NCBI GenBank assembly: GCA_008632985.1
Contig: QPGO01000093.1
Location: 186,001 to 250,000, forward strand
DNA from: Psammoneis japonica
Taxonomy: Eukaryota
Direction of reading: 5' to 3'
DNA length: 64,000 bases
In this document: one piece after another, positions 1 to 64,000 of the stretch
Position numbering within the stretch: position 1 is the first letter of the stretch
Layout: every line of letters starts with the position of its first letter
Position numbers and translations under genes: made by a program
Notes under the pieces: generated by a model
What the model was told of the DNA's origin: nothing
Database searches by the model: none
Seen by the model: the letters and a program-made list of their open reading frames with translations, nothing else

Positions 1-2380
1 CAGCTCATGACATTGTCACAATTTGCACTTTCACTCTCATGACTGCCTTGGGATTCATGGGTTTGTGGCTCAACGTTAAATGCGGAGATCTCTTGGTGTC
101 AGTTCGGGGCTGGCGCTGGTGTTGGCTGTGCCACACAGCTGGGGGGCAGCTGCTGGTGGCAACATGGCTGTAGAAAGTGGCCTTTGGTCATGCAGCAGTT
201 AAGGGCATGGCTTGCAGGCCAAGTTTGCCAGTGCATGGGCAGTCATTTGCACAGCTCAAGCTTCAATCAATTTGTTGGTTTTCTTTTGTGCATTCACTGC
301 TGCTGGGGGGGGGGGCATTGTCAGAATTGAGCTCTCAGGTGTGTGCGCAGCTGGTGCATGCTGACATGTGTGATGTCTGTTCTGGGATGGATGCAGAAAA
401 GCAGACCAAGCAAGCAAGAGAATTCAAGAGTGTCTTTGAGAGCATTGTGGCCAAAGGGTGCTGTTGACTTGCACACCCCGATTGAGCCACACCTCTCTCA
501 TGTGGTTGTTTGGTGCCAATTGAAAGATGAGTTCCAGTGCTTTAGGGGGGAACTTGCTGTGAGGAACTGTGGTGACATTTTGCATTTTTCATGTCTCAGT
601 GTGCAAAGCTCATGTGCGCATTTGCACAACTTTGGATTCAATGTGTCTGTGGAGCACAAACACGCTTCACAGATTTCCAAAATTTTCAATGTGAACAAGA
701 GGGACAGCAGTGCCACAAAAGTGGTCTTCTTTTGTTTTGATGTCAATGACAAATGCGCTCATTGCCTGGTGCATGAGCTGCAGAGCTCTCATGCACAGAA
801 CTCTGTGATGGGGGGACAAATGTGTCCAAAACTTTCCCATCTGGAGCCACATCAAAAGAACATTCTCTGGTTGCATGTTGCCTCCCACCCCCCCCACACT
901 GGAGCTGAAGGAGTCATTGCTGCACCTGCTGATCCAGGCACAGCTAGAATGTGTGTGCTCACACTGGAAAAACTGCCAGTGTGGCACACACCTGCAATGA
1001 TGGGTGCTTCAACCAACCAGCTGACAAACCCAACACAGAGTGTCACATGACAAGCACACCATCACTTGGGGCACAAGAATGCCTGCTTGAAATCAAGGTG
1101 CTGGGCAAAGTTGTCATGGAGCCACTAAAATGACAAGCACAAAAAACTCACAGCCTGGATCTAAAACTGCCTCCAAAGAAGACAACAAGACAGCTGTTCA
1201 CTTTTTGGCTGCCCATGTTGAGACATTCATTTGAACAGTCAGCAGCTCTCCTCAGACAGCAAAGTTTCTGAGTCTCCTTGCTCTTTTGCTGTTCTTTTGG
1301 TGACAGCATTGTGCAAGAGCCCACCCAGATGGCGTTGTTGTGTGTGATGGGTTCATCCAGAGAGAATCAACTCAAGCACACCAAAGTTGTCTCCCCTTTC
1401 CCACATTGAAAATAGAGAGATGGAAAAGAGGCAAGGTGTGCCATGTTGCATGATGGCACAAACACTTTGAAAATGGAAAACTGGACAACAAGTTGGCACA
1501 AGAGCCTGGAGAGCCTGCGTGTGCTGAGCAGTGTGCATGCCACCACTGCTGTTCTTGTTGACAAGCAAGAAGGCACCCTCATCTGCCCATGAGAGGGCAA
1601 GCAGCAGATTGCAGAAATGGGAACCTGCAGTGCTGAACTTTCACAACACCGCATGCTTCCAACCTCAGCTGCATGCACAGTTGAAATTTGTGCAGTTGAA
1701 TGCAGAGTTGAAGAGGAGCTTGTGGGGAAAGGAAGGGAACAGCAGAGGGGGGCACAGAACAAGCAGCTGCAGCAGCAGGAGAGCAGAAAGGCTGCAATGT
1801 GCAGGGCATTTGGCACAGAAGAAGCAGGGGGGAGATGAGCCAGTGTGTGAAGAGAGGAGGAGGCAAAGTGAAGGGTGCACATGAAAAGATGGCAAACTGG
1901 GTTGTGGCCAAGTGTTTGAACAGCCCACCAAGAAGGAGAGGTGGGGTGGTGTGTGCTGCCAAAGTGCCAATCACTGGAAAGGCAGCTCCAGGTGAAATCA
2001 GCAAAAGGGAGAGAGGGGCAGATGGCGACATTGGGGCTTGAAGAAAGAACATTGTTCAGAGTTTTGCAGAGGTTAGAGGAGGAGGACCTGGGGGGCTTGG
2101 GCTGGGAGCAGGCAGAGGAGAGTGAAGAGCCAAAGAAAAATTGATGGCAGCCAAAAGAAGCTGGGACAATCAAAGCGATCAATGGCAAAGAGGGAAGAAG
2201 AAGGAAGATGCTGTCGTCATTGTTGAGCAAAGCAACAACAAGGGATCCATCAGCAGAAGATGCAGGAGGTCCAAGAAACTTCAGTCTCGTGCTCGGTTGG
2301 GTGCCTCTCATTCAGTTAAAACAGGAGAGCAGAGGGAGCAGGCAGACAAGGAGGAGGGCGAGCTAAAAGGAGCTTGGGGA
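1..2380. repeat. TpA/CpG-depleted, TpG/CpA-rich degenerate block (probable decayed repeat or mobile DNA, family not identified)
   Basis: 4 TA dinucleotides in the first 600 nt by hand count. ORFs are Cys/His-rich and lack Tyr. Composition returns to normal near 2390. Confidence 0.75.
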
Positions 2381-2666
2381 TGGAACGGTGACGTCGACAA
2401 CGGCCCGCACGGGCTGGCGACCTAAGATCCATTCCGAATTCCATTCCCAGAACCAGATGATGACGTCGCTGTCACTTAAAGGGAAAAGATTGAAACATGC
2501 TTCCGTCTTCTTCGGACCACGTCGTCGGCACTTTCAACCACAAAGCCATGACCACATCAGCCCCAACGTTCGGAAATCTTTCACGACGCCACTGGATGGC
2601 CTCTAGGATTCGGCGTTGCTTTTTCCACCTCGCCGTTCATAATCTCAAGAACGAAAGCATAACGAA

Positions 2667-4043
2667 ATGAAGAGAAATCGGGCTCTGTCACTGAGCTTGC
2701 TCCTCACATGGCCGATGAACATACAATCGGCATTTCTGGCTTCTCAACCAGCACACAGAGTCGAGACAAGGTCTCACATGTCTTCCGTCGTGCAAGACGA
2801 ACAATCTACAAAACCGACAAACGTTGAAAATGATCCAGTTCTAGAAATTGGGAAGTCGTTTGTCCCCACGACATTTAATCCTCATCCGTTCCTGAGAAAC
2901 AACCACCTGCAAACAATCGGAGGGGTATTTTTGCGAAATATACCCGACTGTGCGTACACGACAAAGACTGGCAACTTTCTGAGTGATTGGACCAGTCTTG
3001 CGTCAGTCATAACGTCTGCAATCTCGGGTCAGACAGAGAAAAAGGTTGCGTCCGAATGCACCTATTGGGACGAGCGACAACGAGTGGAGACACCCGACGG
3101 AGATTTCTTTCATGTCGATCACAAGTATCAAACCAAATCATCGTCACGAGGCCTTGTTGTCCTGTTACATGGCTTGGAGTCTAATTCGAACTCCTCTCTT
3201 TCCATTGACATGTCCAAGGCATTTCACAATCTTGGCATGGATGTTGCGTGCATCAACAACCGCGGATGCTCCGGAGAAGACAATATAAAACTGGGCATGT
3301 ACCACGCTGGCTTTACCCAAGATATCAAACAGTTTCTATCCATGCAGACGCAACCGATTTATCTTTCGGGTTTTTCTCTTGGTGCCAATCAAGTGCTCAA
3401 AACACTGGGCGAGCTCGGGTCGGATGCCAGGGAAAAATACAACATTCAAGGCGCAGCTGTCACTGGAGCTCCCTTTGATATGGAACGCAACATCAAGTTT
3501 GTCGATGCACCCGGATTCAATAAAAGAGTATATGCCGGCAATTTTCTCAAAACTATGAAGAAAAAGTGCCACAACAAGCTCGTCCAGCATTGTGACGGCA
3601 ACCCCGACACAACTGTGTTTGACTATAATCGAGTGATGCAGGCCGACACGATTGCAGAAGTCGAGAATGGTTGGCTTGCGCCGGTTTACGGATTCAAGGA
3701 CAATATTGATTACTACAGACAAGTATCGTGTGGGTACTTTTTGAAAGGCATAACCGTACCCACGCTCATTGTGAATGCCAAGGATGACCCCTTCTTCGAT
3801 CCATCCTACTTTCCAGGAGAGGTTGGATGCGACGGTGACGGTGTTGCACCCATCAAAATGATTCGAACAGACTTTGGCGGTCATTTGGGATTTATCTTTC
3901 ACCAGCGAGAGCCAAATGAAGCATCCTTTGGTGCGAGAGTAAATGGAAGTAATGGAGAATCACAGTCATGGACATCGTCTTCCTGGATGCCGAGCGAATT
4001 GGCTCGCTTTGTCGACCATGTCCAAGATTCAATCGAGTCTTAG
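2667..4043 (+). CDS. Alpha/beta-fold hydrolase, YheT/ABHD1-3-like, possibly plastid-targeted
   Basis: NNHLQTI, LLHGLES, NNRGCSG, GFSLGA nucleophile motif, NAKDDPF, GGHLGF. N-terminal signal peptide followed by SAFL. Confidence 0.9.
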   Translation: MKRNRALSLSLLLTWPMNIQSAFLASQPAHRVETRSHMSSVVQDEQSTKPTNVENDPVLEIGKSFVPTTFNPHPFLRNNHLQTIGGVFLRNIPDCAYTTKTGNFLSDWTSLASVITSAISGQTEKKVASECTYWDERQRVETPDGDFFHVDHKYQTKSSSRGLVVLLHGLESNSNSSLSIDMSKAFHNLGMDVACINNRGCSGEDNIKLGMYHAGFTQDIKQFLSMQTQPIYLSGFSLGANQVLKTLGELGSDAREKYNIQGAAVTGAPFDMERNIKFVDAPGFNKRVYAGNFLKTMKKKCHNKLVQHCDGNPDTTVFDYNRVMQADTIAEVENGWLAPVYGFKDNIDYYRQVSCGYFLKGITVPTLIVNAKDDPFFDPSYFPGEVGCDGDGVAPIKMIRTDFGGHLGFIFHQREPNEASFGARVNGSNGESQSWTSSSWMPSELARFVDHVQDSIES

Positions 4044-4202
4044 TCGCACAACCTGTCGCTCTTTTATGACACGACCCTGATATTCAAAATTTAAGGCATA
4101 GATTGACATAGATTCAACATTAATTTAGATTTAACAACACTTTCAACAAGACTGGTCACCTATTCAATCTCCCTGATACAATCAACCTGATACGTAACTA
4201 CC

Positions 4203-5222
4203 TTACACTTCCGGAGGAGGATTCTCCTGGAGCGTCATGGACGCTGTGTCGGCAAGATAATCCTTAAAGCCTTCCGACTTCTTTCCCGTTAGAGTTTCAA
4301 TGTCGTCCGAATAGGCCGATGCGTACTCCTCGACACCGCTCGCCTTGACTTGCTCAATATTGGCAAGATCCTTAATAACCCAGGCCGGAAAGCCACGCTC
4401 CTTGAGTTCATCTTCCAACTCGTGCTTACCGAGTGCCACATGTTCAATGGGCTTGTCGTAAAACTTGGAGAGGAGCTTGCAGACTTCGGCGTCACGAATG
4501 GGCCGTTCGGCCGTGAGCTGGTAGGTCTTGTTCTTGTGCTTCTTCTTGCTCACCAAGACATTGACTGCAGCCCTGGCCACAGAGTTGGGGCTCACGTAGT
4601 TGACGCCCATGGCGTACGAGGCCGTCACATACTTGGCACCTTCTTCTTCACGCATGGCAGCTCCTTGCTGGATCAAGGGAGTAGACATGAGATGCGACGT
4701 GCGCAACAACGTGTAAGTCATGCGCGATGGCATCGCAGGGTGACACAGGTGTTCGTCACAACCGCGATGAAACTGCACATAGGGGACGGTCTTGTTATAG
4801 TCATCACTCTGGTTCACCTCGTAAAAGGACATCTTGACAAAGTGCTCGACGTTGTACTTGCGACAAGCAGAAACAAACTTGTCGAAGGTAGCAGCTGTTT
4901 CCTTCATGCGAGGGAGGGTACAAAAGACAGACTTGACACCGGCAAGCGCCATTTTGTATTCATCCGCGTCGGTCCAATCAAAAGCGATGACCGTGGCGCC
5001 CAACCCTTCGAGCTCTTCAGCGACCGTCTGGCCAATGGAGTTGTCGACGTTGACCTGGCGTTCACCCTTCCAGATGCCGACACGAACTTCCTTATGCCCA
5101 GCTTCAAGCAACCCCTTGGCGACGCGGTGTCCGATCACGGAAGTTCCCGACATGATAAAGCATGTTCCCAAGTCCTCTTCGATCGTGACCCCCAGAGGGT
5201 CGAGTTTCTTCATAAAGGCCAT
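4203..5222 (-). CDS. NmrA-like atypical SDR / NAD(P)-binding protein
   Basis: FIMSGTSVIGHRVAKGL Rossmann-like motif, ALAGVKSVF, VEHFVKMS, NYVSPNSVARAAVNVL, KNKTYQLT. Start placed at MAFMKK. Confidence 0.8.
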   Translation of the reverse strand: MAFMKKLDPLGVTIEEDLGTCFIMSGTSVIGHRVAKGLLEAGHKEVRVGIWKGERQVNVDNSIGQTVAEELEGLGATVIAFDWTDADEYKMALAGVKSVFCTLPRMKETAATFDKFVSACRKYNVEHFVKMSFYEVNQSDDYNKTVPYVQFHRGCDEHLCHPAMPSRMTYTLLRTSHLMSTPLIQQGAAMREEEGAKYVTASYAMGVNYVSPNSVARAAVNVLVSKKKHKNKTYQLTAERPIRDAEVCKLLSKFYDKPIEHVALGKHELEDELKERGFPAWVIKDLANIEQVKASGVEEYASAYSDDIETLTGKKSEGFKDYLADTASMTLQENPPPEV

Positions 5223-7933
5223 GGTTGATGAGGTGTCGTTCCTGGATCTTCTTTTGTGACAACAGCGCAACCACGCAAGCTGGAAAACGAGAAAATCTTT
5301 TCTTCGTTCTAAAATCGTGTACATAGAATTTGTACCAGCAACTCACGTGCACTTGGTTTATAAAGCATGCAATGATGAAGAACAGTATAAAAATTTCAAT
5401 CGCGAGTGAACGTACCGGTAGGGCCTACGTAGCCCTACGGTATCTTTGCTACCGTACAGCATGGTACTGCACGAGCATTCAATCGCGCGAAACAGTCAAT
5501 GACTCAGCCGACTGAACGATTGACATCTGCCTGTGGACATTCGGATAGAGGGCAAGACCGGAGAACCATCGGTGAAAACGAAACAAGTCTCGAGCACACC
5601 GTTAGAGCGCCAAGCACTCCAACTTTCGGCTGAAACCTGGAGCAAAAATGAAAATTGAAGAAAAGTTGTGGGATGGCCGCTCTTGTTGATGTGCTTTTTT
5701 GTTTCCCGAGGGACAGGCAAAAAGACTGCCTTTCTGTGCCAGCCAGTCAGTCAGCCAGCCAGTCAGTCAGACTGTTGCCATCAGGGAGCATTTTGTGCTG
5801 CAGCTCAGATGTGGCAGAGCTGGTGGTTTTCTTGCAGATGGCTTGCCACCAAAAAGGAAGAGATGGGGGTGTCCTCAAAGCACTTGAGATTGACAAAAGC
5901 CCTGCAGCATGCAAAAGAGCAAAAAGCACTTGTCAGAGCAGGCCATCTGGGAAACAAACACTGCCTTTGACAAGTCTTTCATCCATGCCAAGCTTCAGCT
6001 TTTTGTGCCTTTGTTGACCACGCAACCCTGGCAGTTTCTTTGAAAAGCACAGCAGTGGCAACACACACCATTTGAAAATGCCCCTTGGGATCTCTTCAGC
6101 AAAGCAGGTGCGTCATTTCTGAGCAACACGCATCTTGCCAAGTGAGCTGAACACTGGGAAGATGCTGGTGCAGCTTTTTTTTTTCATTTGTGGCTCTGCA
6201 CATTGTGGCATGGGCTCTCATCAAGATGAGCGCCACTCTCCAGAGCTCATGTTTTCAGCAAAATGCTTGGTGTTGCTGATGCACACTCCAGCTCCAGGTG
6301 GGAATTTTTTTGAACATTTGTCCTGCAGAATTCTGCACGTGAGCTCTGCAGTTTGCACACTGGGTGGCAAACACACACATGAATGCTGCAACTCTTCATG
6401 TGCTGAACATTTTGGAAAACTCACAAACACAACACACCGGAGAACACAGAAGCTGCGTGACAAGCGTCAGAAGCTGTTTTCTTGAGTGGGGGTGGCCCAA
6501 CAAAATGGTGCCATAAACTGGCACAAAACAAATGTCTAAAGTTGAGCCACTGGGTGAGAAAAGAAGAGGGTTGTTGACATTGTGAAAGTTTCCATGACAA
6601 ACACATTGCCAGAAAGTGGAGAAAAGCTCTTTCTTGTGGCACACACTGACCCAAGCAGCAAACTGCTTGCTTTTGTTGCGGCACACGCAAGTGTGAAACT
6701 CAGTCAGTTTTTGTTGAAGACAAGGCCCATCCTTGGAAGCAAGGTTCTTCTCCCAGAGTTTGTGCTGATTTTGGATCCTCTTCTTGGCACAACTGCCCTT
6801 TGCTGTGTTGGTTTGGGTTCTTTGCATCCTCTCCAAAAGAAAAAAAACAACCTTGCTCTTGTGCAATTTCATCTCAACCAGTTGTCTCCAGTGTGTGTTG
6901 CTGCGAAGTGGTGCATTGACCACCAGATTGCATGAGCTTCCGCCGCACCCCTGGCGGCACACACTGGAAGCAAGTGTGGGGGTTGGCCAGTGCTGGCATT
7001 GCTGGGCAAAGGTGTGACAGCATGTAAAATCAGGTTTGAGCAAAGCTGGAAGCTGGAGTTTGATCAAAAAATCATTTCCTGGCTGTGCAATTCTTTGTGT
7101 GAGAAACTCTGGTTTGAGTTTTTTTTTGCTCAAGCACTTGCACGACAACCCTCTTTTTCTCACCCAGTGGCTCAGCTGCAGCTGTGGGGGCATGTGCAAA
7201 TTTTGTGTGAAGGTGTCAAAAAGTGCAAGATGTCACAGTTCCTCCCCACTGCAAGCCCTCCCACCTGGGAGAGCTGGAGTTCATGTCTGCTTGACAAGAT
7301 GTCATGAGGCTCACAGCTGATTTGCAATTTGCAAACTTCCACAGAGAAGAGCTTGTGACTTGGTGTCTGGCTTTGCTGCCATGGCCAAAGACAAAGCAGC
7401 AGCTCGCCCTTGCATCTTTGTGGTGTTCAAAGCAAAGTTGTGCTCTTCCCCAGCATCAGATGGAAAGCAGTGTGCTGTTGCAAGCAAAAGAGCCAGTGCT
7501 CATCTTTGAGGTGTTCCAAAGGTGTGCTCACAACATGGTTCATGGGCAAGGCTGTCACAAAAAAATGTCCTGTGAGCCAATCAACAAGGTCAGCACCCCT
7601 TGCATGGCTTTGCACACAGCAGACAGAAGCTGGCAAACCTGGCAGACACCTTCTTGCTTGCAAGCTCTGCCTTGTTGTCCAAAATGGAGAAACAAAAAAA
7701 ATGCATCCACAGAAAGGCAGAAAAAAGCAGCTCTTCATGTTGCTGCTCCTTTTCTTCAGGTGAAATTGTAAAAACTAAAATGCCAGTTTGAAGACATGCC
7801 AAATGTGCAAAATGTGGCAAGTTGTGTGAATGTCATTTCCACAAAAAACTCTGGCAAGCTCTGGAACAGGCCAGGTGCCAATCAAGGGCGGATTGTTGTT
7901 TTGTGGTTGATTTTGTTTAGAGTTCGCAGACAT

Positions 7934-8389
7934 TTAACGCCGCATCCACGGATTCACCAGGCAACACTCGGGCATGGCAAAAAGTGTGCATTTGGTCAAA
8001 ATTGATTGTTGAGTGCAAATGGTGGTGTCTTTGGGGTCCCTTCAGTGAGCCGATCATGCACATTTCTTGTCTGACCATCACAGGTCGTCTTAATGGGGGA
8101 TGTCAAAACGTCGTGCTTCAATGTGTGAATTTTCAATTTCACACAACCTCAACGGCTGAGTGCATCATGCAACGATTGATCCTTGAGACGTGTCAAAGCA
8201 CGACGTTTTGACACCCCCCACAAGACGGACCTGTGGTGGTCAAATGAGAAATGTGCGTGTTCGGCTCACTGAAGGGACCCCAAAGACACCACCATTTGCA
8301 CTCAATGATCGATTTTGACCAAATGCACACTTTTTGCCATGCCCAACTTTTGCCAATTTTGCCTGGTGAATGCGTGGATGCGGTGTTAA
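7934..8389. mobile_element. MITE-like element with ~185 bp inverted arms bounded by TTAA (possibly piggyBac-derived)
   Basis: 7934-8118 is the reverse complement of ~8196-8389 (e.g. GGTGGTGTCTTTGGGGTCCCTTCAGTGAGCCG / CGGCTCACTGAAGGGACCCCAAAGACACCACC). TTAA lies at both outer ends. Confidence 0.6.
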
Positions 8390-10119
8390 AAATGACCCGG
8401 ATTTGTTGCACTGACAATGCGCGCATTTGCCAACAAAAAATTCAGTGACAGGCCCAACTTTGTCTGTTTGCAAGACAACACAGAATGCACGTGAGATGAT
8501 TGCGACCATGCACAATGTGCAGCTTGTTGACTGCAAATTTGTCCACAGCAGGTCAAACGCCAATTGCCAGCATTTTCTGGAAAGTTGTGGCTCATCCACC
8601 ATGAACAGTCTAATTTTGGGGGAAAATGGCGGTTTGTTGCATGTGACAACTGCGGCAAACATGACAATTGGCATTTGAAGGTTGACATCTGCAGCTCACT
8701 TAGAGGTCCAACAGCCCTGATGGGGGCTGGGCACACTCACATGTGTCTGGGGGGTGCTCAGAGGCATCGCAAAATGACGCGGGCGAAGTGCGGGAAAATT
8801 CGAAAATCATGATCTGTTTTGAAAAAATGGTGCAAAACAATGACCCAGCCTTAAAAAAAGTCTGGTTCCAGATCCAGGTGATGCACACATGCGCTGTTTG
8901 TCAACTGGCTCATGTTGCTTTTTTGCAAACTCCTCTTCCTTCAACTTTGGTGCTTTGAAAAATTGCGGGGAGTGAGCAGCACACACAAGAAATTCCAACT
9001 TTGGCATTTTCAAAAATTGCAAGGTGAGCACACACAAGAAATTCTTTTTTGCCACTTGGGAAAAACCAGCCAAAGCCACACTTGTGGTTTTGAATTGGCG
9101 CGCAGCAAGGCCAAATTTGTCCAGCCATTTTGCGGTGGGCCATGGCTGCAGCTGTGCTTTTCAACAGGTGACTTCCCCCAAACAAAGCTGTGCACAGATT
9201 GTTGGCTGGCTGGTCTGGGAGTGCATTGCACCATCTGTCCTCCATCCACACATGACTCCACATTCCAGCCAGCAGCACCATTTGCTCCTCATTGCACACT
9301 TGGCTGGAAGTCTTCAGCTCAAACATCCATGGACAACAGCTGAGAGAGTGGCAACCAAGAGGTTGGCAGCAAACCAGCCCTCTTCATCCAGGAAAAGAAA
9401 AGGCAGGAGTGGAGTGATCAGACAGAAGGCAGTCTTGACTGCTGAGTCTGAGTGAGTTGGGAGAGTGACCTTGTCTGGGTTGTCTGCACAGCCCACATTC
9501 TTGGTGCTGCTGTTCCAGGTTGAGGTGTCAATTTCCATCATTTTGAAGTTCTCTGGGTCTGTGAACCCACTCCAACCAGGATGGCATGGAACATTTCCAC
9601 CTGGCTGTTGTTGGAGCCTCTTGTGCTGCTGCCAACCACGTGGTCATGGAGCAAGAAAGCTGCATTTCCATGGTCACTTGGCATGCTGTGCTGAGGAATG
9701 CCATGTCTTGTTCCAAATGCATTGACTGGATTGAGCCCACAATGGACTTGTGCAGGATGGCTTGCAGGGAACCCAGCTTGTGACCCACGCTGCTGCTCAA
9801 TGTGGGCAGTTTGCAAAGAAGTTGTTCCAGCCACATCTGGAAAATGTTGTGGCTCTTGTTCAGAGTTCATCTGTGCTGAACAAGAGCCCCCTGGGTTCTC
9901 AACAAGTGCTTGTTGACATTGAACAAAGCAAACCTGACAATTGTTTTTGCACTCCAAGTGGGAAAACACACTCAATCTGCAGGTCTCATTGTTTGTTTGA
10001 TCTTGATGAGATTGCAGCCACAGCGGTTCTGACATGATTTGGTTTGTGTCCACAATTGAACAAACATGCAAAGCAGGAAACAACAGCTGACAAAACTTGC
10101 AACTTGCACTTGTTTGTTC

Positions 10120-13100
10120 TTGACAAGGGTGCAACTGCTTTCTGACATTGCTCATTTCTGACAATGACAACGTTCACTCATCTCATTGAGATGCACATTG
10201 GCTGTGTGCTGCTTGCAATGTGATTTGTGCTGGCTGTGTTTTGTCATTTCTGCAGTGAACATGTTTTTGCCTCCTGTTTCCTGCTCTTCCCTCCTTGACT
10301 TTGTCCTGTCTCCTGCCAGTGCTCCCACGCCACAGTCACTCTCTGTCTTCACATGATGGTGTGATGTGCATTGTCCATTGCAACTGCTCTTTTGCTCACC
10401 ACAACCATGTCATTTGTTCCATGTCATGACCTTGTCTCTTTTGCTCATCATGCCAGTTTGCCAAAGCTTTGCTTGCAAAGAAGAGAAAAGAGCTTGCAAC
10501 AGATCCGAGCATTGTGTGTGTTTTGTTTTGAATGGGCTTGGCTTGGTGCAAATGACATTTCTGCTCACCTTTGTGTGCAACCTTGTCTCTTTCATTTTTC
10601 ATGCTGGCTTGCCAAAGCATTGCATGCAAAAAAGAGAAAAGAGTGCACAACAGATGAGAGCATTGTGTGTGTTTTGTTTTGAGTGTGCCTTGCGCAAATG
10701 CTGCTTCTGCTCACCTTTGAGTGGCCCCTGCAGGGCTGTTTTCCCTTCTGGCTTCCCTTGCATGTCAACATGTCCAAGTGGAAATGGGCAAAAGCACCAG
10801 TTGTTTGCATTGTTGCCCAAGCTCCATGCACTTGCCAACTCAGTTGCTGCCTCTCTCTCACCTTGCACCCCACATTGTCCTTCTCCTCCCCTGCCTCTGC
10901 TCTTCTGTTTCCTTCCCTCACTGCTGTCATTGTCGCGATGATGGATGAGCCCTGTGATTTGTGTTTTGTGTCTTGTTGGGCAATGATGATTTGTGTTTTT
11001 GCACCAATGTTGAGCCTGTCTGCCTGGTGATTCCTGTCAGCATTGCTTTTTAAGTGACAATTTTGTTTTGAAATTCCACACTCACACTTGGTTTTGCTGG
11101 TTTGAATGATTTAAAATGCTTGAATGAACCATCCAGTCATTGAGGTTTTGCGCATGTCTCTGCAGTTGGTCAATTTCTCAATTTTTGTTGTGTCAATGTG
11201 TTCTTGTTAAGATGGAAATTTTCACAGTCTTGCTGCCACACACCATCCAACTTCAATGCTCCGGGACTTCAATCTCCACAATCTGCTTGATGCTCTCACA
11301 ACCACATTTTCTTTTTGGTGTGTTGCAACAATGCCACCAAAAAAACATGTGAGCCATCACCATGGAGGTGGTGGTGGCCATCCTTGTGCTGCCAACTGCT
11401 CCAATTCTGACAGCGCTCTTGGCCATGGCGATGCAGGTGGGCTGGCAGGAGATCTCAAGCTGAGCCTCAGCCACAAGAGCACAGCAGGAGGAGCCCTCAG
11501 AGAAACCAAGGCTCTGCCAATGGAGCTGCTGCAGCAATGGCTGACAACACAGCAACCACTGCCACTGCTGCTGCCTCCATCAACAATGAAGCCAACTGCC
11601 TGCCACACCAGTGCAGCTGATGACCCCGCTCTCTGGGGCCATTCCACCTGAAGATCTCGAATTTCTCATGCATTGGCACAAAATTCCCGTGGTTGTTGTT
11701 GCATCCCCTGGCACCCAACAGAGTCTCCCACAGCCATCTCAAGACAACTGAGCACTTGTGCTGTCACACAGATGGCTCCATGGTCTCTGCACAGGTGTGT
11801 TGACTGGGCCAAAGATCCCCCAGCCAAGTCAAAAAGAAAAGGGGCCACATTGACACCACAAGACAAGGCCTTTGCTCCCCAACCAAGGTTGTTGTTGGCT
11901 CTCCTGGGACACAATGGAATCACCAAAGGCCAGAAACAGATGTCTGGGCACTTGTGCTGTCACACAGAAAGCTCCCTTGCCCATGCAGGTGGGGTGGCTG
12001 GGCCACCAAAGCAAGCCAATCACATCAGAAAGAAAAGGGGCTGCACTGACCTGAGACAAGGCTTTTCCATTGTTGTTGCCTCCTCCCAGACACAACAGAG
12101 TCTCTTGTGCCTGTCCCCAGAAAACTTGGTGCTTGCACTGTCACATGGATGGCTCCCTTGTCTTTCTTGCAGATTGAGCCACCAAAAGCCATCCCAAGAC
12201 AATGGAGTGCTTGCACTGTCACACAGATGGTTCCCTTGTCTTTGCAGGTTGGCTGGTGTCTCCACACTTTGTTCAGCTGGGCACCTTCTTGTGTGGAGGA
12301 ATCCTGCAAGGAGCTGCTGCTTCTGCCCAAGACAGGGCTTGCAGCTTCCAAAATCAAGAGTGCAAACACACCACAGTTGGGCCAAGAACCCACTCAACAA
12401 ATGCAGGCTGAGTGCATTCTTTGGGGTCCATGTCATGATGCAGGTGGCAGCAACTCAAACCAATGTGCACTGCTGGCAATGATGATGATCTGGCTTGGCA
12501 TTTGGCAAATGTTTGCTGGAACATGGGTGCACTGCCACCACATGCTCCACTTCAGTTTCTTGAGTGGCCTTGGCCTGTGCGCCATTTGTGCTTGTTGTTC
12601 TTGCTTCCCAACCATCTGTTGGACAGCACAAGTTCTCAGCTGTCTTGGGATGGGCACAAGAGACTCCATTGGGTCCCTGGGGAGGCAAGAACAACAAGCG
12701 TGAATGGCGCACAGGCCAAGGCCACTCAAGAAACTGAAGTGGAGCATGTGGTGGCAGTGCACCCATGTTCCAGCAAACATTTGCCAAATGCCAAGCCAGA
12801 TCATCATCATTGCCAGCAGTGCACATTGGTTTGAGTTGCTGCCACCTGCATCATGACATGGACCCCAAAGAATGCACTCAGCCTGCATTTGTTGAGTGGG
12901 TTCTTGGCCCAACTGTGGTGTCTTTGCACTCTTGACTTTGGAAGCTGCAAGCCTTGTCTTGGACAGCAGCAGCAGCCCCTTGCAGGATTCCTCCACACAA
13001 GAAGATGCCCAGCTGAACAAAGTGTGGAGGCACTGACCAACCTGCAAAGACAAGGGAACCATCTGTGTGACAGCGCAAGCACTCCATTGTCTTGGGATGG

Positions 13101-14985
13101 CTTTTGGTGGCTCAACCTGCAAGAAAGACAAGGGAGCCATCTGTGTGACAGCACAAGTGCCAAGTTTTCTGGGGACAGGCACAAGAGACTCTGTTGGGTT
13201 CGGGAGGAGGCAACAACAATGGAGAAGCCTTGTCTTGGGTTGATGCAGCCCTTTTTCTTTCTGATGTCATGATTGGCTTGCTTTGGCGGCCCAGCCACCC
13301 CACAAGCAGAGGCAAGGGAGCTTTCTGTGTGTGACAGCACAAGTGCCCAGGCATCTTTTGCTGGCCTTGAGTGACTCCGTTGTGTCCCAGAAGAGCCAAC
13401 AACAACCTTGGTTGGGGAGCAAAGGCCTTGTCAATGTGGCCCCTTTTCTTTTTGACTTGACTGGGGGCTTCTTTGGCCCAGCCAACACACATGTGCAGAG
13501 ACCATGGAGCCATCTGTGTGACAGCGCAAGCAACCAGTTGTCTTGGGATGGCTGTGGGAGACTCCATTGGGTGCCAGGGCATGCAACAACAATCACAGGA
13601 ATTTTGTGCCAGCACATGAGAAATTCATGATTTTTGGCTCCAATGGCTGGAGAGTGGTGCGGGCCCACATTGGCATGGTGAGCAGCAGCTTTGTCATTGT
13701 GGAGGCAGCAGCAGTGCCAACAGTTGCCGGGTTGGGACCATTAGCCAGTGCTGCAGCAGCTGTGGCAGCACAGCCTTGGTTTCTCTGAGAGGGCTCCTCC
13801 TGCTGTGCTCTTGTGGCTGAGATTGAGCTTGAGATTTTCCAGCTCCACCTGCACAGCAAGACTGTGAAAATTTGCATCTTAACAAGAACACATCAACATG
13901 ACAAAAAATGAGAAATTGACCGACTGCCGACACACAAGCAAAAGCTCAATGATTGGATGATCCATCAAGTCATTTCAAATCATTCAAACCTTCAAAACCA
14001 AATGTGAGCATGGAATTTTAAAACAAAATTGTCACTTAAAAAGCGATGCTGAGAGGAATCACCAGGCAGACAGGCTCAACATTGCTGCAAAAACGCAAAC
14101 CATCATTTCCTCACAAGGCACAAAACACAAAACACAAGGCTCGTCAAACATCATGACAATGACATCAGCAGTGAGGGAAGGCAACAACAGAAGAAGAGCA
14201 CCAGGGGGAGGAGGACAGTGCAGAACACAAGGCAAGAGAGAGACATGAACTGAGTTGGTGAGTGCACAGAGCTTGGGCAACAATGGAAGTGACTTGTGCT
14301 TTTGCCAATCTTTCCACTCAGACATGATGTTGACAACATGCCAGGGGAGCCAGAAGGGAAGGCAGCCCTGCAGGGGCCACTCAAAGGTGAACAGAAACAG
14401 CGTTTGCACCAAGCACATTCAAAACAATGCAAACGCAATGCTCTCATCTGCTGCATGCTCTTTTCTCTTCTTTGCAGGCGATGCTTTGGCAAACTGGTGT
14501 GAAGCACAAAAGAGACATGGTCACATGCAAAGGTGAGCACAAGTGCTGTTTTTGCCAAGCCAAGCCCATTCAAAATAAAGCACACGCAATGCTCTGAACT
14601 GTTGTGAGCTCTTTTCTCTTCTTTGCGGGCAAAGCTTTGGCAATCTGGCATGACAAGCAAAAGAGACAAGGTCATGACATGGAACAAATGACAGGATTGT
14701 GCATGGTGACCGAGAGCGGCTACAAGGGGCAGCACAATGAGCGAAACATCATGCCGCCACAGCGGCGTGGGAGAGCTGGCAGGAGACAGGACAAAGCCAA
14801 GGAGGGAGGAGCAGGAAACTGGAAGCAAAAACATGTTCACTGCAGAAATGACAAAACACAGCCAGCAAAATCACATTGCAAGCAACACACAACCAGCGCA
14901 CAAGCATCTTAATGAGATGAATGAATTTCGTCATTGTCAGAAATGAGTGATGTCACAAAGCAGCCACAGCTGCACCCTTGTTGAG
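10120..14985. repeat. ~4.9 kb imperfect palindrome (foldback-like), arms ~2.3-2.5 kb, spacer ~12610-12680
   Basis: Mirror ORFs on opposite strands (12463-12834+ and 12455-12826- share their N- and C-termini, 11673+ vs 12807-, 10683+ vs 14059-). 10120-10275 matches the reverse complement of ~14820-14985. Confidence 0.92.
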
Positions 14986-15397
14986 AAGTTTCATTGACAA
15001 CCATTTCCAACTTGGAAGGTCACATTAATTGTGAACGTGAGCTGAATCATTTCAAAATGATTGTGGCCACAATCTTGCCAAGATTGAACACAGAATTAGA
15101 GCCATTTTCATCAAGCATCAAATCCCGCTTGGAGTGTTGAAATGACTGTTAAAATTGCTTCGCACATGATTGACAAGCAGCTGTTAAGAACACAGGATTC
15201 TCAACAAGCAAGTGCAAGTTCTGGGCTGAACAAGAGCCACAACGTTTTCCAGATGTGCCACACAGATGGTTCCCTCATCTTTGCAGGTTGGTTGGCTGGG
15301 CACCAAACCCAGTCATGTCAGAAAGACATGGTGCTGCATTGACACAAGACAAGGCCTTTGCTTCCCAGCCATTGTTGTTGTTGTTGTTGTTGTGCAT

Positions 15398-15839
15398 CAT
15401 GCATGCAGACAAAAGGTTGTTTTTGTCACGCCCTTTGTGACATTTAAAGGCTGCAACACGTCGCCATGACACATTGGCTCTTGTTGGCAGCTGTGTGCTG
15501 CACTCCTCCCCATGCATCACGCGTCCATGCGGCTCTTTGCTGATGTGTGCTGACACTGCACGGTTTTGGCGGAACAGTGTGGGTGCGCACGAAGGAACAC
15601 ACAGAACTGCACAGAGTTTTGCGTGCTCGACAGTGATCAACGTTGCTGCAGACAACTCCCACTCAGGGTTTCAAACCCCTGGCCTCCTGCCTGATGGTTG
15701 CGATGAACCACTCCGCTGTGAATTCACAACGCAGCATGCATGCAGACAAAAGGTTGTTTTTGTCATGCCTTTTGTGACATTTAAAGGCTGCAACACGTCG
15801 CCGTGATGCGTTGGCTCTCATCAGCAGCTGTGTGCTGCA
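15398..15839 (+). repeat. Two ~105 bp direct repeats (15398-15501, 15735-15839)
   Basis: GCATGCAGACAAAAGGTTGTTTTTGTCA...GACATTTAAAGGCTGCAACACGTCGCC...GCAGCTGTGTGCTGCA occurs twice. Confidence 0.85.
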
Positions 15840-15977
15840 GTTGTTGTCAAACACCCAATGAGGACAGAGTGAATTGCAACAGAGGCACGCCACTGTTGTT
15901 GTTGTTGGATGTTGGATCAAAGGATGAGTTGCACAGTGTCCAGCAGGAAAAAGGACAAATGCAGCAGAGAAACAGAG

Positions 15978-16185
15978 CAAAACAAAGGCAGAGAGCTGAC
16001 AAATGGAAGAAAAGGGAACAAATGAAGCTGTTCTTGAGAAGTTTGAAATGAGGACAAAATGAGCCACACAGGCAACTCGTCAAACAAAGGCAGAGATCTG
16101 ACAAATGGAGGGAAAGGGAACAAATGATGAAGCTGTTCTTAACAGGTTTAAAATGAGGACAAAATGAGCTGTGCAGGTGACCTGC
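15978..16185 (+). repeat. Tandem ~105 bp repeat, with a partial third copy at ~17393-17440
   Basis: AAACAAAGGCAGAGA-CTGACAAATGGA...GAAGCTGTTCTT...AAATGAGGACAAAATGAGC is repeated. Confidence 0.85.
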
Positions 16186-18601
16186 CATGATGCTTTTGGG
16201 CCACATCCACCTGACCACAGCTGTGGTTTTTGACAAAAATGCTCGTGACCCATGAAATCAATTTTTCTTCTTTCCAAACAAACACAGGCATGCTGCACAG
16301 CGCGAATTGACGCTGGGGTCAGTTGTGATGGTGTGGCAACATTTGGCACCAAGAAGTGAGAGAAACACATTGAGAGCATGCCAAAGCCTTGCTGTGATCA
16401 CAAGGTGCAGGTCCCAAAGAAAGGTGTCTTTGCTCAATGCCTTTGATCATCATCTGCATCCCACATGACATCAAATGCTTTGAAGGTCAAAAGTGAAGTG
16501 CGCTGTGCAGGTGCCCATGACTTGGACAATGCACTCGACAAAGATGGCATGGAAAGGCGCAAGCTGTTTCTTTGGCAGCGCTTTCCTTGTTAAAATAAAA
16601 ACAAGCATGGCAGCCCTTGCTTGTCATGATCATTTGCAACAATCAAATTGACTCAATGTTCATGTTGTCAAATCATCCAAAAAATTTGATCAATGGCTCT
16701 CAAACGCCTCCCTCCTTCGTGACCAAATGAGGAGATCCTGGGCAGTTGTCAGGTGTCAAAAATCCACACAAGTTCCTGAGGAGCCATGAGCAGTTGGACC
16801 TTGGCTCCTGTGAATCTGCGAGCTCCAACCAAATTGATTGGCAGCACAGCTCAAATTGTTCACTTTGTCTGCAAAGAGGTGTTTTCAAGCAGTCGACGCT
16901 TCTAAAACTGGGGCTGAGCTGCAGAAAGTGCTGCCAGCAACAGGCAAATGACAACAGCTGGCTGGAGCCCTTCTGTCAGACACCCATTTTTGTCATTTTG
17001 CATGCATGGAATGATGTGCACTTTGTCAACAATGTGGGTTGAACACCCCACAACAGTCCAGGAAGCACCCGCCACAGAGAAGGGTGCTGAGTGTGAGCAA
17101 CGGCAAGAGTCAACAAGCACAGTCAGCGCCACTTTTAACAACAAAAGTTGATTTGATCCAGGGCTTGGTGAGTGCACAGGCAGTTCTCTCTGCTGGGCTC
17201 CAAGCACTGGAAATCATTGCTGTGGTGATGAGAGCAGCTTTGTCAAAAAGCAATTTGACAGAGTGGCGGCACAAGCCAGCGCTTTCAACAGCTGGCTGTG
17301 ACTGGGAGCTGCACACCACGACTGCAAGGAGATGCAACATGCCATGACAGATTGAATTGGCAAACTCTGGCATGCAGAGAAAACACTCGTGTGAGCCACA
17401 CAGGCAACTCAAACAAAGGCAGAGATCTGACAAATGAAAAAAAAAGCAAGCGAAGCTGGCTCAAAATGTTGGCAAAACAAGCCACACAGGCAACTTAAAA
17501 TGAGCAAAAAAGATTTGATCATTTGTGACTTGAAAACCATCGAGAAACAAAATCAATGTCCATGTAAATTGAAGATCTGTGGAGACAATCAGCGCAAATG
17601 TGCAAACCCCAATTGTTGACAAGCGACACTCTGGTCAAGCACGGAAACATGTCACGTTGCAGACACATCATTGTGGCCAGTGGTGGTGCAGCAGACAGGC
17701 TGCTGTGTTTTAAAAACTAAAACAACTCTTGAATTGCAACACATGACGGGGATCGACACAGCGTCATCAACAACGTCCAACGTTGCGTTGTTGAGAAATC
17801 AGTGTTGACTTTGGCGCAACCGCACCTGAAAGTAGTACATGCATGCTGCACGTAGACAGTAAGATAAGAAAACACACATCCGTTGTTCGTCCATCTGTCC
17901 TATTTTCGCGCGCAGGACAATAAATGTGTGAAATGACTGTCCAACGAGTCGTTCGTGTGTCGTATTGTCTGAAATGTGTCATTTTCATTAACACTTTTTA
18001 AAAACATTTAACAAGAATTTATTTATGAGAAATGACTGCAAAACGAGAAACTTTTGTGTCCTAGCTTTTCAGACGAGAGAAGATTGCAATACGACCGACG
18101 ATGATGGATTCCTACCAATCACACCGCACCTTTGTGCGATGCTTAGTCCCGCCATGCAAACAATTAACAATGATAACCCCTCGATTTGATCTCTACCGTT
18201 TTCTGCAATGGATAAATGATCGAAGAATCATCCTGTCAAGAACCTACAAAATGAAAAGCACGAGCGAGAGACAACAACTACTACTACAAGACCAATTATT
18301 GGGAACGGTAAGCTGAAGTTCTTCATTGGATCTTTATGATGAAATACTGTCATGGTAGTGCCCAGAGCAGTGTATTGGATATGGATACTGAATGGCGACG
18401 GACGCTGTCGAGCTAATGCATCCTCTTGTACTATCCCAACAGATTCCTCGTTCGTCTCACTTATTTCGCTCAATTTTGCACAGACTGATTTCAAGAACAA
18501 GTAAAACACCAGCATCCTGACTTTGGGCTGACGACAAGCACAGCAATAATAACAAGAAAAACTGACTGGCGACAATACGAGGCACCAAGAGTACAACAAG
18601 G

Positions 18602-21600
18602 ATGAATCTCCTTTTCGGAACATCCTTTCTATTTCTCAACCTACTTGTCTCAGAAACGACAAGTGCCATTCGTAATTTGAAACCCTCTGAGGACACCAGC
18701 GATCCCCACAGCAAGAAAAAGCCGTTCTCTACGGTGAGTTTTCATCTACGATAGCTTTATACAACAGTTGCGTTGAATTCGTCGCCACTCATCGGTCTCC
18801 GCTTTTGATTGTCAGCATGTGGTTCCGTACGAAGACGCAGACACTATGGAGGAAGATCAGGACCCTTCGGTCGGAGCACGACGTGCCAGTATTTCGAAGG
18901 GAATTGTGTCAAGGACGCAGTTGCCGGCCCTGAATCGGAATCCACCCCACAGAGTGACTATGCAAGTGGAAGGAAACTACGCGTATCTCGGCATTTATGG
19001 ATCCAACAAAGTGCTGATCTACGACATCTCGGGTCAGCATGCGGCCAATTATATTGCGTCAGTCGACACGTGCTTTGGGAGGAACATTCATGACCTGTGG
19101 GTTTCTGGCACGCACTTGTGGACATCTCACCGATTTGGTGGAATCACAATGATTGACATTTCTGATCCCACAAATCCAGTGACCCCGCCAAAATGCTTTT
19201 CGGAAACATACAACCACAAGGGTCTAATCTCAGAGGGAAATTACCTCTTCTACTCCGGGTATTATCTCTCAATCTACCAGATAACGGGTAATTCTTTGCG
19301 TCTGGTTTCACGAAGCTCTCGCATTCCTTCCGACGGCTGGGAGTTGGTTGTGAACGGAAACTATGCATACGTGGCATCCGAAAATGCTCTTGGTGCTCCC
19401 GTCCACATATACGATATATCTAACAAGGCGAAAGCTCCTTCTCTGGTCAGAACTTTTAGTTCAGCAAGAGGAAAGTATCCTCCACTTGAAATGATTGTCT
19501 CCCGCGATCAAAAGAGACTTTATGCATTGGAAAGGAATACAACGGGGTATGGGGAAGGATTCGATATCTACGACATCGACGGTGCAAACGCTGCCAATCC
19601 TCAACGCCTTGGCAGTGTCACTAGCCAACCGCTTGCGTTTCATATTGCACTTGATGACGAGAAAATTATTCTTTACGTCCAAAACCACTGGACGAGTGCA
19701 AAAATCAGTGCCTATGATGTGCAAGATGCCACCTCGCCGAGATTGATAGAGTCATACGACCTCCCACAGACCACCTGGGATGCTGGAAGAGGCCGCATAG
19801 GATACCAAAATGGCGACTTGTGGTACTCTAACGGATATGTCTACACAGTGAACGGAAATGATCTTGTCGTTCTCCAAGCTCTCGGAACTGGAACAAAGAA
19901 GATCAAGGTCTCACTCGAAAAGGCAAGTGGAAAGAAGCTTGATATCTCTGAACTCGGGCCGCCCGGCCAGTCCATCGGCGACATTGAAGAGATTGAAATC
20001 AATGTGGCCCGTGGAGGACCTTTCAAGAGGATCAAAAAGTTGCCCGGAAGTCGCAGTACGAGCACCTACTGGGTAGGCGAAGGTAAAAAGGGTGAGGCGA
20101 TGAACCTCGTGCGCACCAAGGGCCGAAAGGGACTCCATGATGTCCTGGTTGGCTCCTTTGTCGACCCTCAGGATCACGTGGTGCACCAGATTAGGCAAGA
20201 CGCAGATGGTGATACTATAATGGTCTCCACGCCGACTGCGTACTTTCCTCCCGAGACGTGTATTGCCGTGGGTTCCAGTAGAGCTCTTCTGCCAGACATG
20301 GAAAGGCTCCGGGGCGCTGAAGCTCTCGATCGCCAGCTCTCATATACTCCGATCATTCGTGTGCTTGTAACTTGGACACAGGCAGCCGAATGCAAGGCTT
20401 CGTCCCTGCCAATAGACTGCATTGTCACTGATGCTACCCACACAACAATGGAGGGTTTGGCGAAGCTGGCCATCGAGGAAACAAACACTGCCTTTGATAC
20501 GTCCTTTGTCGACGCCGAGCTTGAACTTGCCTTTGCCTACCGTGATCCGGACAATTACGTCGAGTATGGTGGTGATAATACATATGTAAACGCCCTTCGG
20601 GATCTCACTGAAGAAACGGATACATATTTGAATGATGCGCATGCCAAGCGCCGTGAATATGGAGCAGACGCAGTTGTTCTTTTGATTCATGACTGGACAT
20701 CTTGTGGGCGTGCCCATGTTCAACATAACGCCCCCATTCCGAAGTTTATGTTTTCAGTGACCTTTTGGTTTTGTTCGACAGGATATTACTCTTTTGGTCA
20801 TGAGCTTGGTAAGTACACCGTTCCCGACAAAAAGGCAGTCCTTTCTATTACTAACATCTTTCATCTTTGCTTTGTGTGGATATATCAGCACACAACACGG
20901 TAAGAGCTTTGAACTTGCTGATATCTTGCACCAATTTACTTTAGCATTCACTATTCACTTGCTCATTTGTCTCTGAAGGGGTGTCGGCACGATCGCGGAA
21001 CCGAGAACGAATGCGATGTGGAAGAGTTTCCTAATTACAACTACGGGTACCGTGACAAGGGAGGCGAGTTCCGATCAATCATGGCGTATGAGTGCACCAC
21101 AACTGAATGCGATAGAAACCCAAGCAATAGTTGTGGCAGGGTTCAAAGGTTTTCTCATCCTGGAGACTACATCGTCGGGGGAGTGAATCGCGGACCTATC
21201 GGCGATGCGCACAATGACTGCGCTCGCCGACTCAATGACGTGGCTAGAGCCGTCTCCAACTTTTATGGCACCAAAAGGCTGATCTCGGTAAATGGATCCC
21301 TCTATGTGAAGGAGCTTACCGCACCTTCTCCAAATGTGGGGGGTCATGCTGGTATACATTACGAAACCTGGATGCCCATAAACGAACATTTCGCTCTCAT
21401 CGACAACCACCTTGCAGGCATTAAAAAATCCTGGGTGCTATGCGGCGATAGCGGGGTGCGTGCCAAACTTGTTGTCGACTTTTTTTTAGTCACGCCGAAT
21501 CTCCTCCAAGGCAACAGCTACTATCGTTTGTACAAGGGAAGTTCATGCGGCACCAACGAAGTACTAGTCTCAGAGAGCAAATCAAGGAGAGGTATTTATA

Positions 21601-21704
21601 TGAGAACATCGCATTATCTCGACCTTCATCTCAGCAATAATGGAACGGCTGGAGAAACGGATATATGGAGTAGCCATGTTGGGCTATCAATTTCTTGGGA
21701 GTGA
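18602..21704 (+). CDS. Secreted LVIVD-repeat plus metzincin (reprolysin/M12-like) metallopeptidase. Exons 18602-18733, 18816-20808, 20889-20899, 20979-21704
   Basis: Signal peptide MNLLFGTSFLFLNLLV. Repeats such as VEGNYAYL..VLIYDIS, IDISDPTNP, VNGNYAYVA..IYDISN. Spliced zinc motif HELAHNTGCRH and Met-turn FRSIMAY. GT-AG introns keep the frame. Confidence 0.85.
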
Positions 21705-22282
21705 TGTCGACATGTTCCGGTATATTTATTGAGCTCCGCGGAGCCTTTCAGCAGCTGTTCAGCGACACCTTTGGGCCGAAAGACCATGCCTCCAAATTTT
21801 TTCAAACACATATTAGGTTCACATAAATGCTGTGATTTGCATCGCATACTCTACAGTAGCTAGAGAGTAGCTTGGCTTTTTTGTGAAATTTGAAATTTCA
21901 AATTGGGCGAGTGTGCACGGCAGGCACAGCGGCGGGAGTGTGCGCGTCATTGTGCAATTTCGTTCGTGCAGCGCGAAATCGCGCAACAAGAGCAATCGGA
22001 GTCGAATTCCTGTTTTGTGTAGATTCTACAGTAAGCTTGGTACATATTTTTCCGACTGCAACCTGCCTGCTGTCACAGCTACATGCATTACCAGCTGCTA
22101 CGTAGTACGCCCACGTGGTGACGAAATATTTGAAATGTCCAGTTCACAGAGACACACCGTACAGATTTTACACATTCCGAACCCTTTGAATTCTACGTAG
22201 GTTTTGTACCAAGATTGTCGTACAACGTGATCTTACGCACTCCTTTCAAAGATCACATTTTCGCACAAAACTCCCGAATCAC

Positions 22283-22897
22283 ATGACCATGGCTAACGTT
22301 GCGGCCAACGTGGCGTCCCCCCCCTTGCGGAAAGCTGCCTCTAGTAGCGTAAAGGCTGAAAACACTATCCCCAATGGAAGGACATCGTCAGATCGCCTTC
22401 GATCTGACCTGTTTCACAAACTAGGGCTTCCCACTTGCGCTTCCGGAACCACGCACATTTCTCAACGCACCTCTGCACGACCACTCCTGGCAAACGCCCA
22501 AGTGTACAACGAGCCTCTCAAATACGACGCAGGCGAACAAGAACAAGAAAAGCCTCGTCCGCGTAGTTATTCGTGGCACTCGCTGTTTCCGTCTCCTACA
22601 ACCGTCGTGGAAGATCGCACCAAAGACGATCCCAAGCGCCGGAATCGCAAACTCTCGTTTGGATCCCAAGTCGAGGTAGTTCCCATTCCCACTCGACACG
22701 AGTATTCCAATCGTGTGAAGGAACGACTATGGATTACGGCGAGCGAAATGGAGATTGGGGCCTACCGGAACGCCTTGGAGTTTACCGCCGAGGGATGGGA
22801 TTGGAGAACGGCAACCGAGGATGAAGGCATGTACCGGTGCACCCAAACGGGGGAAAAGATTCACCCGGTTCACATTGAACCTCAAATGATTCTTTGA
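22283..22897 (+). CDS. Hypothetical protein (resembles a diatom-type conserved family)
   Basis: 204-aa ATG ORF of normal composition with a motif-like C-terminus (LSF..VEVVPIP.RHEYS...RNALEF.AEGWDWR...IHPVH). Confidence 0.7.
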   Translation: MTMANVAANVASPPLRKAASSSVKAENTIPNGRTSSDRLRSDLFHKLGLPTCASGTTHISQRTSARPLLANAQVYNEPLKYDAGEQEQEKPRPRSYSWHSLFPSPTTVVEDRTKDDPKRRNRKLSFGSQVEVVPIPTRHEYSNRVKERLWITASEMEIGAYRNALEFTAEGWDWRTATEDEGMYRCTQTGEKIHPVHIEPQMIL

Positions 22898-23495
22898 AAA
22901 ACAACGCTAGTTAGAGATTGGGAGGAATCAGTTATTGATTCATTTTGACGAGGCGGTATGGATCTGGGGGATCGTCTAGCCTTCGCACAACAACATCGTT
23001 TGTTCAGTCGGCAGGGAGACTGTTCATGCGTGTTTCACATTTGCTATATACCTACACATTATACATTTTTTGAGCTCTGTGAAGAGCAGAGCACGATACA
23101 TGACTACATGAGAGAATGAAACAACCAAATCACAGTCCATTTTTATGCAACAACGAGAACTTAACTTTTTTAGATACTTTTTTATTCGCACAGAAAGATG
23201 GTACCGGTATTCACTTACGCTCGTCTCTTCCCTACCTCATCATGCCGTCGGAGTAGTGATCAGATATGATGTTCTCAGTCTTCTATCAAAAAGAGGAACA
23301 ATGGCAACGATGCTATTACATACTACCCGGAGTTGGAATGAGAAGGCAGCTCAGGGGGGGGGGGGGAACGCAACTCGTGACTCGGGGAAACTTGCGTACG
23401 ACTATACTGAGTCTCTCGTAGAAGGATCATTCCCGCCTGTGATTGGATGGCGTCAGGCATAGCGTCAGGCAGAGCTTCCAATCTTTCTCACTTGC

Positions 23496-25565
23496 ATGGC
23501 ACCTCACCTCACTTTGGCGCACTTTCGTGAGACTATTGACAATGCGAAGACCAACCACAAGTGCATCATGCAACTAAGCAACGGCAACCTAGACAATGGC
23601 CTTTCGAGGTACAAGTTTCCTACAAATCTAAAAGAGGCCTTGACGAGACGAAAGCCATTGGTACATGATCATGATTATGAACAAGAAGGATCTTCCGAAT
23701 CAGGATCACTCAAGCGTTCCCTTTCGGCATTTGACGTGGTTTTGTATGGCGTCGGTGGTTCGATTGGTGCGGGAATTTACGCACTGGTGGGGATTGGTGC
23801 CGAGATTGCAGGCCCTGGAATTGCGCTTTCGTTCTTGGCGTGCGGAACAGCCTGTATCTTTACCTCGCTTGCCTATGCCGAGTTTGCCGCTCGGGTTCCT
23901 GTTGCTGGATCGGCTTATATTTACGGCTATGTCACTTTTGGAGAGCTGTGTGGCTTTCTTTTAGGGTGGTTCTTGACGTTGGGGTACGGATTTACGGCTG
24001 CTGTAGTAGCAAGAGCATGGGCTGAATACCTTGCAGATTTCATTCGTGCATTGATTACACACACAAAAAGAGATGTCAGTGTCGTGTCTCTTCACTTTTT
24101 AACGAGGCTACCCATTCCATGGATTTCACCAGATTATACTTGTTCGCCATTATCGGTTGTTATTATTGCTCTCTGTACATATGTTCTTGTCAGTGGAGCA
24201 AAAGAGAGCTCTCGCTTCAACAATTTCATGACGCTGTTGAATATTTCCGTCTTGTCGTTTGTGGTGTTTTCAGGAGTCGACACAAACTCGATAATGTTGG
24301 ACAACTTGAAGCCATTCTTAACACACGGCATTAGTGGAGTGGCTCGAGGGGCAGGACTTGTGTTTTTTGCGTACATTGGGTTTGACATGGTTGCGTGTTT
24401 GTCAGAAGAGGTCAAGAATCCAAAGCGAAACATGCCAATCGGGATTGTGGGGTCTCTCTTGATCTGCACAGCAGTCTATGTGACTGTTTCTATAGTTGTG
24501 ATCGGAATGGCACCGATAAGTCTTCTTGGAAGAGATGTGCCAATTACGAATGCAATTATCGCCAACGCCTGTTGTACCCACGAAGAGCAACTCCAAGCGG
24601 ACGCTGCGGAACAATGCTTGAACGCATCGTGCACGCCCCTACACAATATTCTCTTTTATGGAAGCAAGCTTGTTTCATTTGGCTCTATCTTTGGGCTGAC
24701 ATCGGGATGCTTTACAAGTTTGATGGGGTGCGTAGTTAGTACTTTCAGTGTTTTGAATGAGTCTCGCTCGCGTGTTTGGCTAACTTCTTTTTTTCTCTCT
24801 GCCCTCCAATTCGACAGGCAACCACGAATATTCTACAAAATGGCGCAGGACGGCTTACTGTTTGAGATTTTTGCCCGCATCGATCCGACAACGCACGTTC
24901 CATCGTTTGGAATACTCATTACCGGAGTCGTCGTGTCGCTTCTTGCCTGTTTTGTCGATCTTGAAGCCTTGGCAAACTTGATCTCCCTCGGCACTCTTAT
25001 GGTGTTTACAAGTGTCGACGCGGGCATTATTATTCTCCGCTTCACCCCAAGCCCTACCGCAGCAGCTCATCGCAATGATGATAAACACTCGCTCTTTACT
25101 GTTGTGTTTACAGCAAGCTCGACGGCAGCCTTTGCGGCATTTACCAATCATTGGGCGTCTGTCGGCATTTTGTGCTTTGTGGTATCAACCTTATCGGCAA
25201 TCATGCTGTTTAGAATACCACAAGTTGAGTTATCGGATGCATCAATGTTTGTTTGCCCCTGTGTGCCGCTCGTTCCCTTGATTGGCATTGTGTGCAACGC
25301 ATACATGATGGGATCTCTACCGGGAGCTGCTTGGCTCTTTGCCTTGGTGTGGTTGGGATTTGGAATTCTCTTGTACTTTTCCTATGGTATTTGGCATTCC
25401 AAGCTTGGCAAGAGGGCCCTATCCAAGTTACGATCTGATATAGTGGACTCATCACCGGGTCAAGAAACGACTCCGCTATGGCGAGGTTTATCCTCCATGT
25501 ATTCGTTTGGTGGTGAAAGCGCAGTCGGTGACGATGAGCTCGTCGGTCTTGATCACGCGACATGA
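23496..25565 (+). CDS. Cationic amino acid transporter (APC superfamily), probable in-frame intron ~24728-24817
   Basis: LKRSLSAFD..YGVGGSIGAGIY, YAEFAARVPVAGSAY, FFAYIGFD, EEVKNPKRNMPIGI, QPRIFYKMAQDGLL, CPCVPLVP, YFSYG.WHS. Start codon uncertain. Confidence 0.92.
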   Translation: MAPHLTLAHFRETIDNAKTNHKCIMQLSNGNLDNGLSRYKFPTNLKEALTRRKPLVHDHDYEQEGSSESGSLKRSLSAFDVVLYGVGGSIGAGIYALVGIGAEIAGPGIALSFLACGTACIFTSLAYAEFAARVPVAGSAYIYGYVTFGELCGFLLGWFLTLGYGFTAAVVARAWAEYLADFIRALITHTKRDVSVVSLHFLTRLPIPWISPDYTCSPLSVVIIALCTYVLVSGAKESSRFNNFMTLLNISVLSFVVFSGVDTNSIMLDNLKPFLTHGISGVARGAGLVFFAYIGFDMVACLSEEVKNPKRNMPIGIVGSLLICTAVYVTVSIVVIGMAPISLLGRDVPITNAIIANACCTHEEQLQADAAEQCLNASCTPLHNILFYGSKLVSFGSIFGLTSGCFTSLMGCVVSTFSVLNESRSRVWLTSFFLSALQFDRQPRIFYKMAQDGLLFEIFARIDPTTHVPSFGILITGVVVSLLACFVDLEALANLISLGTLMVFTSVDAGIIILRFTPSPTAAAHRNDDKHSLFTVVFTASSTAAFAAFTNHWASVGILCFVVSTLSAIMLFRIPQVELSDASMFVCPCVPLVPLIGIVCNAYMMGSLPGAAWLFALVWLGFGILLYFSYGIWHSKLGKRALSKLRSDIVDSSPGQETTPLWRGLSSMYSFGGESAVGDDELVGLDHAT

Positions 25566-25747
25566 ATAGAATACACGTACATGCATATGGTAATATATTT
25601 TGATAAAGTTAACAATTGAATTGAGTTTCAAGGTGTTTAGAGTTCCCTGATATCAGAGCATCACCACTCGCTTTGCAACGGAAACCGATCAGATTCATCT
25701 TATCGACGCAGAGTGCTGCAGACTGCGTCCCGCACTCCTGATTTCAA

Positions 25748-26211
25748 CTACGCACTAGATGTTGGATCATATTCCTGAGCTTCCTTCATCATAGCGTCAT
25801 ATATATCTTGCCCCTCGAAATCTTTTTTCGGCGTTCGTATCAAAACACAGCTGGTGGGTCGCTTGGTGGAGGCGGCTGCTCCCAAATCTTGCTTGGATGG
25901 GACAAAAATGTACGGCACATTGGACTCTTCCAGCAGGACTGGCAAATGCGAAATAACGTCCAGAGGAAAGATATCACCCGCCAGTATTGCCAACCCTTTT
26001 CTCCCTTGCGCAGTCCCTTAACAACCTCCTTGACACCACGGCGAATGTGTTTGATGGACGATGCCTTTTTCACGAGCTTGTGGAGCTTCTTGGTCGATTT
26101 CTTACTCGCCAACGGTTGACTAATTACATTCACAGCTTTCACCCGATCTTCGTAGGACTTGGTAACGGAAGATTTCTCATCCTTATTCTTGGGTGTTTCG
26201 TCGCCCGACAT
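25748..26211 (-). CDS. NHP2: H/ACA snoRNP subunit 2 (L7Ae family), apparent 1-nt frameshift near 25995
   Basis: ISQPLASKK...IRRGVKEVVKGLRKGEKG joins LAILAGDIFPLDVISHLPVLLEE..VPYIFVPSKQDLGAAASTKRPTS in another frame. Confidence 0.88.
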
Positions 26212-26447
26212 GTTTTCTTCGTTGTTGTCGTTGTCTCTTGGGTGTTGCTCGTTTTTGTTGGTTGCGGCGTTTTTTTTTTTTGCGTCTCTGGATGATGCGC
26301 TTTGACGGGATGAGGGGCAGACGTCGTTTCGCGTGTGGTTCGCTTCGGACGAAAGTATTCTAAATTTTTCGAAACTCGATTTCTCCCGGCCTCCGACATC
26401 CGACATGACAGCACACAAAATTGTTGCCTTCGACAATCTGCAACGAT

Positions 26448-27448
26448 GGCGACAGCCGTCGTTCATATTGTTCAGAGGAGTGGAATTAGACGATCGTTCG
26501 ATATGGTTAATGTCACTGCTGCAGCTTATAGAACTTTACTGCTCACCAGCGCAGCTGTAGCTTATCCACTTTCGTGGACGTCACAACCCAATTCGCCTCT
26601 GTTTCGCCGCCCATATCATTGCCAAAGAAGTGGAAACCACGCGACTCATGGAGGAATACCAAGCAACAAGATCCGTGGATATCACCGATCAATTCGCACC
26701 AATTTGCTTCCAGTATCATTGCCAAAGATTGGGAATCACGTGACTCATAGACAATTATCACGACGATGGAACAGCAATAATGACGATTCACCCGAAGAAA
26801 TTCCAGAGGAAATAATCGACCCACAAGAGGAAGAGATAAAACGCATCACATTGGAATGGGTTCGACGTGTTGTGATTGGGTTGAACTTTTGTCCCTTTGC
26901 CGAACGACCTTTGCGAGAAGACAAGTTGAAAATTCACGTTGTATTGGCAACCGATGAAGTTGAAATCATGTCAAACGTATTGTATCAATGCATAGCGACA
27001 AGAAATACCCGGAACGACACTGGTGGTTGCGCCAAATTGCTTTCCGAACGACTTTGAATCGTTCTTGTCCGTAGTGACAACCTTGGAAGAAGACCTAATG
27101 GGACAGTATGATTTGGAGGGAGAGATACAAATCGCGCCTTTTCATCCTTTATTTCAATTTGAGGGGAGTGGGGATGGTATTGACAACTACACAAACAAGT
27201 CTCCCTTCCCGATTTTCCATATTTTGCGAGAAGATGAGGTGGGCAAAGCGGTAGAATCCCTTGGTGGTGACGCGGGCAAAGTGTGGAAACGTAATATTGG
27301 ACTGTTGAACGACTTGCTAGATGAGTTTGGGCGAGATGGAGTAGAAGATATAATGTCTGGTAAAGCGCCACAAGACAAGGACCTTATATCCGAGGTGTTG
27401 AAGCGACATCGGTTGAAGCCATCAGACACCGACCTATCCAAGGACTAG
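26448..27448 (+). CDS. DUF1415-family protein, apparent frameshift near 26990-27020
   Basis: WVRRVVIGLNFCPFA and IQIAPFHPLFQFEG...NYTNKSPFPIFHILRE in consecutive ORFs. Start uncertain. Confidence 0.8.
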
Positions 27449-27603
27449 AGAATTGCCATAGATGATAGAAAGACTTTGCTTTGTTTATTCTAATCCTAAG
27501 ACTGTTCTCTGTGGAGAGAGCAACCTTAGCGTCTACGAGTATGATGTCATGCAAGAATGCGTTAAGGATCCATTCACGTGTCAAAAAGTCCTGGTGCCGG
27601 AAT

Positions 27604-28851
27604 CTAAAACCCGGTCAATCCCTTTCTGACGCGTTTCCATCCCCTACGTTTCTGGCAAGTTGACTGGCTATTGTGCATTGAACCATGCCAGCTCTCAATC
27701 GTTTCCATTTCAATCTTCTCCAATCTGCCAATATGGCTTTCACTAGCTGATTGGTCCTTAGTTCTCAATTCAGAAAATCGACATGCAATCAATAAAGAGC
27801 TCCGATTGATATTCTCTACATATTGCTGCCAATCCAGCTGGTCGGCCCATGCCCTATAGGGATTGCCAATCGCATCTGCACAAGTTAACCATCCAATGAA
27901 AAGAAGGTATTCAAAAAGATATACCAATAGAAACCAAAAGGCTCCCTTTGTAATGCCCTCGTCTTCTCCTTCTTCTGTCTTTTCTTGCAGAACCGCCGCA
28001 AGAAGAAGCATAATCAGGTAAAAACGAACCGTCAAGTGGGTCAGCTGCCGGTATGCCAAAGGAATGGGTAGGCGCTTGAGCGCGTAGAGATCAGCCAACG
28101 CACGTCGACTGGTCACCAGTCCAGCCGAAACCGTAGTGACAACGCCGGCATCCACCCCATACAATTCCTTCCTCTGCAGTTCCTCAATGAGGTCCATAAC
28201 CCATAAGTAGGGAACAACATACTTGTATTCCGATTGTTGCCGATTCAGAATGGCGCCTTCTTTTTCGGTGGCCATTCCATACTTGATGAGATTATCCATG
28301 GATGAAAACTCATGCTCATTCATCTCAAACACGTCCCCTACAACACATGCATGGGCCAAGTTTAGCCATCGAATGAGTGTGAGGCGCACCAGGCTCACAT
28401 CTGATTCCGGGTATGATTTTTCGGCTTTTTCAGGAGACTCTTCTTCGTTGGAAGAGTCATCGGTATCATTTTCATCGTTTTCACGAATTCTCCAGGATAT
28501 TTGGAACGCAAGATCATTCACAGTTCCCATGGCGTTTCCTTCCAAGTTCCGAATCTCTCTCCAGCGGTTGAACATTTGAATGGTGTAGAAACCAAGCATC
28601 AAAGCGATCGCCGCTTGAAAACGACGGGAAATAAAAGTCGCTGCATCCGTAAGATTTCGAACGTTGTCGCTCGTGTCGCTTTCGCCTCTCCACGCATAAT
28701 ACACCGCCGTCAAGGCTGCTGCACAAACCATGAGCGCAATCAAAAGCTCAATCCAAAGCATTTGTACGATTCCACCTTTCCAATGCAGCAACATTCTGAT
28801 CCAGTTGAGGCGCCATGGTGCACCAAACGGGTCCACATATTGCTGTGTCAT
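27604..28851 (-). CDS. Bestrophin-family anion channel
   Basis: LLHWKGGI, LMLGFYTIQMFNRW, PIPLAYRQL, FIGWLTCADAIGNPY and several hydrophobic helices. Confidence 0.85.
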   Translation of the reverse strand: MTQQYVDPFGAPWRLNWIRMLLHWKGGIVQMLWIELLIALMVCAAALTAVYYAWRGESDTSDNVRNLTDAATFISRRFQAAIALMLGFYTIQMFNRWREIRNLEGNAMGTVNDLAFQISWRIRENDENDTDDSSNEEESPEKAEKSYPESDVSLVRLTLIRWLNLAHACVVGDVFEMNEHEFSSMDNLIKYGMATEKEGAILNRQQSEYKYVVPYLWVMDLIEELQRKELYGVDAGVVTTVSAGLVTSRRALADLYALKRLPIPLAYRQLTHLTVRFYLIMLLLAAVLQEKTEEGEDEGITKGAFWFLLVYLFEYLLFIGWLTCADAIGNPYRAWADQLDWQQYVENINRSSLLIACRFSELRTKDQSASESHIGRLEKIEMETIESWHGSMHNSQSTCQKRRGWKRVRKGLTGF

Positions 28852-29185
28852 GTGTGTCTCAGTGTAGTGCTAATACAAATGAGCGAGGGTCTTTAGCCAT
28901 GCCGTTTCTTACTTGTTTCTCTACTCTAGCTTAGAGTGGAAGTATTCTCGAGCAGAGTCAACACTCTAGCTCTATGGTAGAGCGAGAGGGGGGGCCATAA
29001 GCCATAACGCGGGCGGCGAGTTTTTTGGCGGGAAGACGATGACGTCGACGTCGTCGTCTCACGCGTGTCGTATTGCGCGCAATAAGCTACTACCATGCGT
29101 CTCTGAGGCAGTGTGTTGTTTTCTCGCCGATGAAGCCGATGAAGCTCATGATGTCTTCTGCATTTTATGTGTTAGACGTTAGACC

Positions 29186-31100
29186 ATGGTAAAGTTTGGA
29201 GTTCACGCTGACGCCTTTTTGAAGGACAATCAGGGCAACAATCTGTACGTTGTTCCGTACCGACAAGTCCGAGACGACTTTATCGAATCATCATCTGGAA
29301 CCGCTCATGTCTCGTTCGAATCTGAATGGATTACGTGTTTGGGCAAAGCTCGCACAGACTTTGACGAGGCCATGTGTGGTTTGTGGGAACGCGTGTTTCA
29401 AGGGATTGCGTCTTCTGGAGAAGTACGCGGAGCTCCGCCCGAGAAAGCTTTTGGCATGTACTTTTTTCATGCCGGTGTCGAGGCGTCTCAAGAACTACTG
29501 GTGAGCATCAACAGCATCTACGAAACCGCTCTTACCAACGCCGAGGCTTTGAGGAAGTTGGTTAAGAAATATGACAAACAACATCAACAAAATCTTTCTC
29601 CCGTGTTGCTGCCTAGATTGTATGCGTCCAATTTTATTGTCGGTCAGCCGACTCTGGAAGACGGTTTGGGCGTATTACGACATGCCCTGGGGCTCCTCAA
29701 TGAGGATGATATTGATGATGATGATGCGGCTTCGGTGGAATCTTTGCCACAACAAAGAAATGCGGAACGACGAGGGCGACAACACGATGCGACGGTTCAA
29801 CGGCGAAAAGAGGAACTTGCGTGGCTACGAAAGCTGGTGGAGTCCTTTCAGAAAGGATGAAATCCCTTGCATCGTGGCGCATCGAGGCTTTCACAATCCA
29901 CGGGGGTTTAGTGATCGAAGGCCACTGGAAAACTCACTTCAAGCTTACGAAGCGGCCTGGACAAATGGTATTCATTTATGCGAGTGCGACATTGCCTTGA
30001 CGCTAGACGAGAAGCTAGTTTTGGCACACGACGAGGATTTCAGCAGATTGGCACTCGACAAAGATTCTCCCATGTACAAAAACAAGTCCGTGATTTGACG
30101 TTTCGAGAATTGATAAGTTTGCCTCTAAAGAGTGGAATTCGTCCTCCGTTGCTTATTGATGTTTGAGGAGTGCCCGAGCCATTGGGGGAGACTCGCAGTT
30201 GATCATTGAGATCAAACCGGGTAATAACGAGAGCGCTCAAGCATTGGCACGCATGTTTATACGCCATCCTGATTTAATGGAACAGTGCGCCGTCATTATG
30301 AGCTTTGATTTGTATGCTATGCACTCGTTGCGAAATGATTTGGCAGTATTGAAGGGAGCAGATGCGGGTTTGCGACCGGGTCACCGCAGTAAAATGAGTT
30401 TGAGGGACGTGCCGCTATTGGTGGACCCTTCGGATATAGCAGCCGCAGGCGACATTGGTGGGTTCATGCCATTGGGAAGTCACCGGGACTCCTTTGATCA
30501 TTTCGGTGTTGGTCTGACGCTGAGTAGTGCACGCCTCAGCCATCTCGATCTAGTCACCGACAAGGCTTTGCCAGTAGAAGCAGTGTCTCGGCCTCCTGTA
30601 GTTCCACCTGCAACTCCCACGGCTCCTTCTCCTCTGCAGAAACCAACAACTCCACCGAAAGCCAAGCCACCAGAATCGAGTTGCCCAAGCAACAATCTTC
30701 ACCAACGGAGGAAGCAAGTAAACGAAAACTTCCAAAGCTTCTTTTGCTGACAGTCAATGACGAGCCAAAGATTCCGTGTGAGCTTCTGGTGGGCGTAGAA
30801 GAAATGAGCAAAGTCGAGGGTTGGTTGGAGCGAGATGATGGTGCCCTTGACGGTGTGTATATGCAGTTTCAAAAAGAAATGTTGGAGCCGGAGGGATCTG
30901 CTGCTCTTCGAGCTCTGTCGACCAAGTATGCTTTAGGTGTTTGGGGCTACGCGCATAAAGACCCAGACGACTACAAGACCTTTCACCACCTTGTAAAGAA
31001 GGGGAATGTGTCGTATGTAAATTCGGATTTACCAAAGGGCTTTCGAAAGAAAGGTGGGATCATGGGAGGTTTATTCGGGTCGTCTAAACCGAGCAGTTAG
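29186..31100 (+). CDS. SPX domain plus glycerophosphodiester phosphodiesterase (GDPD), several apparent frameshifts (~29850, ~30082, ~30165, ~30690)
   Basis: N-terminal MVKFG and ALRKLVKKYDK (SPX). VAHRGF..PLENSL..CECDIALT.DEKLVLAHD, IIEIKP, IMSFD and YVNSDLP (GDPD) are spread over consecutive ORFs. Confidence 0.82.
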
Positions 31101-31962
31101 TACCCAATCCTACTTCATGCACAAGTGCTCCGGAGAATAGATACCAAAATACAGAGATTAAAAACGTTGAGCTGTGGTACAAACCAAAATCGCTGAATGT
31201 GTTGGTTTTTCAAAGTGTACTTGTGCATCGAATACGATTGGCCTTCCAGTGCTTTCCTGCTGCATATACTCGAGCTGCCCTCGGAAATCAAATTTGGAGT
31301 ACAGCAGTAGACCACGCCGCATCTCTATTCGCTCGCAATATGGAGCGGAAAGCAGGATAAGGACGCGAGAAAGGAGAATCAACGCGAAATTTCCGCTATC
31401 TCCGCATCTAGGTCTAAGGCTTGTAATCAACTTTCTCCAGAACAAGTCGACAGACACAGCACCGGGGATAATGAAGGAGACGTCTTCGCCGACCTTGAAG
31501 AGATCCCACCCACGAGATCAGGACAGATTGAATGATGGAAGGTTGATCGAGAATCACTACAACGAGGGAACGGATTTGAAGCGGAACAGCGAGATGCAGC
31601 ATCTGCAGCGAGATCAACGTGTAAAGACAACGCGGAAAAAGAATCCTGCAAAACACAACAGACATGAACGTTGTGCGTGCTCGTGTCCAGTAGTTTCCTG
31701 ATGATTTCCATGGCTTCTTGACAATGCTGTTCCACTGCATCTAGGACGTGCGGTGCGGCGAGGGCGGTGATAGCGAAGTACCGCGACCGCCAGGTTGCCA
31801 AGGGCTCTGCACCATGCCGAAAGAACCAGAAATGAAAACTATTCCATGCGGTAGATTAGATGCTTATGCTAAGCACACAATATCACTGCAGCAGGTAGTG
31901 GCTTCTAATTGTGGTTCTCGTTACTATGCTACAGTAAACCTACGGTAAGGTAGCTACGTTAT

Positions 31963-32661
31963 TTAATCGGAAGCCATGGCATCTTCGTGATCGCCGGCAA
32001 TTTCGTCTAAAACTTGTGCGAGTGGTTTTTCCATAGCATTCGGTACTGCCATGGCACATGCCGGAGAGAGTGCTCCATTTGTTTCTTCAAATATCTCACG
32101 CCCAAGAATGTTGTAGGTTGTAAGCATTTCATCATTTCGAAACCCGCTAAACATCAAGACGGGACATCCTGGTTCGGGCGACTTATCAGCTCTTGTTTTC
32201 GGCTCGTCCACAAGACTCTCCAGAGCACTTGATAAAGACATTTCCAATACCTTGTCTTTGCTATTGGTTATTCTTGCAAGGGTGACTCCCGCTTTGAATG
32301 CAGTAGGAGCGCCGTCGGATATCATATCCTGAACTTCGTCGTTTGTAATTCCTTCCGGGACCTTATACATGATCAACAAGGGGCCCGGACCAAAGGCCGC
32401 GTTTTCATTCTTATCCAACTTCATAAAATCGCCTTGTCGATTCTGCAAAAACCCAGACATAGAATCTAGGAGGCCCATGCGTAGCACACAACATGAAGAT
32501 GATGGGTTGAAATGCGTGTTGGATCGAGAAGTAGCAGGTCTCTTCATCGCAGGCGCAAACGCAATCAGCTTGTTTCGAACCGCGATAACTTCAACCAAGC
32601 TCGCTTGGAATATCACCAACGCAACCAGCAGTGATGTCAGCCTGCTTGAACCAACCATCAT
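31963..32661 (-). CDS. Signal-peptide protein, DUF3783-like, possibly plastid-targeted
   Basis: Hydrophobic N-terminus with IAFAP. C-terminal PVLMFSGF...PACAMAVPNAMEKPLAQVLDEIAGDH. Confidence 0.65.
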   Translation of the reverse strand: MMVGSSRLTSLLVALVIFQASLVEVIAVRNKLIAFAPAMKRPATSRSNTHFNPSSSCCVLRMGLLDSMSGFLQNRQGDFMKLDKNENAAFGPGPLLIMYKVPEGITNDEVQDMISDGAPTAFKAGVTLARITNSKDKVLEMSLSSALESLVDEPKTRADKSPEPGCPVLMFSGFRNDEMLTTYNILGREIFEETNGALSPACAMAVPNAMEKPLAQVLDEIAGDHEDAMASD

Positions 32662-33065
32662 TTCTCGTTTCGGTATTATCTTGGAGAGCTGCCTCGAGCG
32701 CCTTGCTTCACGATGTCACAAAATCGAAAAGAGATTAGATTTTTGATTTTTTGTTGACGTCAGATGGACGTCAGTGAATCTTCTGTTCTGTGTACTGTGA
32801 AATGAAACATTCATTCACGTAATATAATATATACCTGTCCATTTTCACTTTATTTAGCTCAAGGTAAAAGCTCGTGTAGTCTACAGTTTCAACGTAGAAT
32901 ATGTACTAAATGAACAAGAAGACGGTTCGCGCTCTTTTTGCTTGTCTTCGCCAACACCCACAAACGAACCAACAGCACGAACACAACACGCAACCAGCAA
33001 CCGGCGGCGCCCGCTGCGCAACAACGCAACCAACATTCAACACTTCAACATAGCATACCGATACC

Positions 33066-33734
33066 ATGGCTGACCGAGACGATCCCGAACACGTAAGCTT
33101 CAAGGACGAGGTGGTCGTCCTGCATTCAAAGGATTATGTTCCAGAGACTCCCATTGAATTAAAAATGGCTGAAGCTCTGAGGGAAATCACGAGGGCAGAG
33201 GGACGTCAGAAGCCGAAACTCCCCAAGATACAACTTCAGTTCCCAAAGGCGGCGCAGTCTTTTCGGGAAATGAAGGATGCTTTTCACGAGGTGGATACTG
33301 ATAAGAATGGCCGTATTGACCTTGCTGAAATCACTACCGCCTTTCGAAAGGTTGGTGGGACAGCCTCAGATCATGAAATTCATGAGCTGTTCCAGGTGGC
33401 AGACACCGACAACAACAAAGAGCTCACCTTTAAAGAGTTTGTTGTCTTTCTCTGCGTATGTTCGCTTACGGGACATATTTCGGAGGACGCGCATTTGGAC
33501 GCAGCTTTCAAGGTGGCTGTAGATGCCTTTGACGTGTTCGATTATAACAACGAAGGAGTGATTGTGTTTTCGGAACTTCATCAGGCAATGGATGATCGGG
33601 GAATCGCGTCGCCGGAGCTCCTCATGGCTCGTATGAAAGAAATGGACCAAGACGGTAACGGTTACGTCATCTTTCCGGAGTTTCTAATGGCGTTCATGGA
33701 TTGGGTTGGAATTGACGAGGACGAAGAAGATTGA
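33066..33734 (+). CDS. Calmodulin-like protein with 4 EF hands
   Basis: DTDKNGRIDLAE, DTDNNKELTFKE, DYNNEGVIVFSE, DQDGNGYVIFPE. Confidence 0.92.
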   Translation: MADRDDPEHVSFKDEVVVLHSKDYVPETPIELKMAEALREITRAEGRQKPKLPKIQLQFPKAAQSFREMKDAFHEVDTDKNGRIDLAEITTAFRKVGGTASDHEIHELFQVADTDNNKELTFKEFVVFLCVCSLTGHISEDAHLDAAFKVAVDAFDVFDYNNEGVIVFSELHQAMDDRGIASPELLMARMKEMDQDGNGYVIFPEFLMAFMDWVGIDEDEED

Positions 33735-34181
33735 GTTTGAAGTTGGGATTGAGTGTGTTCCGGTTGAGGAGCTAAATTTTCTGGTGTTGTGGTGTTCTCG
33801 CGGAGCGAGCAGGACACATGCTTGGAAACTGCAGTAAGATTAACATTTGTAATTGATGAGTTGTGTGGTGTTCTTCCTACTACTTGTACTGTAATGTGTA
33901 AACTACTGCAGCCAACAAAACGACAACGCAGCGCTCGTCGTCTCAGCCACATTTCCAACCGTAACTTACAATCGAACGTGCATTCCCCGCCCCAAGACAG
34001 CCGTCATCACCATCGCTTCCTTGTTGGGTTCCCAAATAACAATTCGATATTGCAATCAACAACAGACCATCCTCCCTATTTCATATTTGCCCCTTTCTCA
34101 AATGCATACGGAACGGCGAGTTAGGTAAGAAGAGCTCAGAAGCTACAACATGGGGCGATATCTGAAGATTCAAGAACTATC

Positions 34182-37100
34182 TTACCATAACAGTCTTCCA
34201 TGCTCTATGTACTTCACCAACGATCGAATATGATAGACCGGCAGCAAAGGGAACCGTAAGGACACCGCATCCATCCGGTCGTCGCTCGTACCTAACGGTA
34301 ACGAGCATGTTCTGTTCTTATACCGTCGCGTTGGAGCGCAGCGCGTCGTCAGGGCAGAGAACAATGTTCATGATTCGTTCATCTTCTGCAGCGGTAAACT
34401 TGTTCGAGTTCTCGACATCATCGAAGCTAGCTTTCCCTTCTTCCAACAATTCTTTATCGTCTTGATGGCATTGTGTATCGGCTTGCAGGTTCCATTCGAA
34501 CTCAATTGTTTCAAGTCGATTCACCTGCTCAGCGGGAAGCTGACCAAGGTTCTTGAGTCTGCGTTGAAGTGACACCCACTCACAAAGCCACCTTTCGGTG
34601 TATCCGAAAGGCACACGGCAATGCCCATGCGCATCCTTGAACTTAGCAAGAGTTTCAAAGCCCAACTCCCAGTCAGTCTGACTGATCGTCCAACAAAAGC
34701 CAAGCCGTTCGAGCTGTCGGTGATGAGTACGTGGAAGCAGCAGCTTCGCTTGGCGCTGCTCTTCAGCCCACAGAGCCAAGTCTGGGTCCTCATCATAGTC
34801 GATCGGAACTGCGCAATGGCCGTGTTTTTCAGCATATCGTTGCAATCTTATGTACATCACACTCCAATTATCCCCCGTAAGAGACTCGCTGGAAAGTTGG
34901 TGAGATGACACTGTAGCGCCTGCAAGCGACGGCGTCTCGTTGGAACTTTCGGTAGCATCATCCCGAATACTGCACTCTGGCTGCGAGGCGCCGTTGTCTA
35001 CGTTCCACCTGAATCCAATCTTGCTAAGCTTTTCGTGGTGCGCCGGAGGGAGCTGTCCAATACCACGGAGCGTTCGCTGGCGTTCTGCCCAGGTTGACAA
35101 ATCGCTGGAACCATCTCCTAACGGCTTCACATTGCAATGGCCGTGCTTCTTCTTGAACGCACAAAGAGAAGCAAACATCTTGCTCCATGTTTGATTGAGC
35201 ATTTTCGAGTCGTCCAACACAATATCTTTGTCAGGGTAATTCAGCACTTCGCGAGACCCGTCCGAATACTGAACCTGGATACGTGAGCCTCCTTCGATTA
35301 TCTGCGTAACTTTTGCTTTGTACCAACGCGTCTTTTTCTTCCCTTCATTTTTCTTACCGGAGGTCTCCACCAAAAAGCGAACCTAAGATCATACCACGCA
35401 AGCAAGTCCTGGTGAGAACCCATGGAGCACATTACCAAAGGTCACACTTTGTCAAAGACACGCACCTTCACTTTCTGTCCGACGGCCATTTTCTTTCGTT
35501 GCTCTTCTACTATAGAGCTGGGTATGATCGCCCCATGATCTTCCTTTTCGACAAGAACAATGCGTTTGCTGGGAAAGTCTACAACCTCCACGTCACCGTC
35601 GTCATAGCGAATCCGAATTTTCGTTCCGTTCGATAGAACTTCAATGATCGACCCTTCGTACCATTTCTTACCCTGAACTATATTATCTCCTTGTTTGATT
35701 GAACAATTGTAGAGCCCCTGAAAAAAATATCCATAAGTATGATGTCCAGAAAAGCCTTCTCGTCATCGTCCCACAACAGGGAATACTTACCTTTACCCTC
35801 TGGCCAAGCAAAACCACTTCTCCAGAAGTTACAAGACTAGGTCCTTCGTCGTTTGATACTTCAGCTGGGTTCACGTCCTCAACAGCGGTTGACACATCGT
35901 TGGTGTGGGTGACGATTGATTCCTCTCCGTCACTGTTCTCACCTCCTTCAGCTTCGTCGTTCTTCTCGACACCGGCACCCGTCTTGTCGACAGGTTCGTC
36001 TGTTTCGCTTGTTTGTTCCGGGGTACCTTCGACGTCATTTGTCTCTTTGAGCTCGTGTTCTTCCCCTTTCGAATCATCAGCAGTAGCTTTCACCCCACTG
36101 ACTTCATCATTGACTCCCTCGTTTCCATCGTCGCCAGTTTCAGACGTCGCCTTTGCTCTATCAATTCTCTTTCTGCCGGCGTCAGCCTTTCTACTCTTTT
36201 TCGATTTTTTGGGCTTCACCTCAACCCATCTTTGGTGCTCGTCGTCGCTATCTTCGTTTAGTATAATATCCCCCACTAATTGAAGGTCCTCGCGCGGATA
36301 ATTCTCCAACTCAATGTCACCGTCCTGATACTGAACCCGAATCTTTGCCCCTCCCGATAACACTTCGATGACTTTTCCGCGGTACCATTTCTTCGTCGGG
36401 ACCACTAATCCAGCTTCCTCGTATTCAGCGTCAAAGCGTGTCTGAAGCGAAGCAATGGTTGAGAAACCAATTCAGACACGCAGAGCCTTTTACCATAGCT
36501 GCAACTACTTACCTTTACTTTCTGGCCAACTGCAATCGTCTTGCGCTGCTCCGCAACGGATAGACGGGACGGATCAAACCCGTTTTCTTGTTCGTTATCA
36601 GAAGGCTCGTCGTTCCACGGCGACGCCACAAAAAACTTTGGAGGTTTGCGTGTTCGGCCTGACGTCGTTCGCATGGGCAGCACAACTGCAGCAGGCTTTT
36701 TAGAAGGGCTATCATCATCACTCTCCTCCTTCATTGACACGTGCTTTCGTCGCCGGGAGGATTTTCTGATCACTTTTGCAGTTTCCTCCGCGTCGCTATC
36801 CTGGTCGCTCTCGTCGTCCTTCCATGTAATAGATTTTCGCGATCGTCTGCGTTCTGGTTTTTCTTTTTTCGCTGCCTGCTTCACCTCCTTGTGTGCGACG
36901 GCCTTCAATGAAAGAGTCTTGTGAGCTAGTCCGCTTGCTGGATCTGATTTTTCCTCCTTCTGGATTTCCTCGATACTCGCGTCGTCCTTCAACGCGGCAG
37001 TCTTGCGTGGCCGTCCGCGTTTCGCTTTTGGTTTTTCCACTGCCTGAATTTCCTCGTGATTCGCGTCGTCCTTCAATGAGGCAGTCTTGCGTGGTCGACC

Positions 37101-38759
37101 GCGTTGTGCTTTTGGTTTTGCCTCCGCCTGAATTTTTCCGTCACTCGCGTCGTCCTTCAACGAGGCAGTTTTTCGTGGTCTACCGCGTTTTGCTTTTGGT
37201 TTTGCTTCCGCCAGAGTTTCCTCCTTCTGAGAGTCGTCCCTTCAACAGGCAGTTTTGGGGGGTCGTCCGCGTTTAGCTTTTGGCTTTTTATCCGCCTGAA
37301 TTTCCTGTTTCTGCGCGTCAGCCTTCAAGGAGGCATTTTTGGGCGGTCGGCCGCGTTTTCGCTTCGGTTTGACAGGTTCCGGCGGTACTTCTTCTTCTTC
37401 CTCACTACTACTGTCGTCGTTCAAAATAATATCACCCACTAGCTGAATATCTTTGTTGGGGTATGATTCCACCTGCTCGTCACCGTCCTGGTACTCTACT
37501 CGAATTTTCGCTCCCTTTTGCAAAACTTCGACAACTTTTCCCTTGAACCATTTCTTCACCATGACTGTTTTCCCGTTTTGTTCTGATTCCATCTCGAATA
37601 GCGTCTGAAATAGTTCAATATAAAGTGCATGAATGCGTGAGCTAATGTGGAAAATACAAGACGCATCAAATGACCACCCAGCGCCAAAAGGAAATACATA
37701 CTTTTAGTTTCTGCCCCACAGCAATAAACTTTCGTTGCTCAGCCACGGAGAGTTTCGACGGATCAAACACACTCGGTCGTTCTTGCTGTTCTTCTTCTAC
37801 TACTTGTTCTTCATTGTCGTTCCACGGCGATGCTACAAAATAAGCCGGAGGAGTGCGTCTGCGTTTCGAGAATCCCGTGTCAACGCGCAAGTCTTTGCGT
37901 TTTGTTCCTCGTTCTGAATTCCGTTGACTTGCTGTTCTCTCTGCCGCTTTTGGCTTTTCATCCTCTACAGGTTGTGGTTCGTCATTATACGGGGATGCGA
38001 TAAACATGTCTGGGGGTGTGCGCCGTCGTTTCGGCTTTCCACCTCTGCCCCAACCGCCGTCATTCCCGTCTTCCCCCTCTATGCTGCTGGTACTGACGAT
38101 GCGTGGATTTTCACGACTAGGCATCTTCGTTCTAGATAACGTTGCTGCGCTACTTTTTCGAAAGCCTGATGCTCCCACTCTATTCTCGTGTTGTTTAGCG
38201 CTTCCCATCACTTGCTGCAGTGAGCTTCCGCCACGGGCCTGAAAATACAAAAAAAAAATAGACCGGGACGTCAGAGAGAACTTGAACAAAAAATGACCCT
38301 ACGGATCAGCCATACCGGTCATACATCTAGCTCCGGTTGCATAGCATAAGTCGATCCTATCGTTGCTATGGACACACGACAAGCCACTGATACCTTCCTA
38401 GTCACCCTTACCTTGCCCTGATTGCTGGAACGACGACCGTTGATGCTGGCACCGTTTGCGAGCGTTGACATGGAAGCTCGCATTTTGCTCGACGGCCGTG
38501 ACTCTCGCGGACTACTCCTCACGGCGAGGGACGTACTTGTAGAGGAGGTGCCGGCATTGGTAGATACTGCGGCCACCGCCACGGGGTACTTTCTCGGGCG
38601 ACCCCGTTTCCTCTTGACAACAACTGGCTGTGTTCCCGCTGTATTCGCTTCTACGGGAGCAGCCGCGGCAGAGGTACGTTTGCTCGTGGAGAGCGCGGCT
38701 TTCTTTTTCGCCGCCGGTCTCTTTTTTGTTGACATGGATTGCGCCTTACTCATCACCAT
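34182..38759 (-). CDS. Multi-exon nuclear protein with AT-hooks, four Tudor-like domains, three helicase-associated (HA) domains and a possible Myb-like tail
   Basis: RGRPR/RGRPP motifs. Four copies of AVGQKVK...KWY.GKV.EV....IRVQY.DGD. Three copies of W...F..L..FK..HGHC.VP...L..W...QR...L..IGF.W. KFTAAEDERI near the end. Exon limits and 3' end are approximate. Confidence 0.75.
36945..37365 (-). repeat. Coding tandem repeat, 84 bp (28 aa) unit, five AT-hook copies
   Basis: CCGCGTT recurs at about 37015, 37099, 37183, 37268 and 37351. Unit RGRPRKTASLKDDANHEEIQAVEKPKAK. Confidence 0.88.
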
Positions 38760-39180
38760 GGCGATATGATATAGCGTTGCGGCAGATGTGATGAACCAGC
38801 GCCGCTGCTGTCGCTCATGAGCAAAAAACTCCCGAACGCAAAAACAAACGGAACAGCAGAAGAATGAGCAGAGAAAAAGAGCTGGGGTGACGAATGCGTG
38901 TCTTTTGCTTGTATTTTCAGGTGTGAATAAAATATACTGCATGCATTTGCACCAACGTCACGCCACATGAAGAAAAGAAACATCAATTCAACGGAAAGCA
39001 CACAGACAATGCACGTCAACTGCAAAACGATGGGAACCGACTAGAGATCTAAGAATTTTAGACAGCCAAACTTACAAAGAAATTGTCGGAGGGAACTTTT
39101 GGCGTCATTTGGCGTCATCGTAGAAACAATTCTTACATGTCGAATTTTCATCGACCGAATAGCTTGTTTGTGGTGGCTCA

Positions 39181-39929
39181 ATGACGATACCAAGGAGGAA
39201 GATTGCTGTATGGATGGTATGCCTCAACAACGCAACGGCGTTTGTCCATACAGGGAAATGTAGTCTACCGCGAAAGCCCGCGAGTTGCGCCTCATCATCG
39301 TCTTCATTCGGCATTAGCACTCCATCAGCGTCGTGCAGCAGCAGTGACCCCAACAGTTTTATTCGACTTCGCAATGCCACCATTCAAGATTTGGAATTAT
39401 GCAGTTTTGGGAACAACAACCCCATTTAAAAGATCCCGACGTCATGGGTGATGAAGAATACAATGGTTGGAACTGGGAGCAAGAATTGCCACGCGACCAC
39501 GTTTCATGGCGACATCAACTCATTGCCGAGGACTGCAGAAACCACAGCAACGACGACATGACGGATGCTGCAGTTCCATTTGGGTTTGTACAAGTTATCG
39601 ATCCGGCCTTGGAAGAGTCCCATTATTGGGGAGAGGACTGTCCTGCTAATTTACGTGCGATTGATATTTGGATTGGAAATGTAGATTATTTGGGAAAAGG
39701 CTGTGGAACGGCAATGATGAGACTTGCATTGGAAAATTATTGCTTTTCGGATCCCTCCGTGGAGGCTGTCGTGATTGATCCAATGGCCAACAATGTCCGA
39801 GCTCATCGGTTCTATCAACGACTGGGGTTTGTGCCAGAAGGAATTCGATTTTTTGGTGTCGACAAGTGCCTGGTACACCGGCTTCAAGAGAAGACTATGA
39901 GAAGAATAAGAGCTAGCACAACAGGATGA
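39181..39929 (+). CDS. GNAT N-acetyltransferase (bacterial AAC(6')/RimJ-like), apparent frameshift near 39398
   Basis: IRLRNATIQDLEL then QFWEQQPH...IDPALEESHYWG...IDIWIG...LGKGCGTAMM...IDPMANNVRAHRFYQRLGF. Start uncertain. Confidence 0.8.
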
Positions 39930-40462
39930 AATGATTAAATCTTGATACGCGAAGGCGATTATCTGCAGAAATCCGTTCTCAGCTTTCGACCTGCAGTCAA
40001 CATCTTTGAATCTGTCCTACTTAGAAGTATTCAATCAGATACAGCTTCGATCCCTTTCTGCTCTCTACATTATGGAAGCACAAGCAGTTTCTCTAGAGAG
40101 AATAAGTAACAAATTTTACAAATACTATTATGGCCTACCGGTAATCTCTCGTCTCTCTCTCACTCTCGTCTTTGTTGTTGGTCGCTCGCCTTGGTGCATT
40201 GAAAACTAAATATATTTTCCACAAGACAAACACACAGACTAAGTTCGTTGCGCTTGGAGGGAACTTTTGACACCACGCACGACTGTACTAACACCCACGT
40301 AGAGTTTTCCCGCCAAAATAACGTCACGTCGTGACATCTGGCGCAATCAAGCGATCAAGCGTTCAAAGTTGGAAGTTGAAGTCTCTCGCTCATCCATCTC
40401 CTCAACGGGGAACACAAAAGCCGCAACCGTTCATAGGTTGAAGTGAAAGTAATCTCTTTCCT

Positions 40463-41818
40463 TTGACATCAACTAGCAGAAAGCGGTGTTGGCATTACGC
40501 TTTGACCATCATTTTTCTCTCTCGTTTCTTGATTCGCCGCAGCACGGCAGCTCCAGCATTCACCATGATGCGTTCTCAGAAACGCCGCGCGTCTCATATT
40601 GGGACGCACTACACGTCTCGCAAAGACACGCCGCTCGAGACAGCCGTCGATGGAGAATGGGATGAAGCCGAGCGCTTTGTCGATAAAATGCCCAAGAACG
40701 AAAAAGAAGTTCTGACGTTTTTTCCCAAGCTGCAGGATGCCATTTTTTGCGGCCATTTGATGGCCGATCTCGACTCGATTGCGGGAGCGATCGGAGCGGC
40801 GTATTTATATGGAGGAACTCCAGCGAGAGCGTCCGAGATCAACAGTGAAACCAAATGGGCCTTGGAAAAGTGGAAGTGTGACTTGCCTGTCCCGGTAGAA
40901 GACCTCTTGGAGGAACGGTCCGACCGACATGTGTGTTTGGTGGACTTCCAGCAGCAGTCGCAGCTCAACGACAAGATTCCCATGTCCAACATTGTTGGTA
41001 TTATTGACCACCACGCCCTTCAAAGCAACACCGTCATTACGGAACGGCCCGTTTTTGTCGATATTCGTCCCTGGGGATCCATGAGCAGTATTTTAGCGCA
41101 TAGCTTTGCCGTACAAGAAAAACACTTGCCCAAGAATATCGCCGGCATTTTGCTTTCCGCTATTCTTAGCGACACGCTCAATCTACGTTCACCCACAACG
41201 ACCAAATGGGACGAGCGCATGGTGAGCATGCTGGTGCAGTATCTTGGAATTCCCGGCAAAGTGAATGAGCTGGCTGCCAAGCAGTTTCGTGCCAAATCGC
41301 ACGAATTGTCGCTGATGACAGCTTACCAGCTTGTCAATGGCGATATGAAGCAATTCAAGTTTGACAGTGCTGCTACGGGCGAGCAGTACGTGATTGCCTA
41401 TGGCGTGATTGAAACAACCGACGCAGCAGCTTCGTTAGAACGGATTGATGAGATTTTGCCGGAAATTCGTGAAACCAAGGAGGAAAAGAATTTGACAGGC
41501 ATGTTGTTGGCTGTTGTGGATATCGTGCAATTGAGCTCCTCCCTATTCATTGCGGGTCCTGTCGAAGAGTCCTTGGCGGTGCAGGCCTACGGTGGCAAAG
41601 TCGTGGATAATGTCTTGGAACTGCCTGGCTTGGTCTCGCGGAAAAAGGACTTTATCCCTCCCTTGACTCGTGCGGTGAATGAGGGATGGACGAAACCCGC
41701 ATTGCAGCCTCGCAGGAGAAAGAGAGGCAGCATCGTTGTGATGAATTACGCTGATTTTGCTCCTGGAAGGCTCGAACGTGTCTTTGACGAGGAAGGGAGC
41801 GGAGAAGAGAACGAGTAA
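40463..41818 (+). CDS. Family II Mn-dependent inorganic pyrophosphatase (DHH/DHHA2, PpaC-like)
   Basis: GHLMADLDSI, IIDHH, ILSDTLNLRSPTTT, D.KQF, SRKKDFIPPL. Start uncertain. Confidence 0.88.
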   Translation: MTSTSRKRCWHYALTIIFLSRFLIRRSTAAPAFTMMRSQKRRASHIGTHYTSRKDTPLETAVDGEWDEAERFVDKMPKNEKEVLTFFPKLQDAIFCGHLMADLDSIAGAIGAAYLYGGTPARASEINSETKWALEKWKCDLPVPVEDLLEERSDRHVCLVDFQQQSQLNDKIPMSNIVGIIDHHALQSNTVITERPVFVDIRPWGSMSSILAHSFAVQEKHLPKNIAGILLSAILSDTLNLRSPTTTKWDERMVSMLVQYLGIPGKVNELAAKQFRAKSHELSLMTAYQLVNGDMKQFKFDSAATGEQYVIAYGVIETTDAAASLERIDEILPEIRETKEEKNLTGMLLAVVDIVQLSSSLFIAGPVEESLAVQAYGGKVVDNVLELPGLVSRKKDFIPPLTRAVNEGWTKPALQPRRRKRGSIVVMNYADFAPGRLERVFDEEGSGEENE

Positions 41819-42135
41819 ATATTATTTGATGAACAAACGTGGATTCAGGATGCTGTCTGTCACTTGAGCTCCAACAGAATGTAAGGACTAAGCCGAGAGT
41901 GCCAAGCTGTCACATGGTAGAGAAAAACGACACATTCTAGCAGCTTACATTTAAAATAAAATCTACACCTATCTTCTTTACTGTTAGATCCTAGCTGTGC
42001 ACATAGAGGGTATTCTCCTCTCTTAACGATAAGCTTGGGACTAAAATAGCTCTCGCAGTGTCCACAGAATGCAGTAAATCGGTTACTTAGCTAGATAGGT
42101 AAGCACTGAATGTGCCAGGTGCAAGAAGGACCGAG

Positions 42136-42804
42136 CTATGTACTTGTCTTGTTTCTTTCTGTCGCTATCTCTTGCGCAATAAGGTCACGCCTTGCTTTCA
42201 TTAGCGCCCATCCCAAAATGTTGCAACCAGGAGCCCACGTTGCTGGATTTTGACAATCCGCGTGTCCAGCGGGCTTCCCTATACCCCAAATGACATCATT
42301 GCGAGCCGCCTCCACAATCAAGGCGGTACCCGTCTTGCATAACACTAGGAACTCTGCCTGTAAATGATAAAACTTTTGAATCACTGCTTGGTACGCAACT
42401 TGCAATATTACAGAATGCCACAGCTCCAAATCAAAGTTTTGCACACGGCGTCCCAGCTTCTTCGCTTCACCGGGTGTCATGCATTGTTGAATTTTTACAT
42501 ACGACTCAGCATCCCCCATTACGGCGGCCTTGCACAACATGATACTCTTTTCGGAAAAGGCAACCATCACCGTCTGCTGCAACTCTGAGTGCGGACAAGC
42601 CGCCTTCAGTTTGGACCAACACGAGTCGGGAACTCGAAAGGGAATCTCCTTGTGCGTATAAAAGTTGGAAAAGCTCTTAAAGGGTTGTTTCTTTCCGTGT
42701 CCATAAAAGTCAACCACATTTTGTGCGGAAAGCTCGGACCAGATAAGCTCATCAGGAGTTTGAGCGTCATGAAAGGGTGCGGGCGGAAGAGTTGCTGTGG
42801 ACAT
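42136..42804 (-). CDS. NADAR family protein (YbiA/RibX-like)
   Basis: FSNFY, SE..IMLCKA..MGD, PGEAKKLGRRV.NFD..W, VEAARND.IWGIG, GCNILGWALMKAR. Confidence 0.9.
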   Translation of the reverse strand: MSTATLPPAPFHDAQTPDELIWSELSAQNVVDFYGHGKKQPFKSFSNFYTHKEIPFRVPDSCWSKLKAACPHSELQQTVMVAFSEKSIMLCKAAVMGDAESYVKIQQCMTPGEAKKLGRRVQNFDLELWHSVILQVAYQAVIQKFYHLQAEFLVLCKTGTALIVEAARNDVIWGIGKPAGHADCQNPATWAPGCNILGWALMKARRDLIAQEIATERNKTST

Positions 42805-43278
42805 TGTGCTCTTTGTTAAGAGCTCAAAATGAATTGGTGAGTTTTGTGAGCTGATTGCTTCAGCCCGGATCCCAGTCGTGCATCATACTTCAGTCGTGAG
42901 TGGTTTGAAAGAAGAAAGAACAGCAAAGAACCCACTGCTGGTGAGCTACCGTTCTTATCTCCTTTAATTTTGCATAATTCTTTTTCGGGGTTGGTGCCCG
43001 GCGGTGGTTCAGAAACAATTCAAATCCAGCAATATCGATACTGGAAAATAGGCACAAGCGATCGAGGAGGTTTGCAAAAACGTAGCACAAGTGCCGAGAG
43101 AAGGATGCTACTGTAGGGTTTTCCAGTAAGCCCCTCCATCGACTTACTAGCCCTATCACACAACGATGTAGGATCAGGAGTAGTGCATAAGAGCAGAAGC
43201 AACTAGATGCACTACTGAAAGCTCTTAACTAACCCGAAAATTGAACATCAGAAGCGCATAATTCTGTGATAATTCGCA

Positions 43279-44123
43279 TCACATCCAACCCAAGGCTTTT
43301 GAGACCACGTCTGTCGCACTACCATCTGATACACATTCGCCATGAGCAATGATTAATTTTTTGGGTTTCCATTCCTCCACCACGGTAGTCCGAGCCGCAC
43401 GTGCCTTTCCTTTGCCTCCAAACAAAAAGCTGAATCTCCATTCTCTTGGAGTGCTTCCTTCCTTCCCAACTAGGCCGTCGAGCCTCTGGAAGGAATGTAC
43501 GTACAGGTAAAATGGTAGTCACAAATACTAGATACTCAATGCTAACAAGAGAAACACGTTTGTATCTCGTTGAAACTCACCATGAGGGTTCCTTTGAAGC
43601 CCGTCATTTCCTCCTCGGGAAATCGTTGAATTAAGTCACAAAAGATCGCCGTTTCTGATTTACGATGAAAGAATACCACTTCTTCCATAAAGAAGGACCC
43701 ATGAAATATGACTTGATCAATCTCTTGGTGAAAAGCAGGCGGTTCCGTTGTATCGTCGGAAGAATCCAACTGCTTGTCGAATCGAACGTCCGTGACTACA
43801 TTGCGCTTGGAAAGGCCAGGAGGAGCATAAAAGGTTGCCTCTGGAAAAGCATCTTGCCATTGTTTGAGAAATATATGATGAATCTTATTGGGAGATACCA
43901 CATGCTGGACTCGATTCAGTCCGAGTTGCTCGAGGGCCTCTGACAGTTCTTGCGTCAATTCAATCGGGGACCAAATCCAGGTGCTTTTGTCCTCTTCTAG
44001 CTGGATGACAACCATGCGAGTGGGGTATGGGAATCCAAAGAAACTCACGGTAGGGCCATCTACCACCCAAATACACGGACCAAACTCCTGCAAAAGAGGC
44101 GTCGCTGCCTCCGTCGTTGTCAT
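43279..44123 (-). CDS. DUF4336-family (metallo-beta-lactamase-like) protein, intron 43486-43580
   Basis: IWVVDGP...YPTRMVVIQL, VSPNKIHHIFL, EVVFFHRKSET.IFCDL. Exon 2 reads RLDGLVG...TPREWR...LIIAHG...ALGWM*. Confidence 0.88.
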
Positions 44124-44200
44124 CGTCGTCTCTTTGACACGCAGAAGAGTTCTCGTCTTCGCACCGCTTTTCTTGTGACACTCGTGACCCCAACTCGTGA

Positions 44201-45890
44201 CTAAAGAAGAAACATTCTGTCCTTCACAAAACGTCCAAGGATGCGTCCGATGTGCTGGATGCTAGTCGAGCAACAGGTCAATGAGCCAGAGCGGTGTCGT
44301 GTTGCCGGCGACTGCAATGTGCAATGGGAGGTGACTGCTCTTATCGATGCACTGGACTGCATCTGGGCAAACGTTCTTCTCCCACTTGCCCACTTGTCCT
44401 TGGATGCTCCTTCACTCAAAGTTTTCACAGCAGTTGTCCAAAACAGGATGTGGAGAGGAGTCATCCCATTGCCAACCTGAGCTTTCAGGGATGCACACAC
44501 TGTTCCATTGCAAAGTAACTCTCCACTGCCAAAATGTGGAACGCGTGACCATCTTGCCAATGCAAGGGGTCACCATGCTCAGCAGTGAGATGCAGGAGCA
44601 AGCTTCTTTCCATGCCCTGGAATTTCTGGGCATTTGGAGAGAAGAGAAAATGCTGTTTCATTTTTGGCACCATTTTTCAAAAGTGCCAGGTGCAGTGGCA
44701 AGCACTGCTGGCAGTCAGTGACTTGCAGTGAACCTTTAAATTCACCCACAAACAGATCAACCACAGGCTGATGTGGAGAGCCCATGTCTGCAACCAGGTG
44801 CAACGGAAGAGAACCACTTTTCTTGTTGGGCACAATGAGGCCAAGTGGGTGATCCTTCATGAGCTCTTGCATCATTTTGATCCATGTCTGATGCATCATC
44901 ACAAGGCGATGGCCATTTTGCTCCAACCATTCAAGCACTGTTGTGCCCATGTGGATTGGCAGATCCCCGAACTTTTGTTTGGCATGGGATTCCCTCAGGT
45001 GGCATTGCAGAACTCAACCAAACACACCCACATCACAGCAGCCAGTTCGGGCCAGAATGTGTGCAAGCAACAAAGAGCTGTTGTGTGCATCATGAGCATC
45101 CATGGGAGCTGCAAAGGCTTTTTGGTCTTTGGCGACACCCCCACAAGAATCTGCATCAGCTTGTGCATGGGTGGTTTGCTGCCACAGCAGGCACAATTCA
45201 ATGGCTCCACTGGTTGGAACAATCTGCCCCATCTGGACAGGAGCAGAGCAACAACTCCATGGCATTCTCATGGTGGAACATGTGGGCAGCACAATGAGTT
45301 GGCAAGTTTTCTTAAAAAGCAGCATTTTCTTGGCTGCTTGAGGCAGGATGTGCGTCTGACAGGAAACCAATCTTGGCAAAATTGGTCATTGACACCCAAC
45401 AAGCAAGGTGCAGGAGACATTCGTCAAGGGCATTGTGGACTTGCAAAGCCTCTGTGCAAATGCCCATGAGCCACTCAAGCACGGGCAATGAGACTGCATT
45501 GTTGGATGCCACCAGATGGAGTGGAAGTGATCCCTTGGACACCAAGATGAGGTTGCGGCCATCTTTGACTGTTGATGTGGATCACAGGTCTTTGTCAGCA
45601 CATGCACCACTGCTGCTTGCAGCAGCAGAGGATACAAAGAGGTGTCCTGCCATCTTTGGCAATGGTCAAGTCTCAGCCATGATGGATTTCTCCCTGCCAG
45701 TGCCTTGACTCATTGAATGTCATTGGCCAAAAACACCTCCACCAGTGGTTTGATCTTGGGATCGGCCAGCTGTGTGTGGTGGGCACCTTGCTGATTCATT
45801 CACATTCTTTGCTTGCTTCCTCTGCATCCTGTTTGACACTGGCAACAGTTGGTGCAATGATGATGATGGGCAGTCTGGTGCAAGCCATGG
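44201..45890 (-). pseudogene. Degenerate ankyrin-like (LPLH-repeat) gene inside a TpA-depleted island
   Basis: Fragments in several frames: GSLPLHLVA, QCLPLHLAL, GMTPLHIL, SHLPLHIAV. Positions expected to read YP appear as CP/HP (LLSKCPE, MKDHP). Stops and frameshifts are present. Confidence 0.75.
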
Positions 45891-46194
45891 TTCATTGTTG
45901 GCATTGGTGGATCTTTGCTGATGGGACTTGACGACGACACACCGGATCACTTTTCTAGCACCGGCAGGACTCGCACTGAACTCTTGTCCCTACAGTGCTG
46001 CTTACGTTGGGGACGCGGGCCGACGCGACTACGATCAAGTGGCTTCAAAATGGTTCAATCACCCCGTGAAGTGTAGTTGCTATTGAAAACAAAGTTTAGA
46101 GACTAGACAGACACACTAACTCCAGCAGAAAGCAGATTTTCCTTACTATGTAACAGGACAGCACTATACCACCACAACCGCGCTCTTGGTAACT

Positions 46195-47505
46195 TTAAGG
46201 TTGCTTCAATACTAGGCGATAGTGTCTCCATTGTGTTGGTCCGGCGCCTTCAGAGTACCCCAACTTTCGTAAGACAATATTACATGCGGATGGTCCAGAC
46301 AGCGGCTTGCTTCGACCTGCTTTCATTTGCAGAGACACGGTCTCAGTCGGAGAGACAAACAGCGAGTCAACAACAGGAAAGTTGGAGTTGCTTGGAAGAA
46401 GGTAACCGCCAGTTGGAAGTGTGCGTGCGATGCTGACGGCATTTTGGAATTGTGCACCAAGATCGTTGGTTGACAGCTTAACTTTTGGCAGTGACGCAGG
46501 GATAATGATCTGTTTGCTGCATCTTTCCATTCCAGTGGCAGTAAGCGATGTTGCTGCTAAATCGACTCCGTGTGCAATGATTTTATTGTGGGCGTATGCC
46601 TCATAGCGGATCCCTCTTAGAGTTCCATGCCTTTCCAACGTGCTGTCGTACAGACGCCACAATTCATGAGCCTCCTTTTCCATCAACTTGTCACGAATAC
46701 GGGCCCGAACATGTTCGCAAACAAGTTCGATCGTGTAATTTTCATAATCGGTGCCGCCATTTCCTAGTACAGCGGGTTGAAGAATATACAAAGACCAGAG
46801 GTGTTTGAATGCAGCCGTAACTTCCCCAGCATCAATTCGGAGCGGATTCTGTGCAATGTCATTGAGGGCGGCGGTTTGCTTCTCTTCCAAATGTTTCACC
46901 GGTGAATCAACACGATTAGCTGCAGGAGGACCATAAAATAGGTAGCGAGCTACGCCACCGATTTTTTGATAGCGGGTTTGCAGTAGATCTACCGTCACTT
47001 CCGAATAGCAAGATGCCCTCATATCTTCGGCTTCGTCCATCAAAAGAGTCCCCATGTATAATATGGCCTGGTTTCTTGTATCCTTTCGAAGCTTCCTACA
47101 GTTTTCTTCATCCGGCGATAAGGGGACAATGAATTTTTTCCTTTCAAAGACAGAAATGTGATCATCATTTGTGCGCCCTGTATTCTCATGGGGGTCGTAG
47201 AGCACGATATCAAATGAGTCTGATGGAATTTTAAAACTGCCATCAAGCACGGCAGTCAAGCTTTGTTCCGCAACTGTAATAGTGCCGCCACCACCATGTT
47301 TAAAAACAAAAGCTCTGCCACGCGGACCATGAAGATACAATACGTTCTTCCTATCATCATCGTAGAGGCAGCGATGGAGCGTATAGTCCAAGAAGCAACT
47401 CTTTCCGATACCTGGTGTTCCAAAGAGGAATATACCTTGGGTCCCCGCCGTCCAGCTGGTTTTGCACAATTCAAATAAATCTGGATAACAGGGGCGCACA
47501 AACAA
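46195..47505 (-). CDS. Crinkler/RHS-type protein, P-loop NTPase plus C-terminal restriction-endonuclease-like domain (5' end unclear, may be damaged)
   Basis: LFVRPCY, Walker A GTPGIGKS, IGGVARYLF, GIRYEAYAH, LPSNSNFPVVDSLFV...LQM. No in-frame ATG upstream before a stop near 47590. Confidence 0.75.
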   Translation of the reverse strand: MFVRPCYPDLFELCKTSWTAGTQGIFLFGTPGIGKSCFLDYTLHRCLYDDDRKNVLYLHGPRGRAFVFKHGGGGTITVAEQSLTAVLDGSFKIPSDSFDIVLYDPHENTGRTNDDHISVFERKKFIVPLSPDEENCRKLRKDTRNQAILYMGTLLMDEAEDMRASCYSEVTVDLLQTRYQKIGGVARYLFYGPPAANRVDSPVKHLEEKQTAALNDIAQNPLRIDAGEVTAAFKHLWSLYILQPAVLGNGGTDYENYTIELVCEHVRARIRDKLMEKEAHELWRLYDSTLERHGTLRGIRYEAYAHNKIIAHGVDLAATSLTATGMERCSKQIIIPASLPKVKLSTNDLGAQFQNAVSIARTLPTGGYLLPSNSNFPVVDSLFVSPTETVSLQMKAGRSKPLSGPSACNIVLRKLGYSEGAGPTQWRHYRLVLKQP

Positions 47506-48087
47506 TCTCGATTGAGAGAGAATGCAGAAAATCGCGGCTGCCAGGATTTGTAACCAAGCAGGCTCCCTCGACTCGAGAGCTCCATGTCGTCATCGTCAAA
47601 CGTTGTTGATTTCCTTCTCCCTCTTATACACCGGTGTCTCTCTCTAAGATAGTAATAATTTACGATGTTCGCGATGACGGAAAAACGGTGATTGATGATG
47701 CCAGCCATTGTGTATTGTGTGAGGTGTGAGACGAGATCTATAGATAGATTGAGACGTCCGTCCGTTGACGCTCAAAAAAGTGAGTCGCCGGGAACCCGGA
47801 ACGCATCATCGCCACATCAACATCGCGGGCGGTTTTGAGTTTCAAGTTTATGTCATTGCTTCCGAGCAGCACTGATTCGTTTGCAAAGACTTTTTCCGTT
47901 TCGCCTATCGCACTCATTGATAACAGTGGACTGTGGTGGAAACATCTTTTAATTGATTGATCCCCAGTGTGAGTTGAACAACGAGCACGGCGGGAAGAAA
48001 GCGCATTCTTATCCTCACTCTCGAACCGCGCGCTGTTCTCTTTTGCTGTTGCACCTCTCACGAGTCCCTTGTTTTTCATTTTTTCAG

Positions 48088-49674
48088 ATGCCTCCTCAAA
48101 AGAAGAAAGCTCGAACAAGTAAGGATGCCGATGAGCTGAAGGTACTCGTGAAGTGGCTGTCTCGAGAGCAGCTGCAAGATTTCGTGACGCGCGCGGTGGA
48201 GCGAGGTGGATTGCCCATTTCAGAGCTGTGGTCCGCCATCCCGGAGCAAGCAGCGATTGCGATTCGAAACCAAAATTCTACTACTACGGTGTCTTCTGGA
48301 GTGCAGCGTGTTGGAACCGGCTATTTTGATGACCTGGATGACAACGTAATGAGTTCTATCTTTAGCTACTGTCCTTTGCTTTCCAGGATCCAATGCGTCA
48401 CTACCGTTTGCAAATCATGGAGGAACTACAAGACGAGCCTTCCAGGCTTATTTTCTGATGTTAGCGAACAAGTGGCCGAAACTGACAAAGCTACTACTCT
48501 GAATCGAGCTCAATTTGCTTTGGCTCTTCTCCGGTGGATTCCTACTTCAAGCTCTATTCCAGAAGGATTTCGCCTCTCTACCTCCAAAGTGTGCAACCCG
48601 CGTATCTGCAAGGCAGTTCTTACGCAGCTGTCTTCTTTTCACTTCAAGAAACTCGTCTTGCAGGGGTGCAAGATATCGCCCGATGCGTTGAAGAAGATTT
48701 CGTTCGGACGATCCATCGAGTGCCTTGTGTTTGAGGATGTTGAAGGCAGCAACACGGGCTCTAACAAACTCGGAAGCCACGACGCCATTCCGAATCTTCT
48801 CAAGACGTGCCCCAACTTGGAGGAACTGACTGTTCCTCAATATCTCATGTTTGAACGCAGTCTTCGATTCCATCTCGCAGCGCTATCTGAGGCTCGCGCC
48901 GGGGCTCCGCTTTTGCTCACCAAGCTCAACATTGCCCATTGGCGTTCTTGGGGCTGTGACGATGCGCTGGACTGGTGTTTCCTCTCGAAACTAGGTGATA
49001 TTCTGCCGAACATTCAAGAGCTCAAGTTGACGGCAATTGAAACCCCTGTTCAAGCGGACCCCTCAACACCGCCCTTTACCCCTGCAGTTCCTTCAGTTGA
49101 CCAGTTTCTTCAACAGCCATTTGCACCCATGCCTCACCTAAAGGTTTTCTTGCTTTCCAAGATTAGTCCAATCTTCGAGCACGAAAGTAGGTTTGCTCTA
49201 TACCCTCGCATGGTGGCAACGCCGTATCTGACCAAGATTATTTCTCGATTGTTGGAGGCCATGCCAAACGTGAAAGATTTCTCTGTTGGTCATGGTGAGC
49301 GTCCATACCTTAATCGAAAGGAGATGAAGCAAGCCGTCTTTCCACCCTTCCCCAAGTGCGAACTCGCCGACTTGACCTTACCGGCGAGCCTCCAAAAGCT
49401 AACATTGGCTTACATGTTGGTGGAGCCCGATGAGTTTGAGGGCCTCAAATTCTCGAATATGGAATGGATTCGCTTTGTCGAGTGCGGGCCGGGCATGAAG
49501 CCAACCATGGAGATGCTTCATTCCCATTTTCCCCACCTCTCATTGAGTCAGACGGATGAATACTACAGCAGGCAGATGTGCCTATCTCGCTTCTGCCCTG
49601 CGGGGGTACTCTCGCAGAGAAGCACGAAGTGGTTCATGCCTCCTCAAATGGATATGCGCAGGACTTCGCCTTGA
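48088..49674 (+). CDS. F-box protein with LRR-like C-terminal region
   Basis: FDDLDDNVMSSIFSYCPLLSRIQCVTTVCKSWR (F-box). LRR-like segments CPNLEELTV, LPNIQELKL, MPHLKVF, LPASLQKLTL. Confidence 0.78.
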   Translation: MPPQKKKARTSKDADELKVLVKWLSREQLQDFVTRAVERGGLPISELWSAIPEQAAIAIRNQNSTTTVSSGVQRVGTGYFDDLDDNVMSSIFSYCPLLSRIQCVTTVCKSWRNYKTSLPGLFSDVSEQVAETDKATTLNRAQFALALLRWIPTSSSIPEGFRLSTSKVCNPRICKAVLTQLSSFHFKKLVLQGCKISPDALKKISFGRSIECLVFEDVEGSNTGSNKLGSHDAIPNLLKTCPNLEELTVPQYLMFERSLRFHLAALSEARAGAPLLLTKLNIAHWRSWGCDDALDWCFLSKLGDILPNIQELKLTAIETPVQADPSTPPFTPAVPSVDQFLQQPFAPMPHLKVFLLSKISPIFEHESRFALYPRMVATPYLTKIISRLLEAMPNVKDFSVGHGERPYLNRKEMKQAVFPPFPKCELADLTLPASLQKLTLAYMLVEPDEFEGLKFSNMEWIRFVECGPGMKPTMEMLHSHFPHLSLSQTDEYYSRQMCLSRFCPAGVLSQRSTKWFMPPQMDMRRTSP

Positions 49675-50302
49675 AGGGTTACTCCGTCCCCGAATATTCG
49701 CGTTGAACTCCCGGCTTCTTCATTGTCTCTTTCACGATGCCAGCAAAGACATGGCTGTTACTCGTTCTTGGCACTCGTTGTTGCTGTTGACGCGGTATCG
49801 CGCTTTGAATAGTCTCTTCGATTGAGTTGTGACGTAGCAAGCTTGGGTAGATTCCGCTTTATGATAGAAGAGTGTAGTCATGGAGGCTACCGTCTACTAA
49901 GGTATAGGCGACTCTCATCTTTGCTAGATATTGTTGACTCTTTAGTAGATTGAAGGCTGATTCGTCCAATATATGAATATCATCATCTATCGTTCCACGT
50001 AGCTAGGCAACAAGATCTTCTGTGTTGGGAGAGCAGTCGGCCAAGCATAAGCCAATCCCCCAAAGCGTAGCGTGACACCTAGAGCACTCACCGTTCGAAA
50101 CGCAGCGTATATTTAAGCCCATAATATCGAACCTTTGCTGTTGCCTCAACCTGTCAAAGGCGTTCATTCGTATCGTGACCACAAGCCATGAAGGATGCGG
50201 CACCGTCGGGCAGTGCAGTAGTCTACGATCCACGTTTATCACGTTGTGCTAGAAGGACAATTCATATGGCCCATTGTCAAGTTCACCGTTTGTGAATGGG
50301 AG

Positions 50303-51502
50303 TTACAGGGTATCTTTGTCGGATAGCAGCCGTTGTCGTTCTCCAACGATATTCCGCATGGAAGTGTTCGCGCTTGGGACCGAGGGCCGTATCTCGGTGG
50401 ACGAGATAGGGGTGATCAAATGCAACATAAAATACGACAGCTTTAGGACGGCCGCCACAATCACCATTTTGCCTCCGCGGTGGAGTTCCAAGTCCATCGG
50501 CACAGGAACGAGTGTGGGTTCGTCGGGACAACCCGGCGTGCACACCAATGCCGTAAAGGCAGACGGCATGGAGTTGACACACTCCACATGAAATCTGATG
50601 AATGCGTGCAGGCCTAAGCAAAAGGCCAAGCCACTAAAGAAAAGCGTTCTGAGTCTGAGACCTCGCTCGTGCTGTGTCCACTGACAGAGCCGTCGGAGGG
50701 TCAGGACAAGAGGAAAGACACCAAACACGGCGGCCGACAGCAAGGTCCCCACACAATCTCGGGAAGTGTCTTCGCAGGCGCTGCAGGACTTTGTTTCATC
50801 CTTTTTGTCGTCCTTCGTCATGGCTATAAGCAATTCGCAATCCAAGGATTCGGTAGTACCGCAAAATGAGGAGGACACGTTGGACAATGGGTTGTCGCTG
50901 TGCTTAAATCGCACATCCTGGACCAGGTCATCTTTCGCTCTGCAATAGGTTTCGCTATGAGTATGCAAGGTTGCTGTCGTTTTGGCCGTGGAAATCGTAC
51001 TTTGATTTCTGTTTGTAAGCAAGATGTCATTATTGCTCCACAACTCGCCGCGACATTTACCGTAGTATCCTCTGAGACCGAGCCACACTTCAACGTGCAT
51101 AGAGGCATTCATCCATTCCGTTGTAGTGGCGCTGATAGAAACACATTCGGGGAGATGGACCAGCGTGGAAGAGGCGCTGGCCCAAGCCACTCTGGTCAAC
51201 TGTTCAAAAAGAGGCAAAAGAAGAATATGAGGCTGCATCCTGCAACACCAGGAAACACTGTATGCAGTAGCTTGGCGAAAATAATATTTTACCATTGGTG
51301 AAGTCTTCATTGCAAAGGCTGCCTCGGTGATAAAGGCGATCGCAATGGAATTCAAGACAAACGCACACAGCAACAATGGCGTCCGCAGTCGTTGAAGCGA
51401 ATCCACTCCCCAGACCACCCAAGTCGGGCAACAGCTTTTTTGTTGCTGGCGCTGCTTCGGCTCGTATTTATCCTGTCTTTCATCACCGTGTGCATTTTCC
51501 AT
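50303..51502 (-). CDS. Membrane protein with about four TM helices and a Cys-rich loop, probably intron-containing
   Basis: 399-aa ATG ORF with hydrophobic segments and a VWLGLRGYYG motif. Family not identified. Confidence 0.6.
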   Translation of the reverse strand: MENAHGDERQDKYEPKQRQQQKSCCPTWVVWGVDSLQRLRTPLLLCAFVLNSIAIAFITEAAFAMKTSPMVKYYFRQATAYSVSWCCRMQPHILLLPLFEQLTRVAWASASSTLVHLPECVSISATTTEWMNASMHVEVWLGLRGYYGKCRGELWSNNDILLTNRNQSTISTAKTTATLHTHSETYCRAKDDLVQDVRFKHSDNPLSNVSSSFCGTTESLDCELLIAMTKDDKKDETKSCSACEDTSRDCVGTLLSAAVFGVFPLVLTLRRLCQWTQHERGLRLRTLFFSGLAFCLGLHAFIRFHVECVNSMPSAFTALVCTPGCPDEPTLVPVPMDLELHRGGKMVIVAAVLKLSYFMLHLITPISSTEIRPSVPSANTSMRNIVGERQRLLSDKDTL

Positions 51503-54389
51503 GCTCGCTGGTGTAAGCGTTGTGTTACCAAGAAATCAAATTCCGTTACAGTATTCTTTATTCGCGGAAGTGTGCGTTCCGATGCGGCGGTGATGGTGAT
51601 GGATGCTTTTGGCATTTTGACTCCGCTCCCAAGACTGAAATTTCATCCAACACGACTGAAATTACGCAATCAGTCTTATTCACGACTCGATTCGCTCATT
51701 GGCCACTTTTTTCTCAACAGGCAAAGCCCAAGAACTTTGTGGGTGTCAAATTTTTGTCTCAGCTCCATGTCACACAGACAACGAGACACAGCCGTCCAGC
51801 GAAGCGTCCAATTTTCAATTTCGCGCCACAAATTGAAACCTGACATCATCGATTTTTTTTGCTGCACTGCGGAACCACGTGCTGACCGCAGGAAAGACGA
51901 AAGACGTGCCTGGGTTCGCAGCACCAATTGCTTCCGCCAATTCCACCACCCAGGATGAGTTGAACTTCCTGCTTCTGCCCAGTCATGATCAGCTCCACAC
52001 TCCAGGCAGAGAGTCATCACAATCTTCAATCTGACCTTTTTTCTGCTAAAAATGGCAGAGGCAGAAGTTTTCACAAATGTGCCAGATTGACAACACACGG
52101 CCATGCTCACTTTGGGCAATGAAAAAGAGCAGGAAACATCGCTTCATCACCTTTGTGCTTGCAGATGTTTGCCAGACAAACTTGAATCAGCAATCTCTTG
52201 GTCGTCCACACCAACAAAGCCAGCTCACATCATTTCACTGTCTTGTCACAAGAGACTTTGCATTCCCGACACCAAGGCTGCTTTTCCACTCCAAAGTCTG
52301 CAGCCATGCATGCACCAAATGAAAGAGCAGCACAGAGAGAGCAGCTGCAAGGTCTGGCAGATGAGCTGGCTGCAACTTGAAGAAAGGTTTGTCCTTCTTG
52401 CCAATTTGCAACAAGCAGGCTCAACTGTCCACTTTTGACAAATGAGAGCAAATTGACATGCCCTGACTTGCCTTCCAGCCTCCAGCACTGACCTGCTCTT
52501 TGCACAAACCAAACCCGGCCATCATCTGGGTGTGGCCATCCAGACAATGTGGCAGGCATCATGACAAAACAATTGTGCCACACACACTGCTTCTTTGAAA
52601 TGAGGACAATGGCACTCTGCTTCTTTTCACCGCTGCAGAGAACACTTGACATCTGGTTGTTGAGTGGCTCTGCATGGAGCCTTTTTAGATGCCCAGTGTG
52701 GATGTGCCACCATGGCAGTGCAACAAAAAGACATCCTCATGTTCACACAACACAACAAAATTGGCAAAGCAGGAGACAACAATGGGCAAAACCAGAGGTT
52801 GATCTTGTCAATTGTCGCTTTGTTTGTTGGCTGGAGTGTGCCAACAAGTTGATTTGTTTGCTCTTGAATTGGTGTGCATTTTGTGATTTTGGTTTTCAAT
52901 GATGTTTGCTTTCTCTGCCCTGGCAACATTTTGCATTTGCAGTCAGTCTCACATCTTGGCATTCTTGGCTGTGCTGATGTTGCACCTTGCTTCACAATCT
53001 TTCATGTTTCCAGAAGAGTCATTTTTTGTGACAGCTTCTCATTTTGAGGCATGGCAGCAGTCACTGGCAGAAGCCAGTGGAGAAGTTTTGTCAGCTTGGC
53101 AATGTGGTTTTTCAAGTGTGGCTCAATTTTGTTGCTGCAGCTCAGCTGTGCAGCATTGCAGCACTGTGTTTTGCTCTTCCTTGGCTGTTTTTGTTGGCTT
53201 GTCCAAGTTGGAAGAAACAAAAAATCTGCAAAAGCATCAACTCAATTTTTGCTGCAAGCACTGAGCACTGTCTTCTCCCATGTTGCACTCTCTTTTCTGA
53301 TCATTTGCCATTCCTGTGGATTGTTTTTGCTGATGTGTGCAGAGTCATGGGGTTTGTTGGTGCCTTCCTGCAATGTCAACATTGCTCATGTGCCACTTGG
53401 GTGCATCATGTGTTTTCATGTTGTTTTGTGTGGCAGTCATGACACGCCATTGTTGCCATGGAGCCAAGCCAGTTGGCCTGGCAATCTCAATGCCTGCATC
53501 ATTTTGCAAGTGGTCATTTTCTGTGGGCCATTTGTCATGCTCATTTTTGAAGTTTCTCACCAAGCAGTTTGAGTCAACCCAAATGAACCAGTTTGTTGGT
53601 CTTCATTGGCAATGCATTTTTTGTGAGCTCTGAGCTCTCATTTGCTTGCCAGCTGGATGCCAGCATTGTTTCAATCAGATGCAGCACATCTGTTTGCAAA
53701 AAAGGTTGGTGTTTCAGTTTTTGTGACCTTGGCCAGCTCTTGTCAAGAAAAAAATTTTCACTTTTGTGCAGTTGTGTCCAGCTGGTTTGTGCATGTGTCT
53801 GTGGGGCTTCTGATCCACACATGATGCACACAACAACCTTTGCCTTTGTTGCCATTGTGCCGCAGTCATGTTTGAAACTTGCAAGCAGGAGGTCAGAAAA
53901 TGTCACAGACTTTGTTGTGCACAGCAGGTGGTCATGGATGGGGAGCTGGTCAAGCAAGAGGAGGTTGGCTGGGCACCACTGCCAGAGCAGCAGCCCCCAG
54001 AGACATTTGGGCACTGCATCTGCAGCACCTCCTTCTGCCGGTGTTCCTCCTCTCTGACAAGTGGTTGCCTTTGCCAGCATGGTTTTGTGCTGCCTTCCAT
54101 GTCACTTTGATGTCCAGGACAGTGCAGACTTGAGTTTCCCAGCTCAAGAGCAAACAAGCAGCCCAGCAGCAGAGCCCCATGATGGCAACACCTGAGAAAC
54201 CAACCCAACGAGCAACAGCAGGCTGAGGGCACTGATTGTCTCTGGCAGATCCCAAACAACACTTTGAGAGCTGTGTCTGAGCAGCACAAGAGTGCCAGCA
54301 TGGCGCAGCTGTGCACCCTGTCATGTCCTTCTAGCCAGAAGCAGCACACTTCAAACTCCCAAGTCCAGAATTAAAGGACCCTGCAGCAG

Positions 54390-54900
54390 TGCCAGCCAAC
54401 CTGAGAACAGCAAGCTGAGGAGTTTTTGGTTCTCTGGTGGATCTCAGGTGACACTGCAACAACCATGGTTGAGCAGTGCAAGGCCTGTTTGTGTGGTTGT
54501 GGCCCCCGCATCACCTTGTCCCCACACTGGCAGAGCTGACCTCCAAACTCAACAGCAGAGGCCACATGGTGGTGCCAGCCAACCCAACAGCCACAAGCTG
54601 AGGACACTGGTGGCAGTGCCTGGCAAACCTGCAAGGTTGATCTTCTTGTGGCGTTGTGACCCCATGTCACCTTGTTCCCAACAGCAACAAAAGCAAGCTT
54701 CCAAACTCCACAGTGAAAGGACTCCTGTGATGGATGACAGCACCAATGAACTTGACAAAAGCAAGCTGAGGACACTGGTGGTGTCTGGGAAACCCCAGGT
54801 GAGACCTTTGAAAACTGTGGCCAAGCATTGCAAGGTTGATCTTGTGGCATTGTGGCCCCTTGTCACCTTGTCCCCAACAGCAGCAGACTTGAATTTTCAA
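54390..54900 (+). repeat. Three diverged ~170-185 bp tandem units
   Basis: CAAGCTGAGGA at ~54411, 54594 and 54762. TCACCTTGT(C/T)CC at ~54511, 54667 and 54863. Confidence 0.7.
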
Positions 54901-57236
54901 ACTCTGCAGTGGCTGGCTTGTTCAAAGGTTTGATTGCTGAATGACAGATGGTGAGCAAACTTCAAAAGGCAGTGCACCAACCATGTGAGAAGAATGGAGA
55001 AATTTGCAGCAGCTCTTTTGAAATGAGTTTCTCTTTGTTTGAAACAAACAAGAGCTGTGGCAACTGGTCAAGCCATTCACCATTTCGTCCTGGTCTAAAG
55101 CTCCAGCAAGACTGGATCTCATGGGAGGATCAGCTGGGGCATGGTGAGTTGGAAATGTGAAACAAAGCTTTGTTGTTGCATGTCACACCCAAATTTTGAA
55201 GGCTGAAAGCCTTTTGTCAATCTTTCCTGCCACAAGTGGTTGTCAAGCAAGTCTTTGTTCAATGTCTCATCATTGACACTGCTGCTGCAATGTTCCACAA
55301 ATCATCCCTGCCTGCCTTTGCACAAAGACCCCCAATGTCAAACAGGCTTTCTGTCACCAAAGCCTTGGTGGCAACTGCCACTCATGCAGTCCAGGCCCTG
55401 GAGCCAGGCACACAGAGAGCACTTGTCTTTCTCTCCGACAAGCAAATTGGCACACCTGCACTTTGACAAGCACAGCATCTAAACAACCTTCTGCAGTCTT
55501 CCACAAGAGACAGCAGCACTGGCACACTTGCACAGATCAATGATGTGCTGACAAATCATGGTGGCTGCTTGACCAGAAGGCAAGGATTCAAGTTTGCAGT
55601 TGTGGTGTCTGTCAAAAGGGGCTTGGATCAAAATGAGGAGCTTGTTTTGAGAGGAGAGTCTCTCCATTGTGTCAGAAATGTGACAAGGACACCAGCACAC
55701 CACCATTGTCATGCAGACAGCTGATCAGCAGCTGAGTTGTGTGGTGCCCAATGCAAGAAAGAGACAAGTTCAGCAAGAACACCAAACAAGTGCAGCTGGT
55801 GAATGATCCAAGAATGCTCTTCCAAACAAATGAGTCAACTCAAAACAAGATGCTGGACTGCAAAACAAAACATTGCAGATCTGCGACAGCTGGAAACATT
55901 GACTGTCAGCCCAAATGACAACTTTGGCAATGCCAGATTTAGCAGCTGAAAATGTGCCAGTGTCAAAATGTTGTTTGGAGCCCAAATGACATTGACCACC
56001 TTCTTGTGGCTGGTTTTTCAAAAATTGTGACATCTGCTGTGTGGACAGTGCAATTGCATGTGTGTGAAGCTCATTTCTTGTCAATTGAGATTGCAGATGA
56101 CTTCTCTCTGGAGCAGAAAACAAAGCAGTGCATGTCTGCCCCGCTCACAAAACAAGTTGCAGAACATTGCAGCGGCATCTTGCAAGCACCAGCATGACAA
56201 AAGAGGCCAGCAACAAGCACAACAGACAATGCAAGAACCCTCATGCACCAAGGAGTTCTCTTGGGAGCTTGTTGCAGGCTGCTCCCAAAGAAACAAGTTC
56301 AACCAAGACCAGCTCAATTGGCGCTCCAAGTTTTTGAGCACTGTCACCTGCTGAGCAGAAAAATGAGCTGCTTCACTTGCTCCAGCAAGCAGAGCACACT
56401 CTTGCACTTGCCATTGCTGTCAAGAGGCTGACCAATGCAGCGCGGCACTCCTTGTGATGCACACAGAGCTCAGATGGCAGCAAGCAACAAAACAGCCAAG
56501 AGAGAAGTCTTTGTCCTTCTGTGCAATGGGCTGTTGATGGCCTGTTCAGCTCCAGGTGATGAGCTTTTCATCATGCAAGATTTTCTCCGCAGTTTTCAGC
56601 ACCAGACATTTTTGTCTCCACCCAGCAGAGCTCGCACTTTTTGGCTTTTTGTGAACATCAATCACTCCAATGATGCAGCACATTTGTGACATTGATGCTC
56701 ATCTTGAACAACTGAGGTGCACATTTCATCACAGGAAGAATCGTGTCAGTTGGCATTTGATGTTGTTCTGGCAATGTGCAGAACAATGCTGGCTTGCATG
56801 AACATGTGCCATCCATGTCAAAAGGCCCAACACACAACACCAGCCACAATGCAGCACACTGCTGTCGCTGCTCCACAACCCCCTCTTTGCCCTTGCGGTT
56901 GCATGGAACCATCTGTTCCTTTCATTTCAAAGTCATGCCATTGTCATCACAGTGCAATTGCAGCTCCACAGAGTTGCCATCATTGTGGACAACACCATCT
57001 CTTTGCATTCTCTTGTTTGGAATTCAGCAAGTTGATTTATCATGTTGTTGTTTGCACATGTCACCACATGCATGTTTTTTTCTGGTTGCTTCTCACGTCT
57101 CATTTTGTGGTTGTTTTGCACCAGAGCATTTGGAGTTTCCACCAAACACAAACATTTGCCCGAATGTTTTCTGAACAACAGTTGCCACTGGAACAAACTT
57201 GTCTTGGTTTGTTTGCACTGTGACGCTTGCTGTTTG

Positions 57237-57480
57237 TGCTTTCCAGCATCTGGAACTGCTTTGGAGGCTGCCTCTGATCATCTGCATCACTTTTGCAGTG
57301 ACTGATGTTGCCCCCCTCTCTGGAGTGCATTTGTTGCACAAGCAGAAAGTGTGGCTTGCTGTTTGGTGCTTTCCAGCATCTGGAAATGCCTCAGAGGCTG
57401 CCTCTGTTCATCCGCATCACTTTTGCAGCAACTGACATTGCCCCCCTCTCTGGAGTGCATTTGTCGCACAAACAGGAGTG
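57237..57480 (+). repeat. Tandem duplication, ~130 bp period
   Basis: TGCTTTCCAGCATCTGGAA...CATCACTTTTGCAG...TTGCCCCCCTCTCTGGAGTGCATTTGT occurs twice. Confidence 0.9.
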
Positions 57481-59849
57481 CAAAAGCAAGCGCAATTGCC
57501 ATGGACACATTGGCCAAAGCAGCTGCCAAGAAATGTCAAGGAATGACTGGCAAATTCTTCCATTGGCGGCAGTTCCCCTCAAACAAACAACGACTCTTCC
57601 AGCCCACTGAAGGTGTCCTTTTGCACCCAGCATTGTGTCCAGGCACTCAAGGAACATTGCCCGCTGCAGGGCAAAGGCAGAACTTGGCACACTGGACCTC
57701 TCCAAGATGCGGTTGATCCCCTTGCGTGCCCACAAGGTCTTGTGGATTTGAGCATCTTGACCATGGAAGATCATGAAACCAAGAAGACCAGCCCTCTCTT
57801 TCAACTTCTTTGTCAGAAGAATGGTTTCAATGGGTTCAACAGCTCCAAAACACAGAACATGTTCTGCAGTGCTGTTGTCAATTGGTTTTGTCAAACATCA
57901 GACTTTTGGGAGCAACCACTTGCTGAAGGATCTCCTGGAGGCAACAACCATGTTGCTGAGCATTTGCCACAATGCCAAGCGCCAATTCCACAATGAATCT
58001 TTGGTCAACATTCAAAACCCAGAAACACGCGATCCTGAAAAGTCAACCAAAGATTTGAGGGTGAATGTGTGGCTGCCTTTTGGCAATGTCATGCAAAAAA
58101 GTTGGTGGCAAATTAAATCTGTGAAGGGAACAAAGAACCATTTTGAAATGATGGCTTTGAAGGGATTGCATGTCAAGTTCCACTGTGAAACAAGTCATCC
58201 TGTTTTATCTGCAAAACAGCACTGGGGTTCAATCATTGACCATCACTCTGTTCCAAACGAAATCGCTCAGAGGAAGCAGGTGGACAAAAAGCTGCATCGC
58301 AAACCATGCCTCAACCATGAGAAGTTGAAGAAGGGCCATGTGGACAGCAACCATGATTGCATTTTTCATGACAAGCATTGCAAAGGGAGAAGGTTGAACA
58401 GTCGGACGATGACATGGAGGAAGATCCCTGCATTGCCAAACTTCCCACCGACATAAAATGCAAAGTGCCCATCTGTTGTGCGATGGGCTGCCAGAGGATT
58501 TTCCCATTTGGGCCATGTGACCCCAATGAGACACTGCCATTGGAGGCATTGTTTGACTTTGTTGCAGTTGGTGGCACAACCAGCATGTGTTGCAGCTTCC
58601 CTCTGGTGATGAAGACAAAGACTGTCAGTGTCCGCCGGACCAGCTGTGCAAGCCTCCTGCACCGCAATGACACTCCAAGTTGGTGGAGGCCATCACCAAC
58701 AACAAACACATCTTTGAAGTTCACTTCCCTGATGGACCAAGAAGGAAGGACTGCCACAAGGAGCTGCTGTCCCAGACTTGCATGGCATGAGTTTTGCAGA
58801 AGGATTTGTTGCCATCATTGCATGGATCACACTTTCAGCTGGGATGCAACAATGAAGGCAGAGTTGGAGGATGAAATGGAAGAGGTGAAGGAGAGCACTG
58901 AAGAGATGGATGAAATGGAAGCGGGAAGGAGGGCACTGAAGAGATGAATGACCTGCAACAGGCCAAGGCTGGCACTGCAACATTGCCGCTGCAAGACAAA
59001 AACGATGAGGAGCAAGATCAAGGTGGGGCCATGGATGAATCAACTGAGGATGAGGAGGAAGATGAAGACAAGGAAGAGGAAGATGAAAACAAAGACAAGG
59101 CCACAGAAGACTTGGCACTCAAAGACACAAAGGCAGGGAAGAAGGAGAGAGTGGGAGACGTGTCACAGACACCAGATGGATCTCATGAAAGACATCACTG
59201 GAGTGAGCAATGACGATGATCTCATTGGCCTTTGCAGCTCAAGGTCAAAAAGCAAAGGCAAAAGGAGCCACTGCATTGTGTTGGTTGAGCAAAAACCAGC
59301 AACACAAAGAAGAAAGGGATTGACTCAAGCGTGAGTGCAAAGATGCTCAAGTGATGTTGCGGGTTAAAAAACTCACTTGAATTGACCCAAGTTCATGGAG
59401 CACCAGGCGTCAGTGTCCTGGTGATTCTAAAGGAGCTGTTGCTCACTTGTTTGGTTGCTTTCAAGAATGGAACAAGGGTGTCATGTTGTGGGATCCGTGG
59501 TTTGATGTGCACTGCAATGAAATGAATGGCCATCCCATGGACATGTGTGTGGGCCTCATTGTTCATGCTGAACACAAACCAAACATTCCCAAGCAACTAA
59601 GTCGAAAATGCTTGAACAAGATCAAGGCCAAGGTGGATTAGATTTGCAACCCGCCACAGATTGCCAAACTCAAGAGATTGACTGAAGCAGAGATGCAAAA
59701 AGTTCCACCTGTTTTTTGGGGTGCTGATTTCACAGGTTGCAGCTTGGAGGGTGACCGTCCATTCTGTGTGACCCTGGATTGAGCTGAGTGCAATTTCAAG
59801 TTTTGGTTTCCAGATGTGTGGAATGATTGAAAAGTTTTAAAGCCATTGG

Positions 59850-60400
59850 ATGGTTGCTGTTTGCTTGTTGCCAGAAGGAAACGTGCCAATGCCATTGAAC
59901 AGTGACTTGCCGATGAGCAGCCAACCTGTGAAACTCATGCAAGAACAAAGTGACACTTGCATTTTTTTGTCCCTGGCCAGTGTTCTTGATCATGCTGGCA
60001 ACCTGGAAATGAGGGGCTGTGTTGCTTCTCACATCCAAACATCTGCCAACAGCACTGACTCTGACAACAAGCACATGTTGTTTGCAAAGAACATGTCGAA
60101 TGGTCGTTTGGAGGGAAAATTCCCGCCTGTGAACTCAAACATGAGGTTTTGTGGCAATGTCGATCGAACAATTTCCTTGGAAGTGGGTGGTGAATTTGAT
60201 GTGACGACCCTTGATGATGACTTCATGACTTTGTGCTGTCTTGTGAATGACCACTGCATTGCCTGGCACTGTGATTGGATCTTTGATTCCAACCACCATT
60301 TTGCATTGCCAGCAAAGGACATCAAGGGCTTGAATTGGTGTCTTGGAAACAAGGAACATGAGGTGAAGTGCATGGCAAAAAGCGTCTGCAACAAGTGTTC
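59850..60400 (+). pseudogene. Decayed coding remnant with a possible papain-like Cys/His/Asp motif set
   Basis: Q...TCIFLSLASVL...NDHCIAW..DWIFDSN..FALP...LNWCLG. It follows acidic low-complexity remnants at ~58850-59130. Confidence 0.4.
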
Positions 60401-62083
60401 ATGGTGCATCAGTTTGAACTTCCAAGGGTGGTGCAGCTGCAGGTGTGTGGCAAAAGGAAATTTTTTTTGTGTTGGATGATTCATCCAGTTGTGCAATTCA
60501 AAGCAACAAACACAGTGTTGGTTTGTTTTCCCATTGCCATTTTGTTCATCAGACTCATCTCTGTCACTGCTGTCCCCTGCCGTGCTCTCATCCTCCTCCT
60601 CATGGTCAGCTGATGCAGTGTCCTCCTTGTCATCATTCTCTCCCTCCACTCATCAGTTTTGCTGTTGTGATCCTCCTCCTCCTCCTCCAAACAGTCCTCA
60701 AAACAATCCATTGCCTCCCGCTGTTGGATGGCATCCACCAGAATTCCTTCATGCTTGTCATCACTCAAATGACATGGATCAAGAAGTGAAGCCTCGTTCC
60801 TGTTGCACATGCTTGGCAGCTCCAGAGAGGCTGATGGTTCATCAAGCTCAGTGTTGGCAACTGCAATTTGCTTGAGCAACACTCATGTCTGACATTCCTC
60901 AGCATCGCCAGGAGTCCACCATCCTCTGGCCCTTGGAACAGGGCTCAGATGTGTTCCCTTGCAAACCCACTCACCAGCCTCAACAGTTGTGGGTGGGTCA
61001 AACTCTTTCCACACCTTGTTCTCCTGTGCTTTGTGGGGGAGTTCATCCCATTGCAGCAGACAAAAGCCCTCCTCAGATTCACAAGACAATGTGGCACAGC
61101 TGTTTGCAGCAATTTCCTTTGCCATTTTTTGTCAGTCAAGAAGTCCAACACAGATTTGTGAACCAACTGCACCTTGCCCCCCCCCCCCCCCCTGTTCTCA
61201 CAGAGCGGCGGGCAGATGCCCCTCACTTCTCAACATCCTCGTCATTGACAAATGCAAGAGTTCCCACCTGCATCTCCCTTCTCTGTGAGATGGATGTTGT
61301 GTGCATGGAGGCTGAACTCGACAAGGCCAGATGGATGATTCAAGTCCAATTAATCAACTCAAATCGAATGTGACGTCAGCTCGTGCTGAAAAACTTGGCG
61401 AGCGCAATTGAGTCGTGATGTCCATTGCACTGAGTTATCCCACTGGGATGCCACAGGCAAACGTGTCACTCACAGAAATCAAACAGCCCCCAATGTGAAG
61501 CTCGTGATTTTCATCGCTTGCCCGCCCCATCAATCAACACTGAACACGGGAAACAACATGACTTTGTTCTCACTTCTCGTTCATCAGGTGCTTTGTGAAG
61601 GGAAGTCAGCGCTGACCGGCTGCTCTTTCGTCTGTGATTGCACGGAAAGACAATGGCAGTGCGAACGCTCAACACTGACATGGCGGGCCGGCAGTTGACA
61701 AAGCTGGTGCTTTCTAAAAAAGAATGTGTTGGATTGGGACGAGGAGTTTCTACTTTTGATGCTCGTCGGGTGCGGCCCACCTGCACAAATGTCACGTTCT
61801 CCTTGTGCGTCAATCAAGAATTGACCCAGAATCCTTGAGTCAGGACTGGGTTGAAAAACGACTTGCTCCTTCCCCCCCCCCAAACTTTTGTGGCTCAGCG
61901 GACGCCTCACCAAACCTTTGTGTTTGGACCATCAGAGATGGACGTCTCGACCCATCTGTTCTTTATGTTTTTTGTTCGTTTTTCCCTTTCGTCTGCCCAA
62001 AAGAAACTCACAAACTCATTTTCTCCTTGCGTCTCTCAACAGATTGTTGTGCACAATGTTGGTGAAGAAGCTCGTAGGCAGGC

Positions 62084-62731
62084 GATGCTTTCAAAATTTT
62101 GGGAATTGCATTTTTGGATCAAGCTCGCATTCACACGGATCGGTGTCATGGAGGAATTGAAGGCTCGTTTGGTGGAGAGGGAAACAGTCAAGTCGACACG
62201 AAAGCAAGCAATGGTGCTTTTCATGGACACTGTCAAGAAACGGCTGAAATTCGATCGTAAGACTGACAAAAAGGCAGCGCGCAATTACACAGGCAGTGGC
62301 CACAAGGAAGGAAATTAGCCCCACCTTGCACTCTGGAAAGTTGAGTCCGGAAATGAAAGCCCATGTTGACACCATCACAAAGGCGATGGGCAAGTCACAG
62401 AATTGTCCAGTCTTTCAGGGTGCAGTTCACCGGGGTGCCAACATTCGTGGTGCACATTTCAATTTGTTGCGTCCTGGAGCCACCTTCATGGACCCGGCTT
62501 TTGTGAGTGCCTCTCTGAAAGAGACTGTTGCTTGTGGTTTTCGTGGAAGCAAGAATGCACTCTTCAAGATTGAAAGTCCATCGGGTGTAAACGTGACAAA
62601 GAATCCAAAAACAAAGCTGAGTCAGAAATTCTTTTTCGACCTGGCACTGTGTTCATGATCACGGCGGTTGAGGAACATGACGATCCCGAGTGCGGAAAGT
62701 GGAAGTTTGTTTCAATGCGGGAGATTCATTG
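62084..62731 (+). pseudogene. ADP-ribosyltransferase (ARTC, R-S-E clade) pseudogene with two frameshifts
   Basis: AARNYTGSGHKE, then VHRG, FMDPAFVSASL and LFKIES..G.NV, then AESEILFRPGTVFMITAVE. A GGAA duplication lies at ~62306-62313 and a shift at ~62603. Confidence 0.82.
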
Positions 62732-63112
62732 ATTTTGGTGGAAATTGTCAGAGACGGATGCAGGTTTGGATTTAGAAGACAATGGCAACTGCAGAAAACT
62801 TCCCGCTCTCTCCATCTGGAGGTGAGGTCTTGGGGGCCCATGTGGCACAGACAGGAGTGCTTGTTCCTGTCGCAGTGTGTGTTGTTGGCTGAGAAAGTGT
62901 GCTGGTGACATTCTCAGTTGTCGTTCATTGTTTTCGCTCGCATTCTCTTTGTTGTGTTTGATTGCTTAATTTGCGCCCACCCTTCCATCGGATCCATCTT
63001 GCGGCTTGCACTGCAAACCCCAGCAGTGTTCCGGGGGTGGCAAACACAGATTGGTGGGACTCTTCCACGTCATGAGCAGTGGACTCATTCACACTAAAGA
63101 CGTGTTCCAGCT

Positions 63113-63480
63113 CTAGGTGGGACCTCGTACTACTGAACTGTGACACAATTATTTTTTATCATCCGTCGTATGTTTCGCGCGTACATTTCTACGTGTTCTA
63201 TTATAAAAAATTGTTCCACACTGCCTGTTTTGCGAAGCCAAAGGCTTTCTGTTATCTGCACTTATGTCAATAAAAATGCGCTGGGTATATTCTTTAATGT
63301 CTAAAGAATATACCCGGGCATACTGTAAAGAATGTACTTCAAGTGTGGAGGAGGAGATACGTTCGCAAAATTGCCTCTTTTTCTGTTGGCGATCATTCAT
63401 ATATGCATTGCTTAATAATTTTACTACGGAGCTCGCACGTAGAATTCTACGGGCCCAATGTCACAAAAAGTCCCACCTAG
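63113..63480. mobile_element. ~368 bp palindromic MITE-like element, not TpA-depleted
   Basis: Ends CTAGGTGGGAC (63113-63123) and GTCCCACCTAG (63470-63480). Central 14-bp stem GGGTATATTCTTTA/TAAAGAATATACCC (63283-63315). TA-rich relative to its flanks. Confidence 0.75.
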
Positions 63481-64000
63481 GACTGGAACCCGTCTAAAGC
63501 ATGGACTTAGTTGTGTGAGCCTTCCCCCCTTGTAGTTGATTTGGCTCATGTCTGACCTGGACATGTGGAGCAACTCCGGCAACCACCAATGGGAATTGCT
63601 CGGCTCAAGTCCTGTGGGCATGGTGGAAAAGGAGTCAGCAACTGCCAGCAGCAGCGAACGCGGCTCAAGCCTGTCCTTGCATGACTCCTCAAGACGTGAA
63701 TGACATTGTCCATGTTGTGACACAGGTTTGCATCCAAAAAGAAAAGAGTCGTCCTGTGAACAGCTCCATGATTGAGTGCACATTCAGTCGAATTGCTTCT
63801 GCCTTTCTCGCAACTTCAGATTTGGTGTGCTCACTTGGGCTGCGCGAGAACAAGACTGGCAGTGGAGGAGTCGCTGAAAGAACTGCTGCTCCCACATTCC
63901 AACGTTGATCTGCCGAGTTCACGTGGGATTGTGCACCGCATCACTGTGTTCATTTCTTTTTTTGCCATTGTGTCACTTTGAAAAGTGCAAAGCAGCCTTC

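Follow-up and report, generated by a model that had tools for sequence, protein, structure and literature searches.

The closest described counterpart of the sequence change reported here comes from mutation-accumulation lines of Bigelowiella natans, in which integrated viral DNA was found to hypermutate about 1,000-fold by TpA to TpG/CpA changes only (10.64898/2026.01.13.699255); giant-virus and virophage insertions were targeted, and an adenine deaminase was proposed (Mettrop et al., 10.64898/2026.01.13.699255). In a literature search, TpA hypermutation was found described only in that preprint, and no report of this pattern of TA loss in diatoms was found. Other systems offer partial parallels. 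In fungal RIP, CpA is changed to TpA, TA is enriched and GC content is lowered. APOBEC3 enzymes act in TC and CC contexts and ADARs prefer a 3' G, and the signatures of both are strand-specific because their substrates are single-stranded cDNA or double-stranded RNA. Finally, amphioxus BjADAT2 deaminates both adenine and cytosine in DNA, with cytosine preferred in 5'-TCG-3' and an adenine preference in E. coli for GAA (PMC10354150).

The window analysed here, a 64,000-nt stretch of the Psammoneis japonica contig QPGO01000093.1, was split by two-state segmentation into depleted (D) and normal (N) blocks, the main ones of which are listed with the other features in Table 1. The D blocks total 26,638 bp with 69 TA and 306 CG dinucleotides, the N blocks 37,362 bp with 1,433 TA and 2,182 CG. 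The TpA share of the D blocks is 0.26% (69 of 26,638), TpA standing at an observed/expected (o/e) ratio of 0.04 and CpA/TpG at 1.82, and their GC content of 0.48-0.50 is that of the genes. Block borders are sharp, and depletion is confined to non-genic DNA: repeats, an ADP-ribosyltransferase (ART) pseudogene and an old MITE-like copy are affected and genes are spared. Long false ORFs run along both strands of the D blocks. In a Pfam search of 24 + 131 ORFs from depleted DNA, 1 of the 155 (ART) passed the curated family cut-off, and among the same 155 there was neither a viral Pfam match nor a reverse transcriptase remnant; weak matches to DUF6726, HTH_upst_double_PIN and AMOP fell below threshold and were set aside. 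The LPLH...LL..(Y/C)PE-like repeat of block 44348-45929 matched no Pfam family at threshold.

Table 1. Coordinates of blocks and features within the 64,000-nt window.
Feature	Position	Strand	Content or basis
D block	1-2282		9 TA, 15 CG, 510 TG+CA
N genic block, internal control	2283-5630		alpha/beta hydrolase and NmrA-like genes; 108 TA, 206 CG
D block, largest	5631-17706		36 TA, 154 CG, 2,734 TG+CA
Old converted copy of MITE-like element end	6287-6352	-	alignment to young copy
Inverted duplication, arm 1	10117-11235	+	81% identical to arm 2
Inverted duplication, arm 2	13854-14987	-	81% identical to arm 1
D block	44348-45929		4 TA, 13 CG; contains 'KCPE' site
'KCPE' site	44624-44635	-	within LPLH...LL..(Y/C)PE-like repeat
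D block	51919-61347		16 TA, 81 CG, 2,150 TG+CA
TA-depleted stretch with much CG kept	61348-63092		TA o/e about 0.1, CG o/e 0.7-0.8
ART pseudogene	62100-62740	+	Pfam PF01129, E 8e-7
D block within 61348-63092 stretch	62288-63092		segmentation
Young TA-rich MITE-like insertion, 26-nt terminal inverted repeats	63098-63495		inside depleted DNA
D block, window end	63537-64000		0 TA, 16 CG

The missing dinucleotides can be accounted for as TG and CA. When the ancestral make-up of the D blocks is assumed to equal that of the genic blocks, a TA deficit of 952.7 and a CG deficit of 1,249.7 sum to 2,202.4, against a TG+CA excess of 2,203.2; this equality marks the change as conversion rather than composition. 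Both strands have been converted equally, as TG and CA each number 1,367 in block 5631-17706 and TTGY approximately equals RCAA in every block. Deamination of a single strand was rejected, since the GC and AT skews of the blocks lack the predicted co-variation and TG equals CA at block scale. Between the two arms of the inverted duplication, 24 dinucleotides are discordant as TG in one and CA in the other, compared with 2.8 on average, and never more than 8, over 2,000 permutations under the null, a discordance best read as independent conversion in the copies. In the element end that the old copy represents, all 4 TAs of the young MITE-like copy are likewise TG or CA, reading CCAG, GCAG, CTGC and GCAG. 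This was the one convincing old copy when the young element was aligned, with transitions tolerated, to all depleted blocks, other scores lying within the shuffled range. The young element itself, in a segment (63093-63536) with 37 TAs, is untouched inside a depleted block, and the process is therefore either not simply positional or inactive now.

About 1,022 TAs would be expected in the D blocks against the 69 seen, and those that persist are far from a random sample. YTAR accounts for 54 of the 69 compared with 226 of 1,432 in N blocks (Fisher p 2e-28). The original prediction held that in 1-16200 the surviving TAs are mostly YTAR, with almost no TAT or TAC left, and both statements are borne out by the D parts of that span: 32 of 39 TAs are YTAR (TTAA 20, TTAG 6, CTAA 5, CTAG 1), with one TAC and no TAT, and the positions it gave agree to within 1 nt. 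NTAN survivors were pooled into ten strand-symmetric classes and compared with four nulls, from all of which they depart: N-block proportions (chi2 272), a flank-dinucleotide Markov expectation (chi2 104), a back-mutation null built on xTGy+xCAy contexts (chi2 206) and D-block mononucleotide composition (chi2 192). The first is the comparison of depleted with genic blocks that the prediction had proposed as its check, and by the last, survivors are not proportional to base composition, with YTAR enriched. Since the segmentation took TA density and not TA context as its input, this result is not biased by the choice of blocks.

As a survivor class, "YTAR" is nevertheless too coarse, for TTAA, TTAG/CTAA and CTAG behave differently, and it is in the first two that the enrichment lies. 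TTAA is essentially undepleted (30 seen vs 35.6 expected) and TTAG/CTAA retain about 26% (22 survivors), whereas CTAG, at 2 of the 69 survivors, is 95% lost and not enriched; at the other extreme, RTAY is 99.7% lost (1 seen vs 312 expected). Uniform TA loss is rejected (LRT 180). An additive per-strand loss model, with r(TAA) 0.08, r(TAG) 1.35, r(TAC) 3.05 and r(TAT) 3.16, accounts for each of the ten NTAN classes (deviance 2.1, 6 df), and TAAA is spared beyond TAAB (LRT 15), TAAA views lying above the model baseline (rate -0.35). The order of TA loss follows the base on the 3' side of the adenine: TAT and TAC are lost about equally and far more readily than TAG, and TAG far more readily than TAA, with TAAA the most protected. 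An RTA/TAY target, as originally proposed, is thus supported by the near-complete loss of RTAY and by the product make-up described below, but not as a two-rate purine/pyrimidine rule, which is rejected against the four-rate model (LRT 40.6, p 1.5e-9); TAG is intermediate and TAA refractory. T occupies position -2 in 30 of the 69 survivors. The ATAA at 14576 is ACAA in three paralogues, and some surviving TAs may therefore be new arrivals.

Product composition favours TAY to TGY, or equivalently RTA to RCA. In each of the 5 D blocks TTGY/RCAA density has climbed, reaching 34-47 per kb against a baseline of 24.4, whereas RTGA/TCAY has gained less (18.6 to 22-25.5 per kb). TAY to TGY outperforms the mirror assignment whichever of three directions is assumed for CpG (SSE 53-72 thousand vs 144-229 thousand), and RTA to RTG is rejected on the product counts; the fit of the product model is imperfect (correlation 0.65), AT and GC dinucleotides moving more than it predicts. 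The A to G change within RTA that had been put forward is not supported, the base that changes in RTA being the T. At single sites the direction is mixed: a paralogue pair with TTAG against TCAG opposes TAY to TGY, as does the 'gtt CAC' histidine codon of the ART pseudogene. The latter and its 'ggc' counterpart, both cited earlier as TAC to CAC changes that fit the motif, are T to C in TTA and CTA contexts and fall off the motif unless the preceding codon also changed. These tyrosine examples, moreover, do not lie in 1-16200, where they had been placed, but at about 62.3-62.4 kb and, for 'KCPE', at 44.6 kb. The pseudogene is read in three segments of differing frame, has two frameshifts and carries a TAG in frame at 62316. 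A word-indexed search that took the ART fragment as query and covered longer proteins only gave no match; 42 homologues were found, and in alignment two conserved Tyr have become His (CAC) and one Tyr is kept.

CpG is lost from the same blocks, its o/e falling to 0.20 in D compared with 1.01 in N (80% of the expected CG gone), and TCG is the most depleted context (0.13) and GCG the least (0.28; chi2 43). CpG loss is partly separable from TA loss because some TA-poor stretches keep CG: 61348-63092 and three other such sub-blocks hold 13 TA and 120 CG in 3,056 bp, and in CG-keeping stretches TA is about 90% lost and CG just 20-30%. CpG decay may thus be a second process beside TpA conversion, and most of it would stem from cytosine methylation of the silenced blocks. 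The ART domain can still be detected (E 8e-7) where CG o/e is 0.7-0.8, though TA o/e is about 0.1. That TA loss appears to outpace both CG loss and protein decay is an indirect sign of a fast process.

Much of 5631-17706 has many look-alike contigs in the single sequencing sample, possibly the assembly's own source, on which the contig comparison drew. Over most of 6.6-17.4 kb the contigs add up to a depth of 640 to 35,000, compared with about 60 over genes, while depth is near single-copy at 1-1800, 7201-7800 and 9001-9600, so that some depleted DNA lacks many look-alikes. Positions 1-2123 are identical to a contig of run X1 whose k-mer depth is that of the genes, and contigs of k-mer depth about 60 cross the block/gene borders with 0-5 differences from the depleted DNA; in all, contigs and window differ at 1,228 places. 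Six metagenome contigs sharing a 20-mer of the most repeated stretch were discarded as chance matches, being TA-rich and alike over 20-21 nt only, and five of the six, all from one sample, represent the same unrelated repeat.

The locus resembles that of B. natans in its TpA-confined transitions, in their restriction to regions unlike the host genome, and in clustered TpA-poor windows rich in CpA+TpG. It differs in that rates were measured directly there and a footprint alone is available here; in that the preprint describes single-copy viral insertions at 3.3% TpA, compared with repeats and pseudogenes at 0.26%; and in that A:T to G:C changes were reported as almost exclusive there, whereas 1,250 CpG sites have also been lost from the same blocks here. 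The host is a rhizarian (chlorarachniophyte) there and a stramenopile here, and the main text of the preprint gives no flanking-base rule, CpG change or diatom. RIP, known from ascomycetes and in a TCG-type variant from basidiomycetes, is likewise regional, repeat-associated and near-saturating in its dinucleotide transitions, leaving genes untouched and destroying coding capacity; the direction is reversed, however, for here TA is destroyed, TG/CA are created and GC is unchanged. CpG decay in methylated, silent repeats also yields TG/CA from CG, but leaves TA alone, whereas here some stretches have lost more of their TA than of their CG, and CpG depletion is strongest at TCG and weakest at GCG. 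The TCG cytosine context of BjADAT2 is the CpG context most depleted here, although its adenine context, as given in that report, is GAA and not TAY. APOBEC3 and ADAR share deaminase-type, context-specific hypermutation of selfish nucleic acids, but in contexts that differ from TAY.

Taken together, these observations probably reflect a region-targeted process, acting at the DNA level, by which TpA is converted to TpG or CpA in repeats, pseudogenes and old transposon copies of the nuclear genome, with CpG decaying to TpG/CpA on the same DNA. Both strands are acted on, at a rate set by the base 3' of the adenine, and the survivors are sites whose context is poor on both strands (TTAA), or poor on one and middling on the other (TTAG/CTAA). 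That an enzyme rather than drift is responsible, as the original prediction had it, is made plausible by the TpA mutator reported for B. natans (10.64898/2026.01.13.699255), and from the footprint we infer a dedicated enzyme, the leading candidate for which, by analogy with that proposal, would be an adenine deaminase acting on 5'-T-A-Y-3'. The same footprint and targeting could instead arise from chemistry on thymine or in repair. In the first case the T of R-T-A would be oxidised or hypermodified (to 5-hydroxymethyluracil or a base-J-like form) and would pair wrongly with G; in the second, glycosylase-driven misrepair would change it to C. Thymine hydroxylases favour some TpA sites, A to G on one strand and T to C on the other are not separable by sequence alone, survival is determined only by the two strand rates added together, and the rule can equally be written as RTA to RCA. 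However, the sole experimental precedent was read by its authors as adenine deamination, likewise without proof, and the thymine route is unlikely.

It is rather doubtful that no dedicated mutator is involved and that silent, late-replicating or methylated chromatin has a slow regional bias, its context dependence set by DNA structure, with flexible TpA steps mutating and rigid A-tracts protected over a long accumulation. Protection does reach into A/T tracts, as the sparing of TAAA and the T at -2 indicate, and CpG decay in the same blocks is an ordinary sign of old methylated DNA; yet TA is nearly gone where most CG and a recognisable protein domain persist, RTAY has vanished while the duplicated arms stay 81% identical, and in B. 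natans the same signature is reported at 6e-7 per site per generation, switching on and off between lines. That new arrivals or selected sites, not refractory survivors, make up most of the TAs still present, or that the blocks were TA-poor in composition before they spread, is improbable. A new C to T change is suggested by the ATAA at 14576, and the TAAA views exceed the model baseline, but survivor contexts do not track the abundance of xTGy+xCAy precursors, the mass balance is exact, TG/CA flips between copies stand at nine times chance, and the old MITE-like copy has TG/CA where the young one has TA. A highly improbable source is ADAR-like or ADAT-like A-to-I editing of repeat transcripts that are then reverse-transcribed into the genome: a 5' U/T beside the edited A is described as typical of RNA adenosine deaminases in the Discussion of the preprint, but strands are converted equally in every block, DNA that is not retroelement (the MITE-like copy and the ART pseudogene) is affected, a reverse transcriptase remnant occurs in 0 of 155 ORFs, and TAG is less affected than TAY, the opposite of the ADAR preference. 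Sequencing or assembly artefact, for instance systematic miscalls at modified bases, has hardly any probability, given the border-crossing contigs and the one coherent pattern in paralogues, pseudogene and old transposon copy.

With the region-targeted DNA-level process as the preferred reading, the present data suggest, by analogy, that the same kind of TpA-directed process as in B. natans has been at work in a diatom-like stramenopile, almost to completion. What would be added is a second lineage, near-saturation, a rule on the flanking base and, in the same blocks, CpG decay with its maximum at TCG; the rule can be checked on the published B. natans mutation list and narrows the search for the enzyme. 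For annotation, D blocks lose TAA and TAG stops, so that long false ORFs arise on both strands, and homology searches fail there (1 of 155 ORFs with Pfam) because Tyr codons drift to His or Cys. A more speculative and, on balance, unlikely proposal is that a single DNA deaminase of ADAT2/TadA type, following a 5'-T rule, acts on both T-A-Y and T-C-G of repeated or foreign DNA and is common to stramenopile and rhizarian algae. If so, it would constitute a 'reverse RIP' genome defence that removes TA along with CG and has reached saturation in this diatom-like genome, and elements persisting under it would need to have no TA at all, or to have it in the form of TTAA.

The window falls into two sharply distinct dinucleotide states, and a two-state segmentation divides it into blocks depleted of TA and CG (26,638 bp in total) and normal genic blocks (37,362 bp). 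The depleted blocks retain 69 TA, 306 CG and 6,019 TG plus CA, whereas the genic blocks hold 1,433, 2,182 and 5,352, respectively, at a GC content of 0.48-0.50 that is equal in both. Scaled to length, the deficits of TA (952.7) and CG (1,249.7) in depleted DNA sum to 2,202.4 and the surplus of TG plus CA is 2,203.2, such that depleted DNA resembles genic-type DNA after one-for-one conversion of TA and CG into TG or CA. Compared with genic DNA, depleted DNA is also short of ApT (-302) and enriched in GpC (+414), by more than conversion of TA and CG predicts; a different baseline or an additional influence of context may be responsible. Among named relatives of the permease encoded here, the best come from diatoms (46-50% identity) and a bolidophyte (47%); the window is therefore read as nuclear DNA from a diatom-like ochrophyte, and no close sequenced relative was found in the databases searched. 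Tandem repeats with a period of ~84 bp (68-78% identical; 36770-37370, minus strand) lie within a normal genic block and are unrelated to the depletion.

Features of the window, in window coordinates
Feature	Position	Strand	Description
Depleted blocks	1-2282, 5631-17706, 44348-45929, 51919-61347, 62288-63092, 63537-64000		From segmentation
Genes			Intron-poor; alpha/beta hydrolase, NmrA-like, LVIVD-repeat, amino-acid permease, bestrophin, DHH/DHHA2 and HA-domain proteins
Inverted duplication arms	10117-11235 and 13854-14987		81% identical
MITE-like element (young copy)	63098-63495		398 bp; 26-nt terminal inverted repeats, 88% complementary; TA-rich, GC 0.42
Old copy of the element's end	6287-6352		In depleted DNA
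ADP-ribosyltransferase (ART) pseudogene	62100-62740	+	Three frame segments, two frameshifts, in-frame TAG

The original prediction held that surviving TA sites are mostly YTAR, implying a target at RTA, or TAY on the other strand. YTAR indeed accounts for 54 of the 69 survivors in depleted DNA as compared with 226 of 1,432 sites in genic DNA (Fisher p 2e-28), and for 32 of the 39 survivors in depleted DNA within 1-16200, the span originally considered; the survivor positions proposed there agree with the present list of all 69 to within 1 nt. Across the ten strand-symmetric classes of TA with one flanking base on each side (NTAN), the survivors depart from genic proportions (chi2 272), from base composition (chi2 192), from the flank-dinucleotide expectation (chi2 104) and from the distribution of contexts among potential TG/CA precursors (chi2 206). 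As survival is not proportional to composition, the YTAR observation stands; it is real and far beyond chance. Relative to genic density, TTAA is undepleted (30 observed, 35.6 expected), TTAG/CTAA is retained at about a quarter (22 observed, 84 expected), CTAG at about 5% (2 observed, 41 expected), ATAA/TTAT and GTAA/TTAC at about 4%, and RTAY at 0.3% (1 observed, 312 expected). A model in which the loss rate per strand is set by one flanking base, with the two strands summed, reproduces all ten classes (deviance 2.1, 6 df) at fitted rates of 0.08 for TAA, 1.35 for TAG, 3.05 for TAC and 3.16 for TAT. Uniform loss of TA is rejected (LRT 180), as is the two-way purine/pyrimidine rule first suggested (LRT 40.6, p 1.5e-9). 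The TAY/RTA target is therefore sound in outline, but protection does not extend to purines at large: the context that resists loss is TAA, and CTAG has no such protection. The effect also reaches beyond the adjacent base: in 47 of the 69 survivors A stands second after TA, and TAAA is better protected than the remaining TAA contexts (LRT 15, p 1e-4).

Survival cannot separate change of TAY to TGY (RTA to RCA on the other strand) from its mirror image, RTA to RTG, because only the summed strand rates count; the products can. TTGY/RCAA, expected from TTAY/RTAA if TAY becomes TGY, rises from 24.4 per kb in genic DNA to 34-47 per kb in all five depleted blocks tested, whereas RTGA/TCAY, the products of the mirror change, rises from 18.6 to only 22-25.5 per kb, below what TA alone would require, and the mirror change is rejected. 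Over all 16 contexts, and under three assumptions on the direction of CpG change, TAY to TGY leaves summed squared errors of 53-72 thousand versus 144-229 thousand for RTA to RTG, although the fit is imperfect (correlation 0.65), with genic DNA serving as the ancestral proxy. By these product counts the base that changes in RTA is T, contrary to the A to G change originally proposed, and two of the three tyrosine codons offered as examples do not match the TAY/RTA motif. Site-level evidence on direction is thin and mixed. Change of TAY to TGY is favored by the young and old copies of the MITE-like element (GTAG to GCAG twice, CTAC to CTGC) and by paralogues with TTAT versus TTGT; however, one paralogue pair (TTAG versus TCAG) and the "gtt CAC" histidine codon of the ART pseudogene speak against it.

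Conversion can also be followed between copies. The arms of the inverted duplication are discordant as TG versus CA at 24 dinucleotide steps (null mean 2.8, maximum 8 in 2,000 permutations), the expected product of an unstable TA or CG resolved independently in each arm. In the old copy of the element's end, all four TAs of the young copy are now CA or TG, as are four of five CGs. The young copy shows no conversion of its own although depleted DNA surrounds it, so the process is either not purely positional or has not been recently active at that site. A 65-bp depleted stretch (5937-6001) matches a portion of the LVIVD-repeat gene (20464-20528) at 80% identity, with differences that include TA to CA, three CG to TG/CA and one TG/CA flip; it is a gene fragment trapped within a depleted block. 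CG has lost 80% of its expected number in depleted DNA, most severely at TCG (0.13 of expectation) and least at GCG (0.28; chi2 43). Four sub-blocks totalling 3,056 bp retain 13 TA and 120 CG, and such near absence of TA where CG remains indicates that the two losses are at least partly separable.

When contigs of the one public sample containing this DNA were compared with the window at a likeness of at least 80%, look-alike contigs (3,048 pieces) piled on much of 6.6-17.4 kb at a summed depth, which is not a copy number, of 640 to ~35,000 as opposed to ~60 over genes, which points to repeat families. Some depleted stretches (1-1800, 7201-7800 and 9001-9600) have near single-copy depth, and exact contigs span the borders between depleted and genic blocks, which shows that these blocks are no chimeras. 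Look-alike contigs are most numerous, by a wide margin, over 15001-16200, where the summed depth of ~35,000 (~60 over genes) is reached; two 109-bp copies, 90% identical, lie at 15394-15502 and 15731-15839. Many contigs link ~12176-12256 straight to 15303, implying other copies without the intervening 3-kb segment. Five contigs of one metagenome share a common repeat of at least 160 nt containing a 21-mer of the window repeat (15438-15458), but with no likeness beyond the 21-mer the match is probably chance, and they were rejected as relatives. At block scale the strands are equal (TG and CA both 1,367 in the largest block; TTGY close to RCAA), which argues for a process on DNA and not on the sense transcript.

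Dead coding sequence is affected as well. The ART domain (PF01129; 62248-62655, E 8e-7) is the sole Pfam domain in 155 ORFs from depleted DNA. Against 12 homologues, two near-invariant tyrosines have become histidine (CAC) and one is kept, and the near-invariant arginine of ALRSG is histidine (CAC), which fits CGC to CAC. With TA at an observed/expected ratio of ~0.1 and CG at 0.7-0.8, TA is about 90% lost here and CG largely kept, such that loss of TA can be nearly complete while CpG and protein decay are modest. Depleted DNA also holds 76 stop-to-stop frames of at least 120 aa, on both strands and overlapping, as TAA and TAG stops are gone; beyond the ART fragment, no Pfam match was found in the long frames tested, and gene callers would over-predict in such blocks.

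Taken as a whole, these data are most likely explained by targeted, DNA-level hypermutation of TpA to TpG/CpA, as in Bigelowiella natans, together with CpG decay. Such a process would convert TpA in repeats and dead genes, CpG decay would act on the same DNA, and the putative enzyme may be an adenine deaminase acting at T-A-Y. According to the main text of a recent preprint, 231 of 302 mutations in B. natans mutation-accumulation lines lay within two integrated viral regions; almost all of these were A to G or T to C and all were on TpA, at ~6e-7 per site per generation and in only some lines; the genome contains clustered TpA-poor, CpA+TpG-rich windows, and an ADAT2 homologue was proposed as candidate (10.64898/2026.01.13.699255). 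The event appears to be of the same kind, shown experimentally there, whereas the window holds its sequence footprint. Flanking bases, CpG and diatoms are absent from that main text, although its supplements could bear on the flanking rule (10.64898/2026.01.13.699255). Amphioxus ADAT2 is reported to deaminate DNA at C preferentially in TCG, the CpG context most depleted here, and at A in GAA, unlike the TAY of the window (PMC10354150). Fungal RIP has the reverse effect, creating the TA that is destroyed here. Full-text literature searches with and without diatom terms found no report of this TA-loss pattern in diatoms. The window is assigned to a very recently described kind of hypermutation, for which it adds a second lineage and near-saturation, together with a quantitative rule for the flanking bases and a loss of CpG biased towards TCG.

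Follow-up and report, generated by a model that had tools for sequence, protein, structure and literature searches.

The closest described counterpart of the locus reported here is the TpA-restricted hypermutation found in integrated viral regions of the chlorarachniophyte Bigelowiella natans (Mettrop et al., bioRxiv 10.64898/2026.01.13.699255, 14 Apr 2026). According to the main text of that preprint, 230 of the 231 single-nucleotide mutations in two regions of mutation-accumulation lines were A>G or T>C changes, every one of them at TpA, with a rate in hypermutated regions about 1000 times background, and the genome holds 124 clusters that are TpA-poor and rich in CpA and TpG. By that account a region-targeted A:T-to-G:C process at TpA has so far been directly shown in one other alga only, and the claim of a sequence-only reading of our locus, that the process was undescribed, has been overtaken; for diatoms, we found no report of TpA hypermutation in the literature. 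CpG methylation in diatoms is cited in PMC6604790.

In the window (the whole 64,000-nt stretch of diatom DNA analysed here) four blocks are nearly devoid of TpA (Table 1). A protein match at 69% identity, to Fragilaria, marks the host as a diatom. Pooled over their cores (24,623 nt), the observed/expected ratio (O/E) was 0.04 for TpA, 0.17 for CpG, 1.82 for TG and 1.84 for CA, while pooled adjoining genes gave 0.58 for TpA and 1.01 for CpG. Bins of 500 nt bore out the four TpA-poor, TG/CA-rich intervals first picked out in the sequence-only reading, with TpA O/E of 0.00-0.13 and TG and CA O/E of 1.5-2.6 in blocks vs. TpA O/E of 0.4-0.8 and CpG O/E of about 1.0 in neighbouring genes; the TpA counts first quoted (4 in the first 600 nt, none in 11208-13742) also held, as did the ordinary TA content of adjacent genes and the sharpness of the borders, where composition changed within about 25-260 nt. 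The longest TA-free run measured 2534 nt, in block 2 (11208-13742), vs. 207 nt within gene regions. Under fixed criteria (TA O/E <0.2 and mean TG/CA O/E >1.45 in 500-nt windows), 104 of 255 windows qualified, merging into 6 intervals; none qualified in 20 shuffles of the sequence, nor did any of 3432 windows from 80 environmental eukaryotic loci (890 kb in all).

Table 1. Coordinates of compositional domains and sequence features in the window
Feature	Coordinates	Strand	Remarks
TA-free block 1	1..2316		TpA/CpG-poor core 1-2050; CpG back at ~2176-2288, TpA at 2317
TA-free block 2	5604..17710		CpG-poor core about 5710-17540
Decayed fragment, LVIVD-repeat family	5930..6275	+	Paralogous to 20457-20773 of intact gene; just inside block 2 border
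Imperfect palindrome, 4.9 kb	10117..14987		Centre near 12642; internal tandem units
Very high-copy element	15342..16008		TA-free; part of CpG kept (O/E 0.55)
TA-free, CpG-poor block 3	44343..45955		Between two genes
TA-free block 4	51678..61200		CpG depletion from about 51940 on
TA-free, CpG-keeping domain	61200..63094		Contains ART-like pseudogene
Dead ADP-ribosyltransferase (ART)-like ORF	62248..62655	+	Pfam ART, E 8e-7
Normal-composition island	63095..63533		36 TpA in about 440 nt; 26-nt terminal inverted repeats 63098-63123 and 63470-63495
TA-free, CpG-keeping domain resumes	63534..64000		Up to window end

The dinucleotides lost and gained nearly balanced. Against 34,713 nt of genes, the cores had fallen from 3.92% to 0.26% in TpA and from 5.84% to 1.01% in CpG and had risen from 14.2% to 22.8% in TG+CA, with the YpR total (24.1% in cores, 24.0% in genes) and GC (0.484 and 0.480) unchanged. 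Simulated full conversion of gene DNA yielded 11.8% TG and 12.2% CA (observed in cores, 11.4% and 11.5%), figures that presume, as do the mass balance and the context model and simulation given below, that the blocks once had the mostly coding composition of their neighbours. The blocks also showed ApT O/E of 0.78 and GpC O/E of 1.31 (genes, 0.95 and 1.04), a shift that conversion of TA and CG does not yield.

The TA-free and CpG-poor domains were not coextensive. At four of the six borders the former overhung the latter by 100-260 nt: in block 2 by about 100 nt (left) and 170 nt (right), and by a 260-nt margin, TA-free yet CpG-normal, at the left edge of block 4. Three TA-free stretches that keep CpG, pooled (2,608 nt), had TpA O/E of 0.07, CpG O/E of 0.69 and 18.6% TG+CA. 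What had been taken for one block at 51.8-64 kb is indeed TA-poor but is not uniform, with CpG kept in 61200-63090 and 63540-64000 and normal composition in 63095-63533; this last island looks like a MITE-like insertion that escaped hypermutation. Decay of CpG driven by 5-methylcytosine (5mC) was rejected as the sole cause, since it fits the CpG depletion of the cores but not their TpA depletion, and since TA-free, CpG-normal stretches exist.

An artefact would require that modified bases of heterochromatin had been miscalled, TA and CG being really present in the cell, and regions of this kind can be expected to carry dense base modification. A refutation test named beforehand, whether TA would show up in accurate reads, was negative: the X1 contigs, which are assembled out of exact words of 31 letters with a depth of about 60x, reproduce the TA-free block sequence. 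One of these, at single-copy depth (59.7), covers 1-2123 with no differences, and another (2231-6168) crosses the border between gene and block 2 with 3 differences; over 1-20000, the window and the X1 contigs placed there differ by 430 transitions and 147 transversions. X1 and the assembly may share one source sample, which leaves some room for artefact; it serves to rule out miscalling and not as an independent strain. Its reproduction of TA-free sequence over the gene/block border makes a basecalling artefact unlikely. Exact words at such depth require accurate reads, which noisy long reads could not match so closely; in reads copied by a polymerase, neither 5mC nor 6mA nor 5-hydroxymethyluracil (5hmU) is taken for another base; and the doublets and strict TTAA exception described below would be hard to obtain from miscalls. 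We find artefact hardly credible.

The palindrome in block 2 records change subsequent to its own duplication. Its arms differ by 226 transitions and 103 transversions, the most frequent dinucleotide mismatch being the CA/TG doublet (46 doublets, or 92 of the 329 mismatched positions), whose ancestor may be TA or CG, a given doublet being assignable to neither; CG/TA doublets between the arms numbered zero. That is, the arms diverged after duplication, chiefly by transitions and CA/TG doublets. Doublet orientation was split 23:23 between the arms and fell into 23 runs, vs. 23.9 expected (P = 0.44), showing no strand coordination. A 4.9-kb palindrome could yield hairpin RNA, and A-to-I hyperediting of double-stranded transcripts later copied into DNA would accord with the preference of ADAR-type enzymes for U 5' of the edited A, although the same source describes ADARs as a metazoan family (B. 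natans preprint, bioRxiv 10.64898/2026.01.13.699255). Such editing is most improbable here: whole domains are affected, including single-copy and non-palindromic DNA, strand-coordinated runs are lacking among the doublets, and the signal ends at fixed genomic borders rather than at the ends of elements. We judge equally poorly of GC-biased repair or gene conversion among repeats, which has no specificity for TpA and would increase GC, yet GC is unchanged.

The blocks contain multi-copy repeats, the palindrome and the dead, host-like remains of two genes. The sequence-only description of them as holding repeats and dead genes stands for the dead genes and only in part for the repeats: summed read depth marks much of 6-17.5 kb as multi-copy, with the element at 15342-16008 reaching a summed word depth of about 62,000, vs. 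about 60 for single-copy sequence (roughly 1000 copies), while block 1 is single-copy over 1-2123. The LVIVD fragment is 78-80% identical to the intact gene over its first 65-72 nt and 61% identical over 346 columns. In the 61%-identical alignment, 6 of the 13 aligned TpA of the gene stand as CA and 1 as TG; of its 20 aligned CpG, 6 stand as TG and 3 as CA. In the ART-like pseudogene, substitutions have replaced the catalytic E-x-E as well as further invariant residues, and the conserved Tyr61 and Arg28 are both now His (CAC). Direct polarised evidence in the window thus consists of 13 aligned TpA sites, from an alignment at 61% identity, and two codons. Conservation of YpR, the CA/TG doublets between the arms and the TA-free state of dead host-gene fragments together indicate that the composition arose in place by mutation.

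Origin from foreign, viral or selected DNA that had always avoided TpA and CpG would dispense with mutation in place. CpG and UpA are described as under-represented in viruses and cytoplasmic RNAs, the hypermutation targets in B. natans are, by its preprint (bioRxiv 10.64898/2026.01.13.699255), integrated viruses, and among the 94 block ORFs 110 aa or longer just one, the ART-like ORF, passed its Pfam family cutoff, with no match to a transposon or viral Pfam family in any of the 94. Host gene-family fragments within the domains are, however, just as TA-free as the rest. The palindrome doublets attest conversion later than duplication, YpR total and GC match those of host genes, single-copy DNA, roughly 1000-copy elements and a pseudogene are all affected, and the signal ends at gene borders. 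Depletion to an O/E of 0.04 in non-coding, dead sequence far exceeds known selective avoidance, and the sparing of TTAA is without obvious selective rationale. We therefore consider such an origin very unlikely.

Sites that escaped reveal the context of TpA loss. Among the 63 residual TpA, 29 lay in TTAA, where 31 would be expected without depletion; a further 19 lay in CTAA/TTAG and just 1 in R-TA-Y, a distribution fitted far better by a model of independent strands (χ2 3.5) than by uniform survival (χ2 430). Against a baseline internal to the blocks the TTAA ratio was 1.04, and in all four blocks TTAA survived far better (0.34-1.4 of expectation) than other TpA (0.03-0.08). Forward simulation favoured a rule on the 3' neighbour of A (r = +0.77, RMSE 0.19) over the mirror rule (r = -0.55) and over no context (r = 0.02). 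These results show, or strongly imply, that, on the strand whose A mutates, loss is fast at T-A-C and T-A-T and slower at T-A-G, with T-A-A essentially immune, hence the normal frequency of TTAA. Part of the TTAA retention could instead reflect re-creation of TpA through C>T at TCAA.

The blocks are thus, as shown or strongly indicated, silent, partly repetitive, gene-dead diatom DNA where two transition processes, each specific to its context, have gone near to completion in place. Mass balance, palindrome doublets, TA-free gene fragments and the wider TA-free domain all favour the earlier proposal of a second, region-targeted A:T>G:C process at TpA beside CpG decay, for which that proposal had put forward adenine deamination or modification, or error-prone repair, as candidate chemistry. 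The first process would be ordinary CpG>TpG/CpA decay, as expected from cytosine methylation; the second would be a region-restricted A:T>G:C hypermutation turning TpA into TpG or CpA, hitting site by site and each strand independently, and halting within about 25-260 nt of neighbouring genes in a domain somewhat wider than the CpG-poor one. Its agent may be an enzyme brought to silenced chromatin, our leading guess being a DNA-acting ADAT2/TadA-like adenine deaminase, whose product inosine is read as G and whose specificity the 3'-neighbour rule would represent. To our knowledge ADAT2/3 is present in all eukaryotes. In tRNA a pyrimidine usually occupies position 32, immediately 5' of U33-A34; the window data showed no corresponding preference for a pyrimidine 5' of TpA. 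Targeting would follow chromatin state, not sequence repetition as such. Triggering by repetition ('reverse RIP' in the sequence-only reading) is not supported, because block 1 sits at single-copy depth and no transposon or viral domain was found in the 94 block ORFs. We assign a probability of roughly 0.75 to the whole reading, namely CpG decay plus region-restricted TpA hypermutation in place, with a chromatin-recruited adenine deaminase as probable agent.

The attacked base of the A:T pair is indistinguishable in the window, since a T-A-B motif read from one strand becomes V-T-A when read from the other, and the lesion might accordingly lie in thymine: in silenced DNA a TET/JBP-type dioxygenase would oxidise the T of TpA, yielding 5-hydroxymethyl- or 5-formyl-uracil, and the oxidised base would mispair with G or be misrepaired, giving T>C. 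Thymine and 5mC are both 5-methylpyrimidines within a self-complementary YpR step, a parallel that would agree with TpA loss and CpG decay occurring in the same places. Base J of kinetoplastid telomeres and 5hmU of dinoflagellates favour TpA, and 5-formyluracil promotes T>C; 5hmU:A pairs, however, are only weakly mutagenic. The B. natans preprint (bioRxiv 10.64898/2026.01.13.699255), in its main text, puts forward deamination of adenine and contains no report of modified thymine. We hold the thymine route to be unlikely, if less so than the other alternatives.

With TATA, Tyr codons and TAA/TAG stops gone and AATAAA almost gone, block DNA cannot encode or express its former content. It is possible, and we suggest it only tentatively, that diatoms, perhaps the whole SAR supergroup, possess a DNA-editing arm of genome defence in which a chromatin-guided T-A-Y adenine deaminase acts beside CpG methylation. 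If so, the two together would reduce every self-complementary YpR step in silenced DNA to TG/CA, with permanent loss of TATA boxes, Tyr codons, poly-A signals and two stop codons out of three; the exception of TTAA would be a read-out of enzyme specificity and the TA-free overhang a read-out of the spread of targeting.

RIP of ascomycete fungi resembles the process in the blocks in being regional, transition-only, dinucleotide-specific and an irreversible inactivation of non-genic or duplicated DNA that leaves a diagnostic skew. It was rejected as explanation because its direction is opposite: RIP makes TpA from CpA, whereas the diatom blocks lose TpA and gain CA and TG, with GC at 0.48 and without AT enrichment. 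RIP is triggered by sequence duplication; here many parts are multi-copy, and 1-2123 of block 1 lies in a contig at single-copy depth. We know of no RID or DIM-2 pathway in diatoms. CpG decay of methylated transposable elements would explain the CpG>TpG/CpA half and the restriction to silent DNA, but it cannot remove TpA, and the TA-free domain is wider, including 2.6 kb with near-normal CpG.

ADAR and TadA-derived adenine base editors share the A>G outcome and the favouring of T/U 5' of the target A. The natural TadA site, U-A-C-G, resembles the T-A-Y optimum of the diatom, whereas ADAR prefers a 3' G. ADAR acts on double-stranded RNA, in metazoans, and natural TadA/ADAT on tRNA, whereas the diatom activity on DNA is hypothetical; the strand-coordinated clusters typical of ADAR are absent from the palindrome doublets, and the signal extends beyond the palindrome.

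B. natans, a member of Rhizaria where our host is a stramenopile, offers de novo mutations, as measured in the preprint, where our evidence is compositional. TpA removal is near-saturated here (0.26% TpA left, vs. 3.3% in the B. natans giant-virus region), strong CpG decay coincides with its loss, and recognisable viral or transposon genes are absent from the 94 block ORFs, vs. integrated viruses in B. natans; the preprint's main text mentions neither CpG nor any wider context comparable to the 3'-neighbour rule and TTAA sparing. New here are the near-complete removal of TpA, a TA-free domain wider than the CpG-poor one, the independence of sites and strands, and the order T-A-Y > T-A-G >> T-A-A with TTAA fully spared. 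Common to both systems, as far as the preprint's main text describes them, are TpA>TpG/CpA loss with TpA depletion coupled to CpA+TpG gain, bounded regions beside normally mutating DNA, mostly unannotatable or mobile-element-like content, and a reading as genome defence.

A dinucleotide profile of the window in 500-nt bins resolves four domains with sharp borders that are nearly free of TpA, numbered here as blocks 1 to 4 from left to right; their parts poor in both TpA and CpG are called core blocks, and the pooled gene regions between blocks are called genes (coordinates in the table). Within the domains the observed/expected ratio (O/E) is 0.00–0.13 for TpA and 1.5–2.6 for TG and CA, against a TpA O/E of 0.4–0.8 and a CpG O/E of ~1.0 in the genes between them. 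As shares of all dinucleotides, TpA makes up 0.26% of the core blocks (24,623 nt) vs. 3.92% of genes (34,713 nt) and CpG 1.01% vs. 5.84%, at GC contents of 0.484 and 0.480, respectively; one run without TpA in block 2 measures 2534 nt (11208–13742), and the longest in gene regions 207 nt. Applying fixed criteria (TA O/E below 0.2 with mean TG/CA O/E above 1.45, in 500-nt windows), 104 of 255 windows passed, and none did in 20 shuffles of the window. Nor did any of 3432 windows from 80 environmental eukaryotic loci (all from a single metagenome scan for matches to a DHH-protein alignment), although this is a negative control only, with no bearing on diatoms, because the composition of these loci (CpG O/E 1.3–1.7) suggests mostly green picoplankton. 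The sequence-only reading had picked out the scarcity of TpA, a real and striking feature, and the counts it quoted are exact (4 TpA within the initial 600 nt; for its interval without TpA, none in 11208–13742).

It is very unlikely that the signal stems from modified bases misread by a long-read basecaller, since contigs of X1, a DNA read data set that we compared with the window, reproduce the TA-free sequence, and such contigs come only from accurate reads. One X1 contig covers block 1 (1–2123) at a depth of 59.7 with no differences and a second spans a gene/block border (2231–6168) with three, so that the check proposed with the original claim, a search for TA in accurate reads at block sites, came out in favor of TA-free DNA; more X1 contigs cover 6175–9860 piecewise at depths of 50–61. 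The contigs represent exact 31-letter words, and X1, which contains 73% of the words sampled from 2500–12499, is possibly the same sample as the assembly rather than an independent strain. A second run, X2, taken as RNA-like because of a spliced contig at the start of the LVIVD-repeat gene, has almost no cover on the blocks, and this missing cover is not evidence of silence.

Features of the window (positions in nt)
Feature	Position	Strand	Remarks
TA-free domains (blocks 1–4)	1–2.3 kb; 5.6–17.7 kb; 44.3–46.0 kb; 51.7–64 kb		sharp borders; from dinucleotide profile
Core blocks	1–2050; 5720–17500; 44380–45920; 51950–61200		poor in both TpA and CpG
TA-free, CpG-retaining stretches	51680–51935; 61200–63090; 63540–64000
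Island of normal TpA and CpG	63095–63533		440 nt, within TA-free domain
LVIVD family fragment	5930–6275		dead host-like gene piece
ART-like ORF/pseudogene	62248–62655	+	dead host-like gene piece; best homologue E 3e-12
Smaller palindrome	7960–8354		block 2; arms 7960–8118 and 8196–8354
Imperfect palindrome, 4.9 kb	10117–14987		block 2; center near 12642
Very high-copy element	15342–16008		summed read-word depth ~62,000 vs. ~60 single-copy
LVIVD-repeat gene, 5' end (spliced X2 contig)	18096–19217	+	two short introns, 18307–18482 and 18733–18814

The composition of the blocks was produced in place by mutation. YpR steps in total barely vary (core blocks 24.1%, stretches depleted in TA only 23.3%, genes 24.0%), and random conversion of every TA and CG to TG/CA in gene DNA predicts 11.8% TG and 12.2% CA, close to the observed 11.4% and 11.5%. 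Mismatches between the arms of the 4.9-kb palindrome comprise 226 transitions and 103 transversions, and their commonest dinucleotide form is CA opposite TG (46 cases, accounting for 92 of the 329 mismatched positions), the doublet expected if the two arms independently resolved an ancestral CG or TA. No CG stands opposite a TA. Transitions also prevail (430 to 147 transversions) between positions 1–20000 of the window and X1 contigs, many of which come from other repeat copies. In the LVIVD fragment, whose alignment to the parental gene is only 61% identical, 7 of 13 aligned parental TpA read CA or TG and 9 of 20 CpG read TG or CA. The ART-like ORF has His (CAC) both at conserved Tyr61 (15 of 20 homologues), a single TA>CA step, and at invariant Arg28 (19 of 19), a single CG>CA step; a test of tyrosines there is anecdotal, with only four Tyr-rich columns, one a clean TAY>CAY and the other three uninformative. 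The nature of the process had been read correctly from the start, as TpA-targeted regional hypermutation.

Core blocks also differ from genes in ApT, which is under-represented (O/E 0.78 vs. 0.95), and in GpC, which is over-represented (1.31 vs. 1.04), and simulated TA/CG conversion of gene DNA did not reproduce either; the commonest single-step mismatch class between the palindrome arms is GC against GT/AC (n = 58). The ApT deficit and GpC excess could reflect a weaker off-target A>G change before pyrimidines, or merely a different ancestral composition.

CpG methylation is known in diatoms (PMC6604790), and decay of 5-methylcytosine accounts for the CpG half of the block signal only. That it is not the whole story follows from the stretches that are TA-free and retain CpG, where TpA O/E is 0.07 at a CpG O/E of 0.69 and TG+CA amounts to 18.6%, and from the borders, at four of six of which the TA-free domain extends 100–260 nt past the CpG-poor domain. 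On both grounds the earlier argument that 5mC deamination is insufficient, and that a separate process acts on TpA, holds.

Target context could be sought among the 63 residual TpA, whose distribution is far from random: 29 lie in TTAA (46%, vs. 3.2% of gene TpA), 19 in CTAA or TTAG and just one in R-TA-Y. A model with independent strands, in which the neighboring base sets the survival per strand (0.96, 0.25, 0.04 and 0.04 across the four possibilities), fits these counts with χ2 = 3.5 (10 classes, 4 parameters), vs. 430 for uniform survival. Among T-YR-A tetramers, TA makes up practically the same share in blocks (0.072) as in genes (0.070), so TTAA is not depleted at all; observed/expected numbers in blocks 1 to 4 are 2/2.6, 21/14.9, 2/2.0 and 4/11.7 for TTAA and 6/78, 14/447, 2/59 and 12/351 for other TpA. 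Some of the retained TTAA could stem from C>T changes at TCAA that re-create TpA. Which neighbor decides is not readable from residual counts and was taken from the products, in 16 N-TG-N classes. Forward simulation from gene DNA in which the 3' neighbor of the mutated A decides (fast before C or T, slower before G, immune before A) gave r = +0.77 (RMSE 0.19), compared with r = –0.55 for the mirror rule and 0.02 for no context, and the base 5' of T was accordingly rejected as the determinant. The best-fitting target is thus T-A-Y > T-A-G >> T-A-A with TTAA spared, on fits that take the ancestral composition to have resembled that of neighboring genes. Orientation of the 46 arm doublets is split 23:23, with 23 runs along the arms vs. 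23.9 expected (P = 0.44); neighboring sites are resolved independently, unlike in processive single-strand deamination.

Much of block 2 consists of multi-copy families, as judged from summed read depth, which is 145–1700 across most of 6–17.5 kb vs. ~60 for single-copy DNA; block 1 sits in a single-copy contig. By the same measure the very high-copy element has about a thousand genome copies. It is TA-free and retains half of its CpG, an X2 contig matches 15499–15723 with 12 differences, and it had no match in Rfam or tRNA scans, which found no RNA genes in the window as a whole. The 4.9-kb palindrome, with inner arms (12019–12609 and 12680–13270) 94% complementary, outer parts 84–86% complementary and internal tandem units repeating every ~151 nt, could fold into hairpins as RNA or DNA and might be a nucleator of silencing. 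The segment 8001–8500, overlapping the smaller palindrome, has a CpG O/E of 0.70 at a TpA O/E of 0.06 and is perhaps a younger patch or one free of methylation. A (CAGT/CAGC)n-like microsatellite (5730–5777) lies directly at the left border of block 2 and was skipped as a repeat in the read comparison.

TA-free DNA has TGA stops only, so its long ORFs are not evidence of genes. In a Pfam scan of 94 block ORFs of at least 110 aa, only the ADP-ribosyltransferase (ART) fragment exceeded the cutoff, with two further sub-threshold matches, and three long block ORFs translate to strings rich in Cys, His, Ser and Leu, typical of TG/CA-rich non-coding DNA. The ART-like ORF retains its motif arginine and serine, but has Ser and Lys in place of the E-x-E residues shared by 20 of 20 homologues. 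A tblastn search of the blocks with stop-to-stop ORFs of the gene regions (150 ORFs, each at least 80 aa long) matched the LVIVD fragment alone. The island of normal composition carries 26-nt terminal inverted repeats (63098–63123 and 63470–63495) that delimit an element of roughly 400 nt; it looks like a MITE-like insertion and occurs only once in the window. Either it was inserted recently or the TpA process exempts it, and it is a possible natural reporter of whether hypermutation still runs.

Genes between blocks are compact and intron-poor, and encode an alpha/beta hydrolase, NmrA-like and LVIVD-repeat proteins, a cationic amino-acid permease, a bestrophin, a protein with three HA domains and a DHH/DHHA2 phosphoesterase. 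The spliced X2 contig puts ~400 nt between the block border and the start of the LVIVD-repeat gene. For the DHH protein, identity is 69% (290 of 421 residues) with Fragilaria crotonensis KAI2507976.1 and 59% with a Thalassionema transcriptome protein, which makes the host a diatom. The HA-domain protein gave no close relatives with an organism name, its sole named match being an oomycete protein (E 2.8e-4). A protein identical to any from the window was not found, so the host is not well covered by the protein collection.

If this reading is true, TpA hypermutation is not a chlorarachniophyte curiosity, and a genome defence of this kind also operates, to near completion, in diatoms, which are major marine primary producers. 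Kilobase TA-free runs would then offer a very cheap genome-wide marker for anciently silenced DNA, and the blocks point to naturally occurring A-to-G editors of DNA that might be useful in biotechnology; TA-free DNA is also an annotation hazard, through its spurious ORFs and because it masks sequence origin.

Fungal RIP works in the opposite direction to the TpA loss in the blocks. The process had been put forward as undescribed, a claim that gives way to a published precedent in Bigelowiella natans: according to the main text of a preprint (bioRxiv 10.64898/2026.01.13.699255), 231 of 302 nuclear single-nucleotide mutations in mutation-accumulation lines lay within two regions of integrated virus, and of these 231 all but one were A>G or T>C (230), each at a TpA, with a rate of ~6e–7 per site per generation (~1000 times background), and the genome has 124 clusters of windows poor in TpA and rich in CpA+TpG. 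Its authors propose an ADAT2-like DNA adenine deaminase, and for the blocks adenine deamination and thymine oxidation are both candidate chemistries; the preprint's main text (14 April 2026) treats neither CpG, diatoms or stramenopiles, nor context beyond TpA. Passages of a mutation-accumulation study of the diatom Phaeodactylum give the usual GC>AT bias and make no mention of TpA, and the literature searched, with few subscription journals covered, describes no diatom or stramenopile blocks depleted in TpA. The window is best regarded as a second case of TpA-targeted regional hypermutation, in a lineage distant from B. natans and much more advanced than there, and it adds three new constraints that a candidate enzyme must meet: a preference for T-A-Y over T-A-G and far over T-A-A with TTAA spared, non-processive hits on each strand independently, and a domain that reaches beyond the CpG-poor one.

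What the first reader, a model, noticed from the sequence alone, without database searches (positions are those of the whole stretch)
10120..16185. Repeat copies record the mutation directly: TTAA vs TTGA and TG vs CA
Seen in the palindrome arms: CATTGAGATG (~10184) vs CATTAAGATG (rc ~14905), TTTTGAAATTCCA (~11066) vs TTTTAAAATTCCA (rc ~14011), GATTTAAAATG (~11108) vs GATTTGAAATG (rc ~13971). Seen in the tandem at 15978-16185: TTCTTGAG/GTTTGAAA vs TTCTTAAC/GTTTAAAA, and GAGCCACACAGGCAAC vs GAGCTGTGCAGGTGAC. Inference: copies were hit independently after duplication. TG/CA double differences come from a self-complementary ancestor (TA or CG) mutated on opposite strands.
Basis: partly seen in the sequence, partly recalled or inferred. 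Interest (0 to 1): 0.75.

Follow-up and report, generated by a model that had tools for sequence, protein, structure and literature searches.

The report
TA-erasing mutation recorded in diatom repeats
Copies of a diatom transposon and of a duplicated gene show that, once a stretch of this genome joins a repeat-rich block, its TA steps are rewritten to TG or CA in each copy separately. This matches a targeted mutation process that I found described for only one unrelated alga.

Summary
TG/CA double differences between the arms occur at 46 of 500 pyrimidine-purine steps, against 20 of 1591 other steps. The palindrome is two subfamilies of a dispersed non-coding TIR transposon lying head-to-head, in a diatom. 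The tandem is part of the same element.

Other copies give the direction. TA→TG/CA runs 14 to over 100 times faster than the reverse, and mostly after insertion. A gene family in this window still has unmutated paralogs. At sites where these agree on TA, erased copies show TG/CA in 146 of 167 cells, against 2 back-changes in 932. TA is lost before CG, without strand runs, preferring a 3' pyrimidine, and the loss spreads 200-300 bp into flanks.

Of 39 arm doubles modelled, about 17 trace to CG, 10 to TA and 11 to TG/CA.

Closest known: TpA hypermutation in Bigelowiella natans (preprint). The enzyme is not identified; DNA adenine deamination is my best guess. This scan noted TpA erasure before on other pieces of this genome.

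The parts
5600..17830 (.). TA- and CG-erased domain holding the finding. TA o/e 0.00-0.09 and CG 0.04-0.56 per kb over 6001-17000, against 0.43-0.75 and 0.78-1.29 in the genic stretch 18001-44000.
   Evidence: 37 TA left in 5600-17665, 36 of them with TAA on one strand.
9834..17665 (+). Subfamily-A copy of a dispersed TIR element with no coding homology found (ends YRTCTG...CAGAYR, CG probably ancestral; 2-bp target duplication CA at 9832-9833 and 17666-17667). It is interrupted by a second copy.
   Evidence: Matching 2-bp flanks in the window, C122, C26/C295 (CA/CA) and C25 (TT/TT). No Pfam hit in the 2 frames scanned that lie in or overlap it.
12680..15255 (-). Subfamily-B copy of the same element, inserted in opposite orientation; this is the right arm of the palindrome. 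It lacks a 197-bp segment (11236-11431) that A copies carry.
   Evidence: tree separates A and B, support 0.97-1.0
12334..12955 (.). Palindrome centre. Arms are 98.8% identical over 12334-12583, about 92% over 11834-12333 and 64-87% further out; 70-nt loop at 12610-12679. The inner left arm is B-type, read as conversion or fold-back copying (inference).
10187..10188 (+). Reader example 1: TG here, TA in the other arm; TA probably ancestral.
   Evidence: TG 11, CA 2, TA 5 of 18 covering copies; P(TA)=0.56, P(TG)=0.43
11069..11070 (+). Reader example 2: TA ancestral, TG derived in this copy only.
   Evidence: TA 18, TG 1, AA 1 of 20; P(TA)=1.00
11112..11113 (+). Reader example 3: probably reversed, a new TTAA from ancestral TG.
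   Evidence: TG 16, CA 1, TA 2 of 19 covering; P(TG)=0.99
15978..16185 (+). Two-unit tandem inside the element, older than its dispersal. 16044 and 16140 are TA-type columns; 16035 is inherited TG; 16170 and 16172 are minority TG in CA columns.
   Evidence: 18 other copies: 16044 TA10/TG1/CA2/other 5; 16140 TA6/CA7/TG4/other 1; 16149 TA4/CA12/other 2
15393..15839 (+). Small very-high-copy insert with 109-bp direct terminal repeats, in a (GTT)n run; CG less decayed.
   Evidence: summed contig depth about 60,000 vs about 58 on unique DNA
61311..62900 (.). TA-erased copy of an ADP-ribosyltransferase-domain gene family whose unmutated paralogs serve as the outgroup (TA o/e 0.10, CG 0.72).

Best explanation
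Two mutational processes act on repeat-rich, presumably silenced blocks of this diatom genome, mostly after each copy has inserted. (1) A TpA-specific A-to-G change on either strand turns TA into TG or CA. It is fastest when a pyrimidine follows the A and slowest at TAA, so TTAA survives and is caught half-way in repeat pairs. (2) A slower CG-to-TG/CA decay, as expected from 5-methylcytosine. Both self-complementary steps resolve to TG or CA at random, so copies differ by TG/CA doubles; an ordinary transition in a TG or CA step is also resolved this way. Shown (about 0.95): direction, specificity, independence between copies, TA before CG, no strand runs, short spreading into flanks. Inferred: that the blocks are silent and methylated, that targeting is by chromatin rather than by repeat pairing, and that the chemistry is deamination of adenine in DNA by a TadA/ADAT- or ADAR-type enzyme, with hypoxanthine then read as G. 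The confidence given is for the whole statement, including the deaminase.
For: Unmutated outgroup, 8 erased copies, 23 distinct TA sites: TG 87, CA 59, TA 19, other 2 of 167 cells. TG->TA 2 of 545 and CA->TA 0 of 387. Intact-vs-intact control: 6 of 107 TA cells changed. Transposon ML: TA->TG/CA 4.6 vs reverse 0.12, and equal rates cost 57 and 55 lnL in two segments; bootstrap medians are 14.5x for TAA and 127x for TAY (38 replicates). Columns split into TA-type and CG-type: of 234 mixed columns 35 hold TA only, 96 CG only, 4 both, 99 neither. New TA made by transversion is converted: AA->TG 7 vs AA->TA 1 of 3020, with control doubles 0-1 in each of 10 classes. TA before CG: five copies lost 82-86% of TA but 16-33% of CG. 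Of 655 600-bp windows, 30 are TA-poor with normal CG and 0 are CG-poor with normal TA. The 3' base decides the rate (3'-only model -lnL 4754.6, 5'-only 4782.8, none 4806.9). The strand with a 3' pyrimidine wins 65:24. TadA-derived editors prefer 5' T, gain with 3' C and lose with 3' A (PMC8989541, passages).
Against: No enzyme was identified. The dCMP_cyt_deam-fold hits (9 matches; 5) look like housekeeping deaminases with no chromatin-reading domain in the frames scanned. The two ADAR/ADAT1-fold genes show only the catalytic domain in the frames read, and one is conserved across diatoms. The absence of strand runs is unlike the clustered edits of single-strand deaminases (recalled). The editors' 5'-T preference is mild (25-52%) compared with the 10-fold or more seen here. 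The TAG rate is unstable between fits (2.6, 16-75). The mutual exclusion of TA and CG columns is not significant when 2 or more copies of each are required (0 of 664, p=0.097). Methylation and silence were not measured.
Confidence: 0.55

Rival explanations
1. Same direction, different chemistry. A T:G-mismatch repair activity that guards methylated DNA always removes the T, and so fixes replication T:G mispairs at TpA as C:G, as Vsr does in E. coli. The target base would then be T in R-T-A.
For: It gives pure transitions, scattered and without strand runs, in the same blocks as CG decay. A->G outside TA is also higher before a pyrimidine (46/168 vs 19/221 sites, p=1e-6; 111/2816 vs 54/4776 cells in the transposon), which equals T->C after a purine. 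Vsr stimulates CTAGG-to-CCAGG changes (PMC2715241, passages).
Against: It needs a TpA-specific factor. CA->TA change, the lesion such a factor would guard against, is rare here (0 of 387). TG->CG is not raised (8 of 545). Only 2 UDG-superfamily matches were found and I did not characterise them. Vsr and MBD4-type genes were not searched.
Confidence: 0.2
2. A base modification of A or T laid at TpA in silent chromatin (unknown) is miscopied or misrepaired as G:C.
For: Dinucleotide specificity, symmetry on both strands and 200-300 bp spreading resemble a writer enzyme. The genome has many C5-methylase-fold genes (27 matches), one closest to the DNMT1/DIM-2 clade. Diatom DNMT4 is RID-related and of unknown function (PMC9998398, passages).
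Against: No modification data. I know of no precedent (recall).
Confidence: 0.15
3. Error-prone repair synthesis (polymerase eta type, WA motif) triggered by repair of deaminated 5mC.
For: It would couple A:T mutation to methylated domains. There is mild A->G leakage at AAY (25 of 464 cells).
Against: AA->AG is 0.01-0.08 against 0.32-0.52 for TA. Only 2 of 148 changes at TA are transversions. TA loss runs ahead of CG loss. The WA/transversion signature of polymerase eta is recalled, not from a call.
Confidence: 0.05
4. There is no TA mutator. All TG/CA doubles come from CG decay or inheritance, the elements were TA-poor from the start, and surviving TA are back-mutations.
For: True for single sites (11112; inherited 16035). 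CG explains the largest share of arm doubles. No TA-intact copy of the transposon was found among 57 ends examined.
Against: Unmutated paralogs show TA as the starting state. A model without TA excess is 91 lnL worse. Erased copies sit among intact ones on the tree.
Confidence: 0.02

Closest known systems
TpA hypermutation of integrated NCLDV and virophage DNA in Bigelowiella natans (Mettrop et al., bioRxiv 10.64898/2026.01.13.699255; read parts 1-4 of 5 of the text, no supplements)
   Same: A->G/T->C only at TpA, on both strands, giving TG/CA. Confined to blocks. Long-term TpA-poor clusters include transposon-related genes. The enzyme is unknown and ADAT2 is proposed.
   Different: Here the host is a stramenopile, the targets are a DNA transposon and duplicated host-like genes, and erasure is near-complete (o/e about 0.05 vs Rho 0.45 in their NCLDV region). 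It is coupled to CG decay, with 3'-base preference and short spreading. Their main text has 0 occurrences of 'diatom', 'CpG' or 'context'. They measured de novo rates; I have only the historical record.
Repeat-induced point mutation (RIP) of fungi (features recalled; link to DNMT4/RID from PMC9998398 passages)
   Same: Dinucleotide-specific transitions that destroy repeats, with some leakage into flanks.
   Different: Opposite direction (RIP makes TA from CA). No strand coordination. Near-identical duplicates stay intact here (95% and 99% pairs), and an intact copy sits beside an erased 93% relative.
CG methylation of diatom transposon islands by DNMT5 (PMC9998398, passages) and 5mC deamination
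   Same: Explains the CG->TG/CA half and the island pattern.
   Different: Does not touch TA, which is lost faster here.
TadA-derived adenine base editors (PMC8989541, passages)
   Same: A->G in DNA, best after T, better before C, worse before A.
   Different: Engineered, need single-stranded DNA, and have much weaker 5' specificity.

Membership tests
B. natans-type TpA hypermutation | Changes at TpA are A->G/T->C transitions only | tested here: met
   146 of 148 changes at ancestral TA go to TG or CA
B. natans-type TpA hypermutation | Both strands hit | tested here: met
   TG 87, CA 59
B. natans-type TpA hypermutation | Confined to blocks of foreign or mobile DNA, genes spared | tested here: met
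   targets here also include duplicated host-like genes; viral inserts not examined
B. natans-type TpA hypermutation | De novo rate about 1000-fold above background, on in only some lines | not testable with these tools
   Needs mutation-accumulation lines. Only a weak hint: run X1 has G at two residual TA sites, 14722 and 17712, among the 40 of 90 rows shown.
B. natans-type TpA hypermutation | Single-copy target suffices | tested here: inconclusive
   Loss spreads 200-300 bp into flanks (8 of 51 flanks usable). No copy of erased 5650-6285 was listed, but only 40 of 111 candidates were scored.
B. natans-type TpA hypermutation | ADAT2-like candidate deaminase | tested here: inconclusive
   Deaminase-fold genes are present; orthology to Bn78255 not tested
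RIP | C->T at CpA, creating TpA | tested here: not met
   CA->TA 0 of 387, TG->TA 2 of 545
RIP | Triggered by duplication, both copies hit | tested here: not met
   L135/L136 (95%) and L140/L141 (99%) intact; L144 intact, L142 erased at 93%
RIP | Strand-coordinated tracts | tested here: not met
   No excess concordance in 15 distance-by-class bins; smallest p=0.05, at 300-1600 bp
RIP | RID/DNMT4 dependence, premeiotic timing | not testable with these tools
   A DNMT1/DIM-2-clade-like gene exists; class and function not established
5mC-driven CpG decay | CG->TG/CA excess in repeats | tested here: met
   164 of 185 changes at ancestral CG
5mC-driven CpG decay | CG methylation of the blocks | not testable with these tools
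   no methylation data
Polymerase-eta WA mutagenesis | AA hit along with TA, with transversions (recalled) | tested here: not met

The most novel reading that the evidence does not exclude
Diatoms carry a natural, chromatin-guided DNA adenine deaminase (5'-TAY-3' preferring) that edits silenced transposons and gene duplicates ahead of 5mC decay: a genome-defence mutator opposite to RIP and shared with, or convergent on, that of chlorarachniophytes.
Probability: 0.4. Interest if true: 0.9.

Novelty: new variant of a known kind. Interest (0 to 1): 0.68.

Why it matters
Natural A-to-G editing of genomic DNA is barely documented. A second eukaryotic supergroup with the B. natans signature, here run almost to completion and readable copy by copy, makes the enzyme question testable in diatoms, where CRISPR knockouts exist (PMC9998398). 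The 3'-pyrimidine preference, the lack of strand runs, the TA-before-CG order and the 200-300 bp spreading are constraints any candidate must meet. Practically, TA loss removes TAA/TAG stops and Tyr codons, so dead repeats look like long open frames, and TG/CA doubles inflate repeat age estimates.

Tried and rejected
No TA-intact master of the transposon was found: TA o/e was at most 0.17 inside all 57 ends listed.

An LVIVD-gene paralog fragment at 5924-6193 was too diverged to polarise.

A one-rate tree model needed a spurious direct TG<->CA term. It largely vanished once master and inserted branches were separated.

The strand-run test was negative.

Breadth across other diatoms could not be tested. 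The one metagenome scan returned a single 3.5-kb locus, which I did not analyse. The genome has no relatives in the collection.

Run X1 holds 0.44 of the words and may be the source sample. X2 and X3 hold next to none. Contigs do not span the palindrome, so the 98.8% centre is unverified.

Deaminase, ADAR-fold, UDG and DNMT searches gave no discriminating candidate.

Rows dropped before counts:
- L025 (chimeric).
- L026, L035 and L037 (treated as same-insertion duplicates); L031 (short).
- L042 (duplicate of L043).
- L145b (part intact: 9 of 11 TA kept) and from the 146/167 total.
- L038 and L039 were not used in the segment-1 alignment.
- 7 windows with N were skipped.

Literature searches for a diatom report of this process found only the B. 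natans preprint. One search returned nothing. The library lacks most subscription journals. The preprint's supplements (mutation list, Table S2) were not seen and could show whether B. natans shares the 3' preference.
Full report
Setting. The window is G000:C94:186001-250000 of a 91.4-Mb assembly in 597 contigs. Homologues with a species name are diatom proteins (Skeletonema, Thalassiosira, Seminavis, Nitzschia, Fistulifera, Pseudo-nitzschia; Thalassionema; Cylindrotheca), so I treat it as a diatom. Blocks at about 1-1900, 5600-17800, 44500-46000 and 52000-63000 have TA o/e near 0.0-0.1 and TG/CA 1.5-2.0, with CG 0.04-0.7. The genes between them are normal (TA 0.43-0.75, CG about 1).

Observation. 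Every motif pair quoted is there. Between the arms, 46 of 500 YR steps are TG/CA doubles, 26 are CG singles and 6 are TA singles. Other step classes give 20 doubles in 1591 (p=1.5e-15), and about 3 are expected by chance. Of 37 TA left in 5600-17665, 21 are TTAA and 36 have TAA on one strand. Contigs of a public run match TA-free stretches at about 99% or better.

What the repeats are. A search with 601 bases of the left arm gave 68 matches. Mapping 20 loci of up to 10 kb and the ends shows a dispersed element with short inverted ends YRTCTG...CAGAYR, 2-bp target duplications and an internal array of about 190-bp units. I found no coding homology and did not assign a superfamily. The window holds a subfamily-A copy (9834-17665) with a subfamily-B copy inverted inside it (12680-15255). 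The centre has been homogenised (98.8%). The tandem at 15978-16185 is part of the element and is present in the other copies. So the duplication was transposition, and part of the arm divergence is inherited.

Polarity from the element's copies. In 664 YR columns from two segments, mixed TG/CA columns hold TA only (35), CG only (96), both (4) or neither (99). A non-reversible tree model gives TA->TG/CA 4.6 and 3.4 against reverse 0.12 and 0.08, and equal rates cost 57 and 55 lnL. I then used 15 copies taken as separate insertions and 288 columns. Slowing the master branches to 0.09-0.2 of the terminal rate gains 70 lnL and removes the need for direct TG<->CA jumps. An early burst after insertion gains another 34, and no TA excess loses 91. 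Copies with 1-2% ordinary divergence have already lost about half of their CG and TTAA sites. Forbidding root TA or root CG costs 30 and 48 lnL. Of the 39 arm doubles in 9834-11235, the model assigns 11.0 to TA, 17.1 to CG and 11.0 to TG/CA; bootstrap 10-90% ranges are 7-13, 14-20 and 9-15. That split depends on the model, because many columns keep neither ancestor. In the tandem, 16044 and 16140 are TA-type, 16035 is inherited, and 16170/16172 are minority TG in CA columns. In columns at least 85% TG or CA, flips occur in 42 of 2855 cells, near an ordinary transition rate, so some doubles need no self-complementary ancestor.

Polarity from unmutated paralogs. The erased stretch 61311-62900 belongs to an ADP-ribosyltransferase-domain gene family with both intact and erased copies, interleaved on the tree. 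Where all covering intact copies (3 or more of 5) have TA (23 sites), 8 erased copies show TG 87, CA 59, TA 19 and other 2. The reverse is 2 of 545 and 0 of 387. Cells share sites, but outcomes at a site agree in only 215 of 383 pairs. Of 149 columns where erased copies differ as TG vs CA, 58 show TA in an intact copy, 67 show CG, 2 show both and 22 show neither.

Properties of the TA process. It precedes CG decay: five copies lost 82-86% of TA but 16-33% of CG. Among 655 windows of 600 bp from the window and 62 loci, none is CG-poor with normal TA and 30 are the converse. The base 3' of the A matters and the base 5' of the T hardly does; 3' pyrimidine wins 65:24 between strands. The rank of TAG is uncertain. 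A->G outside TA is low (0.01-0.08) but also favours a 3' pyrimidine, in both families; C->T before a pyrimidine is of similar size (0.033), so this leak is suggestive only. There are no strand runs. In 8 usable flanks of 51 (two look like one insertion; flanks were chosen for normal distal TA), TA per 100 bp rises 0.5, 0.75, 1.9, 3.4, 4.5 with distance from the element end. Near-identical gene duplicates stay intact. These fit a chromatin-defined target better than repeat pairing (inference).

Mechanism. Pure transitions at TpA allow two readings: attack on A (deamination) or fixation of T:G as C:G. I favour deamination. The preference matches TadA-derived editors in sign (PMC8989541, passages), and TG->CG is not raised as general loss of mismatch repair would predict (inference). 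Against it: no strand runs and no candidate with a targeting domain. T:G misrepair has a precedent in Vsr (PMC2715241, passages). Polymerase eta and RIP fail their tests.

Comparison and novelty. I read parts 1-4 of 5. They measured 230 AT->GC changes, all at TpA, among 231 mutations in two viral inserts of B. natans, and proposed ADAT2. Four searches found no diatom report. The process here works like theirs and meets three of their features. Rate, inducibility and enzyme could not be tested. Completeness, coupling to CG decay, 3' preference and spreading are not in their main text, so I class it as a new variant of a known kind. At least nine earlier notes of this scan report TpA erasure elsewhere in this genome, one with the TAY reading. 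They are unchecked and not independent support.

Verdict. The finding is real and well polarised. Interest 0.68.

Noticed in passing
window 15393-15839: 447-bp insert with 109-bp direct terminal repeats (TG...CA ends) in a (GTT)n run. Summed contig depth is about 1000 times unique DNA, so it is a very high-copy small element. A TRIM-like reading is recalled, not tested.
   Followed up: partly
window 61311-62900; L135-L152: Multi-copy ADP-ribosyltransferase-domain gene family (PF03496, PF01129) with intact and TA-erased members. The erased members give a time series from CG o/e 0.86 to 0.27.
   Followed up: yes
L131-L133 (G000:C301, C297): C5 DNA-methylase-like genes that are themselves TA-erased (TA 0.02-0.16) with CG only partly lost (0.55-0.84); possibly a young foreign insertion.
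   Followed up: no
L197/L198 (G000:C79:344558-345390): Second ADAR/ADAT1-fold gene, conserved across diatoms. Listed homologues carry only PF02137, and the PDB hits are ADAR catalytic domains.
   Followed up: partly
L163:310-1785 (-): Deaminase domain fused to a 2OG-Fe(II) dioxygenase in one open frame.
   Followed up: no
window 5924-6193: TA-erased fragment related to the end of the LVIVD-repeat gene at 18777-20903 or the frame on its opposite strand; too diverged to polarise.
   Followed up: partly
window 6645-7040 and 6286-6366: Two further high-copy small repeats (202 and 111 candidates in the own-genome searches that contained them).
   Followed up: no
window 7933-8390: Smaller palindrome (159-bp arms, 88%) with the same TG/CA doubles (6 of 52); depth about 20 times unique DNA.
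   Followed up: partly
window 34318-38298 (-): Helicase-associated (PF03457) frame next to 84-bp repeats and three related repeated segments; normal TA and CG although internally repeated.
   Followed up: no
L023:763-1263 and L026:764-1264: About 500-bp insertion at the same place in two 98%-identical copies of the element (same insertion, duplicated or allelic).
   Followed up: no

Follow-up and report, generated by a model that had tools for sequence, protein, structure and literature searches.

The window analysed here, a 64,000-nucleotide stretch of a contig of Psammoneis japonica, contains between two compositionally normal genes a short island that has lost nearly all its TA dinucleotides and that consists of one broken gene body and about 130 upstream bases (Table 1). 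The broken gene carries LPLH-type repeats, which span approximately positions 45793 to 44256 on the minus strand behind a likely start codon at 45799 or 45805, and its outermost repeats, up to 44256, are matched by other proteins of the family. When its longest open piece was searched against 1.84 billion representatives, the sole match colinear beyond the repeats was P0015, a 420-aa protein from a JGI contig, named ankyrin repeat protein and 38–45% identical to the island. The gene resembles ankyrin-repeat genes in this colinearity, as P0015 itself passes the Pfam Ank_2 cut-off (PF12796, 70.5 bits against 27.3, E 2e-19), and differs from them in being broken, its best piece reaching only E 0.024 against Ank_2. 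Diatoms and a haptophyte are the sources of its named relatives, and together with the gene content this marks the genome as diatom-like. The coincidence of the island with an LPLH-repeat gene, proposed by an earlier sequence-only reading, is therefore confirmed. That reading had also called the gene erased. It is dead, given at least three frame changes detected by tblastn (about five by eye) and at least four in-frame stops (TGA at 45712, TAA at 45314, TGA at 45016, and TAG at 44264), but as a statement of cause the word goes too far, since a TA to TG/CA change alone cannot create a stop codon, and the frame damage may have come before or after the TA loss. At the 3' end of the gene, between 44261 and 44123, the frame of the last ankyrin repeat continues, stop-free, into the start of the adjacent DUF4336 gene, and a contig of run X2 begins at 44155; the ankyrin gene may have lost its own stop.

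Table 1. Features of the island and its surroundings (positions in the window).
Feature	Position	Strand	Remarks
95-base GT..AG intron of DUF4336 gene	43486..43580	-	joined form in contig of run X2
First coding exon of DUF4336 gene, TA- and CG-normal	43581..44123	-	PF14234, E 7e-15
TA-erased, TG/CA-enriched island	44231..45932		core 44373-45932 also CG-depleted; on the left TA loss extends farther by some 140 bases or more
Broken ankyrin-repeat (LPLH-type) gene	44256..45805	-	colinear with P0015 residues 7-398, E 9e-47
Core CG read as CA in run X1	45422..45423	+	one of 12 CG left in core
Upstream stretch inside erased block, about 130 bases	45806..45932	-	putative leader or promoter
Intergenic DNA right of island, TA-normal	45933..46194		16 TA and 15 CG in 45931-46200
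Open RHS/Crinkler-like P-loop gene	46195..47589	-	TA o/e 0.64, CG o/e 0.94
Nearest other erased block, repeat-derived	51678..63095		52000-56000 has 220 genome matches; same sequence signature as island

On both sides the flanking genes had been described as normal, and their TA and CG contents indeed are. The DUF4336 match has an E value of 7e-15, and the joined form of this gene in a contig of run X2, a run not on record as RNA, indicates that it is probably transcribed. The Crinkler-like identity of the other neighbour comes only from matches below curated cut-offs (TIGR01631, E 1e-6; an Atlas feature score of 0.97 to a CRN cluster). Contigs of run X2 cover both flanking genes and not the island, a gap in contig cover that provides no evidence on expression. 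Other TA-normal genes in the window include a NADAR-domain gene (42136-42882, PF08719, E 4e-30) and a pair of open genes between two erased blocks (2643-5342), which on inspection look alpha/beta-hydrolase-like and NmrA-like.

From 44230 to 45930 the sequence contains 6 TA where 67.4 would be expected from the normal DNA of the window (Poisson P 8e-22), an observed/expected ratio (o/e) of 0.06 against 0.58. CG is also scarce, with 22 occurrences instead of 99.4 (P 7e-21; o/e 0.20), and CA/TG is enriched (o/e 1.87) at a GC content of 0.50 that is still host-like. Approximately 137 TA plus CG have been lost from the core (44373-45930) and approximately 147 TG plus CA gained. The coding strand has 188 TG and 180 CA, that is, no strand bias, so both strands have been affected. 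Change-point analysis (90% ranges) places the left edge at 44073–44353 for TA and 44312–44420 for CG, and the right edge at 45882–45987 and 45874–45932, respectively. The right edge is sharp for both dinucleotides (around 45932–45956), while on the left the CG-poor core begins around 44373 and the loss of TA and gain of TG/CA extend to around 44231 or beyond. The confinement of TA depletion to about 1.7 kb, which the sequence-only reading had recognized, agrees with these change-points; as an account of the composition, it captured the loss of TA and overlooked the parallel loss of CG. Over 4101 bases, the sole difference listed between run X1 and the assembly is a change from CG to CA in the core (45422..45423), a single event and hence weak evidence.

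Segmenting 194 kb of the contig into two states yields 14 erased blocks that amount to 43% of the sequence, the remaining 57%, intergenic DNA included, being TA-normal. The island is isolated among them, since the closest block on one side ends at 17711, 26 kb away, and the closest on the other begins at 51678, 5.7 kb away. It nevertheless has the same trinucleotide profile as the three large erased blocks of the window, at least one of which is repeat-derived. In all 14 blocks the TA o/e is at most 0.08 and the CG o/e ranges from 0.11 to 0.65, a combination of uniformly low TA and variable CG that fits TA having been lost first. One erased block, of 3.4 kb, contains a repeat of about 1.08 kb (C94:106995-108080, L107) with 45 other matches of 72–89% identity and shared ends, probably a non-autonomous element or a solo LTR. 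Live genes are spared and dead ones affected, as would be expected if a mutation pressure acted on the whole genome and the neighbours kept their TA by purifying selection alone. However, the intergenic DNA just right of the island is TA-normal (16 TA in 270 bases), so that coding selection does not explain the sharp right edge, and the same holds for the intergenic part of the TA-normal 57%. This explanation is largely refuted and retains almost no probability. The process is sharply bounded and its target is a host-type gene and not a transposon, as had been proposed.

Comparison with P0015 reveals the corresponding changes at the protein level. None of the eight Tyr of P0015 aligned to the island is retained and five are now Cys (two) or His (three), in agreement with the expected shift from Tyr to His/Cys; the companion expectation of Ile turning into Met or Thr found no case among eight aligned Ile, a count of low power. 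Likewise, none of 17 aligned Arg is retained, and seven are now Cys, His, Gln, Trp, or stop, as expected from CG loss (P0015 residues 213-240, where the island shifts frame, were left out of the count). Over its 396 matched codons the island has no Tyr, 1.3% Arg, 6.6% His, and 4.3% Cys, compared with 2.1%, 5.7%, 3.1%, and 1.7% in P0015. Differences reachable by loss of TA or CG alone number 29 of 176 between the island and P0015 and 12 of 176 in a control pair, which has fewer opportunities given the TG/CA enrichment (Fisher P 0.007); the other 147 island–P0015 differences are not explained by either loss. The motif expected to read YP reads CP or HP in all four island matches, as claimed, yet these variants are also natural in the family: among 370 matches in 110 family proteins the residue is Y in 223, F in 61, H in 55, and C in 31, which makes 86 natural C/H (23%); P0015 itself, moreover, has HP at the position of one of the island HPs.

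The proposal that the process hits multicopy genes and is guided by homology fared less well. Searched against the genome, the whole island matches only itself at the DNA level (E 0.001), as does its 5' end (E 1); this search skips very common words, and applied to two repeats it returned 220 and 46 matches down to 65–72% identity. A 4.1-kb stretch around the island lies within one unbroken 12.6-kb contig of run X1, a run that may be the source of the assembly. Neither an unmutated allele nor an empty site occurs in the contigs of runs X1–X3 (one sample), and these runs and the metagenome scans yielded no syntenic unmutated allele or close orthologue: the scan with P0015 returned no relative and that with the RHS-like neighbour a single 1.8-kb contig with 29 matched residues, which was set aside. 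No long repeat exists within the island, whose own repeats are too diverged to pair. Comparing repeat copies with one another was nearly uninformative, showing only TG/CA swaps, because all copies are already erased.

At the protein level the family is large, with dozens of open-frame members in the genome that are approximately 24–40% identical to P0015. Among 100 of 127 candidates scored, P0015 has 72 matches, the first and third of which are pieces of the island. The 52 other family loci, counted after removal of second matches in one gene and still including a few that look like allelic twins, have a median TA o/e of 0.55, with one locus below 0.15, three below 0.30, and 49 at or above 0.30, in a search that, made with the open-frame protein P0015, favours open-frame members; none has a CG o/e below 0.4. 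A multicopy target is therefore not supported, as the island has no DNA match in the genome but itself and its family is distant and almost entirely TA-normal. Protein search with the best mutated piece yielded one paralogue, of 28% identity and TA-normal, and the second-best P0015 match, a gene on contig C14, was discarded as a parent because it is not among the best tblastn matches of the island. Some genes of the assembly have an identical or nearly identical twin on another contig (L119/L120 and L096/L097), which suggests that some second haplotypes are included. A second isolated erased block was also detected (C94:258745-260888, L113; TA o/e 0.08, CG o/e 0.64), with frames of 297 and 238 codons that have no Pfam match; the part searched, 258700-260000 (1301 of its 2143 bases), has no DNA match but itself.

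Contig C10 provides an internal control. The two most TA-poor family members form an inverted duplicate pair there, 70 kb apart and with no third copy in the genome (L064:6222-9057 and L066:4665-7606; 82–86% identical; TA o/e 0.09–0.22 at the match). They retain most CG and long open frames (696 and 594 codons), which shows that TA loss can precede CG loss and heavy frame damage. A transition separates the two copies at 28 of 54 TA sites, compared with 45 of 183 CG and 65 of 460 AA/TT sites, and there are 29 opposite changes of TG/CA against four of GT/AC. The direction of change, from TA to TG/CA, is visible in a 217-column flank where 12 of the 15 TA of one copy are TG or CA in the other and one CG has been lost. 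One ankyrin copy adjoins a CG-poor patch and the other shows none. The adjacent gene (524 codons), included in the same duplication, is more similar between copies (65 differences in 1872 columns, 96.5% identity) and keeps 45 shared TAs, with seven of 58 TA changed and no opposite TG/CA (P 6e-6 compared with the ankyrin pair). Being duplicated was hence not enough at this site, even if this neighbour may owe its sparing, at least in part, to selection or gene conversion. Present-day duplication looks neither needed nor sufficient. The C10 duplication also contains, beside the affected ankyrin gene, a TA-normal 707-codon frame with C5 cytosine methyltransferase motifs recognized by eye (L066:2232-4352).

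Repeat-induced point mutation (RIP) of ascomycete fungi is among the closest known processes: it changes C:G to T:A, mostly at CpA, creates TpA, requires a duplicate, and operates during the sexual cycle with enzymes of the RID/DNMT4 type. The process described here resembles RIP in being a local transition hypermutation at one dinucleotide that affects both strands, has sharp edges, falls mostly on repeats, and inactivates genes; it differs in that TpA is destroyed (TA o/e 0.06, CA/TG o/e 1.87), that no duplicate of the island was found in the genome, and that a 96.5%-identical duplicate elsewhere was spared. A RIP-like recognition of homology would imply that a near-identical duplicate was present at the time of mutation and was later deleted or is missing from the assembly. 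Such a view could invoke the C10 ankyrin genes, the other clearly affected members of the family, which are a duplicated pair with both copies affected, and the repeat-derived nature of most erased DNA in the window. It has to face not only the lack of a DNA copy of the island in the genome and its unbroken contig in run X1, but also the duplicated neighbour of the C10 pair, which is more similar between copies and retains 45 shared TAs, the erased C94 block that likewise matches only itself over the part searched, the divergence of the island's own repeats, and the single-copy target described in the considered sections of the work on the alga Bigelowiella natans (see below). We consider it unlikely, and homology-guided targeting is not supported by these data.

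The sharp edges that closely match the gene could also be insertion ends, the gene having moved here by transduction, as a retrocopy, or as transposon cargo after or during mutation in a repeat-rich place, or a seeding transposon having been lost later. In keeping with this, the RHS/Crinkler-like group that includes the neighbour has links to mobile elements. Unlike a transposon or retrocopy, however, the island has no terminal inverted or flanking direct repeat of at least 10 bases at its edges (shorter target-site duplications would fit the data), no poly-A tail in its sequence, and no further copies; inspection by eye and a repeat search detected no Helitron, MITE, or retrocopy ends. There is no parent copy in the genome either, where the island itself is the best match to P0015. 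Moreover, protein matches fill the sequence from 45793 to 44256, no DNA match exists for what is left on the 5' side, and at the 3' end the limits of TA loss and CG loss do not coincide. A relocated gene or a lost transposon seems to us quite unlikely. Still less probable is a viral gene marked as foreign. Ankyrin repeats are common in giant viruses, which would favour this origin. Viral genes are also often methylated (PMC12344493). Nonetheless, the named relatives of the gene are from diatoms and a haptophyte, the genome holds dozens of open-frame family members, the GC content is host-like (0.50), and a search of viral_contigs, which detects close relatives, found none. An origin of this kind, proposed for the targets in B. 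natans, is highly improbable here.

We think it probable that the island is a silenced, CG-methylated, single-copy host gene that was mutated in place by a TpA-specific A-to-G change, combined with a slower decay of CpG. According to this model, the single-copy ankyrin-repeat gene would have fallen silent and turned into a short domain of CG methylation, its limits set by the active regions of the two neighbours. TA would then have been changed into TG or CA in place, nearly to completion, by a rapid conversion of A to G confined to TpA and acting on both strands, most simply through deamination of DNA adenine by a putative TadA/ADAT-type enzyme followed by replication. Methylated CG would have decayed to TG or CA more slowly, with TA presumably going first and CG second. 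The targeting cue would be the silent chromatin state and not DNA homology. Loss of CpG points to methylation and would fit methylation-guided targeting, the other possibility raised by the sequence-only reading. The words that survive in the erased blocks of the 194 kb (TTAA 0.58, CTAA/TTAG 0.28, CTAG 0.18, and the other seven NTAN classes below 0.09) indicate that A followed by T or C changed most.

Paralogues of the RHS/Crinkler-like neighbour count in favour of a silent domain, since this live gene is spared and its broken paralogues are TA-erased. Four broken paralogues (L124-L129, L131; on C24, C32, C2, and C13), located in erased blocks of approximately 2.5–7 kb, have TA o/e values of 0.00–0.15 and read Tyr as Cys/His in 9/15, 8/13, 7/7, and 0/4 cases, whereas a distant open paralogue is TA-normal with 0/16. 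The mirror image of the ankyrin island also exists, namely an open RHS-like gene that constitutes a TA-normal island of about 2.4 kb with erased DNA on both sides (L130, C32:364565-368683). Isolated CG-methylated islands are characteristic of diatom methylomes in the sections considered of PMC9998398, and the loss of CG to TG/CA in island-like domains resembles the decay of methyl-CpG and of such CG-methylated transposable element (TE) islands; the present case is unlike methyl-CpG decay in that TpA loss is deeper and seemingly earlier and the target is a host gene and not a TE. Methylated genes of eukaryotic origin are in most species overwhelmingly TE-domain genes (PMC12344493), so that a methylated ordinary host gene would be the exception, which counts against the reading we favour.

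The same pattern might arise with no adenine deaminase at all if mismatch repair using a polymerase-eta-like enzyme made errors near the T:G mismatches left by methylated CG, as TA and CG loss occupy the same domains and TA loss slightly exceeds the CG core. Polymerase eta prefers WA sites, which also speaks for this route. AA, however, shows no depletion (its o/e is 1.12 in the island, 1.22–1.31 in the repeat blocks, and 1.15–1.18 in normal DNA), transitions between the C10 copies affect 65 of 460 AA/TT against 28 of 54 TA sites, and TA has disappeared from blocks where most CG remains. Repair of this kind is a very unlikely source of the pattern.

An exon-by-exon search of the genome for candidate enzymes of adenine deamination yielded five matches, corresponding to four distinct deaminase genes (TadA-like, ADAT2-like, dCMP-deaminase-like, and one fused), and no clear ADAT3. 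Nothing sets the four apart from a usual housekeeping complement, the TadA-like and ADAT2-like genes being those expected for tRNA editing, and any action on DNA is putative. The fused gene (L121:319-1791, on C79) combines a zinc deaminase domain with a second domain that, from its motifs, we take to be a 2-oxoglutarate/Fe(II) oxygenase. An engineered enzyme, the TadA8e adenine base editor, leaves an off-target signature of A-to-G changes with a preference for TA sites (PMC13225742, in the sections considered), thus sharing with the process proposed here the A-to-G/T-to-C changes and the TA preference; its natural counterpart in this genome is putative.

In the literature searched, which included few subscription papers, we found no description of this TpA process in diatoms, and the only one in print concerns B. 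natans, where integrated NCLDV and virophage DNA undergoes TpA hypermutation (Mettrop et al., bioRxiv 10.64898/2026.01.13.699255). In the sections of that preprint considered here, the viral stretch under hypermutation exists in a single copy and is silent; the authors also catalogue coding sequences that are poor in TpA and have host-type domains, and suggest a deaminase of the ADAT2 type as the enzyme. The TpA-poor genes listed for that alga may include host pseudogenes. Both cases share the change from TpA to TpG/CpA, its action on both strands, its local character, and a single-copy target (here, one with no copy found in the genome). On the same partial basis, they differ in several respects: new mutations were measured in B. 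natans, a rhizarian alga, while here the process is deduced from scars in a diatom-like genome; its viral inserts of 25–186 kb have lost TpA partly (Rho 0.45), whereas a 1.7-kb host gene is reduced here to an o/e of 0.06; the loss is accompanied here by CpG loss and extends over 43% of 194 kb, whereas those sections report no CpG loss; and its target is viral or foreign, in contrast with a host-type ankyrin family with diatom relatives and no viral relative found in our search.

The central question about the process is what aims it. To this question the locus adds a gene-shaped target for which no duplicate or transposon was found, plus a spared duplicate that serves as a control. A 1.7-kb host gene with no copy or transposon found and erased along its whole extent, together with the sparing of a near-identical duplicate elsewhere, suggests silent chromatin rather than homology sensing of the RIP kind or a role that is antiviral alone. 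If a natural DNA adenine deaminase is responsible, adenine base editors would have a counterpart in nature, and epigenetic silencing a path to permanent gene loss. A broader version, which we put forward tentatively and regard as possible though doubtful, is that this lineage has DNA adenine editing recruited by silent chromatin alone, such that any host gene that is switched off, even if single-copy and far from transposons, would be rewritten at nearly every TA, being struck while its frames are still largely open. If true, reversible silencing would be converted into permanent gene loss, and the turnover of large gene families would be driven in this way.
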